Origin: Brasilonema angustatum HA4187-MV1
GTDB lineage: Bacteria; Cyanobacteriota; Cyanobacteriia; Cyanobacteriales; Nostocaceae
Assembly: GCA_019359695.1 (NCBI GenBank)
Contig: JAHHGV010000004.1
Coordinates: 98,031 to 162,030 of the forward strand
DNA: 64,000 nucleotides
Direction of reading: 5' to 3'
Both the position numbers and the translations under genes were made by a program. Below are positions 1 to 64,000 of this stretch, piece after piece. The notes under the pieces are model-generated. The model was not told the DNA's origin and ran no database searches. It worked only from the letters and a program-made list of their open reading frames with translations. Each line of letters starts with the position of its first letter. Position 1 is the first letter of the stretch.

Positions 1-903
1 GATGCGATACGCCCTTGGCGTCTGCGCTTTGCGCAATCGCACGAAACCACTCAAAGGGCGATCGCCAAACTACAAGAATTTATTGCTTTGCGTCCAAATG
101 CGCGTGAGGTAAGGAAAGCACTAGTAGTCAAGCTGGTTTATCAAGGCTACTTGTATGAAGAAATTCAGACAATTCTAGATGTGTCACTGGGTTCAATAAC
201 AGGTTGGAAACAAGCCTACGAGCGAGATGGAATAGATGGACTGCGGTTGAATCATAAGGGAAGGAAGAGCTACTTGGGTAGCGAACAACGAGAAAAGGTG
301 TTGAGTTGGCTGCAAACAAAGGATTATTGGGAGCTTGGGGAACTGGAGTATAAACTAGCTTTCGAGTACGACGTGGTTTACGAGTCAAAACAAAGTTACT
401 ACGACTTGTTTGAAGCAGCAGGAATAAGCGCAGAAGTTAACCACAAAATTAAACCCCAAAGCAGACCAGGATGCTGTTGCAGCAAAAAAAAAGAGATTGA
501 AACACTCTTGGCAAATCACCGCAGTGAAATTGAAACAGGAAAATTGAGAGTGCTGCTAATTGATCAATGTCATTTAATGTGGGGAGACTTAAGTGGTTAT
601 GTATGGGGAAAAACTGACCTGGAAATCGCGGTTCCAGTCGTGAATGAGCGAGATAAACAGACATATTACGGAGCAGTGGACTATCTCGAACGAGAATTAC
701 TGCTCAAAGCCTACGATGCCGGAAATTCAGAAAATACTATTGATTACCTGCGATATTTGTTAACTCAGTCCCCCAACCAGCGATTACTGATTTTTTGGGA
801 TGGTGCGAGTTACCACCGCTCCAAGGCAGTTCGAGGTTTTTTGGACGAGCTTAATCAAGGTCTGCCAACCGACCAATGGAAAATACACTGCTATAAAGTT
901 TAG
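1..903 (+). mobile_element. IS630-family (Tc1/mariner-like) transposase gene remnant. The reading frame enters from upstream of the window and appears 3'-truncated, with no C-terminal LPPYSPDLNPIE-type block
   Basis: The frame of ORF 88-903 is open back to nt 1 (DAIRPWRLRFAQSHETTQRAIAKLQEFIALRPNAREV...). The N-terminus is HTH-like (VRKALVVKLVYQGYLYEEIQTILDVSLGSITGWK). Acidic blocks LLIDQCHLMWGD and LIFWDGASYHRS fit an IS630 DDE core. The A9 run at 484-492 resembles the IS630 slippery site. The stop at 903 comes before the last catalytic block expected for the family. Confidence 0.6.
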
Positions 904-2350
904 AGTAGATAGCCTGCTTTTCTTGCGAAGGCGTAAAACGCTCAGCAGTGTGAGTCAGACATTTTGCGGCTGTACCAATATCAGGATACCATCCAACTGC
1001 AACTGCTGCGAGAATCCCTGCTCCTAAACAGGTCGCTTCTGTGGTTGTAGAACGCACTATTGGTATACCAGTCACATCAGCTAAAATTTGACACCAAAGA
1101 TTGCTTGTGCTTCCACCACCCATAACGACATATTCACTAAAACGTTGGTTTGTCGCTGACATGACTGCATCCCCTACCAGTCTTTGCTCAAAGGCAATAC
1201 CTTCTAAAATCGCTCGGTAAAAATGTTCTTTACCGTGGGTACCTGTCCAACCAATGGTGATACCAGCAGCATTAGCATCCCAGTAGGGGTTCATCACGTT
1301 GTTCCAGTAAGGCACTAACATTAATCCTTCAGCACCAGGAGATAGTTTTGCTGCAGCAGTTTCAAGTATCTCTAGTGGACTGAGGTTAAGATTGCAGTTG
1401 TGTAAGTCGCTGGCAAACTTTTCTACAAACCAGGTAAGAGTAAAGACACCACCAAGAAGAACAGTTTCTAGAAAATAAGACCCTGCAATCGGTGCATACA
1501 TGGTGCGAAATGATGAATCGACAAAATACTCCTTACTGATTATACCGCTTGCTATTGCCGTACCTAAATTCAGATAAGCCCGACTATTGCCCACAGCATT
1601 AGCACCTAAACCCGCACACTGCCCGTCACCAGCACCCGCAATAACTCGTAAACCTTTAGGTAATCCTGTCGCAGCAGCACCAGTCTCGTTGACATAGCCA
1701 ATAACCTCTCCTGGCGGAACCAATTCAGCAAATTGTTGTTCTTGCAGTTCGAGTGACGTGAGTAAATCTGTTGCCCAGCAATGAGCTTCCATATTCATTG
1801 CTCCCATTGGATCAGCACAAGCCAAACTGGTACGAAAATTTCCGGTTAGGTGATACACCAAGAAGCCATGAACATCTAAGAATTTATAGGTAAGGGCAAC
1901 ATTTTCTGGTTCATGTTGGGTTAACCAGACTATCTTAGCTAAAGAAGGCGTCATAGAGACGGGTTTACCTGTCACTTGGTTGATGTATTGTCCGCCAAAT
2001 TTTTCATCTAGGAAAGCGACTTGGTTACGACTGCGTTTATCCATCCAGGCGATCGCATTGCGAACAGGTTGACCCTCCCTATCTACTGCCACAAAAGTTT
2101 CCCGCTGATGAGTTATGCAAACTGCCTCAACTTGTGATAATTTGATTTGAGTTAGTAATTGTTGTATAGCCTCGCAGGTACTATGCCACCACCGTGCCGC
2201 ATCCTGTTCGTACCAAGTTGCTTGCGGTTGTAATAGTGGATAAGATGCTTTTCCAGAAGCGACAGCTTTCCCTTGCTGGTTCCATGCGATCGCTTTACAT
2301 GCTGTTGTACTACAGTCGATGCCTATGACTAACGCGTTATTTTGAATCAT
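851..2350 (-). CDS. FGGY-family carbohydrate kinase (xylulokinase-like)
   Basis: 499-aa translation with the FGGY N-terminal block VIGIDCSTTACKAIAW and GAGDGQCAGLGANAV / MGGGSTSNLWCQILADV blocks. The last ~17 codons (851-903) are read out of the transposase remnant, so the native C-terminus may have been replaced. Confidence 0.75.
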   Translation of the reverse strand: MIQNNALVIGIDCSTTACKAIAWNQQGKAVASGKASYPLLQPQATWYEQDAARWWHSTCEAIQQLLTQIKLSQVEAVCITHQRETFVAVDREGQPVRNAIAWMDKRSRNQVAFLDEKFGGQYINQVTGKPVSMTPSLAKIVWLTQHEPENVALTYKFLDVHGFLVYHLTGNFRTSLACADPMGAMNMEAHCWATDLLTSLELQEQQFAELVPPGEVIGYVNETGAAATGLPKGLRVIAGAGDGQCAGLGANAVGNSRAYLNLGTAIASGIISKEYFVDSSFRTMYAPIAGSYFLETVLLGGVFTLTWFVEKFASDLHNCNLNLSPLEILETAAAKLSPGAEGLMLVPYWNNVMNPYWDANAAGITIGWTGTHGKEHFYRAILEGIAFEQRLVGDAVMSATNQRFSEYVVMGGGSTSNLWCQILADVTGIPIVRSTTTEATCLGAGILAAVAVGWYPDIGTAAKCLTHTAERFTPSQEKQAIYSKLYSSVFSIGRLADLD

Positions 2351-2422
2351 GATTTATGCGATTGTCGCCTGAAGATGATTTTATATTAGAATGCGACAAC
2401 TCCTCTAGGTGAGGCTTGACAT

Positions 2423-2438
2423 TGACATTAATGTCAAG
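2423..2438. promoter_or_regulatory. Perfect 16-bp palindrome TTGACATTAATGTCAA inside the divergent kinase/ATPase intergenic region. It overlaps two TTGACA -35-like hexamers. Candidate metalloregulator operator
   Basis: Read directly: cTTGACAttgacattaatgtcaagg, 36-51 nt upstream of the ATPase ATG at 2474. Confidence 0.35.
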
Positions 2439-2473
2439 GTTTAGCCTGAGAGAGTGTTGATAATTTCACTCTC

Positions 2474-4384
2474 ATGCTCTACCCACAACGTCTCACTCAA
2501 TTCACCAAAGAACATACAGAAGCTTTCGCCGCCATTTTTTGCGGAGTCCTGTTGTTTTTCGGATGGTTCGCCTTACATCTCAATTTTTTAGGATGGGCGC
2601 TGCTACTATTACCTGCAGCTTACGTTATTGGTGGTTATGAAAGCGCCCGTGAAGGACTGACAACGCTTTTCAAAGAAAAAGAACTGGATGTAGATTTGCT
2701 GATGATTGTGGCGGCTTTGGGTGCTGCGATCTTGGGCTTGTGGCAAAAGGAATACCATCTTATTCTTGATGGCGGAATCTTAATTCTCATCTTTGCGATT
2801 AGTGGGGCGCTGGAAGGCTACGCCATGCAACGAACGGAACGCAGCATCCGCTCTTTGATGAGCTTGACACAAGATACAGCAAGGGTTTTGCGTTCTGGAG
2901 GGGAGGAAATCATTTCCATCAGTCAGCTAAAGGTGGGAGACGAAATTGTTGTCAAACCAGGGGAACTCATTCCCACCGACGCAATGATTGTTTCTGGTTT
3001 GAGTACCGTTAACCAAGCTGCTATCACAGGTGAGTCCGTACCTATAGAGAAGACGGTGGGTGAGGAAGTTTTTGCAGGTACACTCAACGGCTATGGTGCG
3101 CTGAAGCTTAAAGTGCATCAACCACCAGAAAGTAGTTTACTTCAGCGTGTGATTCGTCTGGTAGAACAAGCACAAACAGAAGCACCTCCTTCTCAACAAT
3201 TTGTTGAGCGATTTGAACGGAGATATGCGCTGGTGATTGTGGTGGCTGGGTTGTTGCTGGCAATTTTACCGCCATTTGTCTTAAATTGGGACTGGGAAAC
3301 GACGATTTATCGTGCTCTTACTTTTTTGGTGGTTGCTTCTCCCTGTGCGCTGATGGCTGCAATTATGCCCACACTGCTTTCTGGGATTGCTCATGGTGCA
3401 AGACAGGGGATTTTGTTCAAAAATGGTGCCCAGTTGGAAATGATTGGTAAAGTTCGGGCGATCGCCTTCGATAAAACAGGTACTCTCACAACAGGACAAG
3501 TACAAGTCTTTCAAGTCATTCCTAGTCCTGGATATACAGAAGCAGATGTCTTAAAAGTAGCTGCATCTGTCGAATCTTCTTCCGAACATCCTATCGGTGA
3601 GGCAATTGTCCAGACCGCTCAGGATTTGGATTGGTCAAGAGCGGTTGAAGTACGAGCAATACCAGGGCAGGGAATTTTGGGTATTAACGGACACCAAGAG
3701 GTAATTGTCGGGAAAGCGGATTTTGTCAAACAGTATGTGACTCATTTACCAAGTGAGTTGAAGGATGCAGCAGACTTGCGAGAACAGGAAGGTAAAACGG
3801 TTGTTTGGGTTGCACAACAAGAGCAGGTGCTAGGTGTGATAGTGATCGCAGATCAAATCAGAGCAGAAGCAGTAAGAGCGATCGCCCATTTGAAAAAACT
3901 GGGAGTTGAGCAAATCGTCATGTTAACAGGCGATAATAAGCGCACTGCTGATAGCGTCGCCCAAGCAGTAGGAATTGAGCGAGTGTATGCAGAACTTTTA
4001 CCAGAAGATAAGCTTGATGTCATCCGTCGTTTACAAAAAGAGTATCAAACTGTGGCAATGGTGGGAGATGGTATCAATGATGCCCCAGCCTTAGCTCAAG
4101 CATCTGTGGGAATTGCGATGGGCAAGATTGGCAGTGATGTCGCATTGGAAACCGCAGATATTATATTGATGGCAGATAGATTGGAGAAAATAGAAGCAGC
4201 AATGCGTTTGGGTAAAAGAGCGCAGGCGATCGTCAAGCAGAATATTACTGTTGCTTTGGGTTTTATTGTTTTGCTTTTGGTTGGTAATTTTGTTGGGGGT
4301 ATTAACTTACCGATTGGGGTGATTGGACATGAAGGTTCTACAGTGTTGGTGACTCTGAGTGGTTTACGATTGCTGAGGAAGTGA
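2474..4384 (+). CDS. P1B-4-type heavy-metal translocating P-type ATPase (Co/Zn/Fe exporter class) with no N-terminal metal-binding domain
   Basis: SPC in TM4 (VVASPCALMAA), DKTGTLT phosphorylation site, GDGINDAPAL hinge, HEGSTVLV in the last TM helix, 636 aa with about 6 TM segments. Confidence 0.85.
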   Translation: MLYPQRLTQFTKEHTEAFAAIFCGVLLFFGWFALHLNFLGWALLLLPAAYVIGGYESAREGLTTLFKEKELDVDLLMIVAALGAAILGLWQKEYHLILDGGILILIFAISGALEGYAMQRTERSIRSLMSLTQDTARVLRSGGEEIISISQLKVGDEIVVKPGELIPTDAMIVSGLSTVNQAAITGESVPIEKTVGEEVFAGTLNGYGALKLKVHQPPESSLLQRVIRLVEQAQTEAPPSQQFVERFERRYALVIVVAGLLLAILPPFVLNWDWETTIYRALTFLVVASPCALMAAIMPTLLSGIAHGARQGILFKNGAQLEMIGKVRAIAFDKTGTLTTGQVQVFQVIPSPGYTEADVLKVAASVESSSEHPIGEAIVQTAQDLDWSRAVEVRAIPGQGILGINGHQEVIVGKADFVKQYVTHLPSELKDAADLREQEGKTVVWVAQQEQVLGVIVIADQIRAEAVRAIAHLKKLGVEQIVMLTGDNKRTADSVAQAVGIERVYAELLPEDKLDVIRRLQKEYQTVAMVGDGINDAPALAQASVGIAMGKIGSDVALETADIILMADRLEKIEAAMRLGKRAQAIVKQNITVALGFIVLLLVGNFVGGINLPIGVIGHEGSTVLVTLSGLRLLRK

Positions 4385-4425
4385 CAGGTGTAGGGTGATC
4401 GCTTTATGCAAGGCCCCACCAAATT

Positions 4426-4448
4426 GTAAATTTGGTGGTCTTGAATTA
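4426..4448 (+). terminator. Stem-loop ccaccaaatt-gta-aatttggtgg, 42 nt past the ATPase stop. No U-tract
   Basis: Perfect 10-bp inverted repeat. A second hairpin (aattagtag...ctactaatt) follows at about 4445-4480. Confidence 0.3.
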
Positions 4449-4630
4449 GTAGTGGGTTGTGTGCCCCTACTAATTATTTTCCCTACACACGCCAGATACC
4501 TCTGTCGGGAAACCCTCCTATGGCACTTCGTGCCACGCTACGCGCTTCAGTACTGGCTCACGCCACATGCCTCAACGCGCTTAACCCGCGCACGGCAGTG
4601 GCTCCCCTATACTCTTACCCCCTTACACCC

Positions 4631-6259
4631 CTAGTTTTTGACTAGTTTCAAAAGCTGAAGTTTTTCAGGATAAATCTTTTCTAGTTTGTATTTTAGTTGT
4701 TTCTCTATCTGATCAGTCAATATTTTCAAGGGAGGATTGTGGGTAGGATTATATAAAAAAACATCACTGAACTTATTAGAAATTTTCGGTAGATTTGGCT
4801 CCTTCACCAAGTAAAGCCGTACTTTTGGATTAAGCAGATAACTCAGAGATAGTTCATCACCTAAAGGCCAGGTTCCCTCACAGGAAGTGATCAAAAGTGG
4901 TTGAGAAGCTTGATTGATAATGCGGGCTACTTGTGGCATATAAATGTTAAGATCTTTAGACCACCAACTCTCTGCTTGAGAGATGATGACACAGGATAGG
5001 ACTCCAATCGAGAGCAGCGCAATCATCACAAACTGCCAGAATTTCTGTCGCCAAATGTTAATACAGGTGGGGGCAATTTGAGTTGCCAGAAGGTAACTAA
5101 CAGCTAACTGAATACCCAAAAAAGCAGGGATCAGATACCGAGCTACTCGTGTCCGCACTCCTCCCCAAATGATATCTGGCATTGCTAAAGGTAGAAATGT
5201 AGCTGCAATTAATATTATGATATATAAGCGAGCTTGCTTTGGAGCTTTACGACAAAGAAAATAAATCGAATATCCTACTAAAACTAAGATAAAAGGAATC
5301 AAAAACTTCACCATCAATTTTAAAATGGAGCCATCATTCCCCCGTTGCAAATCGTAGTCAAAATCTACAAAAAAATAGCTAAGGTTAATAACCCACTGTT
5401 TTATCATCTGTAACCGAGACATTCTAAGTTCAGATGTCCAGCCTGTTGTTTTATGAAGTTGGGTTGATTTGCTCATAATCACCAAAAGCCAAGGCGTGAA
5501 AGCTAAAAGCCCTGCCAAAACCGCTAGCAGATAAACAATCACCATCTTAGTTAATCGCAATCTTGCAGCGGCAAATACATAAATACCATGAGCAATTGTC
5601 ACCAACCCAGAAAACAGAAATGTGTATACCCCCATAACCACGGTAGCTGCATACATTCCCCAACTAAGCATAGTTTTTAGTCGCATTGCCCGTAGTAGTG
5701 TTGCGCTTGAGAGCAAAATTGTCACAGTCCACAAACCATACTGCCGTGCTTCCTGTGCATACAGTACATGAAATGGTGACACGGCTAACAGTGCAATTGC
5801 TACCCATCCCACGAGCGATGACTGAAATAATTCTATACATAACCAATAGATACAGGGAAACACCAGCAAGCTAATTAAGACAGACAAACTTCTGGTTACT
5901 GCAACTGAACCGCCAAACCATTGCACCCAAAATCGCGCCATCAGATAATACAGTGGTGGATGCTGCGGATCTTCTACTGCCAAAGAATTTATTGTATCTT
6001 TCCAGGTTTTTTCAGGAGTGATATGTTGATATTTTTGTAAATCTTCAATGCCAATTTCACGATTATTGCAGACGTCTTCAATCGCTTCTTTTTCTGTATA
6101 GCCAGAAATTCGTAAAGAGGTAAAAGTCTCATCGAACCAGTATACTTTGCGGTCAATGTTGACGAAACGAAAAAACACGCCCAATGTCAATAGAACAATG
6201 ACTAAAAATCGTAACCAACTCCGAGGGAGTGCCCAGCTATGCGAGAATCGATTGTTCAT
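4631..6259 (-). CDS. GT-C-fold glycosyltransferase (PMT/ArnT-like, GT39/GT83-type) polytopic membrane protein
   Basis: 542 aa with about 12 hydrophobic segments. A DE motif sits in the first loop (VYWFDETFT), as in PMT_2/ArnT families. Confidence 0.55.
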   Translation of the reverse strand: MNNRFSHSWALPRSWLRFLVIVLLTLGVFFRFVNIDRKVYWFDETFTSLRISGYTEKEAIEDVCNNREIGIEDLQKYQHITPEKTWKDTINSLAVEDPQHPPLYYLMARFWVQWFGGSVAVTRSLSVLISLLVFPCIYWLCIELFQSSLVGWVAIALLAVSPFHVLYAQEARQYGLWTVTILLSSATLLRAMRLKTMLSWGMYAATVVMGVYTFLFSGLVTIAHGIYVFAAARLRLTKMVIVYLLAVLAGLLAFTPWLLVIMSKSTQLHKTTGWTSELRMSRLQMIKQWVINLSYFFVDFDYDLQRGNDGSILKLMVKFLIPFILVLVGYSIYFLCRKAPKQARLYIIILIAATFLPLAMPDIIWGGVRTRVARYLIPAFLGIQLAVSYLLATQIAPTCINIWRQKFWQFVMIALLSIGVLSCVIISQAESWWSKDLNIYMPQVARIINQASQPLLITSCEGTWPLGDELSLSYLLNPKVRLYLVKEPNLPKISNKFSDVFLYNPTHNPPLKILTDQIEKQLKYKLEKIYPEKLQLLKLVKN

Positions 6260-7061
6260 AATATTGAGATAAATAACGATTTTGTGACAGATATTTTGTC
6301 ACAAATATAACTGGTAATCAAAATACCATCAATTATGTAGATCATTCAAAAAGTACTCATAACTCAGTATTATTTTTATTAAATATTGAAAGGCTGCTGT
6401 TTGACAAACAATTTTTGCTGTTGGTAGATGGTGTGAATGAACTACCCTCTGAGGAGGCGAGGGGAGATTTCATTGCTTTTTGACGGGAAAAGCCAGAGAC
6501 GCCCATAATTTTCAGTACGCGAGATTTGGGAGTGGGGGCGATGTAAACATTGCCAAGAAGCTGGAAATGCAGCCATTGATAGTTCCACCACAGTTGGGTA
6601 CTCGCCTACAAGAGTTTGGGGAAACACCACTGCTGCTGTGTATGCTGTGTTCTGTTTTCACAGGGAGGGGTAATATCAAGTCCCTTTAATTAGTTATTAT
6701 TTGGAACATCTGTGCGAAGATTGTAAAATCCTCTCTCCCTGCTAAGCGTGAGATCTTAATGATAAGTCTTTTACCGCACATGATATGACTGCTTACTTCT
6801 GCTGTAAACTTAACTTACTTGCCCATTGAAGCGCTGCTGAAGTAATCACTGATATATACGCGCTTTGGCGGTGGCTGGGTCAACTGTGGTACTGTTAGTG
6901 GGTGTCGGGGTTTTGTATCACAGTTTGCGTCGTAATTCGTCAGGGAATGTAGTGAGTATGGGTGGCTGAATTTGGGAGTGGAAGCAAATGCATAAGTTGC
7001 TTTGATTCACAACTATAGAAGCATTAGAAGAAACTATTCGTAATCAAATAAGGATGTACTA

Positions 7062-7319
7062 ATGTCAGGTACTTTAACTCTCAGGAACAATACAATTTTG
7101 AAGCAAGATCCCACTTTTCAGGACAAAGAACAGGTTACACGTCAAGCAAATGAAAAAATTCCATTTTCGTGGATAGAAATTAAAGATTATAAGGGGATAT
7201 CGTTTGGTCAACACCAGCACTTGGAAGTGCATCTCGACGGTAATGGAATTGTGTCTGACCAGGGCAACTCTAGACAAACCTGGTTCGTTAATACCAAGGA
7301 TGTAGCCAGAATAGACTAA
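7062..7319 (+). CDS. Hypothetical small protein (85 aa)
   Basis: AAGGA lies 8 nt upstream of the ATG. No recognisable motif. Confidence 0.3.
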   Translation: MSGTLTLRNNTILKQDPTFQDKEQVTRQANEKIPFSWIEIKDYKGISFGQHQHLEVHLDGNGIVSDQGNSRQTWFVNTKDVARID

Positions 7320-7727
7320 AGGCAACAATTGTGTGGGCAGAACAATTTTGTTCTCCCACGTTGTCTTTGACGCCATCTACGGAAATATCCGATACCTATC
7401 CCGTGGGTAAAATTCATCTGCACGTAGCGTGTAGCTATTGTTTGTATCTATTTATACAGCACTACTGAGCAGTTTTTAACGGAAATTCCTGTAACTTTAT
7501 TTAACAATCTAGCAAGCCGATGCTGATTTTTATAAGATAAATTTATCATAATTAACTCGCAAAATTTCATTACTAATCGAGTTCAATTTCTGGTTACATC
7601 CTTTTATTTTTCTCGTAGTATCAAAGGTGAAGCTAATTATAACTCGCGGCTATTCTGACAAGAAAAGCCGTAATTTTTGCTTCAGGATAACTTATACCGT
7701 CCATTTGCAAAAGAGAGAACTACGAAA

Positions 7728-8027
7728 ATGGCAACTTACAAAGTAACACTGATCAACGAAGCTGAAGGGCTGAAGGAAACAATTGACGTTGAGGACGATA
7801 CTTATATTCTAGACGCTGCTGAAGAAGCTGGTCTTGACCTGCCCTACTCTTGCCGCGCTGGTGCTTGCTCTACCTGTGCTGGTCTGATCAAAGAAGGTGA
7901 GGTTGACCAAAGTGACCAATCATTCTTGGACGATGACCAGATTCAATCTGGGTACGTGCTAACCTGTGTCGCTTATCCAAAGTCTGACTGTACCATCGAA
8001 ACCCATCAGGAAGAGGAACTTTATTAA
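7728..8027 (+). CDS. petF: Plant-type [2Fe-2S] ferredoxin
   Basis: [14 protein letters not shown]...[11 protein letters not shown]...LTCVAYP is nearly identical in pattern to Anabaena vegetative ferredoxin. The start was moved to ATG 7728 inside ORF 7677-8027. Confidence 0.9.
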
Positions 8028-8051
8028 AAGTTAGGGTTCTGAAAAATTAAC

Positions 8052-8068
8052 CTCTTGCAAGAGTTTTT
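8052..8068 (+). terminator. Small palindrome CTCTTGCAAGAG followed by T5, 25 nt after the petF stop
   Basis: Seen directly. Short stem, so a weak intrinsic terminator candidate. Confidence 0.35.
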
Positions 8069-8382
8069 GATGTCGTACAGACACAAAAGGAAAAGAAGCA
8101 GAACTAACAACACAAATCATTTTGCGCTGTGTCTGCTCCAACACCTACTTTGGCATTAAGTCTAGATTCAGGTTCTATAAGCAGGAGCAGAGGGTGTCCC
8201 ACGTTCCTGCTTTATTTGCCTAATTCTAGCAATCAGCTACTGACAAATATAACAAAGCTAACTTTGTTAATTATCCGTAAATTATTTGACTATCTAAGGG
8301 AACGCTTAATAGGTGAGACTAGCCCCCCCGTCTTGGTGAGTCCAATTGCCGTCTTGGACGCCACTTCCTACCCTACGGGAAG

Positions 8383-8530
8383 CCGCTAGCCCCTAAGGGG
8401 GCTAGCGGAACCGGAGGTTCTCCCCGATAGCCCTCCGGGGAAGACCTCCGGTCTCGCTGCGCTAACGCCAGTCGCCTGCGGAGGGAAACCCTACCAAGAG
8501 CGCTGGTCTCACCGTAAGGCGTGGCGTTAG
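8383..8530. repeat. GC-rich nested-palindrome dispersed repeat (cyanobacterial SDR/MITE-like)
   Basis: gctagcccctaagggggctagc, ccggaggttctcc...ggagaacctccgg-like arms and gctaacgcca...tggcgttagc inverted repeats. It shares the GCTAGCCCCTAAGGGGGC core with the element at 37150. Confidence 0.55.
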
Positions 8531-8632
8531 CCATAGGGGAACATCAAATGTTATGAGTCTTATAGTCTACTCCACAAAAAAGCCTCAGTTACCTTCCAAG
8601 GGGGAAAGAGGCTCTTGAGTATAACTAATAAC

Positions 8633-10228
8633 TCAGTTCGTTCCCGAAATCCCGTTGCCGAGAATTTGAATTTTAGTTCCAGGATAGTAGAATTGGAGAA
8701 TTTTCTGATTCTCCCAACCTAGTTGAGCGAGATTTTGAGCACCTACTTGACTCAAGCCAACTCCATGTCCTAAACCGCCACCAACAAAGGCATATCCCCA
8801 TAGTTCTGATTCACCTTTATTTAAGGGTTGTAAGTAAAACAGTGTGCTCACAGGAGCGGCAAAGGCACTGCGAACCTCGTCTTTATGTAAAGAAAAGGTG
8901 CCAATATCTGTTTTGACATCAAGTTTAAGAATGCGTCCGCTCTTGCTTCTCTCTACAACTTTCATATCTCTGATACTTTTGAACTTTGCGTAGGGACTGT
9001 TTTTCACTTTCAGAAATTTTTGTAAATCCTTGGTAATATCTTTCAAGCTAGATTCCTTACGCCAACGGAACAAGTCTTTCTGGCTTTCGTTAAATCCGAT
9101 TTTGAGACTGATAAACCGTTGAAATTGGTTTTCATCCGCTAAATTCTGCCCAGACAAGTTCCATACATTATCGCTCGGAGCATCTATGATGGGCTGCAGA
9201 TAAGGACGATCATCACCATTCCAGACATCGCTAAAAGAAGCAGTGACACCGCCAGTCGTAGAAGAATATAGGGCATCTACAAGATTGTTTCTGTATGTGA
9301 GAACCATACCCCGCGTTGTTGCGATCGCCCGATCTGTGTTCGGTGTCACTCCACTCAACCCATAATACACCTGGCAGTGAGTATCTGCAGATAATTGATA
9401 CCCATCTATTGCAAATCTATGTAAATTTCGCAGGGCATAAGTCCGGGCCAGAACCGCTTGTGCTTCCATTGCTGCAGTTGGGGCTGAAGCACCAATTTCA
9501 TACGGCACTACTCCACGCAAGTATGTTTCTAAAGGCACTTCGTTAATGAGAGTATAAGTACCGTAAGCATTTGGCTGCAACTTCATCCGTCCAGCGTAAA
9601 GATGTGCTTTCTCTGGTTTTTTAGTTTCGTTGACACGAATCAAATTTTTATCGCTACTAATTTCCAAATTATCTAAGTTGTAGCGTTTACCATTCAATTG
9701 CCAAGTGACTCGCGGTACACTTTGTAAAACTTGGCTATCTACAAAAGCAGTCTTCTGAACTGCAGATTCTACAGTCGAAAGAAGCAAACGTCTGAGTAAG
9801 GGAGTGTTATACACATCGCGCTTGGCCCAAACTTGCCAGCGTTCTGGTTGGGCTATTTCTACCTCTATTCCCTTATCACGCCAGTGTTTGGCACTGTCTT
9901 CGGCTGTTTCGTAAGTGCGGTAAGTGCCCAGCACAACCCTTTCCTTGACGACTGCTACCGGTAAAGCTTGCATCAAGACTTCCAGTTTCACTGGGTTGGT
10001 GGTCACTACGGTTTCCTGACGCTTACCATCTTGAAATTTCAGCCTCAAGCGATCGCCTTTGGTAGGTTCTAATTCTAACTGTTCTGTGGAATTATCTCCA
10101 AATCGCTGCACTATGCCAATCCTGATTTCCACATCTTTTGTGCTGCTAGCAGGACCAGAGGCTCCTGTCAGACCTAATAAACAAAATGTGGTCAGTACGG
10201 TGTAAGAAATACGCCAGATAATTTTCAT
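8633..10228 (-). CDS. SpoIID/LytB-domain secreted protein (cell-wall amidase-enhancer family)
   Basis: Signal peptide followed by a C-terminal SpoIID-type block YAFVGGGLGHGVGLSQVGAQNLA. Confidence 0.7.
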   Translation of the reverse strand: MKIIWRISYTVLTTFCLLGLTGASGPASSTKDVEIRIGIVQRFGDNSTEQLELEPTKGDRLRLKFQDGKRQETVVTTNPVKLEVLMQALPVAVVKERVVLGTYRTYETAEDSAKHWRDKGIEVEIAQPERWQVWAKRDVYNTPLLRRLLLSTVESAVQKTAFVDSQVLQSVPRVTWQLNGKRYNLDNLEISSDKNLIRVNETKKPEKAHLYAGRMKLQPNAYGTYTLINEVPLETYLRGVVPYEIGASAPTAAMEAQAVLARTYALRNLHRFAIDGYQLSADTHCQVYYGLSGVTPNTDRAIATTRGMVLTYRNNLVDALYSSTTGGVTASFSDVWNGDDRPYLQPIIDAPSDNVWNLSGQNLADENQFQRFISLKIGFNESQKDLFRWRKESSLKDITKDLQKFLKVKNSPYAKFKSIRDMKVVERSKSGRILKLDVKTDIGTFSLHKDEVRSAFAAPVSTLFYLQPLNKGESELWGYAFVGGGLGHGVGLSQVGAQNLAQLGWENQKILQFYYPGTKIQILGNGISGTN

Positions 10229-10668
10229 AGAACCTTTGCTCTTCCGCTACAACTGTCTAGGGGTGGATGATCCGCAAAAACAGTATGAAATCAGAAGGAT
10301 AATGGTAGATTTATTTGGTTGTCAGCCCCCAAACCGGAAAAATCCTTGGAGAAAAATTTAAACCGGAGCATCCTGAATATTAAGACCCTCGTTTCTCCTT
10401 TGGGGTTCCTTGAAGGGCTTTGATCAAAAGTATGTAAAACTGAGCAACCACAGGCAAAGCAGTGCGCACCACGATGACTCATGGCAGTTTCGCAGTTTTA
10501 CACAGGTTCAACCCAAGGTTGACTCCCTATGTAGTTTAGTAGTTTTTGGCACAAGTTATTTGAGCAAACTAATATTAGTTTTGCCAATTTCGTTGCTTGC
10601 AAGTCATAGTCATAACGAGTATGATATATAAAGAACCATAAGACACGACCCATGAACAAAACTTCTTT

Positions 10669-10932
10669 ATGATTAAAGTTCAAGAGATTCCTTTAAATCA
10701 GATACGGCGACCTTTGCCACGTACCAACGACCCTGACAAGGTAAAAGCTCTCATGGAATCGATTGCTGCCATTGGGCAACAAGAACCAATCGATATATTA
10801 GAAGTCGATGGACAGTATTATGGATTTTCTGGATGTCATCGCTATGAAGCTTGCCAGCGTTTGGGCAAAGAAACTATCTTAGCCAAAGTCCGCAAAGCTC
10901 CCAAAAGCGTTCTGAAGATGCATTTGGCATGA
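10669..10932 (+). CDS. srxA: Sulfiredoxin (ParB-like nuclease fold)
   Basis: 87 aa with the FSGCHR signature (GFSGCHRYEACQRLG). Confidence 0.7.
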   Translation: MIKVQEIPLNQIRRPLPRTNDPDKVKALMESIAAIGQQEPIDILEVDGQYYGFSGCHRYEACQRLGKETILAKVRKAPKSVLKMHLA

Positions 10933-10975
10933 ATTTCATTAGCTGTTATTAGCAATAACTAAACAGGAGAAAAAT

Positions 10976-11461
10976 ATGCAAACTCGAGTTTTCCCAGTAA
11001 ATATCGGTATTGACGAAGCAAGCAGAGCTAAAATTGCTGAAGGTTTGTCTCGCGTGTTGGCTGATACCTACACGCTGTACCTGAAAACTCATAACTTTCA
11101 TTGGAACGTTACAGGACCAATGTTCCAAACTCTGCATCTGTTGTTTGAAACGCAATACACAGAGTTAGCAATAGCAGTTGATTTAATTGCCGAACGAATT
11201 AGAGCATTGGGCTATCCTGCACCCGGTACTTACAGCGAATTTGCCCAACTCAGTTCTATTCCAGAAACGAATGGCGTTCCCAAAGCTACGGAAATGATCC
11301 GCCTGCTTGTAGAAGGACAAGAAGCCGTTGTCAGAACTGCGCGGTCTATCTTCCCCATAGTAGACGAGGTTCATGACGAACCTAGTGCGGATTTATTAAC
11401 TCAGCGGATGCAGATACACGAAAAGAATGCTTGGATGCTAAGAAGTTTACTTGAAGACTAA
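10976..11461 (+). CDS. dps: Dps-family DNA-binding ferritin-like protein
   Basis: 161 aa with ferroxidase-centre residues in LYLKTHNFHWNVTGPMFQTLHLLFETQYTEL...DLIAERIRALG. Confidence 0.85.
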   Translation: MQTRVFPVNIGIDEASRAKIAEGLSRVLADTYTLYLKTHNFHWNVTGPMFQTLHLLFETQYTELAIAVDLIAERIRALGYPAPGTYSEFAQLSSIPETNGVPKATEMIRLLVEGQEAVVRTARSIFPIVDEVHDEPSADLLTQRMQIHEKNAWMLRSLLED

Positions 11462-11542
11462 GGTAGATGGGGATTATTTGTTGGTTGTCAAAAAGCACCA
11501 TTAACCACTAAACTGTAGTTCTGAGGAACCAGCAGTTAGTCA

Positions 11543-12226
11543 TTGCCAACGATGTCCCACATCGATTTCACTTCACAGTTGCATGACCTGATGCAACGTG
11601 TGGGTATTTCTAGTTTCAAAGCTCTGAGTCGCACTGCTGGCGTCTCAGAGCGTCAGCTTTTGCGGCTACGGCGGCTGGGAGTTGAGCAGATGCGGGTGGA
11701 TGTTCTGTTCAAGTTAGCCCAAGCACTACAAATAACTTTCAATGAGTTAGTTACAATTTTCTCTCAACAAAAGTTAGTACGAAGTAAAGATACATCAACT
11801 AACGAATCTCAACATTTGTTAGAACAAATAGCAGAATTAAAAAAAGAGTACGAGCGATCGCAACAGCAAATACAGCAACAACGACAGGTATTGCTGCAAG
11901 AGTTTCAGCAGTCTAGTTTACAATTGCTGGAATCTTTGTTGCTGCAATTTCCCACTGCAGCACACAAAGCACGGGAAAATCCCCAATTAAGCGCGCTTAA
12001 TATTGTGCCGTTAGTGCACAAACCCTTGGAAAGACTTTTGCAGCACTGGGGAGTGGAAGCCATAGCACCTGTAGGAGCAGAATTGCCTTATGATCCTCAA
12101 CAGCACCAACTTCTAGAAGGTAGTGCACAAGTTGGTGAACTGGTTAAGGTACGTTACATTGGTTACCATCAAGGTGATAAACTGTTATATCGAGCTAAGG
12201 TGAGTCCTATTCCACCAGAAGCATAG
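11543..12226 (+). CDS. HTH (XRE-like) DNA-binding protein with coiled-coil middle and GrpE-like C-terminal domain
   Basis: N-terminal HTH (ALSRTAGVSERQLLRLRRLG). The C-terminus (AELPYDPQQHQ...VGELVKVRYIGYHQGDKLLYRAKV) resembles the GrpE C-terminal beta domain. Confidence 0.45.
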   Translation: MPTMSHIDFTSQLHDLMQRVGISSFKALSRTAGVSERQLLRLRRLGVEQMRVDVLFKLAQALQITFNELVTIFSQQKLVRSKDTSTNESQHLLEQIAELKKEYERSQQQIQQQRQVLLQEFQQSSLQLLESLLLQFPTAAHKARENPQLSALNIVPLVHKPLERLLQHWGVEAIAPVGAELPYDPQQHQLLEGSAQVGELVKVRYIGYHQGDKLLYRAKVSPIPPEA

Positions 12227-12399
12227 AGTCTTTCGCTAAGTACGATCGCAATAAAATCAAGAATTTGTCAATATCTTGATGTGATGATTGACTTATTATT
12301 TGGGATTTATACATACTGATATGGCAAGTGTTTTTGAAATGAATTAGTATTGGTATATGTTGATATTTCTGTTAATTATTATACAAAAAATGTGCTTTT

Positions 12400-12738
12400 A
12401 TGATGGTAGAACAAGTCAAGGTTATTCAACTTAGTGGAATTTTAGATGCCGCTCAATCGCAAGAGTTGAGAAAAAAAATTGATGAAATTTTACAAAAAGA
12501 AAGTAGTACCAAAACAGTGTTACTTGATTTGAAAGAAGTCACTTTTATGGATAGTTCTGGCTTGGGTGCTTTGGTGTTAGCTTTTAAAGCTCTAAACTCT
12601 GTAGATAAAAATTTTGTGATCTGCTCGATAAATGAGCAAGTCAGGATATTATTTGAACTGACAAGCATGGATAAAATATTTAAAATATATTCAAATCGAG
12701 AAGAATTCAACCAAGCTGTGAGTTTTGGAATAAATTAA
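12400..12738 (+). CDS. STAS-domain anti-sigma-factor antagonist (SpoIIAA-like)
   Basis: 112 aa with LDLKEVTFMDSSGLGALV, the phosphorylatable Ser motif of SpoIIAA/RsbV-type proteins. Confidence 0.75.
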   Translation: MMVEQVKVIQLSGILDAAQSQELRKKIDEILQKESSTKTVLLDLKEVTFMDSSGLGALVLAFKALNSVDKNFVICSINEQVRILFELTSMDKIFKIYSNREEFNQAVSFGIN

Positions 12739-13883
12739 TCAAATCTAACCTGGATCATAGATAAATCATCATCAAAAGCTTCTTTGGAGTTTAAAGAGAT
12801 GATACTATTCAAAATGTGATCCAGTTTACCCTCACATTCAAGCTGTGAGGTGACAAGCATCTGAATAAAAGCGTCCAAAGTCCAAAGAGTGCCATCCGAT
12901 TTGGTAATCTCATAAGCACCATCACTAAAAATATAAAGAGAACTAGATTCTTCAATCTGACAAAAGTCATCTACATATTTTACCTCTGGAAACATGCCTA
13001 CTGGCATACCAGGGGTTTTCAGTCTTTTGACTTTTGGGTTGGTTGGAGATTTTCCAGATATTAAGACTGCTGGTGGATGACCTGCACTTGCGTAAATTAA
13101 CTGGCGCTTAACTCGGTTATAAACTCCATACCAAATAGTAAAGTATTTATCGTTTCGATAATTCATTTGAAAAGTATTATTCAACGCTTGCAAAACATCA
13201 CTGGGTTGATAATAATTCAGACCAGCAAGAGCATGCGATCGCAATAAGTTCAGCACGGAAATAGAAGGAAGAGTTGCTCTAAGTCCATGTCCAGCAGTAT
13301 CTAACAAGTAAATTGCCAGATAATCAGAGTCAAGCCAGTAGTAATCAAAACAATCACCACCCAATTGACGCGAGGGAATGAATTGGTAATTAATCTGTAT
13401 AGGATGCGTCATTGGCATAGGCAAAAGGGAACACACATATTCTGCGGCTTCTGCCAATTCTGCTTCTAAAATTTGCTTTTGAGTTTGTAAATCCTTACTA
13501 AGTTGATGTAGACGCAATCCGGCTCTTACCCTTGCTTGCAATTCATTCTGTTCAATAGGTTTAGTGATAAAATCATCAGCACCTGCATCTAGCCCTTTAA
13601 CGCGATCCGCTACCGAATCTAAAGATGTTAATAAAATAAAAAATGTGGTGGATAACTGAGGATCTGTCTTGATTCGCTGGCAAACTTCTAATCCATTTAA
13701 GCCTCCTGGCATAATCCAGTCACAAATAATCAGCGCTGGAGAACAAGCTATTGCTTTTGTAATTCCATCCTTGCCGTTATTGGCTACCAATACTTTATAA
13801 CCCTGTCTTTCCAGCATCCTCGTAAGAAGTATCTGTACTGCTGGGTCATCATCAATTACTATAATTTGAAACGTACTATTCAT
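12735..13883 (-). CDS. Response-regulator receiver fused to PP2C/SpoIIE-type serine phosphatase (RsbU-like)
   Basis: N-terminal REC domain (IVIDDDP...DWIMPGGLNGLEV...K) and C-terminal GDCFDY...LDTAGHG...FSDG PP2C blocks. Its 3' end overlaps the convergent STAS gene by 4 nt. Confidence 0.75.
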   Translation of the reverse strand: MNSTFQIIVIDDDPAVQILLTRMLERQGYKVLVANNGKDGITKAIACSPALIICDWIMPGGLNGLEVCQRIKTDPQLSTTFFILLTSLDSVADRVKGLDAGADDFITKPIEQNELQARVRAGLRLHQLSKDLQTQKQILEAELAEAAEYVCSLLPMPMTHPIQINYQFIPSRQLGGDCFDYYWLDSDYLAIYLLDTAGHGLRATLPSISVLNLLRSHALAGLNYYQPSDVLQALNNTFQMNYRNDKYFTIWYGVYNRVKRQLIYASAGHPPAVLISGKSPTNPKVKRLKTPGMPVGMFPEVKYVDDFCQIEESSSLYIFSDGAYEITKSDGTLWTLDAFIQMLVTSQLECEGKLDHILNSIISLNSKEAFDDDLSMIQVRFD

Positions 13884-13970
13884 TAGTTAATAGTCATTAA
13901 AAAATAATCATTAAAAAATAATCATTTCGGGTATGAACTTTCCCTAAAATTCTGGGTCTTTGATGATCTC

Positions 13971-14744
13971 CTAGCTGATTATGGGATTGGAAAGAGGGTT
14001 TAGCCAAAAGAGGATAATGCTTTTAAGCTGATTGAGATCGCGATACGCTTGTTGCTTAAACCACTGTCCTAAAGCGTCAAAGGGCGTGAAAGATTCTCCC
14101 GTTTGCCATTTAATATCTTGCCCTAAGGGTGTGGTGTGAGTCCCGTTTAGCATCTGTGCTATCACCATCTCTGGAAATCGTTGTTTCAATAACTCAGTTA
14201 AAGCTGTTGATTGATCCAGGGTATCGTTGGTAAATTTGATCAGCAAGTTACGACGAACGTTATACCGATCTTGGACGAGTTTATTAGTTTCTAACGGTGA
14301 GGGGGTAAACTCGACTGCGGCTAGGTTAAACTGTTCAATTAAGGGAATGGCATCCCGTGCAGCATAATTGTTGAAGGATATGAGGATATTGCCAGCGCGT
14401 TCTACATTGAAGAGGCTACCAATAAGCAAGTGAAGCTTACAACCCATGCTATGCCCGATTCCATAAATGGGAAGGTAGCGCTTGCGTATTGCCGAATTAT
14501 CCTGTAGGCGTTCTAGGGCGCGTTCAAAGTTTAAGAGGACAGATTTTGCGATCGCACTATGATCCAAAGTGTTCACAAACGGTGTCGCGATCACAACATA
14601 GCCTTTGCTTGCGAGTTGTTCTAGCAACCAACGGTACGTCAGATGGGGTGCTGTAGCAACAAATGCCCCGCCGAGAAAGTGAATCACACCAACAGGATTT
14701 TGCGGAACAAGTACCCAGTTACCAGAGATTTCTTGCCAGTCCAT
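13971..14744 (-). CDS. DUF1350-type alpha/beta-hydrolase-fold protein
   Basis: 257 aa. GIGHSMG nucleophile-elbow-like motif. Family assignment is from memory of the cyanobacteria/plant DUF1350 family. Confidence 0.45.
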   Translation of the reverse strand: MDWQEISGNWVLVPQNPVGVIHFLGGAFVATAPHLTYRWLLEQLASKGYVVIATPFVNTLDHSAIAKSVLLNFERALERLQDNSAIRKRYLPIYGIGHSMGCKLHLLIGSLFNVERAGNILISFNNYAARDAIPLIEQFNLAAVEFTPSPLETNKLVQDRYNVRRNLLIKFTNDTLDQSTALTELLKQRFPEMVIAQMLNGTHTTPLGQDIKWQTGESFTPFDALGQWFKQQAYRDLNQLKSIILFWLNPLSNPIIS

Positions 14745-15209
14745 GTAAACAAGGTAAAAAGTTAGAAAAAAAAGTTTAAAAGTTAATACTTTTTCATAGT
14801 AAACCTTGTTGACTGTTCTTGTGGGATGATATCAAGCTTGCAGATGGTGAGAATCCCTTTGGCAGCGGCATACCAGAGCGATCGCCACTTAAGTTAGAAA
14901 TAAACTTTCTATCCTTCATGATACAGTCCAGATAAACACATTCATTTATAACCGGTGGTGCGCCATCTGTAGGCTGCTCGTATCTTGCACCATTTTTTCT
15001 TGGTGTCATTTATCATTTGTATTATTTAAGTAAAAAAAGTTGTACTTTTTTGAAGTATTAATTGTTACCTCTAAAATCTTGGAAATTGTTATATAATGAT
15101 ATTTATAGTGTCATAAAGGATACTTCAATTTTCCAACTTCCCAGAAGGTAACGGACAAAAATCAAAATTGCCGAAAGTACAGTCAAAGTATTATGCAATC
15201 TAGGTTTTA

Positions 15210-15421
15210 AGATAAATCAAGGAGGTTTTGTAACATGGTCATCGACACACTAAGCCAAATCGCTGAAACCCTATATTTCTCGTTGAGGTGTGTCGATTCC
15301 TTACTGGGCAAGGGTTTGAGATGCGTGTCTTGCATGATTTTGAAGAACGTATTTGATGTTTTTCTGAGGTGTGTCGATTTGGGTGCTGAAACCCTCACTG
15401 GGTAAAGGCTCCTGAACGAAC
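15210..15421 (+). promoter_or_regulatory. Putative CRISPR leader with shuffled short direct repeats
   Basis: Immediately 5' of repeat 1. gaggtgtgtcgatt occurs twice, gctgaaaccct twice, actggg(c/t)aa(g/a)gg twice. AT-rich stretch 15010-15240 lies upstream. Confidence 0.4.
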
Positions 15422-17493
15422 TCCCTACCGATTGGGTTAAATCGGATTAGTTGGAAAAGATCTGGGAATTAGCTGCTTTATAAGCCTGGAAACCCCTACC
15501 GATTGGGTTAAATCGGATTAGTTGGAAAATCAATTAGACGGATGTAATCACTAATTGGAGGAACCCTACCGATTGGGTTAAATCGGATTAGTTGGAAAAT
15601 CAATGGTATTGTCATCGCTAGGGCAACAAGAGCAACCCTACCGATTGGGTTAAATCGGATTAGTTGGAAAAACTTCAGGTTTGCACAGTATGGAACAAGC
15701 GTGACTCCCCTACCGATTGGGTTAAATCGGATTAGTTGGAAAAGACCTTGAAAACGCATGTGTTTTACCACATACGCGAATGTAGTCCCTACCGATTGGG
15801 TTAAATCGGATTAGTTGGAAAACCTCGAATTCGCCCTCTGCGTTATATGCAACAGTGATACCCTACCGATTGGGTTAAATCGGATTAGTTGGAAACGTTC
15901 TGCCCTGACCCACTCTTTATTTAGAGCTGATCCTGCACCCTACCGATTGGGTTAAATCGGATTAGTTGGAAACCAGCAAATAATGCAATAGTAGCACTAG
16001 CAACTGTGCCCTACCGATTGGGTTAAATCGGATTAGTTGGAAACAATCGCACGTCCTAATAGTCCCCAACCGTTTGTAGCCATGCCCTACCGATTGGGTT
16101 AAATCGGATTAGTTGGAAACTTTTTGAATAGTTTGTACAGCTCCTTTCCCTATACCCTACCGATTGGGTTAAATCGGATTAGTTGGAAACGATAGGGCAA
16201 TCTGCCCTCATTCTGAATAATTACCCCTACCGATTGGGTTAAATCGGATTAGTTGGAAACTTTACATATCCATTAGGATGGTCGAATGCTCCCAACCCCT
16301 ACCGATTGGGTTAAATCGGATTAGTTGGAAACGTACCAGATGGATCATTTTGTCTAAAGATTTCTGACCCTACCGATTGGGTTAAATCGGATTAGTTGGA
16401 AACAAGTTTGGCTTGATGAAGAGAAGTTATGCTTGTTCCCTACCGATTGGGTTAAATCGGATTAGTTGGAAACATTCTGAGTGTTTTCACGTTTCTTCTA
16501 GCTAAATCATGAGCCCTACCGATTGGGTTAAATCGGATTAGTTGGAAACATTTCAAACAGGTTGGCGGAAGTTGAGGTGCAGGTACCCCTACCGATTGGG
16601 TTAAATCGGATTAGTTGGAAACCAGAGAGAAGCGGCGCAAAGACTAAGAGTTAGAACCCTACCGATTGGGTTAAATCGGATTAGTTGGAAACCTTTAAAC
16701 CCAATGTTTAGCTGCATATATAATAGCAACCCTACCGATTGGGTTAAATCGGATTAGTTGGAAACGGGAGATACCGTTGGAGTTGGTGTCTCTGTAGGCC
16801 GCCCTACCGATTGGGTTAAATCGGATTAGTTGGAAACTTCTGGGTGGACGAGCTTGTACTTTATAGGCTCCAGGCCCTACCGATTGGGTTAAATCGGATT
16901 AGTTGGAAACACATGAAGGCGCAATGCAACTTCCGGGAAATCAACCCCCCTACCGATTGGGTTAAATCGGATTAGTTGGAAACCTTAGATAATACTCTAC
17001 AGATCTGTAGAGTATAGAACCCCTACCGATTGGGTTAAATCGGATTAGTTGGAAACGCTCTGTCCCTTCAAAGGACAAGTAGATCTCTCCCCTACCGATT
17101 GGGTTAAATCGGATTAGTTGGAAACTATTGACTTTACAATAGGTTGAAAAACTAGGAAAAATTCCTCCCTACCGATTGGGTTAAATCGGATTAGTTGGAA
17201 ACTTCCCCACCTTTAGCTACTAATTTTATAATAGTGCCCTACCGATTGGGTTAAATCGGATTAGTTGGAAACGAGCCATTATTTTGAACCCAGCCAATTT
17301 CTGCTACGTCCCTACCGATTGGGTTAAATCGGATTAGTTGGAAACAATAACCTACGCTTTTACAGGCGTATCCTATCCCAAAAACCCTACCGATTGGGTT
17401 AAATCGGATTAGTTGGAAACGAATCAGAAGCACCAACAGCAGGAGAACAAAGACCTCCCCTACCGATTGGGTTAAATCGGATTAGTTGGAAAC
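15422..17493 (+). CRISPR. CRISPR array: 29 repeats of 36 nt (CCCTACCGATTGGGTTAAATCGGATTAGTTGGAAAC) and 28 spacers of 33-43 nt. No cas gene in the window
   Basis: Repeats were mapped one by one: 15422, 15493, 15564, 15636, 15708, 15787, 15861, 15938, 16009, 16085, 16155, 16225, 16297, 16368, 16438, 16514, 16587, 16657, 16730, 16802, 16875, 16948, 17021, 17090, 17167, 17237, 17310, 17385, 17458. Internal hairpin CCGATT-gggtta-AATCGG. The 3' end GTTGGAAAC resembles a Cas6 8-nt 5'-handle. Repeats 1-6 end GGAAAA, repeats 7-29 end GGAAAC. Confidence 0.95.
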
Positions 17494-17526
17494 AGTCTAT
17501 CAATTAGATTTAGCGGTGGGAGGATG

Positions 17527-18318
17527 TCAAGCTCCCATCCCGGAGTATCGCTTCAATCCTCGTCGCCACAGCAAACGATTCAAACCCAAAAACACCAAAA
17601 TCCAACCCAGTATTAACAAAAATCCCCGTGTCAAATCCACAGGTGATCCAATCAAAATATTTGCCGGGAAATCAATCATATAAGGAAATGGTGTGCAAAG
17701 TACTATCGATCGCACAGATTCAGGAAAAACCTCAAGTGGTGCAATCATTCCAGACAAAAATAAATAAAACAAAGACCAAAAATTTTCTACAGCACTAGCT
17801 CGTTCCGTCCAAAAAGCAAGCATTGCAAACGAGTATTGCATGATAAAGCGTAAAACAAAAGCAAGTACACTCGCCAACAAAAATAATAAAAAGTTTGCTA
17901 AACTTGGCACCCAAAAAGCTTGTGGATAAAGGAGAAAAAAGAGGATTATCAGTAACAATGTAAAAGGGAAACGAGACATTCTTTCAGAAACATGGGAAGC
18001 AATATGATGCCACACGGGATCAATAGGTTGTAACAAGCGCGGTGAAAGTTTTCCTTGTACTATCTCCTCTTCAAACTCCCAAACCACCCAAGTTACTGTG
18101 ATTTGCCTAACAATGAAAACTGCAAGAAAGTAACGAGCAAAATCAACAGGTGACAAATTGAACCGTCCTCCTTGGGCCGCTTGTATCCACACTCCCATTA
18201 AAATAATTGGCAGAGAGTTTGACAGTAGCCATAAAATGACTTCTGCACGATACTCAATGTTATAAGCGTAATACACTGACAAGAATGTCAGGGCTTTTCG
18301 GAAAATTCGCTTGATCAT
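17527..18318 (-). CDS. ABC-2-type transporter permease-like polytopic membrane protein
   Basis: 263 aa with about 6 TM helices. Family call is from overall resemblance only. Confidence 0.4.
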   Translation of the reverse strand: MIKRIFRKALTFLSVYYAYNIEYRAEVILWLLSNSLPIILMGVWIQAAQGGRFNLSPVDFARYFLAVFIVRQITVTWVVWEFEEEIVQGKLSPRLLQPIDPVWHHIASHVSERMSRFPFTLLLIILFFLLYPQAFWVPSLANFLLFLLASVLAFVLRFIMQYSFAMLAFWTERASAVENFWSLFYLFLSGMIAPLEVFPESVRSIVLCTPFPYMIDFPANILIGSPVDLTRGFLLILGWILVFLGLNRLLWRRGLKRYSGMGA

Positions 18319-18414
18319 AAAGATTTGTCGTGTTTTGATTTATGAAAGTTACGCATCTTCAAATTTCCGACTTCTAAAAGAAGTTGGGAATCTTGTTGTT
18401 CACTTTAACAAAAA

Positions 18415-18609
18415 AGCCTCTCCAGGCAATACGGTTCGGATAAGATCCCCCCGCCTGCGGCGACCCCCTTAAAAAGGGGGTAAAAGGCTAAAATAGTCCC
18501 CTTTTGGGGGTAAAAGACTAAAATAGCCCCCCTTTTTAAGGGGGGTTGGGGGGATCTCCCTTGAGAGAAACAAGCTAATCGAACCGTATTGCCTCTCCAG
18601 GGAGAGGCA
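18415..18609. repeat. MITE-like element with terminal inverted repeats (gcctctccaggcaatacggttcg / cgaaccgtattgcctctccag) and internal tandem ggggtaaaag(g/a)ctaaaatag(t/c)cccc units
   Basis: Read directly. G/C homopolymer runs and a gcctctccagggagaggc terminal hairpin. Confidence 0.5.
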
Positions 18610-18631
18610 TAACCATGAACGAGTAAAAAAC

Positions 18632-21600
18632 TTAACCTAAGAAACTTAGACCTTTTACAGCTATCACTCCAGCTATTGCTGAAGCTGCTAAGGAAAGAAA
18701 AGCAGTGTTAAATAACCACCAAGCAGCACCTGCAACAGCTTTTTTTGTTTCAACTGCTTGCTTTTGAGCTTGATCTTTAATAGCATTAAGGCGTTTTTGC
18801 GTTTCCTTCTGGATACGTTCGGCTTGATGCAAGACGTTATCTCGTGCTGCTTCAATTCGGTCGATAATTTGGTTTGCTTGCTCTTCGGAAATATCTTTGC
18901 GCGAACTCAAGACAGCAACTAGGGTATCACGATCAAATTGACCGAGGCGATCGCGCAAACTCTCAAATCCTGCTTGTGGATCGTCAAACAATTTAGCAAA
19001 ATCTTGCTGAATGCTTTCATAGTTGAGTTCGGGACGTTCGAGTGAGTTGAGATAGTCGCGAACTTTAAGCGTCGCGCCGTCAATCACCGATTGTACTTTT
19101 TGCTGAACTTGCTCATATTGTTCTACCACCGAGTTACGCACAGACTCGATTTGGTCTACAATTCGGTTGGCTTCCTCTTCTGAGATATCCTCGCGCCCAG
19201 ACAGCAAAGCGACAATTGTTGAACGGTCAAATTTGGCAAGGCGATCGCTTAAAGTTCCGACTCCAGCACGAGGAGAAGATAGCAGCAATTGCAAATCGCG
19301 CTTGATTCCTTCAGGGTTTAATTCGTCTTTGTTGGTGTTGCGCAGGTAGTTTTCCAGATTCGCTTCAAAGTCCTGAACCTTTTGAGTCGTACGGTTTGCC
19401 AAGCGTTGCGGCGCTTTGACAATCTTATCAATTCCTTGTTGGAAAGAGTCGATGGTGCGGTTTACTTGCTCTTCACTCAAGTCTCCTCGTTGCGTCAGGA
19501 GTTTGACTAAGGTTTCACGATCAACTTGGGAGAGGCGATCGCGCAATGCATTAGCACCATCTTTGGGATCGGCGAGTAATTTTTGCAAGTCTTGCTGAAT
19601 TCCTTCAGGATTTAGTTCTTCCAGATTCGTATTGCGGAGATACTCACCAATAGCGGTTGTAGTTTGCTCGTACTGCTCTTTGGCTTTACCCGCTACTTTT
19701 TGAGGTGCTTGCAAAACATTGTCCCGGACTGCAAGTAAAGAGTCAATATTTTGGTTTATCTGTTCTTCGCTCAAATCTTGCCGCTGACTTAATAATTTTA
19801 CTAAAGTATCGCGGTCAAATTGTGAGAACCTTCCCTTTAAAGCCTCAAATCCTGCTTGGCGATCTTCTAGCAAAGTTCTGAAATCACGCTTGATACCTTC
19901 TGGATTGAGTTCTTCTTTATTAGTATTGCGCAAATATTCTTCTACTTTTTGCCGCAATTCATCAGCTTTCGCTTTGGTTTGTTCTTGCAGTTCTTTTGCC
20001 CGATTTAAGACATTATCACGTGTACGTTCGAGTTGACCAACAATATTATTAGCTTCCTCTTCGTTTATATCTTCGCGTGCAGCCAGCAGCTTCACTAAGC
20101 TATCACGGTCAATATCTGAAAATCGTTGACTCAAATCTTCAACACCAGCTTCTGGATCTTCCAGCAGCTTTGTCAAGTCCTGCTCAATACCTTCTGGGTT
20201 AAGTTCTGCTTTACCAGTCGAACGCAGGTAGTCTTCTAAGCGAGTGCGGAGGTTTTGGGATTTTTCTGTCGCGTCCGCTTGGTTAACTGTTTCTAAAACT
20301 TCCGTGCGAATGCTTTCCATCTGTTCAGCAATTTCTTTGACTTTTGCTTCGCTGATGTCTTCTCGCTGCGATAGCAAGTTGGCAAAATACTCTAACTTAA
20401 GTTCCTCCAACTCCCGTTTTACAGTTCCTGGGTTAGCGTTCTCGTCATAGATGACTTGTTTGAATTCATCTTTGATTGTCAGGGAGTTAAAATCCCAAGG
20501 TAAAGAGTTTTGTATGTATTCTTCTACATCTGCCTTTATAGTGTTGGATTTAGAGGAAGGCGATTTACTAGCCACAGAACTACCCAACTGACCAGCTTGC
20601 TCTGTTGCTTGGTCTTTAAGCTTTTGCAGTTGCTCTGTAATTTTATCAACATCTATTTGCTTAACTTTTCCTCCTAGCTGTTGTAGCAGAGGTTTAATTT
20701 TCTCGATGTCTATCTGCGAGAAGTCTACCTTTTTCAACACAGCTGGTAAAGCAGCACCCAAACCAAGTTCAACACCTTGCTTCACTATCCCACCACTGGG
20801 ATTAATTTTGCTTCCAGCGGCTGAGGCTAATTGCTGTAGCTGTTGACCTAATTGCTCTGGCTTCAATTCTTCCGGAGTGGCAGAGTTAAGTAAATTAATA
20901 ACTTGTTCTGTGGGATTTTGCCCTTGAGCAGCTTGGTTCCAAGCACCTTGCAATTGATCTACAAGCCGATTGGTATCTTCTTTAGATAAGTCTGTGCGAC
21001 TACTAATTAAATCGACAAAAGTCTGGCGATCGATATTTTTTAGCAAGTCACTATCAGCAACTGATTCTAAATCTGCGTCTTTGAGCAGCTTGTCAAACTG
21101 AGAGCGAATTTCTTTGATATCTAACTGAGGTAATTGCACACCAGCTAAAGATTTTTGCACTGTGTTCTTGATACTATCAGCATCAAAACCTGATGTGAGT
21201 TCGCGGCGGACAGCTGCGGTAATTTCCTCAGCACTAGAAACCATTTGATTTTTAGCAACATTCGCGCCAACAGCTGTAGTTGCTGTACCCACGAGTCCTT
21301 GGAAGCCAGAAGTCGCAGTGCTGACAACAGAACCAATTAAGGAACCTACTGCTCTTGAACCAAACCAAGTGATTAAGGAGAAGTAGGTAGACCAGATGAC
21401 TACACCAATTATCCCTCCTATAAGCGCACTTTCAACCAAGCTTAGTTTGACTGCCAGAAAAGAAGCACCGAATAATGCAATGGTTGCGGTAACAACAGCC
21501 CAAAGACCTGCGGCTGTTTCAACTTTACGAATTGTTCCACCCAAGCCTTCTGAATCATCAGAACCATCACCTCTTCCTAAAGATGATATTCCCACAGCTA

Positions 21601-21823
21601 TGGAGAAGTTTGTTAATAATAATTGAAAGGCAAATGCCATCAATACACCAGTCACTAATGCGACTAAAAATTTCGGATTAGAAAAGACAAGCGTAGCCTG
21701 TTCTGGATTTACAAGTTCCGGATTTGCTGGGATTGGTACTGCTCCAAGTTGGTTCCACAGCAAACCCAACGTCATTTCCACACTTTTAAACATGTTATCT
21801 CCTTGATTACAACTTAAGTACAC
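18632..21823 (-). CDS. Large membrane-anchored hypothetical protein (1063 aa) with about 6 tandem ~95-aa coiled-coil repeats
   Basis: N-terminal multi-TM region and C-terminal TM. Repeats of the form EYLRNTNKEELNPEGIKRDFRTLLEDRQAGFEALKGRFSQFDRDTLVKLLSQRQDLSEEQ... The true start may be the internal MFKSVEM. Confidence 0.6.
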   Translation of the reverse strand: MYLSCNQGDNMFKSVEMTLGLLWNQLGAVPIPANPELVNPEQATLVFSNPKFLVALVTGVLMAFAFQLLLTNFSIAVGISSLGRGDGSDDSEGLGGTIRKVETAAGLWAVVTATIALFGASFLAVKLSLVESALIGGIIGVVIWSTYFSLITWFGSRAVGSLIGSVVSTATSGFQGLVGTATTAVGANVAKNQMVSSAEEITAAVRRELTSGFDADSIKNTVQKSLAGVQLPQLDIKEIRSQFDKLLKDADLESVADSDLLKNIDRQTFVDLISSRTDLSKEDTNRLVDQLQGAWNQAAQGQNPTEQVINLLNSATPEELKPEQLGQQLQQLASAAGSKINPSGGIVKQGVELGLGAALPAVLKKVDFSQIDIEKIKPLLQQLGGKVKQIDVDKITEQLQKLKDQATEQAGQLGSSVASKSPSSKSNTIKADVEEYIQNSLPWDFNSLTIKDEFKQVIYDENANPGTVKRELEELKLEYFANLLSQREDISEAKVKEIAEQMESIRTEVLETVNQADATEKSQNLRTRLEDYLRSTGKAELNPEGIEQDLTKLLEDPEAGVEDLSQRFSDIDRDSLVKLLAAREDINEEEANNIVGQLERTRDNVLNRAKELQEQTKAKADELRQKVEEYLRNTNKEELNPEGIKRDFRTLLEDRQAGFEALKGRFSQFDRDTLVKLLSQRQDLSEEQINQNIDSLLAVRDNVLQAPQKVAGKAKEQYEQTTTAIGEYLRNTNLEELNPEGIQQDLQKLLADPKDGANALRDRLSQVDRETLVKLLTQRGDLSEEQVNRTIDSFQQGIDKIVKAPQRLANRTTQKVQDFEANLENYLRNTNKDELNPEGIKRDLQLLLSSPRAGVGTLSDRLAKFDRSTIVALLSGREDISEEEANRIVDQIESVRNSVVEQYEQVQQKVQSVIDGATLKVRDYLNSLERPELNYESIQQDFAKLFDDPQAGFESLRDRLGQFDRDTLVAVLSSRKDISEEQANQIIDRIEAARDNVLHQAERIQKETQKRLNAIKDQAQKQAVETKKAVAGAAWWLFNTAFLSLAASAIAGVIAVKGLSFLG

Positions 21824-23150
21824 ATGTCAATCTAGAAATCTCTATTAATCTTTAGGCGTTTCTGCAAGAAGAGCTTAAAGAATATTGACAACACGACGCC
21901 TAATGTTACTGTCCAAGTTACTTAGCTTGATAGCAACTGCAACTGCAACTACTGGCTTTGGGATAGCTCTACTTATTAACAAACCTATGATAAACGCAGC
22001 ACCAATACAACAGCAAGCATTAACATACACATACAGAAAAACTATCCTTATTCTTGCTCTTGTCTAAGTTTAAGTACCTAATTGGAGCAAGTGATATTGT
22101 TCACTTTTTCCTTCACATTTTCTCCTATTTCTTAAATTATAAATTTCATGATTTGGAATCCTCTTCCTAGAGAATGACTTGATTTTACCGAGAGAATGAT
22201 TTAAAAGTTTTTAACATTTTTCGTGACTCACAATTAGAAAAATGCCGGAAATTATAGATTACAAAACTATATGCATATATAGTCTTGTAATCTACAGGAA
22301 TATTCCTCTGACGATGCATTTTTATGCGAGCCCTAGATATTGACTTTTGAACTAGTTTCTCGGAACCCTGATTACCTGTGAAAATTTGTGTTGTGAGCTA
22401 GTAGTATTGTTCTGACTACTTTCTGGCAAAGATTGTAAAGCCTTATATTCACAAAAATAAAGAAATGATAAGTATTTTAAGGAAATCAGCTAGACCATTA
22501 ATTGAACAAGAAACAACAGAGCCGTCAGTCGCGCTTGAGTCAGTAATGTTGGACAGTGCGACGTAAAGATGAGTAATGGGTTGCTCTCCCCCACCAAAAT
22601 CTTTGATGCATGTGGTCTATAATTAGATAGCGCTCACCAATCCCTAGCATAAAAATTGCTAAATCAGCAATTCCAGTATAGTTGACTTCTTGTAGAAAAA
22701 CATTTTATTGGACTTTATCTAAAAACGAATAATTTTTCAATTTGATAAAGATAAAACTTATCCCAAAAGATGGGTGAACATTTCGTTCAAAAATAGTATT
22801 AATATGATTAACTGCATTTAGAAGATTCTTGTACAAATAATTTTAGCGCTTAGGAGGAAGTAAGGATGGTCTTCGGTTTGAATCGGTGTACTATAAGCGT
22901 ATTTACTCATTACTGTGTGCAAAATGTGAGCTGTATAAATTGAGAGATTCTGGTTTGCCAATCAACAGGGTGTTTGTGGTTATTCAGGATACAGATTGCA
23001 ATCATCAGATTAAGTGGTGCTGAAATTACAGAGCGTGTTGGCGATAAAGCTGACGAGTATCCTGATAGTTGCGGCACTTTCTGAAATGGTAGGCTAGTAC
23101 CATAAATTTAAGTAGAAAAAATTGTTGTTATTTGAGAGGGAACAAGTATT

Positions 23151-23582
23151 ATGGACAGCGAATTACAACAAGCTGAATACACTGATGCCAAGATAAAAGA
23201 AGGCATCAAAGCACTTGAAGCTTCAGAACCAGGAACTTTGGCAATGCTACCACCTGCGACTGAAACTGAAGAGGAATTGCAGCAGTTTGGTGGACAAATT
23301 TCTACCTTTTTGGCAGAACTTCCTGAATACTTAGGTAGGTTTGTCAACGAATACAAGCTGCCAGTTATTAGCTTTGCTTTACTTGTAGTCACAGTAACTC
23401 TACTCAGGCTAATATTGGCGGTGCTAGATGCAGTCAATGATATTCCACTCTTAAGCCCACTGCTGGAGTTAACAGGGATTGGTTACACAATTTGGTTTAC
23501 TTTCCGCTATTTACTCAAAGGTCCTACTCGGCAAGAATTAGCTGCACAACTGGACTCAATCAAAAAAGAAATTATCGGCTAA
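23151..23582 (+). CDS. CAAD/CURT1-domain membrane protein (thylakoid curvature-type)
   Basis: Acidic N-terminal half then two TM helices (LPVISFALLVVTVTLLRLILAVL ... TGIGYTIWFTFRYLLKG). Matches CURT1/CAAD architecture from memory. Confidence 0.5.
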   Translation: MDSELQQAEYTDAKIKEGIKALEASEPGTLAMLPPATETEEELQQFGGQISTFLAELPEYLGRFVNEYKLPVISFALLVVTVTLLRLILAVLDAVNDIPLLSPLLELTGIGYTIWFTFRYLLKGPTRQELAAQLDSIKKEIIG

Positions 23583-23715
23583 AAGATCTCAAAACCTTTG
23601 AGCTAAGTGCAGCATAGTTTCAACAAAATTTTTTAATACCATTTACACACCTTGTGGTCAAGTAGAAATTGCTTTTTCTGCTTGACCACTTTTTGAATCA
23701 ATATTTAATATGGAG

Positions 23716-24219
23716 CTAATATGGAGCGTTTGCAGGGGCTACGTCCTTGAGAGTACGACCTGTACTACGCCCGTTATAGCCTTGGAAATCCTGGTACTGT
23801 TGCGCTTCGGACTCTGGAACTTCAGCTTTAATTCCTCCAGCAGGTGGGGTTACCCACTGAGGACGGCCTTGCGCATCCCGGTAGTAAACACGTCCATTCT
23901 TTGAGAGGTAGTACTTACCTTGCGCCCCCTCTTTTTCCGCATTCTTATGCCTGTTGTAGAGGTAGTATAAAGCAGCTGCACCAGCTAATGTAATTGCTAC
24001 TTTCTGCCCTGTACCCAATCCCTTTTTAGGTTTGGTTTGCTTTGCTGTCTCTGGATTATTCACTGTTCTAGCAACAGTATTGTCAGCAGGTGGCGGCGGT
24101 GCTGCAGTTTTTGAACCTCCTCCACAGCTAGTAAGCAGTGGGAGTGTTAGCAAAGCTGAAAGAAATATTGCAGCCGGAAAGGAAGCTGTTTTGCGTTTCG
24201 AGTGTACTATGTTAGTCAT
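23716..24219 (-). CDS. Predicted lipoprotein, Pro/Ala/Gly-rich
   Basis: Signal peptide ending in the LTSC lipobox. No catalytic motif. Confidence 0.55.
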   Translation of the reverse strand: MTNIVHSKRKTASFPAAIFLSALLTLPLLTSCGGGSKTAAPPPPADNTVARTVNNPETAKQTKPKKGLGTGQKVAITLAGAAALYYLYNRHKNAEKEGAQGKYYLSKNGRVYYRDAQGRPQWVTPPAGGIKAEVPESEAQQYQDFQGYNGRSTGRTLKDVAPANAPY

Positions 24220-24608
24220 ATTTGTTCTCCACCCTAATTTTAGTAAATGCTGTTTATTAGCGTCTCTAACAGGATTTTATATTAGCAAACATCACAATTA
24301 TTTTAATTTTTATTTACGCCAACAGAGTAGGTTTTGCAAACGTTCTACCAGAAGACTGAGTTGATCATATGCGTACAAGACGTACCCCCTCTTGATATAC
24401 CTCTGGCGTCGCATAACAATATTGTTAATTTTTCGACTGACAGTGATTCACGAAGAATACCATATTTCCATATTTTTAAACAATCTTTTTAGAGGCGATC
24501 GCACATAGCGTGTTCATTTCTATCTTAGGGTGAGTGAAACACGTAAAACAATAGGCTATTGTTAGAAGCTGTCTAGCTAACTAATTTGTCATTAAAACAA
24601 TTTTCGCC

Positions 24609-24818
24609 ATGCTTCTTCAAGACAAGCAGACTGGTCACTTAGTAGAAATACAGGACTTCGAAGCGCTGATTAGCCCATTGAAACCTACTATCGTTGCGCG
24701 ACTTCAGGCGGGAGAAGAAGAACAAGATCCAGAAGAGTATGAGAAACAGCAATTAGTTTTTCCTTCTGGTGAGAGCTTGCCACGCTGCTGGATAGATGAA
24801 AATTATAAAAACCCTTAA
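24609..24818 (+). CDS. Small acidic hypothetical protein (69 aa)
   Basis: ORF only. It resembles small conserved cyanobacterial proteins, but I cannot name a family. Confidence 0.35.
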   Translation: MLLQDKQTGHLVEIQDFEALISPLKPTIVARLQAGEEEQDPEEYEKQQLVFPSGESLPRCWIDENYKNP

Positions 24819-25323
24819 TTTTCCATCATAGCAGTCATTATGAGCAAGGTTATTCATTAACGGTACTTGACAAATCTTGCTCATGATTATCTTGTAAATT
24901 GAACTGCCATCTATTAAGTAGATATTTTAAGATATATAACGATAACTGTGTCTTGAATACAGCAACTTCTTGTTTACTATTGTGACTTTTATATATTTGA
25001 TATTTTCAAGAATTTAGACTATCCAGAATAGCTTAGTAAAAATGAAAAATTTGATTTATATAAAAATTTAAGACGATTGATGTAAACTTATTTACATCAA
25101 TCAAAATATAAAATGAAATAAAAAGCACAAAAAAAATCTATATCGGAAGATTTTATTGTGACTTTTAAAGTCCCTCTATTGAAAGAGGAGATAATCTTTT
25201 TGTTTTTTTAGGCTGGTTAAGAATAATCAAAACGTTATCAACTTGCATTAAGCGATAAAGACTTAACAAAAATTAGAAATAAAGCAGTGAGTAAGTATAG
25301 ATAGCTCTAATTTGGTGATAAAA

Positions 25324-26472
25324 ATGGCAAGTAACCCACTCTTAACAATAAAAGATTACGGTCAAAGTATCTGGATGGATAATTTGACTCGGGACTTAAT
25401 TCAGTCTGGTGAACTTCAACGCATGATTTCGAGTCGGGGTATCCGTGGGATTACTTCTAACCCTGCAATTTTTGAAAAAGCGATCGCCGGAAATGCGCTC
25501 TATGATGCTGATATCGAAGCAGGAATTCGAGCAGGTTTACCTGTTTCCAAAATTTACGAATCCCTAATCTTTGAAGATATCCGCAACGCTTGTGATATTT
25601 TCCGCCCTATCTACGAAGAGTCTGGAGGCTTGGATGGCTACGTCAGCATCGAAGTTCCTCCAACTATCGCCCACGATACAAAAGCTACGATTGGTGAAGC
25701 GCAGCGATATTATCGTGAAATTGGGCGGGAAAATGTCATGATAAAAATTCCCGGAACTCTCAGCGGCGCACCAGCAGTAGAGCAGGTGATTAGCGACGGA
25801 ATTAATGTCAACGTTACCTTACTGTTCTCGATTAAAAGCTATGAAGAGGCGGCTTGGGCATACATTCGAGGTTTGGAAGCAAGAGTAAATAAGGGTCAAG
25901 ATGTTAGCAAAATAGCCTCTGTTGCTAGTTTCTTCCTCAGCCGAATTGACATTAAAATTGACCAAGTCGTTGAGGAAAGAATCAAGACAATTGGCACTGA
26001 GGATTTGGCAATAGAAGCAGGCTTAGTTGCAATTAAAGGCAAAGTTGCAATTGCTAACGCTAAAATTGCTTACCAAAAATACAAAGAAATTATCCAGAGT
26101 GAGCGTTGGAAAGCTTTAGCAGACAAAGGAGCCAACGTGCAGCGACTACTGTGGGCTTCTACCAGTACCAAAGATCCCACCTACAGCGATGTGATGTACG
26201 TTAACGAGTTAATAGGTTCAGATACCGTTAATACTCTACCCCCAGCAACAATAGAAGCCTGCGCAGATCACTGCGATGTTGCTAATCGGCTTGAGACTGG
26301 GGTAAAAGAAGCATATCAGTTGATTGACAGTCTTAAAGATCCAGATATCAAGATTAATCTGGATCAAGTGATGGATCTTGTCTTAGATGAAGGGATTGAC
26401 AAATTTATTCAGCCCTATCAATCACTGATGGAATCAATGGAAGAAAAAGTCAAACAATTGTCTCCCGCTTAG
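25324..26472 (+). CDS. tal: Transaldolase
   Basis: MASNPLLTIKDYGQSIWMDNLTR...GITSNPAIFEKAI transaldolase N-terminal signature. Start moved to ATG 25324. Confidence 0.9.
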   Translation: MASNPLLTIKDYGQSIWMDNLTRDLIQSGELQRMISSRGIRGITSNPAIFEKAIAGNALYDADIEAGIRAGLPVSKIYESLIFEDIRNACDIFRPIYEESGGLDGYVSIEVPPTIAHDTKATIGEAQRYYREIGRENVMIKIPGTLSGAPAVEQVISDGINVNVTLLFSIKSYEEAAWAYIRGLEARVNKGQDVSKIASVASFFLSRIDIKIDQVVEERIKTIGTEDLAIEAGLVAIKGKVAIANAKIAYQKYKEIIQSERWKALADKGANVQRLLWASTSTKDPTYSDVMYVNELIGSDTVNTLPPATIEACADHCDVANRLETGVKEAYQLIDSLKDPDIKINLDQVMDLVLDEGIDKFIQPYQSLMESMEEKVKQLSPA

Positions 26473-26541
26473 TGACACCACACCATAAATAAGGGTTGAA
26501 AATTTTATGTAGGTTGGACTTACCGTGGGGAAATCCAACAT

Positions 26542-26587
26542 AAGAATAATGTAGAGACGTCACATGCTACGTCTCTACATTATTCTT
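26542..26587. terminator. 19-bp perfect stem-loop (aagaataatgtagagacgt / acgtctctacattattctt) between convergent tal and the 26598-27536 gene. Bidirectional terminator candidate
   Basis: Seen directly. Flanking T-rich sequence on both sides. Confidence 0.5.
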
Positions 26588-26597
26588 ATTTAGAAAA

Positions 26598-27536
26598 CTA
26601 ACTCATATTCAATCGCGTCATTTCAAACAACTGCTGGGCATTCTTTCCTAGAAAACCATCAAACAACACCCGCTGATCTGCTTCCACTTCTACCATATAG
26701 CGTTGGGCAATTTCATAGTAGGCATAAGTCCAAGGGAGTTGAATTTTGACATCTACAGTATCTTCTAAGACTGTGACAACTTCAGTAACTGCTTGAGTTG
26801 CCGTTTGCCGCAAACCACTGGCAATATCCCCCTCAATCTCAGCTTTCATTGGCACACCCAAGTTAGCTAAACTACGGGCAGTAGTCTCAATATCTGGGTA
26901 TTTTGAGGTATTCTGACGATTAACGTAGCCTGTAAAGTGATTGACAGCATAACCGTGCAGCAGCACCCAAGCACCATATTGAGTTACCTTGTTCACTTCT
27001 TCCACTACAGAACGCCGGGGAGGTTGCCAAGGGCACGTAAAGATTCTATGGAGTTCTTTGGCAACGCGTTTAGTCTCAGTAGCGAACGCCTGGAGAATTG
27101 CTGAATAATGAAATAAATTCACGTTGGAAACAGTTTGTCGGATAAGGTGGACAGTTTCTTCTGGCAATTCATCAACAATCAACTCGCTGATAAACAACTT
27201 GGGCAAATCAAATTCCTCTTGCTGAGGATGGCGATAGTGACGGGCGTAAAGATGGCTTTCAGGAAAAGAGTATTCCCCAGCCGCCTCGTAGCCCAAAGCC
27301 TCGGCAAGTTGTCCTAAATAGTCAATACCCAAATTAACCTTACCCTGTGGACTGTCTACCTCCATGCGTAAAGATCGAAAAGCAATGTGATCATTAGCAA
27401 CAGTCCCACCCGCATCAGTGATCATTTGTGCGTAGGTGCGGGCATAACTTACCCGGATGCTGTAATCTTGCCAAAGTAATTTCCAAAGATGACGAGCAAT
27501 TTCGGGGTTCATGGTGTTTGTGGCGATGCATATCAA
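26598..27536 (-). CDS. Conserved hypothetical protein, possibly VOC-fold/DUF1338-like
   Basis: 312 aa. HIAFRS-type motif. Weak family recollection only. Start may be the internal MNPEIARHLW. Confidence 0.3.
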   Translation of the reverse strand: MICIATNTMNPEIARHLWKLLWQDYSIRVSYARTYAQMITDAGGTVANDHIAFRSLRMEVDSPQGKVNLGIDYLGQLAEALGYEAAGEYSFPESHLYARHYRHPQQEEFDLPKLFISELIVDELPEETVHLIRQTVSNVNLFHYSAILQAFATETKRVAKELHRIFTCPWQPPRRSVVEEVNKVTQYGAWVLLHGYAVNHFTGYVNRQNTSKYPDIETTARSLANLGVPMKAEIEGDIASGLRQTATQAVTEVVTVLEDTVDVKIQLPWTYAYYEIAQRYMVEVEADQRVLFDGFLGKNAQQLFEMTRLNMS

Positions 27537-27600
27537 ACTTTATGATAACCTCTGGCAAGGATGCGAAACGGCATACTTGCTTTTGTTAGTGAGGTTTCGC

Positions 27601-27663
27601 TCAATCGTAAAGTTTTGTAACAAAAGAGAAAACTTTCTTCCACTCCAACTGAAGAACATATAG
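27601..27663 (+). repeat. Copy 1 of a duplicated 63-nt element (hairpin AAAGTTTT...AAAACTTT then TTCCACTCCAACTGAAGAACATATAG)
   Basis: About 87% identical to 28698-28760 in the same orientation. Confidence 0.55.
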
Positions 27664-27767
27664 AGCCAACACTAATCCAAATATCACTTAGCGTGATATT
27701 CATTTTGTTGAGCTGCGTTCCGTGACGGCAGAGATATAGCATTTGTGCTATATCCTCTGTCTTACTT

Positions 27768-27896
27768 ATCAGTTATCAGTTACCAGTTATCAGTTATCAG
27801 TTATCAGTTATCAGGTAGGAAACGGACTCGTTCACCCCTTGTTCACTGTTCACTGTTTACTGTTCACTGTTCACTGTTCACTGTTTGAACAGTCTT
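27768..27896. repeat. STRR-type heptamer tandem arrays: (CAGTTAT)x~7 then (TTCACTG/TTTACTG)x~7
   Basis: Read directly. The heptamer arrays are textbook heterocystous-cyanobacterial STRRs. A shorter related block lies at 42690-42740. Confidence 0.8.
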
Positions 27897-27958
27897 ACTG
27901 TTTCTGGGGTATTGATGATAGGAATATTTTTTAACACTCCCATGCCACGCATGCGATA

Positions 27959-28666
27959 TTGCTAAAACAGAAAAGTATGAATAAACGCCTGATTAAACGC
28001 CTGATTAAACGAATTATTTTTCCATCAATCGCTTTTTTTGTTGGATTTTTTATCACGCTTACTCATGTTGCTGCACAAGAAGTGCCATCTAAGTTGCAAC
28101 AAGACAACAACCTGTCTCAACCTAATGGGCAACCAGACAACTTCTTTAACTTCCATTTTTGGATCTTTGTTGTATTTTTTTTGATCGCTATTTTTTGCCT
28201 AGCTAATTTCATCAAAAATCGACACTGTCCTCAATGCAAAACGTTCAACCTTAAACGGACTCAACAAGTTTTAGTTCCAGCAACCACTAGTTATTCAGGA
28301 AGGCGCAGGGTAATCTGCCACTGTCAAAACTGTTCTTACCATCACGAGTATGAACAAAACATTCCAGTAATTAGCAATGATTACAGTGGCGGTGGCGGCA
28401 ATGATTACGGTGGTACTAGTAGCAATAATGATACTAATGTTACTACCAATGATTACGGTAGCTGTGGCGGCAATGATTACGGTGGCGGTGGCGGCAATGA
28501 TTACGGTGGTACTAGTAGCAATAATAATACTAATGTTACTACCAATGATTACGGTAGCTGTGGCGGCAATGATTACGGTGGCGGTGGCGGCAATGATTAC
28601 GGTAGCTGTGGCGGCAATGATTACAGTGGCGGTGGCGGTGATGGCGGTAGTTGTGGCGGTGGCTGA
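27959..28666 (+). CDS. Membrane protein with a C4 zinc-ribbon (CPQC...CHCQNC) and a C-terminal Gly-rich NDYGG(G) tandem-repeat tail
   Basis: One TM helix. ~120-bp DNA tandem duplication at 28370-28660 encodes the NDYGG repeats. Confidence 0.5.
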   Translation: MLKQKSMNKRLIKRLIKRIIFPSIAFFVGFFITLTHVAAQEVPSKLQQDNNLSQPNGQPDNFFNFHFWIFVVFFLIAIFCLANFIKNRHCPQCKTFNLKRTQQVLVPATTSYSGRRRVICHCQNCSYHHEYEQNIPVISNDYSGGGGNDYGGTSSNNDTNVTTNDYGSCGGNDYGGGGGNDYGGTSSNNNTNVTTNDYGSCGGNDYGGGGGNDYGSCGGNDYSGGGGDGGSCGGG

Positions 28667-28697
28667 AATAGTCTCCTACTTTTTATCGGAAGAAAAG

Positions 28698-28760
28698 TCA
28701 ATTGTAAAGTTCTGTAACAAGATAGATAATTTTGTTCCACTCCAACTGAAAAACATATAG
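28698..28760 (+). repeat. Copy 2 of the duplicated 63-nt element, directly upstream of the nfeD-like gene
   Basis: See 27601-27663. The hairpin is retained with one G-C to G-U change and one mismatch. Confidence 0.55.
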
Positions 28761-28789
28761 GGATTTATTCATTAATTGGACAGGAGGAA

Positions 28790-29110
28790 ATGAAGAGCTT
28801 AATCCTGATAATTGCGGGAATTGCAGTTGCTGTGGGAATTATCGGTGGTGTATTAATAGTTGGATTAATTTCTCTCCAACGACGACGCCAAGTAGTAGAT
28901 AGCTTGGTACGTAGTGATAATATCATCGGTTGTTTTGGAACGGTAGAAATTCCTTTGAATGACAACAGTCCTGGAAAGGTACGTGTTAATCTTAAAGGTT
29001 CTTTAGTAGATTTTGTTGCCTTTACTGACGAAACTCAACAACTTCATCAAGGTGACCGTGTTGTTGTTGTTAGCATGAAGGGCAATAAAGTATGGGTGGT
29101 ATCTGTGTAG
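28790..29110 (+). CDS. NfeD-like short membrane protein with C-terminal OB-fold (YuaF/YqiJ type)
   Basis: 106 aa. N-terminal TM helix then a beta-rich C-terminus (KVRVNLKGSLVDFVAFTDE...GDRVVVVSMKGNKVWV). Canonical partner of flotillins. Confidence 0.55.
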   Translation: MKSLILIIAGIAVAVGIIGGVLIVGLISLQRRRQVVDSLVRSDNIIGCFGTVEIPLNDNSPGKVRVNLKGSLVDFVAFTDETQQLHQGDRVVVVSMKGNKVWVVSV

Positions 29111-29193
29111 AGAGTGAGGTAACTTGAGGCAAAATAACACAAAAGACCACGCACTAAAAACAACAATTAATCACTAATGACTAACTACTAACT

Positions 29194-30534
29194 ATGAAAT
29201 TTCAGCAAAACATAGCGACGGTGCCAGTAGCACAAATTAATATTGACACACCTACAAACAAGAACAACAATGGTGTTGAAGGATTACTTTTTAGCAGTAT
29301 CCCCATTGCACTTTCTATCTTTAGCGCTGTTATATTTGTATGGTTCGTTAAATCTTTTTTGTGTATCTGCAAACCCAATGAAGTATTGGTTCTTTCTGGA
29401 CGTAGGTGGCGTACTCAGGATGGACAAGAAGTCGGTTATCGAGTGCTATTAGGTGGACGGGCTATTCGTATTCCGATTGTGGAAACTGTTAAGCGTATGG
29501 ATGTCACCACTATGCCGGTACGGGTGGAGGTACGGAATGCTTACGCCAAAGGAGGAACACCTTTAAATATCCAAGCAATTGCCAATGTGAAAATTTCCAC
29601 AGATCCAGGAGTTGTGGGTAATGCTATTGAACGCTTTTTGGATCGCGATCGCTCAGAATTAACTCGTGTTTCTCGCGAAACTCTAGAAGGTTATCTGCGG
29701 GGTGTCGTCGCCACCCTCACACCTGAAGAACTCAATGAAGATCGCCTCAGTTTTGCCCACCGTATCGCCTCTGATGTTAGCCGTGACCTTACAAAACTAG
29801 GATTACAACTCGACACCCTGAAAATTCAAAGTGTTTCTGATGATGTAGATTATCTCAAATCTTGGGGACGCAAGCAAATTGCTCTTGTTGTCAAAAATGC
29901 GGAAATTGCTGAATCAAATGCGATCGCCCAAGCAGAACAAATAGAAGCCCAATGTGAGGAACACGCCCAAGTCGCCAAAACCCAAGACAGAATTATTGTG
30001 CTGGAGAAAGAAAACGAACTCCGCACAATCAAGGCAAAGCTAGGACAAAAAGCCCGCTGTGAAGAAGAAATTACCACAGCTGTTGCTCAAGAAAAGAAGG
30101 CAAAAGCTGAACAAGTTCTGCAAGCATTACGTTCAGAATTAGAACGCTTGCGCTTACAAGCAGATGAAATTCTCCCAGCCCAAGCCGAACGCCAAGCCCA
30201 AGAACTCCGCGCCAGAGGGGAAGCCGCTTCTTTGGAAGAAAATGCTAAAGCCGCAGCTTTAGTAAACGATATTCTCTCCCAAGTTTGGCAGCAAACTGGA
30301 ACAGATGCTTCCAAATTATTCCTAATCCAACAAATTGAAACTGTACTCCAAGAAGCAGTGCAGATTCCCAAGCGTATTCAACTCAAGAAAGTCAACGTGA
30401 TTGACAACGGTGATGGAAAATCTTTAGCCAGCTTAGTCAACGTTTATCCCGAAATTGTATTTCAGTTCCTAGAAAGCGTCAATCAAACCCTTGGTATTGA
30501 TGTCACAGGAACTCTCAATCAAGGAAAGGACTAA
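29194..30534 (+). CDS. Flotillin-like SPFH/band-7 protein (FloT/YuaG-like)
   Basis: N-terminal TM, SPFH core (EVLVLSGRRW...GYRVLLGGRAIRIPIVETVKRMDV...RNAYAKGGTPLNIQAIANVKI), then a long EA-rich coiled-coil flotillin tail. Confidence 0.75.
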   Translation: MKFQQNIATVPVAQINIDTPTNKNNNGVEGLLFSSIPIALSIFSAVIFVWFVKSFLCICKPNEVLVLSGRRWRTQDGQEVGYRVLLGGRAIRIPIVETVKRMDVTTMPVRVEVRNAYAKGGTPLNIQAIANVKISTDPGVVGNAIERFLDRDRSELTRVSRETLEGYLRGVVATLTPEELNEDRLSFAHRIASDVSRDLTKLGLQLDTLKIQSVSDDVDYLKSWGRKQIALVVKNAEIAESNAIAQAEQIEAQCEEHAQVAKTQDRIIVLEKENELRTIKAKLGQKARCEEEITTAVAQEKKAKAEQVLQALRSELERLRLQADEILPAQAERQAQELRARGEAASLEENAKAAALVNDILSQVWQQTGTDASKLFLIQQIETVLQEAVQIPKRIQLKKVNVIDNGDGKSLASLVNVYPEIVFQFLESVNQTLGIDVTGTLNQGKD

Positions 30535-30576
30535 GGTTTTAAGTCACTCACTATTTCCAAACTCCCGAGGTTTTTT

Positions 30577-31287
30577 ATGAACACCTTAAAAACTTTTGCT
30601 ATTACCATGATTGCGGTGACTTTGGGAACGCAGAACCCATCTGCAGCATTGGTTAACAAACCAGTATCCCATCATAATGTAGTGTTTATAGCACCTAACC
30701 AGCCAGATCTCATTGCCAACGATGTTACTTATTCCACAGCACAGGGCGATACTCAAATTTGGATGCCAGGGCGTATAACCGAGAAGAAACCCCAACAATT
30801 AAGTTCTGAAAGTCCAACAACTAAAACGGTATATTTCATCCTCTACGTAGACTTACCTAAAGAAACTGAATATCTATCTACTTTAGGGCTTCGGAAAATT
30901 ATGCAAGATGAATTCCGAAAGAAATTCTCTGGTAAACAAGAGTTGTCTGGTAAAGTCGTTCGGAGTACCGATCTTGTGATTGAGGGGTATCCTGGTACAG
31001 AGTTTGTGGTGCAACATTCTAATGGAGCCTTTGGACAATATCAGTCTTTTATAGTTAAACGACGCATGTACTTTCTTGGAGCTGTAGCACCTGGTGAATT
31101 AACTACAGAAACAGCTAATTTCTTCGATTCTTTCCGAGTATATCCAGAGCAGATTCGTTATCCCGTTGAACGCACCCCAGCGAAACAAGTTATGGGTAAA
31201 GTCCCCCAACTCACATCTTTTGGGTACAAAAGCAAAGGAACGACAATTCCTGAAATGAGTGATTGCCTACGGCAGAGCTACGCTTAA
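30577..31287 (+). CDS. Secreted hypothetical protein (signal peptide) wedged between the two flotillin genes
   Basis: MNTLKTFAITMIAVTLGTQNPSAA signal peptide. No recognisable domain. Confidence 0.5.
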   Translation: MNTLKTFAITMIAVTLGTQNPSAALVNKPVSHHNVVFIAPNQPDLIANDVTYSTAQGDTQIWMPGRITEKKPQQLSSESPTTKTVYFILYVDLPKETEYLSTLGLRKIMQDEFRKKFSGKQELSGKVVRSTDLVIEGYPGTEFVVQHSNGAFGQYQSFIVKRRMYFLGAVAPGELTTETANFFDSFRVYPEQIRYPVERTPAKQVMGKVPQLTSFGYKSKGTTIPEMSDCLRQSYA

Positions 31288-31364
31288 CGCCTACCCAAAG
31301 CTAATGACGTTAATTAACCTGTTTTAATGTTCTACAAATTACACTTGAATTCTGGAGAAAGATT

Positions 31365-32636
31365 ATGGAAATAATCGCTTTACTACTGGGAATTTTTGGT
31401 ACTGGAACTGCCGCCGGTTGGTGGGTGATTCGTAACTTATACTATATTTGTCAACCAAGTGAAGTACTCATCTTCGCTGGCAGTCGCACTTCTCTTGGTG
31501 ATGGGAGTTCGGTTGGATACCGTTTAGTGAAAGGAGGTAGTAGGATTCAAACCCCGCTATTAGAGAAAACTTTCCGCATGGATTTGACAAACATGATTAT
31601 TGAGTTGCGAGTATCGAATGCATACTCAAAAGGCGGAATTCCCCTGACAGTTGAAGGAGTCGCAAATATCAAAATTGCTGGAGAAGAACCGACAATTTAC
31701 AATGCAATTGAGCGACTCTTGGGTAAAAGCCGCAAAGATATCGAACAGTTGGCAAAGGAGACGTTAGAGGGAAATCTGCGAGGAGTATTGGCAAACCTGA
31801 CGCCAGAACAGGTAAACGAAGATAAAATAGCCTTCGCCAAAACCCTGCTTGAAGAAGCTGAAGACGATTTGGAAAAGCTGGGATTGGTACTAGACAACTT
31901 GCAAATTAAGAATATCTTCGATGAGGTGCGCTATCTTGATTCAATTGGACGCAAGCAGCAGGCAGAATTGTTGCGAGATGCGCGTATAGGAGAAGCCCAA
32001 GCTAAAGCCGAGGCAATAATTAAAGTTTCAGAAAATAACCGTATTACCAAACTCAAACAAATTGAACGGGATTTAGAAATTGCTAAAGCAGACGCAGAAC
32101 GCAGAGTTAAAGACGCGCTGACAAAGCGGACTGCTATGATCGCAGAGGTAGAAGCGGTTGTTAATGCCCAAGTAGCAAAGGTGCAGGCAGAAGTTGGGGT
32201 GCAAACCGAACGCATCAAACAGGTTGAAAATCAGTTACAAGCTGATGTGGTTGCACCAGCAGAAGCAGAATCCCAACGGGCGATCGCCAAAGCAAAAGGA
32301 GATGCAGCCCGCATTGTTGAACAGGGTAAAGCCCAAGCAGCCGGGACGCAGTATCTAGCCGAATCTTGGCAAAACGCTGGTGCATCTGCCCGAGAAATCT
32401 TCATCTTCCAAAAATTAGAACCATTGTTGCGAATGTTGGCTGCAGGAGTCCCAGAGGTACAGGTAGACAATTTGACTGTCATTGATGCTACAAATGGTGG
32501 TAGTGTTCCCAAAATGGCGTCATTCTTAGAGCAGTTACGGCAGACAACTGGTGTCGATGTTACAAAGGTTATCAATCAATTTAAGTCTGAAGACAAAAAT
32601 AGCAAGTACGAAATCAGATCACATCTGGAAAAGTAG
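31365..32636 (+). CDS. Flotillin-like SPFH/band-7 protein, second paralogue
   Basis: Same architecture as 29194-30534 (EVLIFAGSRT...GYRLVKGGSRIQTPLLEKTFRMDL...SNAYSKGGIPLTVEGVANIKI). Confidence 0.75.
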   Translation: MEIIALLLGIFGTGTAAGWWVIRNLYYICQPSEVLIFAGSRTSLGDGSSVGYRLVKGGSRIQTPLLEKTFRMDLTNMIIELRVSNAYSKGGIPLTVEGVANIKIAGEEPTIYNAIERLLGKSRKDIEQLAKETLEGNLRGVLANLTPEQVNEDKIAFAKTLLEEAEDDLEKLGLVLDNLQIKNIFDEVRYLDSIGRKQQAELLRDARIGEAQAKAEAIIKVSENNRITKLKQIERDLEIAKADAERRVKDALTKRTAMIAEVEAVVNAQVAKVQAEVGVQTERIKQVENQLQADVVAPAEAESQRAIAKAKGDAARIVEQGKAQAAGTQYLAESWQNAGASAREIFIFQKLEPLLRMLAAGVPEVQVDNLTVIDATNGGSVPKMASFLEQLRQTTGVDVTKVINQFKSEDKNSKYEIRSHLEK

Positions 32637-32660
32637 CCATAAGACTTGTAGGGGTAAGTT

Positions 32661-33383
32661 ATGCCAAGACTATTGCCAGGTAACCCTGAACAATCAAATC
32701 AGACTGACGATGACAGTATGGATGAATTAGAAGTACAAATCCTTCAACTTGTGAAACAAACCTGTCAGCATCCGAGAGGTAGTATTGAACGTCAAAAAGG
32801 ATTGCACAAACTTTTTTTACTAATTCAAAAAACAGGTAAACTGTTGCGGGGTACGGGCGTACCTGATGCGGAGGAAGCACTACAAAAAACCTGGCTATAT
32901 TTTTGCTGCAATCTTTGTGAGGCTTCTACCGCCAAGAATCCCTACAATCCAGAAAAAGGTAGTATCATAACATGGCTCAACGGGTATTTGAAGTACAGGT
33001 TAGAAGATAGTCGTAGGGTTGGTAGTAATAATACAATTCATCCCATACAAGATCAAAATGGTGAAGAGCTAGATCCAGTAAATTTAATTCCAGCACGATC
33101 GCAAGCACCACCCATATTACAAGAAATCCAGGAATGGTTAAAAAAAGAAGCCAATAATTTGCGTCGCATCCACGTACAAAATCGTCCAGATATCAACTGT
33201 CTAGTTTTGATAGAACGTCGCTTACCACCCGAAACTCCCTGGCAAGATTTATCTCAAGAGTTCGGCGTATCCATATCCACCCTCAGCAGGTTCTATCAAC
33301 GTGAGTGTTTTCCCCGCCTTCTCAATTTTGGCAAATCCCAAGGTTATTTTGACAGCGAAGGTTATTTTAATATCGAGTCCTAA
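32661..33383 (+). CDS. Sigma-70-family-like protein with a region-4-type HTH at the C-terminus
   Basis: CLVLIERRLPPETPWQDLSQEFGVSISTLSRFYQRECFPRL reads as a sigma region 4. The N-terminal part is only weakly region-2-like. Confidence 0.4.
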   Translation: MPRLLPGNPEQSNQTDDDSMDELEVQILQLVKQTCQHPRGSIERQKGLHKLFLLIQKTGKLLRGTGVPDAEEALQKTWLYFCCNLCEASTAKNPYNPEKGSIITWLNGYLKYRLEDSRRVGSNNTIHPIQDQNGEELDPVNLIPARSQAPPILQEIQEWLKKEANNLRRIHVQNRPDINCLVLIERRLPPETPWQDLSQEFGVSISTLSRFYQRECFPRLLNFGKSQGYFDSEGYFNIES

Positions 33384-33400
33384 TTTTTGAATTAACGGCT

Positions 33401-34558
33401 ATGAGTTACTCCACCCAACAGCAAATCATCTCTATTCCCATTCCGGCGAAATTTCGAGAAACTGCTCTGGAATTTGCCCAAGAACAACCAACTCAACAAA
33501 AAGCTAAACAAGTGTATGTAAATACTCTAGCTGTACTAGTGGTCAAGAGCTACTTAGAAATGCTGGATATTCCGACTGAATTAGAAGCCAGTTATAGCTG
33601 GAATCAATACGGGCGCTTGATGGCAGATGTTGCAGATTTATTGCTTACCGGAGTAGGACGTTTAGAATGTAGAGCAATCAGGACAGGCGATCGCCTTTGT
33701 TATGTTCCTCCTGATGTTTGGGACAATCGTATTGGTTATGTTGTTGTAGAACTAAATCAAACCTGTAAAGAAGGAAAAATCAGGGGATTTTTACCTGATA
33801 TTCAAACATCACAAATTGACATTGAAGAGTTGCAACCATTGGAAAGATTAATAGAATCTTCCCATCTTGTGCATTTGCGGCAATGGCTAGAAGGTATCTA
33901 CAAATCCCAATGGCAAAGTATTGAAGAATTATCCTGTCAAAGAAGTCCTCAAGTAGCCTTTCGTTTTAGACGGACAGGAGGATTTCAGTTAAATACATCA
34001 CAAGAAGTATGGAAAGTAATTGATCAATTATATCCCCATCGCAGTTGGGAAAACAACTTACCATTAGAACTTTTAGAAAAAATGTCTGGTAATCAAGTTG
34101 AAGACGTAGAATCACCTGAGGATAACATTAACTCTGTTAGTGTTACCGATGTACTTGCTCAGCTTTTAAGAACAAGCGAAGATGAAGAAAAGCGTTGGAA
34201 GCTTGCAGAAACTTTGTGGACGATAGAACCAAAGCACTCTGCTATCAGTGCTAGACGCATCATGGATTTAGGGATGCAACTCGCCAATAATCCAGTGGCT
34301 TTAATGGTAGCAATTTTATCTAAACCTGACAAAACTGTTGCTGTTCTGTTGCGAGTATATCCGATAGGAAACCAGCCCTACCTACCACCAAACTTGCAAT
34401 TAGCTGGATTGTATGAAAATGGACAGCCGTTTCTTGAAGTCAAAGCCAGAGAAGTTGATAATTACATCCAATTAAAATTTTGTGCAGAATTCGGTGAAAG
34501 ATTCGGAGTTCAGGTTAGTATAAATAATGCAAGCATTACGGAACACTTTATCATTTAG
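33401..34558 (+). CDS. DUF1822-like cyanobacterial protein
   Basis: 385 aa. The family name is from memory of cyanobacterial sigma-70/DUF1822/CHAT gene trios. No catalytic motif seen. Confidence 0.35.
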   Translation: MSYSTQQQIISIPIPAKFRETALEFAQEQPTQQKAKQVYVNTLAVLVVKSYLEMLDIPTELEASYSWNQYGRLMADVADLLLTGVGRLECRAIRTGDRLCYVPPDVWDNRIGYVVVELNQTCKEGKIRGFLPDIQTSQIDIEELQPLERLIESSHLVHLRQWLEGIYKSQWQSIEELSCQRSPQVAFRFRRTGGFQLNTSQEVWKVIDQLYPHRSWENNLPLELLEKMSGNQVEDVESPEDNINSVSVTDVLAQLLRTSEDEEKRWKLAETLWTIEPKHSAISARRIMDLGMQLANNPVALMVAILSKPDKTVAVLLRVYPIGNQPYLPPNLQLAGLYENGQPFLEVKAREVDNYIQLKFCAEFGERFGVQVSINNASITEHFII

Positions 34559-34586
34559 CTAAGTCAATGAGTACAGGGTAAGAAAA

Positions 34587-37097
34587 GTGGACATGCGGGT
34601 TATCTTCGGGATTGAACAAGGCAGTTTTGAGAAAGGATTTCCTGTCAGAGTTAGAATTGGCGAAGAAGGTAGACCTGATTATGACGAATTTTCTGGTAGG
34701 TTACCGCCCGCATTGGCAGTTAAGGAAAACTACGAAAATTGGCAAAGAATTTATCGTAACTTACCAGCCAATTGGTTAATCACCCTTCCTGAGAGTCAAA
34801 TAACAAATGTATCTACTTTAGAAGATTGTAATCAAGCTGCTCAAAAGTTTCAATCCAGTTTCAACGAATGGTTAAATCAACCATCAGTACGAAAATTAGA
34901 GCGACAATTTTTACTAAAAATTGGTAATTTACAGGATGTGCGCTTTATTTTGCAAACGCAAGAATCTTTGCTACAGCGACTTCCTTGGCATTTATGGGAT
35001 CTTTTCAGTCATCCCAAACCGGAAATTATAGTAAGTTCGGAGTACGAACCATCTAAAAAGAAGTTAAAAACTCCTGTTAAAATCCTCGCCGTTTTGGGCG
35101 ACAATCAAGGTATCAATATTACACAAGATTTGTCAGCCCTAGAAAACAATTTACCAGGCGCAATAATTGAATCGTTAATAGAACCATCATCTCAAGAACT
35201 GAGAGATAAATTATGGACGAAATCTTGGGATATTTTATTTTTTGCCGGACACAGTTGTAGCCAACAAGATGATAGTTCGGGAGAGATTAAAATTAATGCC
35301 AACGAGAGTTTACCGTTGGAACATCTACGCCATAGTCTCAGACATGCTGTCCAAAAAGGATTAAAACTAGCAATTTTTAACTCTTGCGATGGACTTGGAC
35401 TGGCACGTAATTTGGCTGATGCACGCATTCCCTATACAATTGTCATGCGCGAGCCTGTTCCCGATATAGTAGCACAACATTTTTTGGAATATTTTCTCAC
35501 GGCATTTGCGGCTGGTGAATCTCTATATGCATCTGTACAACAAGCTCGTGCACGCTTGCAAGAAGAATGGGAAAATCAGTATCCTTGTGCTTCGTGGCTA
35601 CCCGTTATTTATCAAAATACCGCAGCAGCAGAACTGAAATATCCCCGACAGCATCAACAGCAAAGTTGGAAAAAAGTTGCTTTGCAAACAGCTATTGTTG
35701 TCGGTGCAATAGCAAGTTTTGGTGTTATTTCATGGCGTGTTATTGATGAATTTCAATCCCGTGCTCGGTTTAGTTCTGGCGATAAAATATTAGTGAGGAC
35801 ATTCACAACTTCCTATAAAAAAGAGGGCGTACAGGCGTTTCGACAGGAAAATTACAACCTAGCAATCAGTAAGTTTGAAAAGTCTTTGCGGCAGTATCCT
35901 AACGATCCAGAAACGTTGATATATCTAAATAATGCCAAGATTGCTCAAAAACCAGCACTGACAATTGGTGTTCCCGTTCCCATTGCCACTAACCCCAATG
36001 TTGCCCAAGAAATTCTCCGGGGAGTGGCACAAGCTCAACAAGAGATAAATCATCAAGGTGGTATGAATGGGAAGTTATTGAAAGTTGAAATCGCAAACGA
36101 TGATAACAATCCTGCTATTGCTGTAAAGGTTGCTGATAGATTTGTGCAAGAAAAAGATATATTAGCAGTTGTTGGGCATAACAGCAGCGATGCTAGCCTT
36201 CCAGCCTCTGAGAAATATCAGGCGGGAAAATTGGTGATGATTTCACCAACCAGTAGTTCCACAAGATTAACAGATCGCTCAGATCGCACCGACGGTAACT
36301 ATATCTATCGGACAGTTATCAGCTTTACGACAATTGCAGATGCTCTGGCGCAATATACTAAAACTACTGGCAAAAACAGAATTGGTACCTGTAATGATTC
36401 TAACGCAGCAGACCAGTCATTTAAAAATGATTTTGAGAAGGCAATTGAGCAAAAAAAAATTCAATTAATTAATATTGATTGCGATTTTGCGTCCAAGAAT
36501 TTCCAGCCAAAAACTATTATAAAAAATGCAAAAGAACAAGGTGTAAATGCCATACTTCTGAACCCTCAAGTAAACAGAATGGATAGAGCGATTGCCGTAG
36601 GCAGAGCTACGCTTAACGCACTCGCCAAAGCAAATCAAGGTCAAATTACGTTATTAGGAAACCCCAGTTTACAAACCAAAGATACTCTGGCTGCTGGCGA
36701 TGCTGTTAACGGGATGGTGATAGCAGTTCCTTGGGACGCCACCCTCTCCCCCGACAAAAACTTTGTCCAAAATGCATACAAATTATGGGGTGATACAGAC
36801 TTAGTTACCTGGCGTACAGCTACCGCCTTTGATGCTACCAAAGTCATTGCAGCAGCACTTAAACAAAAGGATACTAGAGACGGAGTACAACAAGCGTTAT
36901 CTGGTACTTTTTCCCTACAGGGAGCAACAGGTGCAATTAAGTTTTTACCTTCAGGCGATCGCGTTGATAATGCTGTATTAATACAAGTCAAACCCAATCC
37001 CAAAGCTTCCACTGGCTACAGCTTTGAACCAATAAAACCCTATGCAAAGCCGCATCAGTCTAGGGGACAAAATTTTAGTTCAAGACAACCTCAGTAA
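34587..37097 (+). CDS. CHAT protease domain - TM helix - TPR-like linker - periplasmic LivJ-type ligand-binding domain fusion protein
   Basis: Caspase-like His/Cys dyad context (ILFFAGHS ... LAIFNSCDGLG). TM VALQTAIVVGAIASFGVISW. C-terminal type-I PBP block (ALTIGVPVPIATNP...ILAVVGHNSSDASLP...KLVMISPTSSS). Confidence 0.65.
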   Translation: MDMRVIFGIEQGSFEKGFPVRVRIGEEGRPDYDEFSGRLPPALAVKENYENWQRIYRNLPANWLITLPESQITNVSTLEDCNQAAQKFQSSFNEWLNQPSVRKLERQFLLKIGNLQDVRFILQTQESLLQRLPWHLWDLFSHPKPEIIVSSEYEPSKKKLKTPVKILAVLGDNQGINITQDLSALENNLPGAIIESLIEPSSQELRDKLWTKSWDILFFAGHSCSQQDDSSGEIKINANESLPLEHLRHSLRHAVQKGLKLAIFNSCDGLGLARNLADARIPYTIVMREPVPDIVAQHFLEYFLTAFAAGESLYASVQQARARLQEEWENQYPCASWLPVIYQNTAAAELKYPRQHQQQSWKKVALQTAIVVGAIASFGVISWRVIDEFQSRARFSSGDKILVRTFTTSYKKEGVQAFRQENYNLAISKFEKSLRQYPNDPETLIYLNNAKIAQKPALTIGVPVPIATNPNVAQEILRGVAQAQQEINHQGGMNGKLLKVEIANDDNNPAIAVKVADRFVQEKDILAVVGHNSSDASLPASEKYQAGKLVMISPTSSSTRLTDRSDRTDGNYIYRTVISFTTIADALAQYTKTTGKNRIGTCNDSNAADQSFKNDFEKAIEQKKIQLINIDCDFASKNFQPKTIIKNAKEQGVNAILLNPQVNRMDRAIAVGRATLNALAKANQGQITLLGNPSLQTKDTLAAGDAVNGMVIAVPWDATLSPDKNFVQNAYKLWGDTDLVTWRTATAFDATKVIAAALKQKDTRDGVQQALSGTFSLQGATGAIKFLPSGDRVDNAVLIQVKPNPKASTGYSFEPIKPYAKPHQSRGQNFSSRQPQ

Positions 37098-37137
37098 CGA
37101 GAAACAATTGGGCGTGCAAGCTTTTGCAGCTGGAAAT
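36952..37137 (+). repeat. Direct repeat copy 1 (covers the last 146 nt of the CHAT-PBP gene plus 40 nt downstream)
   Basis: About 90% identical to 39605-39789. Confidence 0.7.
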
Positions 37138-37149
37138 TATGATCAGGCG

Positions 37150-37560
37150 ATAGCTAGCCCCTAAGGGGGCGCTGCGCAAACGCTGCTGCGCTCCGCGCAG
37201 ATCGCACATTTTCAAGCATCTGTATGATGGGCGATTGCGCAGAGCGCAGACGCAATCATGCGTATCGCACTTGTTGACCCCATACCAAAGGATACCGAAG
37301 GGAGCTACCCCTTTTCAGTCAGCTTCCTACCGACTGACTGCGTACTCTACTTGCTTCAGCCAGGATTTTGCTATCCGGTTAGCTGCTCAAAAGGTACTCA
37401 TACCAATTGTCCATGATAGTTTGCGCGGCGTAGCCATAGATGCACTTAATATTTATGAAACGAACCGCCTTAGCGCAGCGTGTCCGCAGGACATAGACGA
37501 GCCAGCGCCGTGGGCAAGTCTCCCGACTTGAGGCGACTGGCGTCGCCAAGGACGCCAAGA
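37150..37560. repeat. GC-rich SDR/MITE-like repeat cluster (GCTAGCCCCTAAGGGGGC core, GCGCAG-rich arms, ggcgactggcgtcgcc palindrome)
   Basis: Read directly. ORF 37235-37531 lies inside it and is treated as spurious. Confidence 0.45.
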
Positions 37561-37833
37561 ATTAAAGAGTAAGTATTAAGTGCAAGTTTACAGAGAAATG
37601 GTATCAATCAGTTCATCGGGCTCATTGACAAGTTTGGCATAAATGATTTCCGAATTTGCCAACAGTGTCTGGGCTATTTTTACCCCATTAGCGACAATGA
37701 GTGACTACTTCAATTGCGTGGGTGCGGCTATACCCCGTGGTAAGTGCATAAGTTAATTTCACTTACACCTAATAAAGAATCAAAGGGTATCTATTATCCT
37801 TACTCAAACTCAACCTTCATTAAGGAACATTAT

Positions 37834-39531
37834 ATGAGTGGATTTGGTCACGGTTCTGTCGGGACACGGGAACAAGAATTTACGACTCTACTGGAATTAA
37901 GAAAAGAAGGCTATCCAACACATAAACTTGTGGAACTTGCCGCAAATATAAAGGCAGAAGTTGATACGGTTAAAGATGGACCAGATCCTGAAGAAAACCT
38001 TTGGGTACCAGCAGGCTATACCTACTTTGGTCAATTCATCGATCACGATCTGACCTTCGATAACACATCATCACTGAACCCAGCAGATGCGGGACAACAA
38101 GATCGTTTACCTAGCAACTTGCGTACGCCACGCTTTGATTTGGATTCGTTATATGGCGACGGACCGGATGCTCAGCCTTTCTTATATGCTGAGGACGGTG
38201 CCACTTTGCTGTTCAAAGATAGTGATAAGAATCAATTAAGTGTTGAGCAAGCAACTGAAGACTTACTGCGTAGCCCCAACGGTCGTGCTATTATTGGCGA
38301 CAAGCGCAATGATGAAAACTCTATCATCAGCCAAATCCATTTGGCATTTGTAAAATATCACAATGCAGTGGTTCAAAAGCTTAAGAAAGATGATCCACAA
38401 TTAACTGGTACTGCCCTATTTAATCAAGCACGCAATGAGGTGCGCTGGACTTATCAAAAGCTGGTGATCGAAGACTTTTTACCGCGCATTGTCAAAGCTG
38501 AAGTGCTTGCTGACCTTAAGGAAGCCACAACACGTGAAAAGCGGCAAAAACTCTACGCCCTTTATACTAAAGACAAGCGTCAAAACTTGCCCCGCGAGTT
38601 TGTGGTGGCGGCTTACCGCTTTGGACACTCAGGAGTAAGGACAGGTTATCGGCTCAATACAAACAAACGCTTGAGTATTTTCCCACCCAGCATGCCACCC
38701 AAGAACCCAGAAGATGACGACAAAGACAGTTTGCTGGGATTTGATCCACTACCGAAAACCCATGTCATTGATGACTGGGGTCGCTTTTTTCCAAATACGA
38801 AACCTGGCGTTTTCCCCACCGAACCTCGAGACCAGGCCGCAGATGAAAAACCGCGTCCTGAAGTCCGGCTACAATTTGCTTACAAAATTGATCCAACCTT
38901 GGTAGATCCACTTGGTGTTTTGCCACCTCCGGTGCTACCAACCAGCGCGACGGTTGGGGGATTGGTTAAGGAAGTTGAGGACACAATAAGCCCTGATAAG
39001 TTACCAGACAAAGAGGTTAATCCTCCGCGCCCTTCGTTAGCCCTCCTCAACTTACTTCGTGGCAACACATATAAAGTGCAAGGCGGACAAGCGATCGCAA
39101 ATGTACTCAAGAAAAATTGTTTTCCGGTTAAAATACTAGAACCAAAGTACCTATCTACGAGAAAAGCGGTTGAAGGAAAGAATGGGGAGGCATTGTTCAA
39201 ATTTGAAGAAATCGATTCAACTCTTCAAACAGATACTCCTCTGTGGTTTTATATCTTGGCTGAGGCTCAAGCCTCAGTGGTGGATGCAATCAAATTAGAT
39301 AAAGATGGCACGTTCAACGAAGAACAACTACTCAATGGAGGTGGAGCCAAAACCCAGCTAGGCTGGGTGGGCGGTCGGATTGTAGCCGAGGTGTTTTATG
39401 GTCTGTTGGATTCGGATAGTGAGTCCTACTTCAATGCAGCACCTGAACACTGGAAGCCCATCCTAGGAGGCAATGGAGAAGTCATCTTCGCTAACCTTCT
39501 CAAGTTCGCCGGACTAACTATCGCAAATTAA
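37834..39531 (+). CDS. Animal-type haem peroxidase/dioxygenase superfamily protein
   Basis: Distal-His signature FGQFIDHDLTF and proximal-His block AAYRFGHS. LGWVGGRIVAEVFYGLL near the C-terminus. Start set at ATG 37834 (AAGGA 8 nt upstream) inside ORF 37744-39531. Confidence 0.75.
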   Translation: MSGFGHGSVGTREQEFTTLLELRKEGYPTHKLVELAANIKAEVDTVKDGPDPEENLWVPAGYTYFGQFIDHDLTFDNTSSLNPADAGQQDRLPSNLRTPRFDLDSLYGDGPDAQPFLYAEDGATLLFKDSDKNQLSVEQATEDLLRSPNGRAIIGDKRNDENSIISQIHLAFVKYHNAVVQKLKKDDPQLTGTALFNQARNEVRWTYQKLVIEDFLPRIVKAEVLADLKEATTREKRQKLYALYTKDKRQNLPREFVVAAYRFGHSGVRTGYRLNTNKRLSIFPPSMPPKNPEDDDKDSLLGFDPLPKTHVIDDWGRFFPNTKPGVFPTEPRDQAADEKPRPEVRLQFAYKIDPTLVDPLGVLPPPVLPTSATVGGLVKEVEDTISPDKLPDKEVNPPRPSLALLNLLRGNTYKVQGGQAIANVLKKNCFPVKILEPKYLSTRKAVEGKNGEALFKFEEIDSTLQTDTPLWFYILAEAQASVVDAIKLDKDGTFNEEQLLNGGGAKTQLGWVGGRIVAEVFYGLLDSDSESYFNAAPEHWKPILGGNGEVIFANLLKFAGLTIAN

Positions 39532-39604
39532 GCAAGTGCGCTTTTACCGCTCATTACAGCAATTTTCCGGTAAATAGACCACAGTGATTGAACCAACAAT
39601 CATG

Positions 39605-39789
39605 CAGGCGATCGCGTTGGTAATGCTGTATTAATACAAGCCAAACCCAATTCCAAAGCTTCCACTGGCTATAGCTGGCTATAGCTTTGAACCAAAAAGA
39701 CTCTATCCAAGGCCGCATTAGTCTAGGGGACAAAATTTTAGTTCAAGATAACTCCAGTAAGCAGAAACAATTGGGTGTGCAAGCTTTTC
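39605..39789 (+). repeat. Direct repeat copy 2 (degenerate pseudo-3'-end of the CHAT-PBP gene, with an in-frame stop and a 10-nt internal duplication)
   Basis: Aligned by eye to 36952-37137. CATCAG to CATTAG change. ggctatagct duplicated. Confidence 0.7.
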
Positions 39790-39825
39790 TATAAATTTTG
39801 TTATAAAACAAAATTTATAGAAAAG
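39784..39825. repeat. 42-nt AT-rich perfect palindrome (cttttctataaattttgtt-ataa-aacaaaatttatagaaaag), followed by the GGGGTGC...GCACCCC hairpin at 39833-39858
   Basis: Read directly. Sits at the right junction of the duplicated segment, 3' of the M50 protease gene. Confidence 0.6.
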
Positions 39826-39876
39826 CATACTTGGGGTGCTTTACTTTGTTGGCACCCCAAATATATTAACAACTGT

Positions 39877-41073
39877 TTACGATTGCAGCGATTTTGCAAT
39901 AACTCCTAATTGCAAACCAGGCGGATAACTCCCTTCCTCTTTTATCCGCTTAATCTCGGCTTCAGTGATCCGCAAATTTAACTTTTGTGCTAACTCCTGC
40001 ACAATATCCCCTCGATCAATCACACCAGCGACAGCATCAGCAGGAGAAAGCACGGTGATGCGGGGTAATTGTTCATTTTCCAGCTTGTTAATCACCTCTG
40101 CTATAGGAGTTGACTCAACAACAGTGGGAATTTCTGTCAGGGGATGCACTATACTTTGCACCGTTAGGGTTTCCCATTCACTTCTTTCCACAAGGCGCAA
40201 ATCGTCTATGGAAATGATGCCCCGGTAACGTCCATCAGATTCGGCAAAATAAACTCCAGGAGTGTTAGTCTCCAAAAGGTAGGAGTCGGCGAAAGAACGC
40301 AAAGTCTGATTAGCATCGACGACCCGAAACTCACGAGTCATGGCATTAGCGGCAACCAGACTGAGTAAGGTTTCTTGTAAAATTGTTATGCGGTCATAGC
40401 TATTAGCATTACGGATACCAAACCAACCTAACAAAGCTATCCACAAACCAGTGACTAATTCCCCAGTAAAATAATCTACTGCCAGGCCTAGGGCGATCGC
40501 CCCATAACCCAAAATTTGCCCTGCTTTTGCTGCTAACCGTACCGCTTGAAAACGGTTCCCTGTTGTTTTCCACAAAGCTGCTTTTAAAACTTGTCCGCCA
40601 TCTAAAGGCAAACCAGGAATCAGGTTGAACAGTGCCAAAACTAAGTTGATTCTGCTTAAATCTCCAACCATAACGCTGGCAGGACTGTTATCAGGCAAAA
40701 CATTTACTAGCAGGCTGAGGAGGACAAACAGGACAACACTCACGAATGGTCCAGCAATTGCAACTTGAAATGCTTTTCCTGGGGTTTTGGATTCTTCTTC
40801 GATAGAAGCAATACCACCAAACAGAAACAGGGTAATCGAATTGACTTTTATACCTTGCGATCGCGCAACTAAGCTATGACCCAATTCGTGCAATAATACT
40901 GAACCAAAGAGCAGCAATGCCATCACCACTCCAGCACTCCAAGCTAGAGTCGTTCCCCATGCTTGGTAAGCGACTCCAAAGTTAAGGGTTGCCAGCCCTA
41001 AAATCACAAACCACAGAGGGTCTAAAAACAGTGGAATTCCGAATAAAGACCCGATTTTCCAATTTGTTTGCAT
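39877..41073 (-). CDS. Site-2-protease-family (M50) zinc metalloprotease with C-terminal CBS-domain pair
   Basis: HELGHSL zinc motif in a TM helix. Second metal ligand region LPLDGGQV. C-terminal tandem CBS-like segments. Confidence 0.75.
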   Translation of the reverse strand: MQTNWKIGSLFGIPLFLDPLWFVILGLATLNFGVAYQAWGTTLAWSAGVVMALLLFGSVLLHELGHSLVARSQGIKVNSITLFLFGGIASIEEESKTPGKAFQVAIAGPFVSVVLFVLLSLLVNVLPDNSPASVMVGDLSRINLVLALFNLIPGLPLDGGQVLKAALWKTTGNRFQAVRLAAKAGQILGYGAIALGLAVDYFTGELVTGLWIALLGWFGIRNANSYDRITILQETLLSLVAANAMTREFRVVDANQTLRSFADSYLLETNTPGVYFAESDGRYRGIISIDDLRLVERSEWETLTVQSIVHPLTEIPTVVESTPIAEVINKLENEQLPRITVLSPADAVAGVIDRGDIVQELAQKLNLRITEAEIKRIKEEGSYPPGLQLGVIAKSLQS

Positions 41074-41303
41074 TACATTTTCCTAAAACTAGATATTTTC
41101 AACCGTCCAGAAAGACGTCTCATATGTTGTTTTTTACACATATATAATGTTGCGGCACCAACTATGCTTGCTGAGATTTGGATACTGCAGCATGGCCGAG
41201 TTTATAGGCTCCAATTTCTAGAATAGACAATTCTGAAGAGCGAGCAACTGAACTAGCGACGCAGCAATTTACGACGGTTTTTATGTGCAGCAACGACAAA
41301 CCA

Positions 41304-41340
41304 TATGGTTGAGGCACAGCAATGCTGTGCCTCAACCATA
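41304..41340. other. Perfect 17-bp stem / 3-nt loop hairpin (tatggttgaggcacagc-aat-gctgtgcctcaaccata) 3' of psaK and 5' of the M50 protease gene
   Basis: Read directly. Possible psaK terminator or 5'-UTR element. Confidence 0.4.
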
Positions 41341-41610
41341 GTTCCTGCTTCTAGGTTTATGCTCTAATCAATAGGACTCTTGCAAAAGTCCCAATTGCCA
41401 CGAGTTGGGTAAAAGGGTAAAGGGTTTTTATTTTTCCTTCCTCCCTCCCCCTTATCCCCAGAGGGAACCGGTGAGTTCCCCCTTAACCTTTTCCCTGACA
41501 ACTGCCACGAAGTCTAATGAAATAGCAGAATTCTCTTTCTTGGGGAAGATGTTAATTTTCCCAAGTAAAGAGATCGACATAGTGTGATAAAGAACGTGAT
41601 ATCTAAAAAT

Positions 41611-41868
41611 CTAGAGGCGATTACTAATATTTGTCAGCCCTAGAACGATGCCAATGCCAATAATATGCCCAAAACACATAGCACCAATGAATGCTGGAAG
41701 ACTTATGGAAAGTACAGGCAATTTGGGACCTACCTTGGGAGATTTAATAAACGATGTCAGCAAAAGAACTACCAAACAGCTGACGCTGATGATGATTCCT
41801 ACTGTGGGGTTCCACTCAGGTGTTGCGGGGACATTGGCGGCGGCTGCTAGTAAGATTGATGAAATCAA
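41611..41868 (-). CDS. psaK: Photosystem I subunit PsaK
   Basis: 85 aa with two TM helices. PATPEWNPTVGIIISV...KVGPKLP...FGHIIGIGIVLGL matches the PsaK pattern. Confidence 0.6.
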   Translation of the reverse strand: MISSILLAAAANVPATPEWNPTVGIIISVSCLVVLLLTSFIKSPKVGPKLPVLSISLPAFIGAMCFGHIIGIGIVLGLTNISNRL

Positions 41869-42045
41869 GCTTTTATCTCCTAAATAGAAAAATTGACAAG
41901 TGGTCAGTCATTCGCATTTGGCTAGCTATGTGCTGACTGCTTATTGCTAAGCCATAAAAATTATAGAATTATAAGGGAAAGAACTTGAAATTGTTTATAC
42001 ATTTTTGGTTTTATGTAACTATTACTACTATTATCAAAAATATCT

Positions 42046-42678
42046 ATGCGGGTAAAGATTTGCGGAATAACTCAACCACAACAGGGGAAGGCGATCGCCT
42101 CCCTTGGTGCAACAGCATTAGGATTTATTTGTGTTCCAACCTCACCCCGCTATGTTAAAGTAGAGCAGATTCGGGCTATCGTGGAACAACTGCCCGAAAA
42201 AATCGACAAAATTGGAGTTTTTGCCAACTCCACTGCTCTTGAAATTACTCAAACAGTAGTTCATTCTGGCTTAACTGGCGTTCAACTGCACGGAGATGAA
42301 TCCCCGGAATTTTGTCACCAGTTGCGTCAATTGCTACCAAATGTAGAAATTATTAAAGCTTTGAGAATCCGTACCTTTGAGGATATTGAAAAAGTAGAAA
42401 CTTATACTTCAAAAGGAGATACGCTGTTACTTGATGCTTACCATCCACAGCAACTAGGTGGTACAGGCACAACTCTAGACTGGACAATGTTGCAGCAATT
42501 CAGCCCTAGCTGTCCTTGGTTTTTGGCGGGGGGACTCACTCCAGAGAATATTATACAAGCTTTGACTCAGATAACGCCTAGTGGCATTGACTTATCGAGT
42601 GGTGTAGAACGTGCCCCAGGAGATAAGGATTTAGACAAGGTAGCTAAGTTGTTTGAGAAGCTGCGTTCAAAGTGCTAA
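42046..42678 (+). CDS. trpF: Phosphoribosylanthranilate isomerase
   Basis: MRVKICGIT...GATALGFI...QLHGDE...LLDAY...GGTG TrpF blocks. Confidence 0.8.
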
Positions 42679-42741
42679 GTGATTAACAGTTATCAGTTAT
42701 TTTTTGCTTGATAACTGTTCACTGTTCTCAGTGCTGAGGAC

Positions 42742-43452
42742 TTAGAATAACGATGATTGGTGACGAATTAAGTTGAAGAATTCTTCACGAGTTTTATGCT
42801 CTTCTTGAAACACACCCTGCATTGCGCTTGTCACAGTCCAGGAACCAGGTTTTTGCACACCCCGCATAACCATGCACATATGTGTAGCTTCCATCACAAC
42901 GGCAACTCCCTGTGGTTCTAGAATCATCTGAATTGCTTCAGCAATTTGGCGAGTGAGCCTTTCTTGTACTTGCAAGCGTCGGGAATACATCTCGACAATA
43001 CGAGCAAGCTTGCTCAATCCCACAACTTTTTGATTAGGGATATAGGCAACATGAGCTTTGCCCATAAATGGCAACATATGGTGTTCGCATAAGCTAAAAA
43101 CGTTGATGTCCCGTACTAATACCATCTCATTATGGCCTTCATCAAAGATGGCTCCGTTGACGATTTCTTCTAAAGACTGGTTATAGCCGCTGGTGAGAAA
43201 CCGCATTGCCTCTGCTACCCGCTTGGGTGTTTTCAGCAATCCCTCGCGTTCGGGATCTTCTCCTACACCCACCAGTAGAGTCCGCACGGCGTCCGTCATC
43301 TGCTCCATCTGCTCTTCTGTTTGCGGGTGCAAATCAGCTTGCTGCCCATTGTGAGTGTTGCGGTCTGGTCTTGTGGAGATGGCTTCTGTCAAGTCTGGAA
43401 CAAGAGGAGATTGTTGAGAGCAATTGGAACCGTTGGAACGAGCAATAGTCAT
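42742..43452 (-). CDS. folE: GTP cyclohydrolase I
   Basis: Conserved core [28 protein letters not shown]...[25 protein letters not shown]. Start chosen at the internal MTIARS. The ORF extends to 43503. Confidence 0.85.
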
Positions 43453-44139
43453 GGTGTCGAGTATTAATGAAGGTTTGATTAGGAGTAATGAGTCAGCAGT
43501 CATGAGTCTGTATTATTAGCAAAAACCAAAGACAATAGACTTATGACTAGCTAGAGTGTGCCAGCCCCAGGCACGATAGTCAATTCATCAATAACTGCCT
43601 GTTGTGGTAGCAAAGGAAGCTCAAGAATTAACTTTCAAATTGTTTAACGGTTTGATAACCACGTCACTACTTTGTTATATAAGTCTCGTAGTGTCGATAG
43701 ATTAAACAAACCTAAGAATCCGATTAACTTTCTTCGACAATTGCTATTTTGTATTGCAAAGAGATATTTTCCGCATCTCACATATTCCATAGGGTTAGAA
43801 GAAACTGTAGATGACAGTTGGAAAAGTTGTAGAAACCGCTAATATCTGTACAGCATCGCCGCTCGTACTGGAATAGGTAAGACATTTGCGCTCCTACTCC
43901 CTAGAAATTCATATCATAATTGAAGGGGATAGTCAGCTTAGTAGTTTAACGAGTACGCGGTTTGTACCTCCTACCAAGAACTACAAGTTTCTATATTAGC
44001 CATAGGGACAGAACGTAAGGCTTAGCAGTTGACTCATGACTAAAAATACAAATGCCTATGACTTCAAAGATTGTTAAAAATCTTTAACTGACATAGGCAA
44101 TTATAGCATTGCCGCTATTCTCATCAAGTAGCTGAAGTT

Positions 44140-45123
44140 TTATGAGTGGGAAAGTTCAGTAAAGACACCAATTTTACGGAATTTTTCGTAGCGCATTTGG
44201 CGTCGTTCACTAGGAGTGAAGCGGTTGAGTTCCTCCAAATTGTCTAAGAGGGCTTGCTTGAGAGTGGTGACTGCTCCCAGAGGATCAGAATGAGCACCAC
44301 CAACGGGTTCAGGTAATATCTGGTCGATGATTCCCAAGTTTTTCAAATCCGGTGCTGTCATTTTCAAGACAGCAGCTGCTTGGGGGGCTTTGCCAGCATC
44401 TTTCCACAAAATAGCAGCGCAGGCTTCAGGAGTAATCACAGTGTAAACGGCGTGTTCAAACATTAGCAGGCGATCGCCAACACTAATACCCAATGCACCG
44501 CCAGAAAAGGCTTCACCAATAACAGCACAAACTATCGGCACATCCAAGGAAAACATCTCACGTAGGTTGTATGCGATCGCTTCTCCTGCACCTTGTCGTT
44601 CAGCGACGACTGTAGGTAAAGCTCCTGGCGTGTCGATAAAAGTTAAAATTGGCATGCCAAACTTGTTGGCGTGTTCCATCAAGCGCATCGCCTTACGATA
44701 GCCACCTGGGGAAGCCATACCGAAATTACGGGCAATATTGTCTTTTGTGTCGCGCCCTTTTTGATTACCCAGCATAACCACAGGTTGTCCGCCCAAACGA
44801 CCTACACCACCAACTAAGGCAGGGTCGTTAGAACCACAGCGATCGCCATGTAACTCCATCCATTCATCACTGATAGCTTGAATATAATCAAGCGTACTAG
44901 GGCGGCGCGGATGACGGGCGACTTGTAGTCGCTGAGACGGCGATAGACTACCAAATATTTCTTCACGCAGTTGCATGGCGCGTGCTTCTAGCTGACGAAT
45001 TTGACCAGAAACATCGACACCGTTTTCTTCTGCAAGTTGCCGAATTTGCTCTATTCTAGTTGCCAGTTCTGCTAGCGGCTTTTCAAAATCCAACAGTAGC
45101 GGTTTACGCTCGGTAGTAGCCAT
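44140..45123 (-). CDS. accA: Acetyl-CoA carboxylase carboxyltransferase alpha subunit
   Basis: [18 protein letters not shown]...GRP.TLDYI...ELHGDR...VGG.GRLGG AccA blocks. Start at MATTERK. Confidence 0.9.
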
Positions 45124-45232
45124 TTTTTGACGAAAAAAGTGAAGAGTAAAAATTGAGGTGTGGGGCAATGGGATTTTCTATACTCATGAGTCACTAGCTC
45201 ATAACTAATAACTCATGACTTATGACTAATCA

Positions 45233-46252
45233 CTAAACCAGGAGTGGTCTAAATCCATGCTTTCTTGATACCTGACCAATTTGCTCCATTTTTTCTACAG
45301 TAATCCGATTGCGCCCCCAAGAGAAGTTAGTGTATAACTTCTCAAATTCCAATAGCATTGATTCTGCAAAACAAGCAAACAACTGGCGTGCTGGAACATC
45401 CATATTGACGATGCCCATAATTTTCCAATCAATATCCAGGGAATGTTCCACAATCCCACCATTTAGGACGTGTACACCAGGATGCTGAACTTTAGTTGCG
45501 AGATTTTTTGGATAGCCACCATCAATCAGCAAACAAGGTTGCTTTAAAACTTTGGGGTCGATTTCCATCCCTTTAGGCATACTAGCAACCCAAACGACAA
45601 TATCAGCTTGGGGAAGTGCTTCTTCCATAGACAGGATTTTTCCACGCCCCAGTTCGTCTTGCAGCTGTTGTAGGCGTTCTTGGTTACGGGCTACTAGCAA
45701 CAGTTCCTTGACATCTGTTTTTGCATCCAACCAACGACAAACAGCACTACCAATATCTCCAGTCGCCCCGCATACAGCAACCGTTGCATTTGATAGTTCA
45801 ATGCCTACTTGTTTCGACGCTTTTTCTACCTGTTGACAAATGATGTATGCTGTATGAGTGTTACCTGTGGTAAAGCGTTCAAACTCTAATTTTATATTGC
45901 GGACTTGTTTGAATTGCTCTAAATTAAAGTTTTCAAAAATTATTGAAGAAAATCCGCCTAAAGCTGTGATACTTATCCCGTGCTTTTGAGCGTGAGCCAT
46001 AGCGTTGAGGATTTTGCGTGTTGCAGCTTTGATGCGACGAGTTGCCAGCATTTCTGGCAAAAAGCCTGACTCTACATACCGCCCTTCAATTTTTTGTCCG
46101 GTAACACTGGTAACTGTAATGTTATCGACAATTTGGGGTGGAGCGCTGCACCAAAAATCTAACCCCTGATCAGCATATTCTGGGTAGCCCAATTCTTTGG
46201 CTACTGCTTGCGCGTGTTCTAAACTAGTAAGGTGTCCGATTAGACCAAACAT
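45233..46252 (-). CDS. aar: Acyl-ACP reductase (fatty-aldehyde forming)
   Basis: [18 protein letters not shown]...[18 protein letters not shown] is near-identical in pattern to Synechococcus orf1594 AAR. Confidence 0.85.
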
Positions 46253-46580
46253 GAACGATGTTGTGACGCGTATCCTTCGTTAGAAGGGTGGAATAGGCGG
46301 GTTAAGATATAATTAACCCTTCAAAATACTACACAAAAACTAACCAGCAAATGAGAGTCTGCTCTAGCTTTTGAGAAATTCAAAATCACCGAATATTCGA
46401 GCGGAGGAAACCTCCGCTCCAACTTCTCTCAAAATGCAAAATTCAAAAAAAAGACTCTTTAATTTTGAACTTTGTTAGCGCAGCGGCACGCACTCATCCT
46501 TTGAATTTTGAATTCCTCCCAAGGGTAGATCCCTAATTCCCACTCTTTCAAAAAGTGGGGACTTTGAGTTTCCTGTTCTC

Positions 46581-47273
46581 CTATCCGGTGATTCCGTAGG
46601 CAGACAGACGCATGAGCTCGCGGGTGGAAAAACCAATATTACTAAGGGCTTCTCCGTACTGAATCATGAAAGCTTCTACTAAAGCGTCCTTATCCATAGC
46701 TAAGGTGCGCGCATCATCCTCAACAGAGTTGAGCATTTTCCACACTATGGGCAAGTTTTGGCGATTTGCTTCTTCTAATTCCGCTTTGGATTGTTCAAAG
46801 TGTTCTTTCAACCATACTTCTCCAAAGTTGAGGTGGCTGTATTCGTCTTTGACTACTCCTTCAGTGATTTTACGAGCAAAATCATCAGCAACTTCGATGT
46901 AAATTTCGTATGCGGCGATCGCAAAACATTCAATAATCAAAGACTGAATCAGCAAGCAAGTAACGACTTTACCTTCAGCCGCTGCTTTTTGAAAATTTTG
47001 ATGCAATGGAGCAAAAAACTCTTGAGCAAATTGCATATCTGGCGTTACCTTCAGATTGCGCCCACAAGCTTCAAATCCTTTTTTGTGGCGACTTTCCATC
47101 TTAGAAAGGCGAATGAGCTCATCTTGATTATCGCTCAGCAGTTCAGCGAGTTTGAGATAATTTGCGTGGGCTTCCTGTTCGCCTTCTATCACAATCGCAT
47201 TGATCCGGCTGTAAGCGTCTTTGTATACTTCGCTCTGGAAGTCAAGTTTTGGTTGATCTACAAGCTGCTGCAT
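46581..47273 (-). CDS. ado: Aldehyde-deformylating oxygenase (alkane-forming)
   Basis: [13 protein letters not shown] ... ESRHKKGF ... [11 protein letters not shown] ... DEYSHLNFG di-iron ligand pattern of ADO. Confidence 0.9.
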
Positions 47274-47814
47274 TGTACATTCACTCCCGTGAAATGAATT
47301 ATCTTATACAAGAATCGAGTTTTGCCCGTGAAATAAGGGCAAGGGTAACTATGATTTAATTTTACTTAACAAGTCTCTATGTTATAGATTAGCTTTTGCT
47401 GGTGGGATTAGCTCAAGCTAATTCACAAAAGAACCAGGAAGTAACAGAGACAGGGGATTGATCATGGATGACGAATCCAAAATCTTAAACGCCAAGCACT
47501 CTCAACATCAACCTTTAGAAGGAGACTTCAGCAATGGGTAGTAGCAGCTAAATTGAAAACTTCCCGGAGCCTAGAAATTCTACTGCTAGCTGCTGTTATA
47601 GTATTATTACCTTTAGTTGTCGAGTTGTTGACATCCTTTGTTCCTAATAAGGCACTATCTTGTGTTTTAGGGGAAAATGGCTGATTTTTAGTCCATTATC
47701 ACGATGCCTGGGAGACAGGTTAACTTTTACTTGCTTTTGCTAATTCTAGCTTAGTGCGCGATCGCTGCACCTGGCGTTAGCTGAGTTTCAAAAGCCTTCT
47801 TCACTCCCCATTCC

Positions 47815-48930
47815 CTAACCAGTCTCCTGAATTTGTAGACGGATAGTGTGTTCAGTGCCACCACTCAGTTGTAACTCCATAACTTCACCGCCAAGGGGTT
47901 CCAAGCATTCAAGAAGTTCTCGCAAGCGTGGTGTACTTGCACCCGTATCCACATACAAACGGTCTGATAGATTACCAATTTTCTTCCAACTCATGTACAA
48001 TTTGGCAATCATTTGCTCTAGTTGAGATGCTTGATTCACTAAGTCTGCTGCTATGCTCAGACAGCCAACTCTTTGAGCTTCTATCAGGGCTGTTTCGATG
48101 TCAACTTCTTGAGCGTTTAGTGCTTGGACTTGAGCTGCTGCTTTGAGATATTTTGCCAGATTACGAGCATCTGTGGTGACTTGCTTGATGGTATCTATGT
48201 CAGGATTTTGAGATATTTCCTTTTGAATCGCGTTTTGGTGAGATTCTGGTAATTTCTCCATCTCCTTTACCAATGGCGCGATGTAACGCGGAGGAAGAGA
48301 ATTTTCTGCTGCTTTTACCTTGACTGGTTCGGGTAGCAACTCGGAAGACATTGCTGTCCATTCGTCGTTGATTTGACGTACTTCTCGTCTGGTGATGCGA
48401 TCGCCTTTTTGGGCTGCTTCACCTACCATCTGTTGGACTTCTGGCGCAGCTTTGGCTGTTTCGATAAACGCCCGTTTGCTAAAATTATTGATGGCTGATG
48501 GTTCTAATCTTCCTTCTTCTAAGAGAGTATCAGCGCTGTTCGCTAGTTGAATCAGAGCATATGCTTGACTTTTGCCAATTTCTCGTTCTTTGAGCCATTT
48601 GAGAAAACCAGCACCTCGTCCCTCACCGCCTATTTTCTCTCTGTCGCGAACAGCGCGTAAAATTCGTCCTCGCCAAATGTCGGTTTGCAAATCAAAGCGA
48701 TCGCACACCTGCCAAGCGACATCTAGCTGCTTTTGAAATTCCGGTTCAGGAATTTCCTCATCTTCGGGATCAGGTAGTTCAAATTCAAAATCAGCCGGCT
48801 GTTGCAGAAGTGCAGCCAACTCATCAATAGATTCGTTATATTGCACGATTTTATAGTTTATTAATTTATAACTGTATGCGCGGTTTATTATCACATATTC
48901 CGCGTAAGCTAGATTGTATGCCTGAGTCAT
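47815..48930 (-). CDS. Hypothetical acidic protein (371 aa)
   Basis: ORF only. Its 5' end overlaps the divergent ChaC-family start by 13 nt, so one of the two starts is probably further in. Confidence 0.5.
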   Translation of the reverse strand: MTQAYNLAYAEYVIINRAYSYKLINYKIVQYNESIDELAALLQQPADFEFELPDPEDEEIPEPEFQKQLDVAWQVCDRFDLQTDIWRGRILRAVRDREKIGGEGRGAGFLKWLKEREIGKSQAYALIQLANSADTLLEEGRLEPSAINNFSKRAFIETAKAAPEVQQMVGEAAQKGDRITRREVRQINDEWTAMSSELLPEPVKVKAAENSLPPRYIAPLVKEMEKLPESHQNAIQKEISQNPDIDTIKQVTTDARNLAKYLKAAAQVQALNAQEVDIETALIEAQRVGCLSIAADLVNQASQLEQMIAKLYMSWKKIGNLSDRLYVDTGASTPRLRELLECLEPLGGEVMELQLSGGTEHTIRLQIQETG

Positions 48931-49628
48931 TTGTTCCTAGCTATGTTTATTTTGGCTTGAGTACAATCTTGTCACTAACACGCTCCGACCTTGAATCCAG
49001 CCGCTTGCAGCAAACCATCTTACAATCTGGACGTGCGGTAAATGTCCTGAGTGAAGCCCAGTTGCAGGCGTCAATGCATGAAACTCTTGGGCAACAAAAC
49101 CCAAACTCTGATGTTTGGTTGTTTGCCTATGGTTCTCTGATTTGGAACCCCATCTTCAAATTTGCAGAACAGCGCATCGGCACGATTTACGGTTGGCATC
49201 GCCGTTTTTGTTTATGGGTTCCCCAGGGGCGTGGTACTCCAGAAAACCCAGGGTTGGCACTCGGTTTGGATAGAGGCGGTAGTTGTCGCGGTGTCGCCTA
49301 CCGCATAGCTGCTAGTGATGTACACTCAGAACTAGAGCTACTTTGGCGACGAGAAATGGTAGTTGGTTGTTACATTCCTCGTTGGGTGAGAGTGTTTGAC
49401 GGTACGCAAAGATTACAGGCGATCGCTTTTGTCATCAATCACCAACATCGAGCTTACAGTGGTAAGATTTCCCTTGAAACTACAGTTAATAGCATTGCCA
49501 CAGCTTGCGGTGAGCTTGGTTCTTGTGCTGACTACCTCATGCACACAGTCAATTCCTTGATAAGTGTTGGAATTAACGATAAACAATTGCTTCGGTTGCG
49601 CGAGTCCGTGATGGCGCGACAAAATTAG
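48918..49628 (+). CDS. chaC: ChaC-family gamma-glutamylcyclotransferase
   Basis: VWLFAYGSLIWNP...GWHRRFCLW...GVAYRI...LWRREM ChaC blocks. Confidence 0.7.
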   Translation: MPESFVPSYVYFGLSTILSLTRSDLESSRLQQTILQSGRAVNVLSEAQLQASMHETLGQQNPNSDVWLFAYGSLIWNPIFKFAEQRIGTIYGWHRRFCLWVPQGRGTPENPGLALGLDRGGSCRGVAYRIAASDVHSELELLWRREMVVGCYIPRWVRVFDGTQRLQAIAFVINHQHRAYSGKISLETTVNSIATACGELGSCADYLMHTVNSLISVGINDKQLLRLRESVMARQN

Positions 49629-49881
49629 GGATATATTTTCAAAGTGTTGCGATCGTTAATAAGCGTTCGCGTTCACTGCGATTGTTTGGAATTTTATTAA
49701 TATTTTAGTTATTCTTATTGACAAGATGTCTTTGTTCTGTACTGTCTAGGACTTTACGTTCCTCAATTCACGATCATGAACGTTACATGCGTCTAGGTAG
49801 GTTCGTAATAACAGCTTTTACGTTATTAATAGTTAAAAGTGAGACACATCTTACATTTTAACAAAGCCGAGAAAAGCAAAA

Positions 49882-51420
49882 ATGGCTCGCACGCCCACAC
49901 TAACTTTTGATCGTGGCACATTAATTTTGCATCCACCACCACGCGGCAGGGCTTGGATGGATTTTGCTACATGGGATGATAGAGTAGAAAAATTCCGCAT
50001 TCCGGCTATTCAATACCGTGCTTTGGTGGAAGCAATGCAAGCCCAAGATACTAATTTTATCGATGAAGCTAAGGCGTTTTATCCGATAGAGTTGGTTCCG
50101 AGTCTGGAAATGGAACCTTATCCCCACCAAAGTGAGGCGTTAGCTGCTTGGAAACTCGCGGGAAGACAAGGAGTCGTCGTGCTTCCCACCGCAGCGGGAA
50201 AGACGTATCTGGCGCAAATGGCGATGCAAGCGACGCCGCGCACGACACTTATTGTCGTGCCAACGCTGGATTTAATGCATCAGTGGTATGCTCATTTGAA
50301 GGCGGCGTTTCCTGATGCTGAGGTTGGGTTACTTGGCGGTGGTTCGCGCGATAGAACACCTGTACTTGTTGCCACTTATGATAGTGCGGCTATCCATGCG
50401 GAAAGTTTGGGGAATCTGTATGCTTTGTTAATTTTTGATGAATGTCATCATTTGCCAACAGATTTTAGTCGGGTGATTGCGGAATATGCGATCGCACCCT
50501 ACCGTTTGGGACTATCTGCGACACCCGAACGCACTGATGGTAAACACGCTGACTTGAATTTTTTAATAGGTAGAGAAGTTTATCGCAAAAGGGCTGAAGA
50601 TTTAGCAGGGAATGCGTTAGCAGAACATGAAGTTGTACAAATTAAGGTGAAATTATCACAAAATGAGCGGGAAAAATACACTCAACTGATTCAAGTTCGC
50701 AATGATTTTTTGAAGGAATCAAAGATTTCTTTGGGGAGTCTTCAAGGCTGGCAGAGATTTGTGCAAATGAGTGCGCGATCGCAAGCTGGGCGTAGAGCCA
50801 TGTTAGCGCATCGGGAAGCGAAAGAAATTGCTTTGGGTACTGATGGGAAGATAAGAGTTCTTGCTGATATATTAACAGAACATTATCCAGAAAGAGTTTT
50901 GATTTTTACTGCTGATAATGCGACAGTTTACCACATTTCTCAAAATTTTCTGGTTCCAGCAATTACTCATCAAACTCCTGTCAAGGAACGGCATGAAATA
51001 TTAACAAAGTTTCGAGAGGGAGAGTTTAAAACTTTGGTTGCTTCTCACGTGTTGAATGAGGGTGTTGATGTTCCTGCGGCTTCTGTTGCGATTATTTTAT
51101 CTGGTACTGGTTCAACACGGGAGTATATTCAAAGATTGGGAAGAGTTTTAAGAAAAGGTAAGGATAATAAGAAGCAGGCGATTTTGTACGAGGTGGTGGC
51201 GGAAGATACGAGTGAGGAAGGGACTTCAGCGAGGAGAAGAGGTGTGGAGAAGAAAAATGAACCGCCAAGACGCCAAGAACGCCAAGAGAAAGAGGAGAAG
51301 AAAGGGAATTTACGGGTTATTTATGGGAGTGGGAAGGAAAAGAGTCTTAAAGCTGCTGAACAGTTGGAGATAAATTATAAAGTTCAAAAGAAACCGCCGA
51401 TAAATACGGATGAAACCTGA
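49882..51420 (+). CDS. XPB/ERCC3-like SF2 DNA helicase with a Lys/Glu/Arg-rich C-terminal tail
   Basis: N-terminal DRGTLIL damage-recognition-like segment. LPTAAGKT (motif I), FDECHHLP (motif II), GLSATP (motif III), QRLGRVLR (motif VI). Confidence 0.65.
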   Translation: MARTPTLTFDRGTLILHPPPRGRAWMDFATWDDRVEKFRIPAIQYRALVEAMQAQDTNFIDEAKAFYPIELVPSLEMEPYPHQSEALAAWKLAGRQGVVVLPTAAGKTYLAQMAMQATPRTTLIVVPTLDLMHQWYAHLKAAFPDAEVGLLGGGSRDRTPVLVATYDSAAIHAESLGNLYALLIFDECHHLPTDFSRVIAEYAIAPYRLGLSATPERTDGKHADLNFLIGREVYRKRAEDLAGNALAEHEVVQIKVKLSQNEREKYTQLIQVRNDFLKESKISLGSLQGWQRFVQMSARSQAGRRAMLAHREAKEIALGTDGKIRVLADILTEHYPERVLIFTADNATVYHISQNFLVPAITHQTPVKERHEILTKFREGEFKTLVASHVLNEGVDVPAASVAIILSGTGSTREYIQRLGRVLRKGKDNKKQAILYEVVAEDTSEEGTSARRRGVEKKNEPPRRQERQEKEEKKGNLRVIYGSGKEKSLKAAEQLEINYKVQKKPPINTDET

Positions 51421-51645
51421 TAATCTTGCAATAATTATAGGAACATCCCAATGCATACAAAAATACTAAGACTTACCCAAAAACCCTTTTAAACTCTCTT
51501 ACCTTCGTGCTCTTTGCGTCCTTTGCGGTTTATTATTTTATTCTCCTGTTCCCGTCTCAATACGAGATGACAGTAAAGTTGCACATTTGGAATGTTTCCA
51601 TAATTACCTGTATTCATCTGCATTTATCTGCGGTTAAAAAGTTCA

Positions 51646-52860
51646 ATGCTACCAACAGAGTTACTAAGTCACAGGCAAAATGGGGAAGAAATTATCCCGA
51701 AGAGACTGAAGATTGATGATAATCATTTGGCGATCGCCACTGAGTTAACAAGTTGTTTTCAGGAGGCGGTAGGTGAGACTCAAGGTACACTTGAGCGTCA
51801 GTTGTCGGAGTTGGAGGGGGATACTCCAGATTATAGACTCAAGCGGGGTTTAGCTTATATCCTCAAAAGCAGTTTCTCCACTTTTGAGGTGGTGAGTCCT
51901 TTGGAACCTCAAATGTTACGAGAAAGGGTTTTTGCTTTGGCGGCGAAGTCTGCTCCGAGTCGCGAGTTGACAGAAACGACTTTAACAAAGATTGCTGATG
52001 AATTGAGTCATGAACTTGAGCGTGAAGTTTTGCCAAAACAAGTTGGTGAAGGATTATATGCGGATTTGTCTGAGAATAAGATTTTAACTGCTTTTGATGC
52101 GCCAGCACCCCATGATTTATTGCATCGCTACAATTTATCTCAGGTGCAGGGGGTGTTTTATAGAGCAAGTCAGTTGGTGATAAATGCTCATCGCAATGTG
52201 CCTGGACAATATAAGCTTTTGTTTCGCTACCTCAAGTTGTTTCAATTAATGTCTTATATTGAGGGAGATGCTGACCACGGTTTTACAATTACAATTGATG
52301 GTCCGACGAGTTTGTTTACTCCCAGTACGCGGTATGGTTTGGCTATAGCGAAGCTAATCCCGGCTTTACTTCATGTCACAAAATGGAGTCTTTCCACTAT
52401 ATTACAAATTCGTGATCCATACACAAATACATGGAAAACGGGACGTTTTACTCTCAATTCTGAATGCGGTTTGGTGTCTCATTATTCCACTGGTAAACCA
52501 TACGATAGTATGTTGGAAGAGTCTTTTGCTGATAAGTGGGAGTCAACAAAAACGGATTGGGTGTTGGAGCGAGAGGTTGACTTAATTCCTATTCCTGGAA
52601 GTGTGATGATTCCTGATTTTAGATTAGTCCATCCTGATGGGCGATCGCTGTTATTAGAAATAGTTGGTTATTGGCGACCAGAATATTTACAAAAGAAGTT
52701 TTCCCAAGTACGACGTGCAGGACGTGATGATTTGATTTTGGCAATTTCAGAGCGATTGAATCTGGAGAAAGCCGGAGTTCAATTAAATGATGTGCCTGCT
52801 AGAATTGTTTGGTTTAAAGATAAATTGTTGCCGAAAGCGGTGTTAGCAGTGATCGAGTAA
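51646..52860 (+). CDS. Bax1-like nuclease (DUF790), the usual XPB partner
   Basis: 404 aa immediately downstream of the XPB gene. C-terminal PD-(D/E)xK-like segment IPDFRLVHPDGRSLLLEIVGYW. Confidence 0.55.
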   Translation: MLPTELLSHRQNGEEIIPKRLKIDDNHLAIATELTSCFQEAVGETQGTLERQLSELEGDTPDYRLKRGLAYILKSSFSTFEVVSPLEPQMLRERVFALAAKSAPSRELTETTLTKIADELSHELEREVLPKQVGEGLYADLSENKILTAFDAPAPHDLLHRYNLSQVQGVFYRASQLVINAHRNVPGQYKLLFRYLKLFQLMSYIEGDADHGFTITIDGPTSLFTPSTRYGLAIAKLIPALLHVTKWSLSTILQIRDPYTNTWKTGRFTLNSECGLVSHYSTGKPYDSMLEESFADKWESTKTDWVLEREVDLIPIPGSVMIPDFRLVHPDGRSLLLEIVGYWRPEYLQKKFSQVRRAGRDDLILAISERLNLEKAGVQLNDVPARIVWFKDKLLPKAVLAVIE

Positions 52861-53100
52861 GTAGGTAGGCGTGAATAAACCTCACTATGTAACAGAATGT
52901 AAATTTGTCAAAACCCTTGCGATTGGATTGAGTCGATGGAAGGATGAAAATGTTTCTTCCTCACTCCTATTTTCATAGGGAATATGGGCATTACATCCCT
53001 TAATGGTGGGTTTTACCCAATTCAGGAAGGGGACTGGAATTGTTAAGATTAGAGAAATCACAATATATTAAAACAGCCAGCACAACTGAGTTACAAGACC

Positions 53101-53676
53101 ATGCCTATAGAAATCGCTGTTGAAAAGAAAAAGTTACAAAATCCGCCATTAGAACTTCATTACTTGGGCGATCGCGTTCTCCGTCAAGCTACTAAGCGTG
53201 TATCGAAAGTCGATGAGGAAATTCGTCAAGTGATACGCGAAATGCTACAAACTATGTACAGCAAGGATGGCATTGGTTTGGCTGCGCCTCAAGTGGGAGT
53301 TAACAAACAACTCATTGTCATCGACTGCGAACCAGATAACCCAGCTAACCCACCACTGGTATTAATCAATCCCACTATCACAAAAGCTAGCCGTGAAATT
53401 TGTATGGCGCAAGAAGGATGTTTGAGTATTCCAGGGGTTTACATGGATGTAAAGCGTCCGCAAGTTGTAGAAATTTCTTATAAAGATGAACACGGGCGTC
53501 CCCGGACTCTAAAAGCTGGAGATTTACTTGGACGATGCATTCAGCACGAGATGGATCACCTCAACGGCGTGGTATTTGTAGATCGTGTAGAAAACTCTTT
53601 AGCTTTGACGCAAGAGCTATCTAAGCATGGGTTTTCACATCAGGCTGTAAAACCAATAGATAGGGTGGTTCGCTAG
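53101..53676 (+). CDS. def: Peptide deformylase
   Basis: GIGLAAPQ, EGCLSIPG and HEMDHL metal-binding motifs. Confidence 0.9.
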   Translation: MPIEIAVEKKKLQNPPLELHYLGDRVLRQATKRVSKVDEEIRQVIREMLQTMYSKDGIGLAAPQVGVNKQLIVIDCEPDNPANPPLVLINPTITKASREICMAQEGCLSIPGVYMDVKRPQVVEISYKDEHGRPRTLKAGDLLGRCIQHEMDHLNGVVFVDRVENSLALTQELSKHGFSHQAVKPIDRVVR

Positions 53677-53882
53677 TGAATATAATGACTCCAAAAAGCG
53701 GTTTATTTCTCGCTGGTTCTTGTATTACCGCTATAGCCGCAGTCGGTTCAATGTTTGAACTCGGTTCTGGACAACCAGACTTGGGTACTGAGATAACTGC
53801 AATTATCCTCGCAATAAGCATTCCACTGACAGGATTATTTTTTGTTGCTGCAGTCAGGGATGCTAGAGCTAATATTAAGTAA
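53676..53882 (+). CDS. Small two-TM membrane protein (68 aa)
   Basis: GTG start overlapping the def stop. Hydrophobic. No motif. Confidence 0.3.
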   Translation: MNIMTPKSGLFLAGSCITAIAAVGSMFELGSGQPDLGTEITAIILAISIPLTGLFFVAAVRDARANIK

Positions 53883-54039
53883 GCATCAGGTGTAAAGCAA
53901 GGAAAAGGAAAAAGAAAAAAGGAAATATAAATCTTTTGACTTTTAGCCTTTTCCCTTTTACTAAAGGCTGATTATTTTGTTGTTAATTCAGATAAAAATT
54001 TCCAACAATTGAAAGAATCATTGCTGTGAGGATAAGCCT

Positions 54040-54432
54040 CTACGTCTTGAATTGCTCATCCACTGGAATTTGGTAGCCATTGGCAAGGCGATTGGTTGTA
54101 TTTGCTGTAGCAATAATCCCCATAAGTTCGGCGAACATAACATCGCTCATGCCTTTTGCATATGCCCCTGCTGTGTGCGAGGCGATGCAGTACTCACAAC
54201 CATTTGTCACACTCACCGCAATATAAATCAGTTCGCGCATCAACGGATCGAGTTCGCCTGGACTAGTCATCACTTCTTTGAGTGTCTCCCACGTTCGGCG
54301 TAGAGTGGGGGGATGGTTGGCGATCGCTTTCCAAAAATTGTTAATGTAATCAGTCTTACGAGTGGCGCGGATGTCGTCATATACGACACGCACTTCGTCA
54401 CTCGCTTGTTCGTATTCAATTAGTTTGGTCAT
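54040..54432 (-). CDS. Carboxymuconolactone-decarboxylase/AhpD-like protein
   Basis: CEYCIASHT CxxC-H motif. Confidence 0.7.
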   Translation of the reverse strand: MTKLIEYEQASDEVRVVYDDIRATRKTDYINNFWKAIANHPPTLRRTWETLKEVMTSPGELDPLMRELIYIAVSVTNGCEYCIASHTAGAYAKGMSDVMFAELMGIIATANTTNRLANGYQIPVDEQFKT

Positions 54433-54520
54433 CTGAATGGAGAACTGTAAAGGACAAAGAAAGACTTTCAGCTTTTGAGATCATAGTGGTATTTATACAA
54501 TGAAAATTTTCAGAATATGC

Positions 54521-57500
54521 CTACGGCGAACCCAGTGACTGATAACACCAGCTAGGACGGCGCAAAAGATTAAAGGTATCAATGTAACGAATTCGGCTGT
54601 CTGGTGCTACTGTAGCAACAGCATCAGTTAATAAGCCAATGGGGTTATTGAGGTTCCACAACGGATGAACAATAATAACTGTTATATCACCCACTGTAAA
54701 ACCAGGCAAACTTCCGAAATATTGCGGAGAACAACTACTAAAAGATGCACAAAAAGCATCTCGAAGTTCAGTTGCTGTTTGTCGCCAGTTTTCTAAGTCT
54801 GGGGCAGAAAAATCGCCGTGCAAACCGCAACTAAAATTATTATCAGCTAATGCCTTGAGTAAAGAGAGACCACTACGCCAATCGAGCAAGCCGTGATAGT
54901 TTATATTGCGGTAGTGTCGTAAGCACTCATAACAGGAAGAATCACATTTCTTGCGATGCTGCTGTGACATCATGGCATCAACAAAAGTATTTTGTGCTTT
55001 GATAATTTTTTCTATGAGGATGTTTTGCCAATGTTGGGCAAGCCATAATGTAAAACCAGAACCATTGGGTAGGCGATCGCTAATTACAATTTCTCCTACT
55101 TTTTCACCAGTTTCTTCTAGTTCAAGCTGCCGTAAACCACTCACATCTAATTCATCTGGATCAATATCTAATTCCTGTGCTGCGACAGCACGGATAATAA
55201 AAGCCGCAGAATAGAAAGCAGCTTTAATAGCTGAACCAGGTGCAATGGGATCGAGACATAATCCAGTGGGTACAGATGCGGGTTTGATGCGGAGAACGCC
55301 AGTTGTTTTCGGTGCAACAATAGCCAGTGCTTCAGATTCACCCGGTTCTTTAAAAATTATCCCATTGGATGGATTCTGAAATCGTTCATCAATCCATTGA
55401 AATTCTAAAATTTTTTCACCACGTCCAAAAGAAGCTTTACCTACTGCTCCTTTAAACAAATTCCCGCGATTATCATTAACACGGAATACTCTGCCAGTTT
55501 GAGAAAAAGCGGTCTGAGTATTTGTATTATCTATGAAGTTAAAATTTTGAGGTTGCGACTCAGCAACACTACCCGCACCTGAGATTAATACATCATGTTC
55601 TTCCTTTGCATCTGTACCATAGTTGAGGCTAGTACGAAAAGCCAAAGGTACTGCCCATTTAAAAACTTTAAAACCTTGTTCTGGTATTGCTCCACATTTG
55701 GGACAGACCGTATTTTCAAATTCATTATCAGAAGTTTCTGTATGTTGGCAGCGCTGACATCTCAACATCCACTTTCGGGAAGAAAGCGGGTCATTCTCAG
55801 CAGGAACAAAGCCATTTTTACTGTCTGGAAGTAACGGTGCAGTAAAACCAATAGAGGTGTAAATTCGTTTATCTTTAGTCTTTTCTGCACCTGGGGCAAA
55901 TTCCGCAATAGCTAAATCTAAATCACGGTCGATAGTAGCAATCTTCTTGTTTTTTGATGGATTGTGATGATACAAATCCCGAACTCTGGATGGCATACCG
56001 AACATGGGCAAAACACCACCTTCTGCAAGTAGTTCTGCTAATCCCTTTCCTGTCAATTCTTTATTATTTGCACACTCGTTTATCTTGTTAAACAAGTCCT
56101 GACGCGCATAATTTTCAAAAAAGATGGGAGCGATATTTTTTACACCAATAAGCAAATCATTTACTACCTCGGTAACTTCAGGTGAACTCTGTAACCATTG
56201 ACAAACTTTCTGACGACGAGATTCTTTTTCTAGCCAGTCTTTTACTGTACCAAATTCCCCGTGACTATCTGGCGGCGTGGGACCATCCCACCACTTAACA
56301 TCAGCACATAGAAACGCACGTCGCAGACATTCTTTTGCTAATAGACGCCGTGCAATTTCAATTTGTGACATCGATAGAAAGGGAACTGGTGGCGGGTCAC
56401 CTGTAATTTTTTCGGGATGTTGATAATAAAATTCATCGTGACTGTTACCACGACAAATAGTTAATACAATGGCGAAAGGTTGACCCCGACGACCTGCACG
56501 ACCTGCTCTTTGTTGGTAATTAAAACGCATGGGTGGCATATTTGCCATCACTACAGCCATTAAACTACCAATATCAATTCCCACTTCCATTGTGGTAGTA
56601 ACACTTAGGATGTCGATAGTATCAACCACTGGGATAAAATCTCTATCTTGTTCGCCGATGTTGACAACAATATTGCGAAAATGGCGCTGTCTTTCTGCTT
56701 GATCGTCGGTTTGTCCTGTCAATTCTTCACAATGCAAACGCATGGGTTGACGCTTATTAACTGCTTCTGTCGCGTAATAATTACGAGCGTATAAATCTGA
56801 GCATTTTTTATTAGGTGATATGGGTAATTCTGCAAGACAATTTGTACAGATACCGGCTGCACGATGTAGGTGAGGGCGTCCACATGATGTGCATTGCCAA
56901 ACTGGATCACCGGGAACTGCAACTCGTACCCATAAATGCAGCGGGTTAATTTTTAAATGTTCATGTTTACCATGTTGGCAAATAGCTGACCACAATGCAT
57001 CAAATAATAGCTTCTCAGAAAGCTTATGCTGTGTCACGCATTTAGTGACATATTTTTTCAATCTGGCTTTTGCATCTTGCCAACTGTTCCAATCCTCAGC
57101 AGGATACTTAGGATACCGATACAAATCACCAATGACACGCAAGCATCCGTTGCATATTTCGATAAAAACTTCTGGTGAAAGTTTGCATTGTGTAGCTAAT
57201 TTATTGATTTCTTCTTGTGGAAAATTAAGACAAACATAGCCTAGAGCGGATGCTTCAATGCTATAAAATAAGCGACTAAAGAAAGTATCGCATACTTCAG
57301 ACTCTGTTTTTGATATAAGAGTATATCGCTTGTCAATTGCTTCCCTAGAAGAACCAGCTTTCCATTTTGGTGATTGAGATACAAAATCAAAAAATCCTGT
57401 CCAATGATGTAATTTCTTGTCGTAAGAAAACTCTTGGTCATTGATATCGTTACCAGCAGGATTTATGCCTAAACTAGCTAATCTCTGAATAAGTACTCCT

Positions 57501-60205
57501 GGAGTATCTTTTTCGCCTTCAAATAACACCTTAAGTGAAACGATGCGCGTTTTAGCTGTTTCTTTAATTTCATTGATGAGATTTTGAGCCTTATTTCGGC
57601 GATTGATATACAGTTCTAAATCATCATCATCAAGACCTTCTGGCAAAGGTTTATTAGCATTTTTTATAGTTTTTTTAAACTTTTCGACAGCATCAGGGTT
57701 ATTTTGAGCAAATTCTCTTGCTTCTAAACGAACAGGTTGACCATATTTTTGAATATCTTCTAATAGGTAAACTTTACCAACAGCTAATTGATTAAGTTCA
57801 TCAAATATTGCCTCACGAACAAGGTCAGAGTAATGAGTACGTTCAATCCCATTTGATATTGAAGCGGCATTTTCACGACTATCAGAAAATACGACTAATT
57901 TACGAGAGTCTGATTTTTCTGGTAACTGATAAAAGATTTCTTTAGATAGCAGTTGACTCAACCTAGAAAATGCAGTACGGAAGCCTCTAATTGAAGATTT
58001 CCAAGACCTTCGCCTAGTGTAATCTGCACCACAACATGGGCAAAGAGAGGGTTGTGCTGCCATAAATGCTTGCGTTTCTGGTGATGTATCTCGCAAGTTG
58101 AAAATATAGCCTTTTATCCACTGATTATCTGCTGTATCTGAATCAGGTTCTTCTAAAGTAACGCGACTACTACGAGTGTCTAACCAGGCTTTATCCCACC
58201 AAGCTTTTTCTTTAATTTTATCGCCTCTTGATGGTTGGTTCCAGCCTTTTATATTTAATTCTTTGTCATAAAGATTTGTAGAGGGATAAAATATAGCATA
58301 TTCACGATATGTTCGCCGTTCTAAAAAATTACCAATTTGGCGGTCAGGAATGCTTTCAATATTTGGTTCTGTAGGCAAAAGTTCCCAACCATTACCGTCC
58401 TTTAGTTCCAGACGGTTTCCACCATAAAAGACAGTACCGCACTGTTCGCAGTAAAGCATTTCTAGCACTCGAAATCCATCATGAACTATTGGTGGATTTT
58501 TTACAAAGAGTCTACCTACCGGTCGGTTTTTACTACTTTCATTCTCATGACAATCATAATTTGGCTGAGTGCAAGCCCAAAGCCCATCAATATTTCTGAA
58601 AAACCAGTGCAACCTAAACCGAAATGATTCTAAAGATTTATCTTCAGATAAACCACGAGCAATTAGCAATCCCTTTACTGCTAAATTAAGATTTTCTTCA
58701 TCTAAATTCTCACCAAAAATCCCTTTAGCAAATTGCCTGAGAGATACTGCACGAATTGTATTGTCGAGCTTACAAGAGTTAAGCATTATAGCGCCTACAG
58801 TATCGCTTTGTGATGACAAGACTTGTAAACATTTCTTGAGAAAAGTGGCTTCCTCTGGTGCGTTTGCTAAGGCGATAAATGGTTCACTCTCTAAAAATTT
58901 TTGTCCGACAATTGCTGGAATTGCCTCAGGATGACCAGGGATAATTTGTTCGGAATGCCATTCTGTACCGAAGAATTCAGATAAGAATTTTAAACTTTGT
59001 GGGTCATTTGGTTCAAGAGACGCACTAGAGGCAAGAATTTTTAATTTAGGATGACCAGGATAAAGTTCCAAACGTTGCAGCAGCAGGCGAATCAGGTAAG
59101 CAACTTCTGTCCCAGCAGTGCCACGATAAAGGTGTAATTCATCAAGAATTAAGTGAAAAACACTGCCTTCTTTCTTTAACCATTCCCGTGTTTTATCAAA
59201 AATATTTTTATCAATATCTCGCATCAGCATAATGCTGAGCATGGAATAATTAGTAATTAAAATATCAGGTGGATCATCTTGCATATCCCAACGACAGCGC
59301 ATTTCCGCCCCATCTAAACGCGGGAAAAAGAATGTTACATCCTTGTCACCAGTTTTCTTAAAATGTTCCTCAGCAGCTTGGACTGATTTTTGCATCTGCT
59401 GCATTTCTTCAAGAAGTTCTTCTATCTTGTCCCCGTTAGGTTTACCATTTTGTTTGTACTCATGCCCTGGTACAGGTGTGACGCCGTTGTATCTGCCAAA
59501 ATAAATTCTGTTGTCTTTTCTATTATTTTTAAACCAATCTCGCGCCTTGTCAGAATCTAAAGCGCGGCGTAACCTGGTAAGTTGGTCTTCAACAAGGGCA
59601 TTCATCGGGTATAAAATTAGTGCCCTTACCGCAGCATCTCGTTTTTCATGATTCCTTTGAGGTAGGCGATAAGATTGCTTAAAACTGCGGTTTTTCTTTA
59701 CTAGAGGGTTGCATTTATTTTGCCAATCTTTGTTTTCCCACCAGTCATCGATATGCGGTGGCGCTGCTGACGGTGCTTGCCAGTTTTTTGATTCTTTGGC
59801 TAGATAAGCAAACAAGGGTAAGAGGAAAGATTCTGTTTTACCTGAACCTGTACCAGCAGTAACAACTGCATTTTGACCCGATAATCCTTGACGGAGCATT
59901 TCCAGTTGGTGAGTGTATAATTCAAAATCACCAACCAGTCCACAGGAAGCTAATTCTTTAAAATCTAGCAGTGCAGACTTATCTAAACCTGGAACATCTG
60001 AAAGTTGTAAATTATTGATTGTTTTCCCAGATTTTTGATAACGAGGTAAAGGTTCGATCCAAGGTTCTTGATAAAATACTCCTGGTTCACGCAAACGTCG
60101 TTCCCGTTCCTTCTCAATTTCAGGAAATTGTGTACCGAAAGCAGTTTTAACATAAAGGATTAAGTTGTCGCGTAGCTTTTCAAAAGCGCCGATAGGGTCT
60201 TTCAT
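54521..60205 (-). CDS. Giant (1894 aa) YprA/DUF1998-type SF2 helicase with zinc-ribbon-rich insert and C-terminal DUF1998-like zinc module (DruE/DrmA-like)
   Basis: [10 protein letters not shown] (motif I), [11 protein letters not shown] (YprA-type motif Ic), [16 protein letters not shown] (DExH), [13 protein letters not shown] (motif VI). Cys clusters CQRCQH...CPKCG and [14 protein letters not shown] near the C-terminus. Confidence 0.75.
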
Positions 60206-60211
60206 TTATCC

Positions 60212-61285
60212 TCACAATTTGACGTCTAAAGATTGTATTAATAGAGTTTGACCTAATTTAGCCGCAGTCATTTCTGCTATTTGAGGGGGAACGTCTCGAA
60301 ATAAGTTGAAACCTTTGACATTAAAACCGTTGACCACTTCTTTCGGTTTTGGGATAGAAGAATTAGAAGTGAGTTTTTGTAATGGGAATTTTTCTACTAT
60401 TGGTACGTATCCTGAGCATAAAGTTAAAGCTCTTTCTAGCACTTTTGGTAGTTTAGCGCCAACCGGAACTGCCATCATAAATCGACGTTTGTCGTAAATG
60501 ATAACTTTAATCTTAGCAGCATTAATAACAGCATATCGCCCCCAGTCACGTTCAACTTGGGTACATCTTTCTTCTTGCCAAAGATAATATGTTTGGGTTT
60601 TGCGAGAGGGATGTTGATATTTGCTGAGACGGATATTCGGCACTCTCATTCCCGACGCACCTCCCATTGATGAGGGAGAAGGGAGAAAGCGTAATATATT
60701 AGGATCAAATGTTTGACGTTTCCAGTTTAATTCTGACTCATTAGACCACTGGCAATTAGTTAAATAATCTTCAAGGGAGGCGGAAAAATTTAAAAGCGAC
60801 CAAGCTGATGGTGTTTCTATAAAATTCATTGCTAATTGAGAAGCAATTTCCTGTAATTCTGATACATCCTCAGCTTGTACAGCTATTCGCTTAGGTACTA
60901 ATACTAATTCAGCCTTTTGTTCTGTCACTTCAATCTTTATGTTTCGTCCAACAGATTGACAAGTATTTCTTAATTTATCTATAGTGTTTGGTGTTCTAAA
61001 TCCTGCTAAAATAGCTTGAGGAAAACCAGCGCTAGGTAATCTTATTAATACAGGGGGAGTGACATAAACTTTTTTGTTATTGTCAGTGAAATCAAATTCA
61101 CAGTGACCCAATGAATCCAGAGCGCGAACAGTTGATAATCTTTTATCTTTAATGTCATCCTCCTCCTCACTACAAGCAGTTCTATTAAGACTGTAAAGAT
61201 AATAAAATGCCTGTTTAAGAGATAACCAAGGCATTTCCTTTTTAGCAGAAATGACATAGAGTAGTTCGTCGCTATCCCTGGACAC
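60212..61285 (-). CDS. Hypothetical protein (357 aa), middle gene of the helicase cassette
   Basis: 6-nt gap to the helicase start. No recognisable domain. Confidence 0.6.
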   Translation of the reverse strand: MSRDSDELLYVISAKKEMPWLSLKQAFYYLYSLNRTACSEEEDDIKDKRLSTVRALDSLGHCEFDFTDNNKKVYVTPPVLIRLPSAGFPQAILAGFRTPNTIDKLRNTCQSVGRNIKIEVTEQKAELVLVPKRIAVQAEDVSELQEIASQLAMNFIETPSAWSLLNFSASLEDYLTNCQWSNESELNWKRQTFDPNILRFLPSPSSMGGASGMRVPNIRLSKYQHPSRKTQTYYLWQEERCTQVERDWGRYAVINAAKIKVIIYDKRRFMMAVPVGAKLPKVLERALTLCSGYVPIVEKFPLQKLTSNSSIPKPKEVVNGFNVKGFNLFRDVPPQIAEMTAAKLGQTLLIQSLDVKL

Positions 61286-63341
61286 GCTTTGCCTCCTTTT
61301 GGAATTTTTCCCATAATTTCTTCAGACGAATATCGTCGATAGGAGGCAGAGTTCGTTTGTGATTATCCAACAAGATTTTTTTCCAAGAAAACAATTTTTT
61401 CTTATCCTTACAAATTAATACCTTAAGTTCTGATTCTTGTAAGCTTGTACCACAAAATATCGCTCTATCAAAAAAACTTCCTTTGGCAATAGCCCAAACA
61501 GGATACCAATCAATAGGTAGTGATTCTTCTGGATAAATTGCAACTTGCCCCGGTTCTTTACCCACAAAAATAATGCGTTGGTTTCCTTGGATTGGCAAGA
61601 GAGTATTGAAGTTAAAAGCAGGACAATCAATTCCCTTTACCAATGCTCCAATCACTCCTGGAGAGTTTTCATGTCGATTTGTTGTCACCAAACTAAAACT
61701 GTCAAGATATGGCGTTTTTCTGCTGATTCGGGAAGGAAAATCTTCTACTAAAAATAGAGATAAACGCTTAATAATATCTTTACCCTTGCAGGCTTCAATT
61801 TCAAGCTTGGTGTCGGCTGGAATCTCTGGAGAGAGTTCATAAATACCTTCTCCAGATTTGTCTTGTAACAGCTTGCCATTGCAATATACTTTTACGGATT
61901 CATCACCACCTTGTAAAACTAATTTTGGTGGTGCGAATTTAAAGAAATAATTTCCTCTGTCAAGGCGTACACCACCTTCTAAATCAAGTCTGATGCTAGT
62001 CGAAAAGGACAAGATAGGATATTCGCTTTTTACTATTTCATCACTATGGGCAGCAGCCACTTTAAAAAAGTACCATCCGGTAGGTAAACCTTTGACAGTA
62101 TGCAGTTTCTCAAAGCCTTCACAACTGGATGCACCCCATTTTTCTAACAAACTGCAACACTCTTGCTGCACTGCTAAATAAAAAGGCAAACCTTTAGGAA
62201 TTTGCACTACTTCTACAAGTCCAGGTAACCCCAAACTTCTGCCTTCAACAAACACTCGGATTGGCGAAGCTGGCAATTTAAAACACCATTGTTTGTTAGT
62301 GGATTCCATCCGCAAACCCTGACGCCAATCCAATTGGGAGGCGTCGATATTTTTACCATTTAATTCTTTGCGGATAGGTGAAGACCAACCATTACCCTGT
62401 TCAGTGCAAGAGTAAGAATCGTGATTAGAATTCAAAATCAGACCATCTTCAGGAAATTCATGCTTTGTCGTACAACGTAAGGTGAAGCTGGCACGTTTGG
62501 CAATCAAGTCGAGTTTGCAACATAGTCTTAAGACACCGTAAACCTGAGTTCTTCCTTCAGACGGTATTTCGGTAGTTCCATCCCAGGTGCGTAACTCATT
62601 AACAATCCTTTCGATCAGTGCGTGACGTAGTTCATCGCCTTCGCTGGTTTCTTCCAGTAATCGCAGCGTTCGTCTTCGCAGATAGTTACGTCCGTGTTTG
62701 ACTAACAAAGAAGCTGTATGTCTTTCAGAGGGAAGGGAAATAGGTTCTAAGCCTGCTTCTGCAAAAATAACGGGTAGTGCCTTCAGTTCCCTCTGCGTCA
62801 AAAGAGTTTGGGCGATGGGTATACCGACGTGAACCAACCTGCCAGTAATATTTGCGTTGAAAATGCCCAGTTCACCTGATTTATCGACATTTGCCCATTT
62901 CTCTAAATCTTTCCAGAGTGTTTGCATCTGGTCAAAGTGGGGATATGGTCGGGATGTCGGTTCTTCACCCAGTAATTCCCGCAAGCGCGGATAGTAGGCT
63001 TTAGAAGAAAAATCACCTTCAGTACCTGCTGCCAAAACAAATAAAGCTAAGTAGCCTATATATGGAGGATAACCTTGTCGATGGTATCGCCATTCCGGGT
63101 TTTGCATACTCCCCCAGGCTTTTTTACAGATACCATTTATATTTACTGCATTTTTTACTGTTTGGATAAAGTCTTGGTAGGCAACCCCTTTAGATGCGCC
63201 TAAGGAATTAATAAAATCCTCTGTGACGTAAAGATTAACAGTACGCCCCGCCATTTCTGGGTTGAAGAAATGCTGTGCGATTTTATCGTTCCACTCTGAG
63301 TAATTTATAGTAGTTTTTACAGATAGATTGACGGCTTTCAT
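61272..63341 (-). CDS. Hypothetical protein (689 aa), first gene of the helicase cassette
   Basis: Overlaps the 357-aa gene by 14 nt (translational coupling). No recognisable domain. AT-rich promoter-like region upstream (63342-63420). Confidence 0.6.
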   Translation of the reverse strand: MKAVNLSVKTTINYSEWNDKIAQHFFNPEMAGRTVNLYVTEDFINSLGASKGVAYQDFIQTVKNAVNINGICKKAWGSMQNPEWRYHRQGYPPYIGYLALFVLAAGTEGDFSSKAYYPRLRELLGEEPTSRPYPHFDQMQTLWKDLEKWANVDKSGELGIFNANITGRLVHVGIPIAQTLLTQRELKALPVIFAEAGLEPISLPSERHTASLLVKHGRNYLRRRTLRLLEETSEGDELRHALIERIVNELRTWDGTTEIPSEGRTQVYGVLRLCCKLDLIAKRASFTLRCTTKHEFPEDGLILNSNHDSYSCTEQGNGWSSPIRKELNGKNIDASQLDWRQGLRMESTNKQWCFKLPASPIRVFVEGRSLGLPGLVEVVQIPKGLPFYLAVQQECCSLLEKWGASSCEGFEKLHTVKGLPTGWYFFKVAAAHSDEIVKSEYPILSFSTSIRLDLEGGVRLDRGNYFFKFAPPKLVLQGGDESVKVYCNGKLLQDKSGEGIYELSPEIPADTKLEIEACKGKDIIKRLSLFLVEDFPSRISRKTPYLDSFSLVTTNRHENSPGVIGALVKGIDCPAFNFNTLLPIQGNQRIIFVGKEPGQVAIYPEESLPIDWYPVWAIAKGSFFDRAIFCGTSLQESELKVLICKDKKKLFSWKKILLDNHKRTLPPIDDIRLKKLWEKFQKEAKRVQG

Positions 63342-64000
63342 GTACTTATTATAATCTGTATATTTATTGATATTGCATAAAGTCTACTTTTCATAAGACG
63401 TGAAAAACAGAGTTTAGTTCATAGAAGATTTATGCGCGGATGATTGACGCGAATTTTGAACCTAGTGGTTCGCCACACACGCTATGACGAGGTAATCAAG
63501 GAATGGGGGAGTATGACGGGGTAATGAGGAGATGGCACAGATGCAGTGATGGGAGAGTTTCTCTCTACCTCCCCACTTCTGGATTAATCAAAACGTCACG
63601 GTATAATTTCTGAGATACGAGTGGGACGGCAGTGGTGTATCCCAAATTATGAGTATAAATGCTTACTAAATCGGGGACTTCAGGGTGATTTAGGTGAGCA
63701 ACGTTAAACCTATATCTACTAATCTGTTTGCGGAAGGTTTTGGTTTAGATCTGGGGATCGAGCAGCCAGGTTTCCAAACGGTAAGCGTGGTAGAAATAGA
63801 TTCTGGCGGGACAAATAAGCTGTTGCGCATTAAAAATGCACAACAGCAAGGCAGAAGGCAGAAGGAAAGAGGGTTTCAATGATTGATTAGACTAAAAGAA
63901 TATGCAAATTCAAAGCGCGACAGCTTACCATTGCAACTTTAGTTTGGAGACAAAATTCTTCAAAAGCAATTTCCCGCCTACAGCAATCACATTTAGTTTA

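Follow-up and report, generated by a model that had tools for sequence, protein, structure and literature searches.

Within the window, the 64 000-nucleotide stretch of the Brasilonema angustatum HA4187-MV1 genome that was analysed here, three translationally coupled genes, druF, druL and druE, are located on the minus strand and form 8.8 kb of open reading frames without interruption (Table 1). The sizes of the three products, the 14-nt overlap between druF and druL and the 6-nt gap between druL and druE are exactly as given in an earlier note on this DNA, which also correctly recognized a CMD/AhpD-like gene and def as neighbours of the cassette. Shine–Dalgarno-like sequences, AAGGAGG and GAGGA, are found 5' of the druL and druE starts, respectively.

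Table 1. Features of the druF-druL-druE locus and its upstream region (positions in the window)
Feature	Position	Strand	Remarks
druF (DruF4 class)	61272..63341	-	689 aa, ATG start
druL (DruL4 class)	60212..61285	-	357 aa, GTG start
druE (DruE4/DruE2 class)	54521..60205	-	1894 aa, ATG start
DruE aa 1-400, N-terminal region and RecA1	59006..60205	-	From motif positions, not structure
DruE aa 401-1195, two large inserts around first RecA2 strand	56621..59005	-	Putative domain assignment
DruE aa 1196-1290, second half of RecA2	56336..56620	-	Pfam Helicase_C and MrfA alignment
DruE aa 1641-1775, MZB/DUF1998 zinc module	54881..55285	-	Pfam MZB and conserved Cys/His
DruE aa 1776-1894, conserved C-terminal domain	54524..54880	-	Invariant residues; common to 9wae_A
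Divergent intergenic region between druF and methylase remnant, 352 bp	63342..63693		Conserved with Scytonema and Hapalosiphon
C5-cytosine DNA methyltransferase 5' remnant, ~40 codons	63694..63815	+	Divergent from druF
116-bp filler in place of ~1.03 kb of methylase gene	63816..63931		blastn breakpoints
Homologous to Hapalosiphon methylase 3' end and flank	63932..63980		Far side of deletion

PADLOC profiles of Druantia type IV cover all three proteins from end to end (DruF4, 859 bits; DruL4, 393 bits; DruE4, 1943.9 bits), with E-values of 1e-118 to 0. In PADLOC, type IV is defined as DruE with DruF and DruL, without DruM or DruG (Payne et al. 2021, PMC8565338), and it represents one of four DruE clades, comprising 18% of 566 loci (2026 preprint, 10.64898/2026.05.13.724313). 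This definition fits the cassette exactly, contrary to the earlier suggestions that it has no canonical Druantia layout and may be a new defence system. The resemblance proposed to DruC/DruD/DruE without DruA/DruB also fails, because the PADLOC profiles identify the partners as DruF and DruL, and the cassette is therefore tied to type II, not to type I. Judged by its sequence, the cassette is Druantia type IV, catalogued in 2021, and neither DruC/DruD/DruE nor a new system. Gene content, order and sizes are those of type IV, the distribution is patchy across several phyla as in that subtype, and nothing essential differs; the particular features of this copy are 11 additional residues at the DruF N-terminus, common to the Nostocales clade, the C5-methylase remnant, and the lack of the PD-(D/E)xK nuclease DruK that adjoins druE in non-cyanobacterial loci.

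DruE is an SF2 helicase of the YprA family, in which Pfam detects DEAD, Helicase_C and MZB. Full-length matches to both the DruE4 and DruE2 (1940.9 bits) profiles support its description as a DruE-type defence helicase with DUF1998. Its E-values against PDB entries are 1.7e-237 for the DruE2-class helicase 9wae_A, 1.1e-45 for the Escherichia coli type III-A DruE 9tu7_Y and 6e-13 for MrfA (6znp). With TIGR03817 it reaches 90 bits, where the cut-off is 874, and the helicase therefore falls outside the MrfA group. All of the helicase motifs cited previously are present: in RecA1, motif I (GSGKT, aa 120–124), a further 10-residue motif at aa 199–208, motif II (DELH, 355–358, within DELHLYRG) and motif III (SAS, 394–396), and in RecA2, motif V (aa 1203) and motif VI (QRAGRAGR, aa 1232). 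The second half of RecA2 is delimited by Pfam Helicase_C (aa 1195–1241) and by the alignment of MrfA (aa 1198–1272). GxGKT, DExH and QRxGRxGR are conserved in all 29 full-length homologues. A single insert of ~650 aa with zinc ribbons had been proposed between the RecA lobes; the extra Cys-bearing material exists, but motif positions divide it into two putative inserts, one of approximately aa 401–765, from motif III to the VVFSDSR strand (771–777), and the other of approximately aa 801–1195, inside RecA2. Both hold Cys clusters, and those in the insert region are C545/C552/C586/C589, C722/C724/C725, C1018/C1021 and C1105/C1108/C1120/C1123.

The C-terminal four-Cys module recognized earlier is real and consists of C1650, C1754, C1758 and C1761, plus H1750; in an alignment of 21 homologues C1650 is nearly invariant and the other four residues are invariant. 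Pfam MZB/DUF1998 matches aa 1670–1762 with an E-value of 2.9e-4 and 21.9 bits, just below the 24.2-bit cut-off. The earlier description did not include a conserved domain of ~120 aa (aa ~1776–1894) that follows the zinc module, has eight invariant residues (H1847, W1850, T1877, F1878, N1879, R1882, R1883 and W1886) and is common to 9wae_A (E 4.8e-32). In type I and II DruE this domain has been described as an inactivated Vsr-like nuclease domain (Bell et al., PMC12458937). Here hhalign gave a probability of 0.75% for kinship to Vsr, and a search of the profile against PDB gave no Vsr match.

Neither DruF nor DruL matches any Pfam or NCBIfam family, and domain searches uphold the earlier view that they have no methylase, PLD, ATPase or recognizable nuclease domain; with PADLOC included, neither was placed in a housekeeping family. 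No nuclease fold was detected in DruF, DruL or DruE by PADLOC, Pfam, NCBIfam and model searches. DruL, which consists of alpha/beta modules of the ferredoxin/ACT-like kind, is the C-terminal module of long DruF proteins in detached form: in a 1030-aa DruF2 model, positions 733–1028 align with a DruL homologue. Since natural DruF–DruL fusion proteins exist (P0196, P0230, L028 and L031), the two appear to behave as one unit. The predicted model of DruF combines an Ig-like array with a helical N-domain and with helices at the C-terminus, and matches ICAM, NCAM and cytokine-receptor structures, the same kind of matches as the DruH paper reports for DruH, itself a helical domain with an Ig-like array. 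Profile–profile comparison of DruF or DruL with DruH detected no homology (probability <1%, even with a 123-sequence alignment), and the analogy of the DruF model to DruH would be purely architectural. The helical domain of DruF contains conserved D145, E147 and E185.

Using a DruL profile, we recovered 33 loci, mostly from Cyanobacteria, with one each from Pyrinomonadaceae, Omnitrophica and Acidobacteriota. In 32 of the 33, druF, druL and druE follow one another colinearly on the same strand, as expected of a conserved unit, and the junctions are kept, with a druF/druL overlap of 8 nt in most loci and a druL/druE gap of ~11 nt. DruK lies directly 3' of druE in the three non-cyanobacterial loci, so the cyanobacterial trio may miss an effector; among the 32 loci, no cyanobacterial one has DruK.

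In the Scytonema and Hapalosiphon relatives druF lies opposite a divergent C5-cytosine methylase gene. The translation of the remnant in the window, VSNVKPISTNLFAEGFGLDLGIEQPGFQTVSVVEIDS, corresponds to the N-terminus of the full-length Scytonema (392 aa; PF00145, 2e-68) and Hapalosiphon (388 aa) methylases. The filler that replaces the deleted portion is unique in the window and contains a terminator-like hairpin with a 13-bp stem at 63819–63847 on the minus strand, and the sequence on its far side is 89.8% identical to L041 (8511–8464). The intergenic region presumably holds promoters: a promoter-like site is present at 63328–63355 on the plus strand, and a consensus scan for a druF promoter gave no convincing site. 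druFLE is intact here despite the deletion, and a C5-methylase occurs within 10 kb in only eight of the 32 loci; self-protection is probably independent of a dedicated methylase.

Positions 54513–63815 of the window share 93.9% identity with Scytonema PCC 10023 and 93.6% with Hapalosiphon MRB220, and the sequences flanking this module are unrelated in the three genomes. A copy with 83% identity resides on the MOBF-mobilizable Nostoc plasmid pCENA543b. The cassette is absent from a relative whose CMD protein is identical and whose def–CMD DNA is 96–98% identical. This variable context, the cassette-free relative and a lower GC3 agree with the earlier impression that the cassette was acquired. 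Its codon usage is indeed AT-richer, but only modestly so (GC3 of 0.26–0.34 versus 0.36–0.50 in the four nearest neighbour genes; overall G+C 0.396 versus 0.421). From these comparisons the module appears to be horizontally mobile and inserted beside the conserved def–CMD pair of a heterocyst-forming-type (Nostocales-like) chromosome.

Druantia type II is composed of DruM-DruF-DruG-DruE and was named 'Type IV CoCoNuT' by Bell et al. 2025 (PMC12458937). The present cassette resembles it in that DruE scores almost equally with the DruE2 and DruE4 profiles (1941 and 1944 bits) and shares its C-terminal domain with a DruE2-class structure, DruF matches DruF2 (577 bits), the last third of long DruF2 proteins (1011–1030 aa) has its counterpart in DruL, and relatives of the module carry a DruM-like C5-methylase. 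In contrast to type II, DruG (a coiled-coil protein of the inactivated McrB/CnuB-like kind) is absent, the methylase gene has suffered its deletion, and DruF is split into DruF and DruL. Type III (DruH-DruE) is the only mechanistically characterized type (10.64898/2026.05.13.724313,.724758,.722862; PMC13192584). Its DruE has a homologous core and inserts, and its large accessory protein likewise has no recognizable sequence domains and a reported layout like that of the DruF model. However, DruE here lacks the PLD nuclease domain of type III, no DruH profile matches in PADLOC, and a single 1119-aa DruH stands in place of the two proteins. MrfA/YprA, the DNA-repair helicase of Bacillus subtilis, has the same SF2 core and, at its C-terminus, the same zinc-binding MZB/DUF1998 module, but it is only 751 aa long, without the large Cys-rich inserts or the extra C-terminal domain, it works with the exonuclease MrfB as partner, and its similarity to DruE is weak (50 bits). 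DISARM (DrmA/DrmB/DrmC plus methylase) also has a YprA-family helicase with DUF1998 and is sometimes methylase-associated; the fusion of DrmA and DrmB suggested earlier is not supported by the DrmA profiles, which reach only ~29–34 bits, on the RecA2 motif region, and the operon has no DrmC PLD nuclease, DrmD/DrmE, or adenine or cytosine DISARM methylase.

The 3'–5' ssDNA-loading helicase activity of type III DruE has been reported from experiments (10.64898/2026.05.13.724313), and the mechanism that we infer for the cassette is carried over from it by analogy. DruE would be a YprA/MrfA-family translocase/helicase that is driven by ATP, runs 3'-to-5' on ssDNA and, as in type III, would load on exposed ssDNA or ss/ds junctions of replicating phage DNA. 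DruF and DruL, coupled in translation here and fused both in other genomes and in the long DruF of type II, would act together as one unit that, like DruH, comprises an Ig-like array and further modules besides a conserved helical domain, and may recognize or process a phage DNA structure and then license DruE. Because the trio has no canonical nuclease, the PLD nuclease being the effector in type III, the killing step has several candidates: a cryptic active site within the helical domain of DruF (D145, E147 and E185), the non-canonical DruE C-terminal domain (H1847, N1879, R1882 and R1883), or host nucleases that would cut DNA unwound by DruE.

It is thus probable that the locus is a complete druF-druL-druE type IV system on a mobile module of ~9.3–10.4 kb, with a helicase mechanism in which DruF–DruL licenses DruE. 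Since the literature searched contained no phage-defence experiment on a type IV system, the defence role is deduced from homology and context. The cassette might instead be a decaying or crippled relic of a methylase-plus-DruFLE ancestor with type II-like logic, its trio inactive or turning into pseudogenes. The methylase deletion with its filler, which could be a first step of decay, DruK directly after druE in non-cyanobacterial relatives, a double-PLD protein upstream in two loci with fused DruF–DruL, and a Hapalosiphon druE call that is N-terminally short, follows a 400-bp gap 3' of druL and looks 5'-disrupted all point in this direction. However, the three intact frames, the full set of helicase motifs, dN/dS values of 0.19–0.41 for druF, druL and druE, and relatives that mostly lack the methylase and, in Cyanobacteria, DruK make decay rather unlikely.

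That the module serves mainly competition among mobile elements (plasmid or element exclusion, or carrier stabilization) instead of protecting its host from lytic phages seems improbable. Close copies do occur on plasmids, one next to the relaxase of the MOBF-mobilizable Nostoc plasmid and another on a conjugative plasmid of Oscillatoria; an Okeanomitos plasmid has an annotated DruL homologue, and the module occurs in varied chromosomal contexts at 93–95% identity. The loci are nevertheless mostly chromosomal with housekeeping neighbours, the related types I–III were found and validated as anti-phage systems according to the literature, and nothing separates this reading from the usual case of defence genes that travel on mobile elements. 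A housekeeping DNA-repair operon of the MrfA/YprA type, with no immune role, is very improbable: family membership, the detectable relationship to MrfA and the weak Pfam MZB match agree with it, but the TIGR03817 score, the DruE profile matches of >1900 bits, the absence of an MrfB-type exonuclease partner, the patchy and partly plasmid-borne distribution in variable contexts, and the near-identical relative without the cassette at the same site do not. Scarcely any credence can be given to a defence system unrelated to catalogued Druantia layouts; the lack of Pfam and NCBIfam matches for DruF and DruL would suit it, but the full-length PADLOC matches to a subtype published in 2021 (PMC8565338) refute genuine novelty.

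The cassette is an ordinary member of a known, uncharacterized subtype. Because in 24 of the 32 loci no methylase lies within 10 kb and DruK is confined to the non-cyanobacterial loci, the bare druF-druL-druE trio is the common conserved form.

An earlier note had described three minus-strand genes in this window and proposed a Druantia-like or new defence system. Their coordinates and sizes were confirmed exactly (see the table), and they form an operon of three genes, druF, druL and druE, in which druF and druL overlap by 14 nt, druL and druE are separated by 6 nt, and Shine-Dalgarno-like sequences precede the starts of druL (AAGGAGG) and druE (GAGGA). A consensus scan of the intergenic region detected no druF promoter on the minus strand. 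With the PADLOC models, the 689-aa protein is matched best by DruF4 (PDLC00054; 858.5 bits; residues 12-687 against profile positions 1-678 of 678) and the 357-aa protein by DruL4 (PDLC00056; 392.9 bits; residues 5-356 against positions 2-327 of 330), and the 1894-aa protein matches both DruE4 (1943.9 bits) and DruE2 (1940.9 bits) at full length. Pfam and NCBIfam gave no matches on DruF or DruL, which explains why the two smaller proteins could not be placed at the first reading.

Positions of the druFLE cassette, its adjoining and homologous sequences, and other features of the window
Feature	Position	Strand	Description
druF ORF	61272-63341	minus	689 aa, ATG start
druL ORF	60212-61285	minus	357 aa, GTG start
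druE ORF	54521-60205	minus	1894 aa, ATG start
Methylase remnant	63694-63815	plus	first ~40 codons (122 bp), by homology to methylases of relatives
Filler	63816-63931		116 bp replacing ~1.03 kb of the methylase gene; unique in the window
Filler hairpin	63847-63819	minus	strong, 13-bp stem, then T-rich tail; starts 4 bp past the homology breakpoint
Methylase 3' flank	63932-63980		homology resumes
Scytonema sp. PCC 10023 homology	54513-63815		93.9% identity
Hapalosiphon sp. MRB220 homology	54513-63815		93.6% identity
Nostoc plasmid pCENA543b homology	54513-63248		83% identity; MOBF-mobilizable plasmid
CRISPR array	15423-17493	plus	29 copies of the 36-nt repeat CCCTACCGATTGGGTTAAATCGGATTAGTTGGAAAC, spaced ~70-79 nt
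1063-aa ORF	18632-21823	minus	sub-threshold apolipoprotein-like helical repeat
7-nt tandem repeats and repeat-bearing ORF	27766-28659		TTATCAG x7 and TGTTCAC x6.6, upstream of an ORF with a 24/48/96-nt tandem repeat (28372-28659)
Overlapping ORFs in the repeat region	27959-28666; 28377-28760		no Pfam match
SPFH/Band-7 proteins	29194-30534; 31365-32636	plus	446 and 423 aa
DUF1822 protein	33401-34558	plus
CHAT protein	34587-37097	plus	836 aa; CHAT protease-like and periplasmic-binding-protein domains
XPB-type helicase	49882-51420	plus	XPB damage-recognition domain, ResIII, Helicase_C
DUF790 protein	51646-52860	plus

Druantia type IV has been defined as DruE, DruF and the type-specific hypothetical protein DruL without DruM and DruG, with 168 instances in 11 phyla (Payne et al. 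2021, PMC8565338), and it was recovered as one of four DruE clades, comprising 18% of 566 loci (2026 preprint 10.64898/2026.05.13.724313). The window contains the signature protein, a YprA-family helicase of ~1800-2100 aa with DUF1998/MZB, in the form of the 1894-aa DruE, and druF adjoins the druE region in the operon, as the PADLOC definition of type IV demands. On these profile matches the cassette is assigned to Druantia type IV, a system already catalogued and not new. The suggestion of a new defence system thus falls away, since all three proteins are full-length matches to models of a type published in 2021; a routine PADLOC run would tag the locus druantia_type_IV, and it carries little weight as a discovery.

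The other Druantia types and related helicase systems fit the cassette less well. DruF and DruE are type II-like in PADLOC, but type II has the cytosine methylase DruM and DruG in its operon, whereas the window has neither: only the C5-methylase remnant of ~40 codons lies upstream, no scanned neighbour matched DruG in PADLOC, and no DruG-like ORF is present. Type I (DruA, DruB, DruC and DruD) is rejected, and with it the impression that the trio might be DruC, DruD and DruE, because the accessory proteins match only DruF and DruL models (PADLOC, E <= 0.01); the window DruE reaches 638 bits with the DruE1 model, compared with 1944 with DruE4. For type III, the partner is DruH (PF27205 and PF27201, the STY4851/ECs_5259 family); Pfam detected no domain in DruF or DruL, and the DruE3 models reach at most 361 bits. 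The C-terminus of type III DruE carries a PLD nuclease, whereas neither PADLOC nor Pfam detected a PLD domain in the window DruE. In DISARM, DrmA, DrmB (DUF1998) and DrmC (PLD) are accompanied by a methylase and DrmD/DrmE; DrmA reached 29-34 bits over aa ~1197-1271 only, and none of the cassette proteins matched DrmB or DrmC in PADLOC. The PADLOC matches of DruE to DISARM, Dpd, BREX and Cas3 were all dismissed, being confined to generic helicase motifs. A repair helicase of the MrfA/YprA kind was also considered, and the corresponding model (TIGR03817) gave 89.7 bits against a cut-off of 874.1. MrfA itself (PDB 6znp) scored 50 bits (E 6e-13) against the window DruE, compared with an E-value of 1.7e-237 for the solved DruE 9wae_A, and MrfA has the exonuclease MrfB as its partner, whereas no exonuclease partner occurs in the cassette. 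Judged by these comparisons, DruE is not MrfA-like.

The helicase motifs cited in the earlier note are all present in DruE, namely GSGKT (aa 120), DELHLYRG (aa 355), QRAGRAGR (aa 1232) and a further motif at aa 199; the regular expressions G[ST]GKT, DE[LIVM]H and QRxGRxGR each matched in all 29 full-length DruE homologues. In place of the single insert of ~650 aa described between the RecA lobes, the motif positions indicate two (aa ~401-765 and ~801-1195), both with Cys clusters, on either side of the RecA2 strand VVFSDSR (aa 771). Pfam recognizes DEAD, Helicase_C and MZB domains, the last at 21.9 bits, slightly under its 24.2-bit cut-off, and the residues of the MZB/DUF1998 zinc module are C1650, H1750, C1754, C1758 and C1761. 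C-terminal to this module lies a conserved domain of ~120 aa, missing from the first description, which is common to the DruE2-class structure 9wae (E 4.8e-32). Two DruE proteins of solved structure, 9wae (9wae_A, E 1.7e-237) and 9tu7 (9tu7_Y, E 1.1e-45), are homologues of the window protein, and an aligned fragment of 9wae_A classifies as DruE2. The C-terminal domain of DruE in types I and II has been described as an inactivated Vsr-like nuclease (Bell et al. 2025). A profile of the C-terminus of the window protein matched only DruE structures in the PDB, and no Vsr; hhalign against rhizobial Vsr gave a probability of 0.75%. The nearest solved relative is a 1970-aa 'Helicase' represented by seven structures (PDB 9wae, 9waf, 9wds, 9wdu, 9wdv, 9wdw and 9wdy), and no paper citing 9wae-9wdy was found in the literature searched.

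The accessory proteins belong together. druF and druL are translationally coupled in the window, in other genomes one protein of 1008-1099 aa combines the two (P0196, P0230 and the fusions of Druantia IV loci L028 and L031), and the C-terminal third of the long type II DruF2 models is where DruL homologues align. DruF and DruL are predicted to be one functional unit. From the coupling, the fusions and the DruF2 alignment, type IV by gene content looks like type II without DruM and DruG, with DruF split in two. DruF belongs to a large family (2517 representatives of 50%-identity clusters, E <= 1e-3). Its structure model (pLDDT 82.6) comprises a helical N-domain (aa ~14-252), a tandem Ig-like array and C-terminal helices; the N-domain is the best-conserved region, with N18, D145, E147, Q178 and E185 kept in 90% or more of 123 diverse homologues. 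A 2026 preprint describes the same layout in DruH of type III, whose structural matches were to ICAM and NCAM only, and reports it as an unexpected 3'-5' exonuclease with a putative catalytic site in the helical N-domain, based on structural prediction and mutagenesis. Using hhalign, we compared a DruH alignment of 31 sequences, built from an E. coli plasmid Druantia III locus, with two DruF alignments (one of 63 sequences and a diverse one of 123), with N-terminal sub-alignments and with a DruL alignment. Every probability was below 1%, and the best-scoring region shifted between runs. One colinear N-terminal alignment of DruF with DruH ('AGxxVYLYVTEE' with 'DGRPLYAYRCTDxE' and 'HVGLPIAQ' with 'CEGGLPL'), seen once, was discarded (E-value 0.58). 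Because all of these probabilities are so low, the resemblance appears to be architectural only, and the comparison does not support homology.

The trio is conserved as a unit. A DruL-profile scan of the genome collection yielded 33 loci, of which 32 have a colinear DruF, DruL and DruE on a single strand; these 32 are mostly cyanobacterial, and include one Pyrinomonadaceae, one Omnitrophica and one Acidobacteriota locus. The gene junctions are conserved among the homologous loci, and dN/dS values of 0.19-0.41 for all three genes point to purifying selection on each. In Pseudanabaena sp. Salubria-1 (L030, 8608-10684) the DruL match extends over ~2.1 kb instead of 1 kb, and this druL seems to be interrupted by ~1 kb of additional sequence. 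The conjugative plasmid pOSC7112.01 of Oscillatoria nigro-viridis PCC 7112 (L040, 4965-13787) carries a divergent Druantia IV-like trio, encoding a DruF-like protein of 564 aa in which only the N-domain matches, a DruL-like protein of 441 aa and a DruE of 1928 aa (32% identical to that of the window), followed by two small unannotated genes.

Scytonema, Hapalosiphon and plasmid pCENA543b hold the closest copies of the module. The homology with Scytonema and Hapalosiphon begins 8 bp past the druE stop, and the window and these two genomes have unrelated flanking genes. A relative that has no cassette at this site encodes an identical CMD protein and has def-CMD DNA 96-98% identical to that of the window, the homology ending at 54497. 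Elsewhere the window consists of ordinary cyanobacterial chromosomal DNA, with the alkane cluster, accA, folE and trpF among its genes. The unrelated flanks, the relative with no cassette at the site and this ordinary surrounding together identify an acquired accessory module beside core genes, in agreement with the earlier note. Its claim of AT-richness stands modestly, the GC3 of the cassette being 0.26-0.34 and that of the four genes closest to it 0.36-0.50. A search of the window for tRNA, tmRNA and Rfam families was negative, and no integrase is adjacent to the cassette.

The Scytonema and Hapalosiphon copies have a full-length gene for a C5-cytosine methylase (392 and 388 aa; PF00145, E 2e-68), oriented head to head with druF, at the position where the window retains the remnant. 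In the Hapalosiphon copy (L041, 12057-18830) druE was called at only 1766 aa and druL is followed by a gap of ~400 bp; this suggests a 5'-disrupted druE with an intact methylase, the reverse of the decay pattern in the window. A C5-methylase occurs within 10 kb in eight of the 32 loci and is still the commonest neighbouring family. In the three non-cyanobacterial loci, a PD-(D/E)xK nuclease (PADLOC 'DruK') directly follows druE, and DruK is found in no cyanobacterial locus among the 32. These nucleases (L032, 9828-12067; L034, 16705-17823; L027, 8228-9232) are Cas4-like, match or are homologous to 'DruK', and begin a few bases past the druE stop; in L032 a DruM2-like C5-methylase comes after the nuclease. 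The cyanobacterial loci usually have F-L-E alone. Upstream of the fused DruF-DruL genes (1040 and 1008 aa) of L028 (4656-7614) and L031 (4764-7607), on the same strand, lie a gene whose 551-591-aa product bears two PLD (DrmC-like) motifs and another whose 364-aa product weakly matches PDC-M43B. This arrangement may be a further Druantia variant with the nuclease supplied in trans.

Several other features were observed in the window. The first six repeat copies of the CRISPR array end in A, not C; no copy of the repeat is expected by chance. No cas-sized ORF is obvious directly beside the array, and an ABC-2 transporter gene starts at 17527. The 1063-aa ORF near this region has no real family match. 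The XPB-type helicase gene, with a partial PbeA-like helicase match only in PADLOC, and the gene for the DUF790 protein, which we take to belong to the family of the archaeal nuclease Bax1, the XPB partner, lie directly beside def/CMD and the cassette. This pair is absent from the relative with 96-98% identical def-CMD DNA, and may be a second accessory DNA-processing module. The DUF1822 and CHAT genes have a low GC3 (0.30-0.31), like the cassette, and no PADLOC match; the SPFH/Band-7 genes, also unmatched in PADLOC, are in a co-directional run with unannotated ORFs of 236 and 240 aa.

The literature searched contained no published mechanism for Druantia types I, II or IV, and no phage-defence experiment on any type IV system, one query having been swamped by unrelated 'DRUL' terms. 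In type III, DruE acts as a 3'-5' helicase, for which exposed ssDNA or junctions are the loading sites (2026 preprint 10.64898/2026.05.13.724313); it works with DruH, which binds or processes ssDNA, and its PLD domain degrades DNA (2026 preprints). The window DruE is homologous to the type III helicase 9tu7_Y and keeps all ATPase motifs. By analogy, DruF-DruL would recognize or process a phage DNA intermediate and so license DruE, and the final killing step would fall to a cryptic site in DruF, the C-terminal domain of DruE or host nucleases. Self-protection would proceed without a dedicated methylase, because most loci have none and the window copy has lost its own. A rather unlikely joint reading is that DruF-DruL is the functional counterpart, and possibly a very distant relative, of DruH, the Ig-like array serving as a DNA-structure sensor and the helical N-domain (D145/E147/E185) hiding a nuclease or DNA-processing site.

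If that reading were true, all Druantia types would share one logic, in which DruE is licensed through the processing of a phage DNA intermediate by an accessory protein. The cyanobacterial trio would then be methylation-independent and without a canonical nuclease, stopping phage by a helicase plus a cryptic or host-supplied nuclease, and the methylase loss in the window would be a natural experiment showing self-protection independent of the methylase. The value of this locus and its relatives lies in offering, for the open problem of the Druantia mechanism, a compact three-gene version without a recognizable nuclease. There are also natural variants differing by one part: the C5-methylase is present or absent, the DruK nuclease likewise, and DruF and DruL are separate or joined in one protein. 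A further asset is the DruF model, whose layout is the one described for DruH, the sensor-exonuclease of type III. Together these features open the way to specific and cheap experiments in cyanobacteria, a group in which few defence systems have been put to the test.
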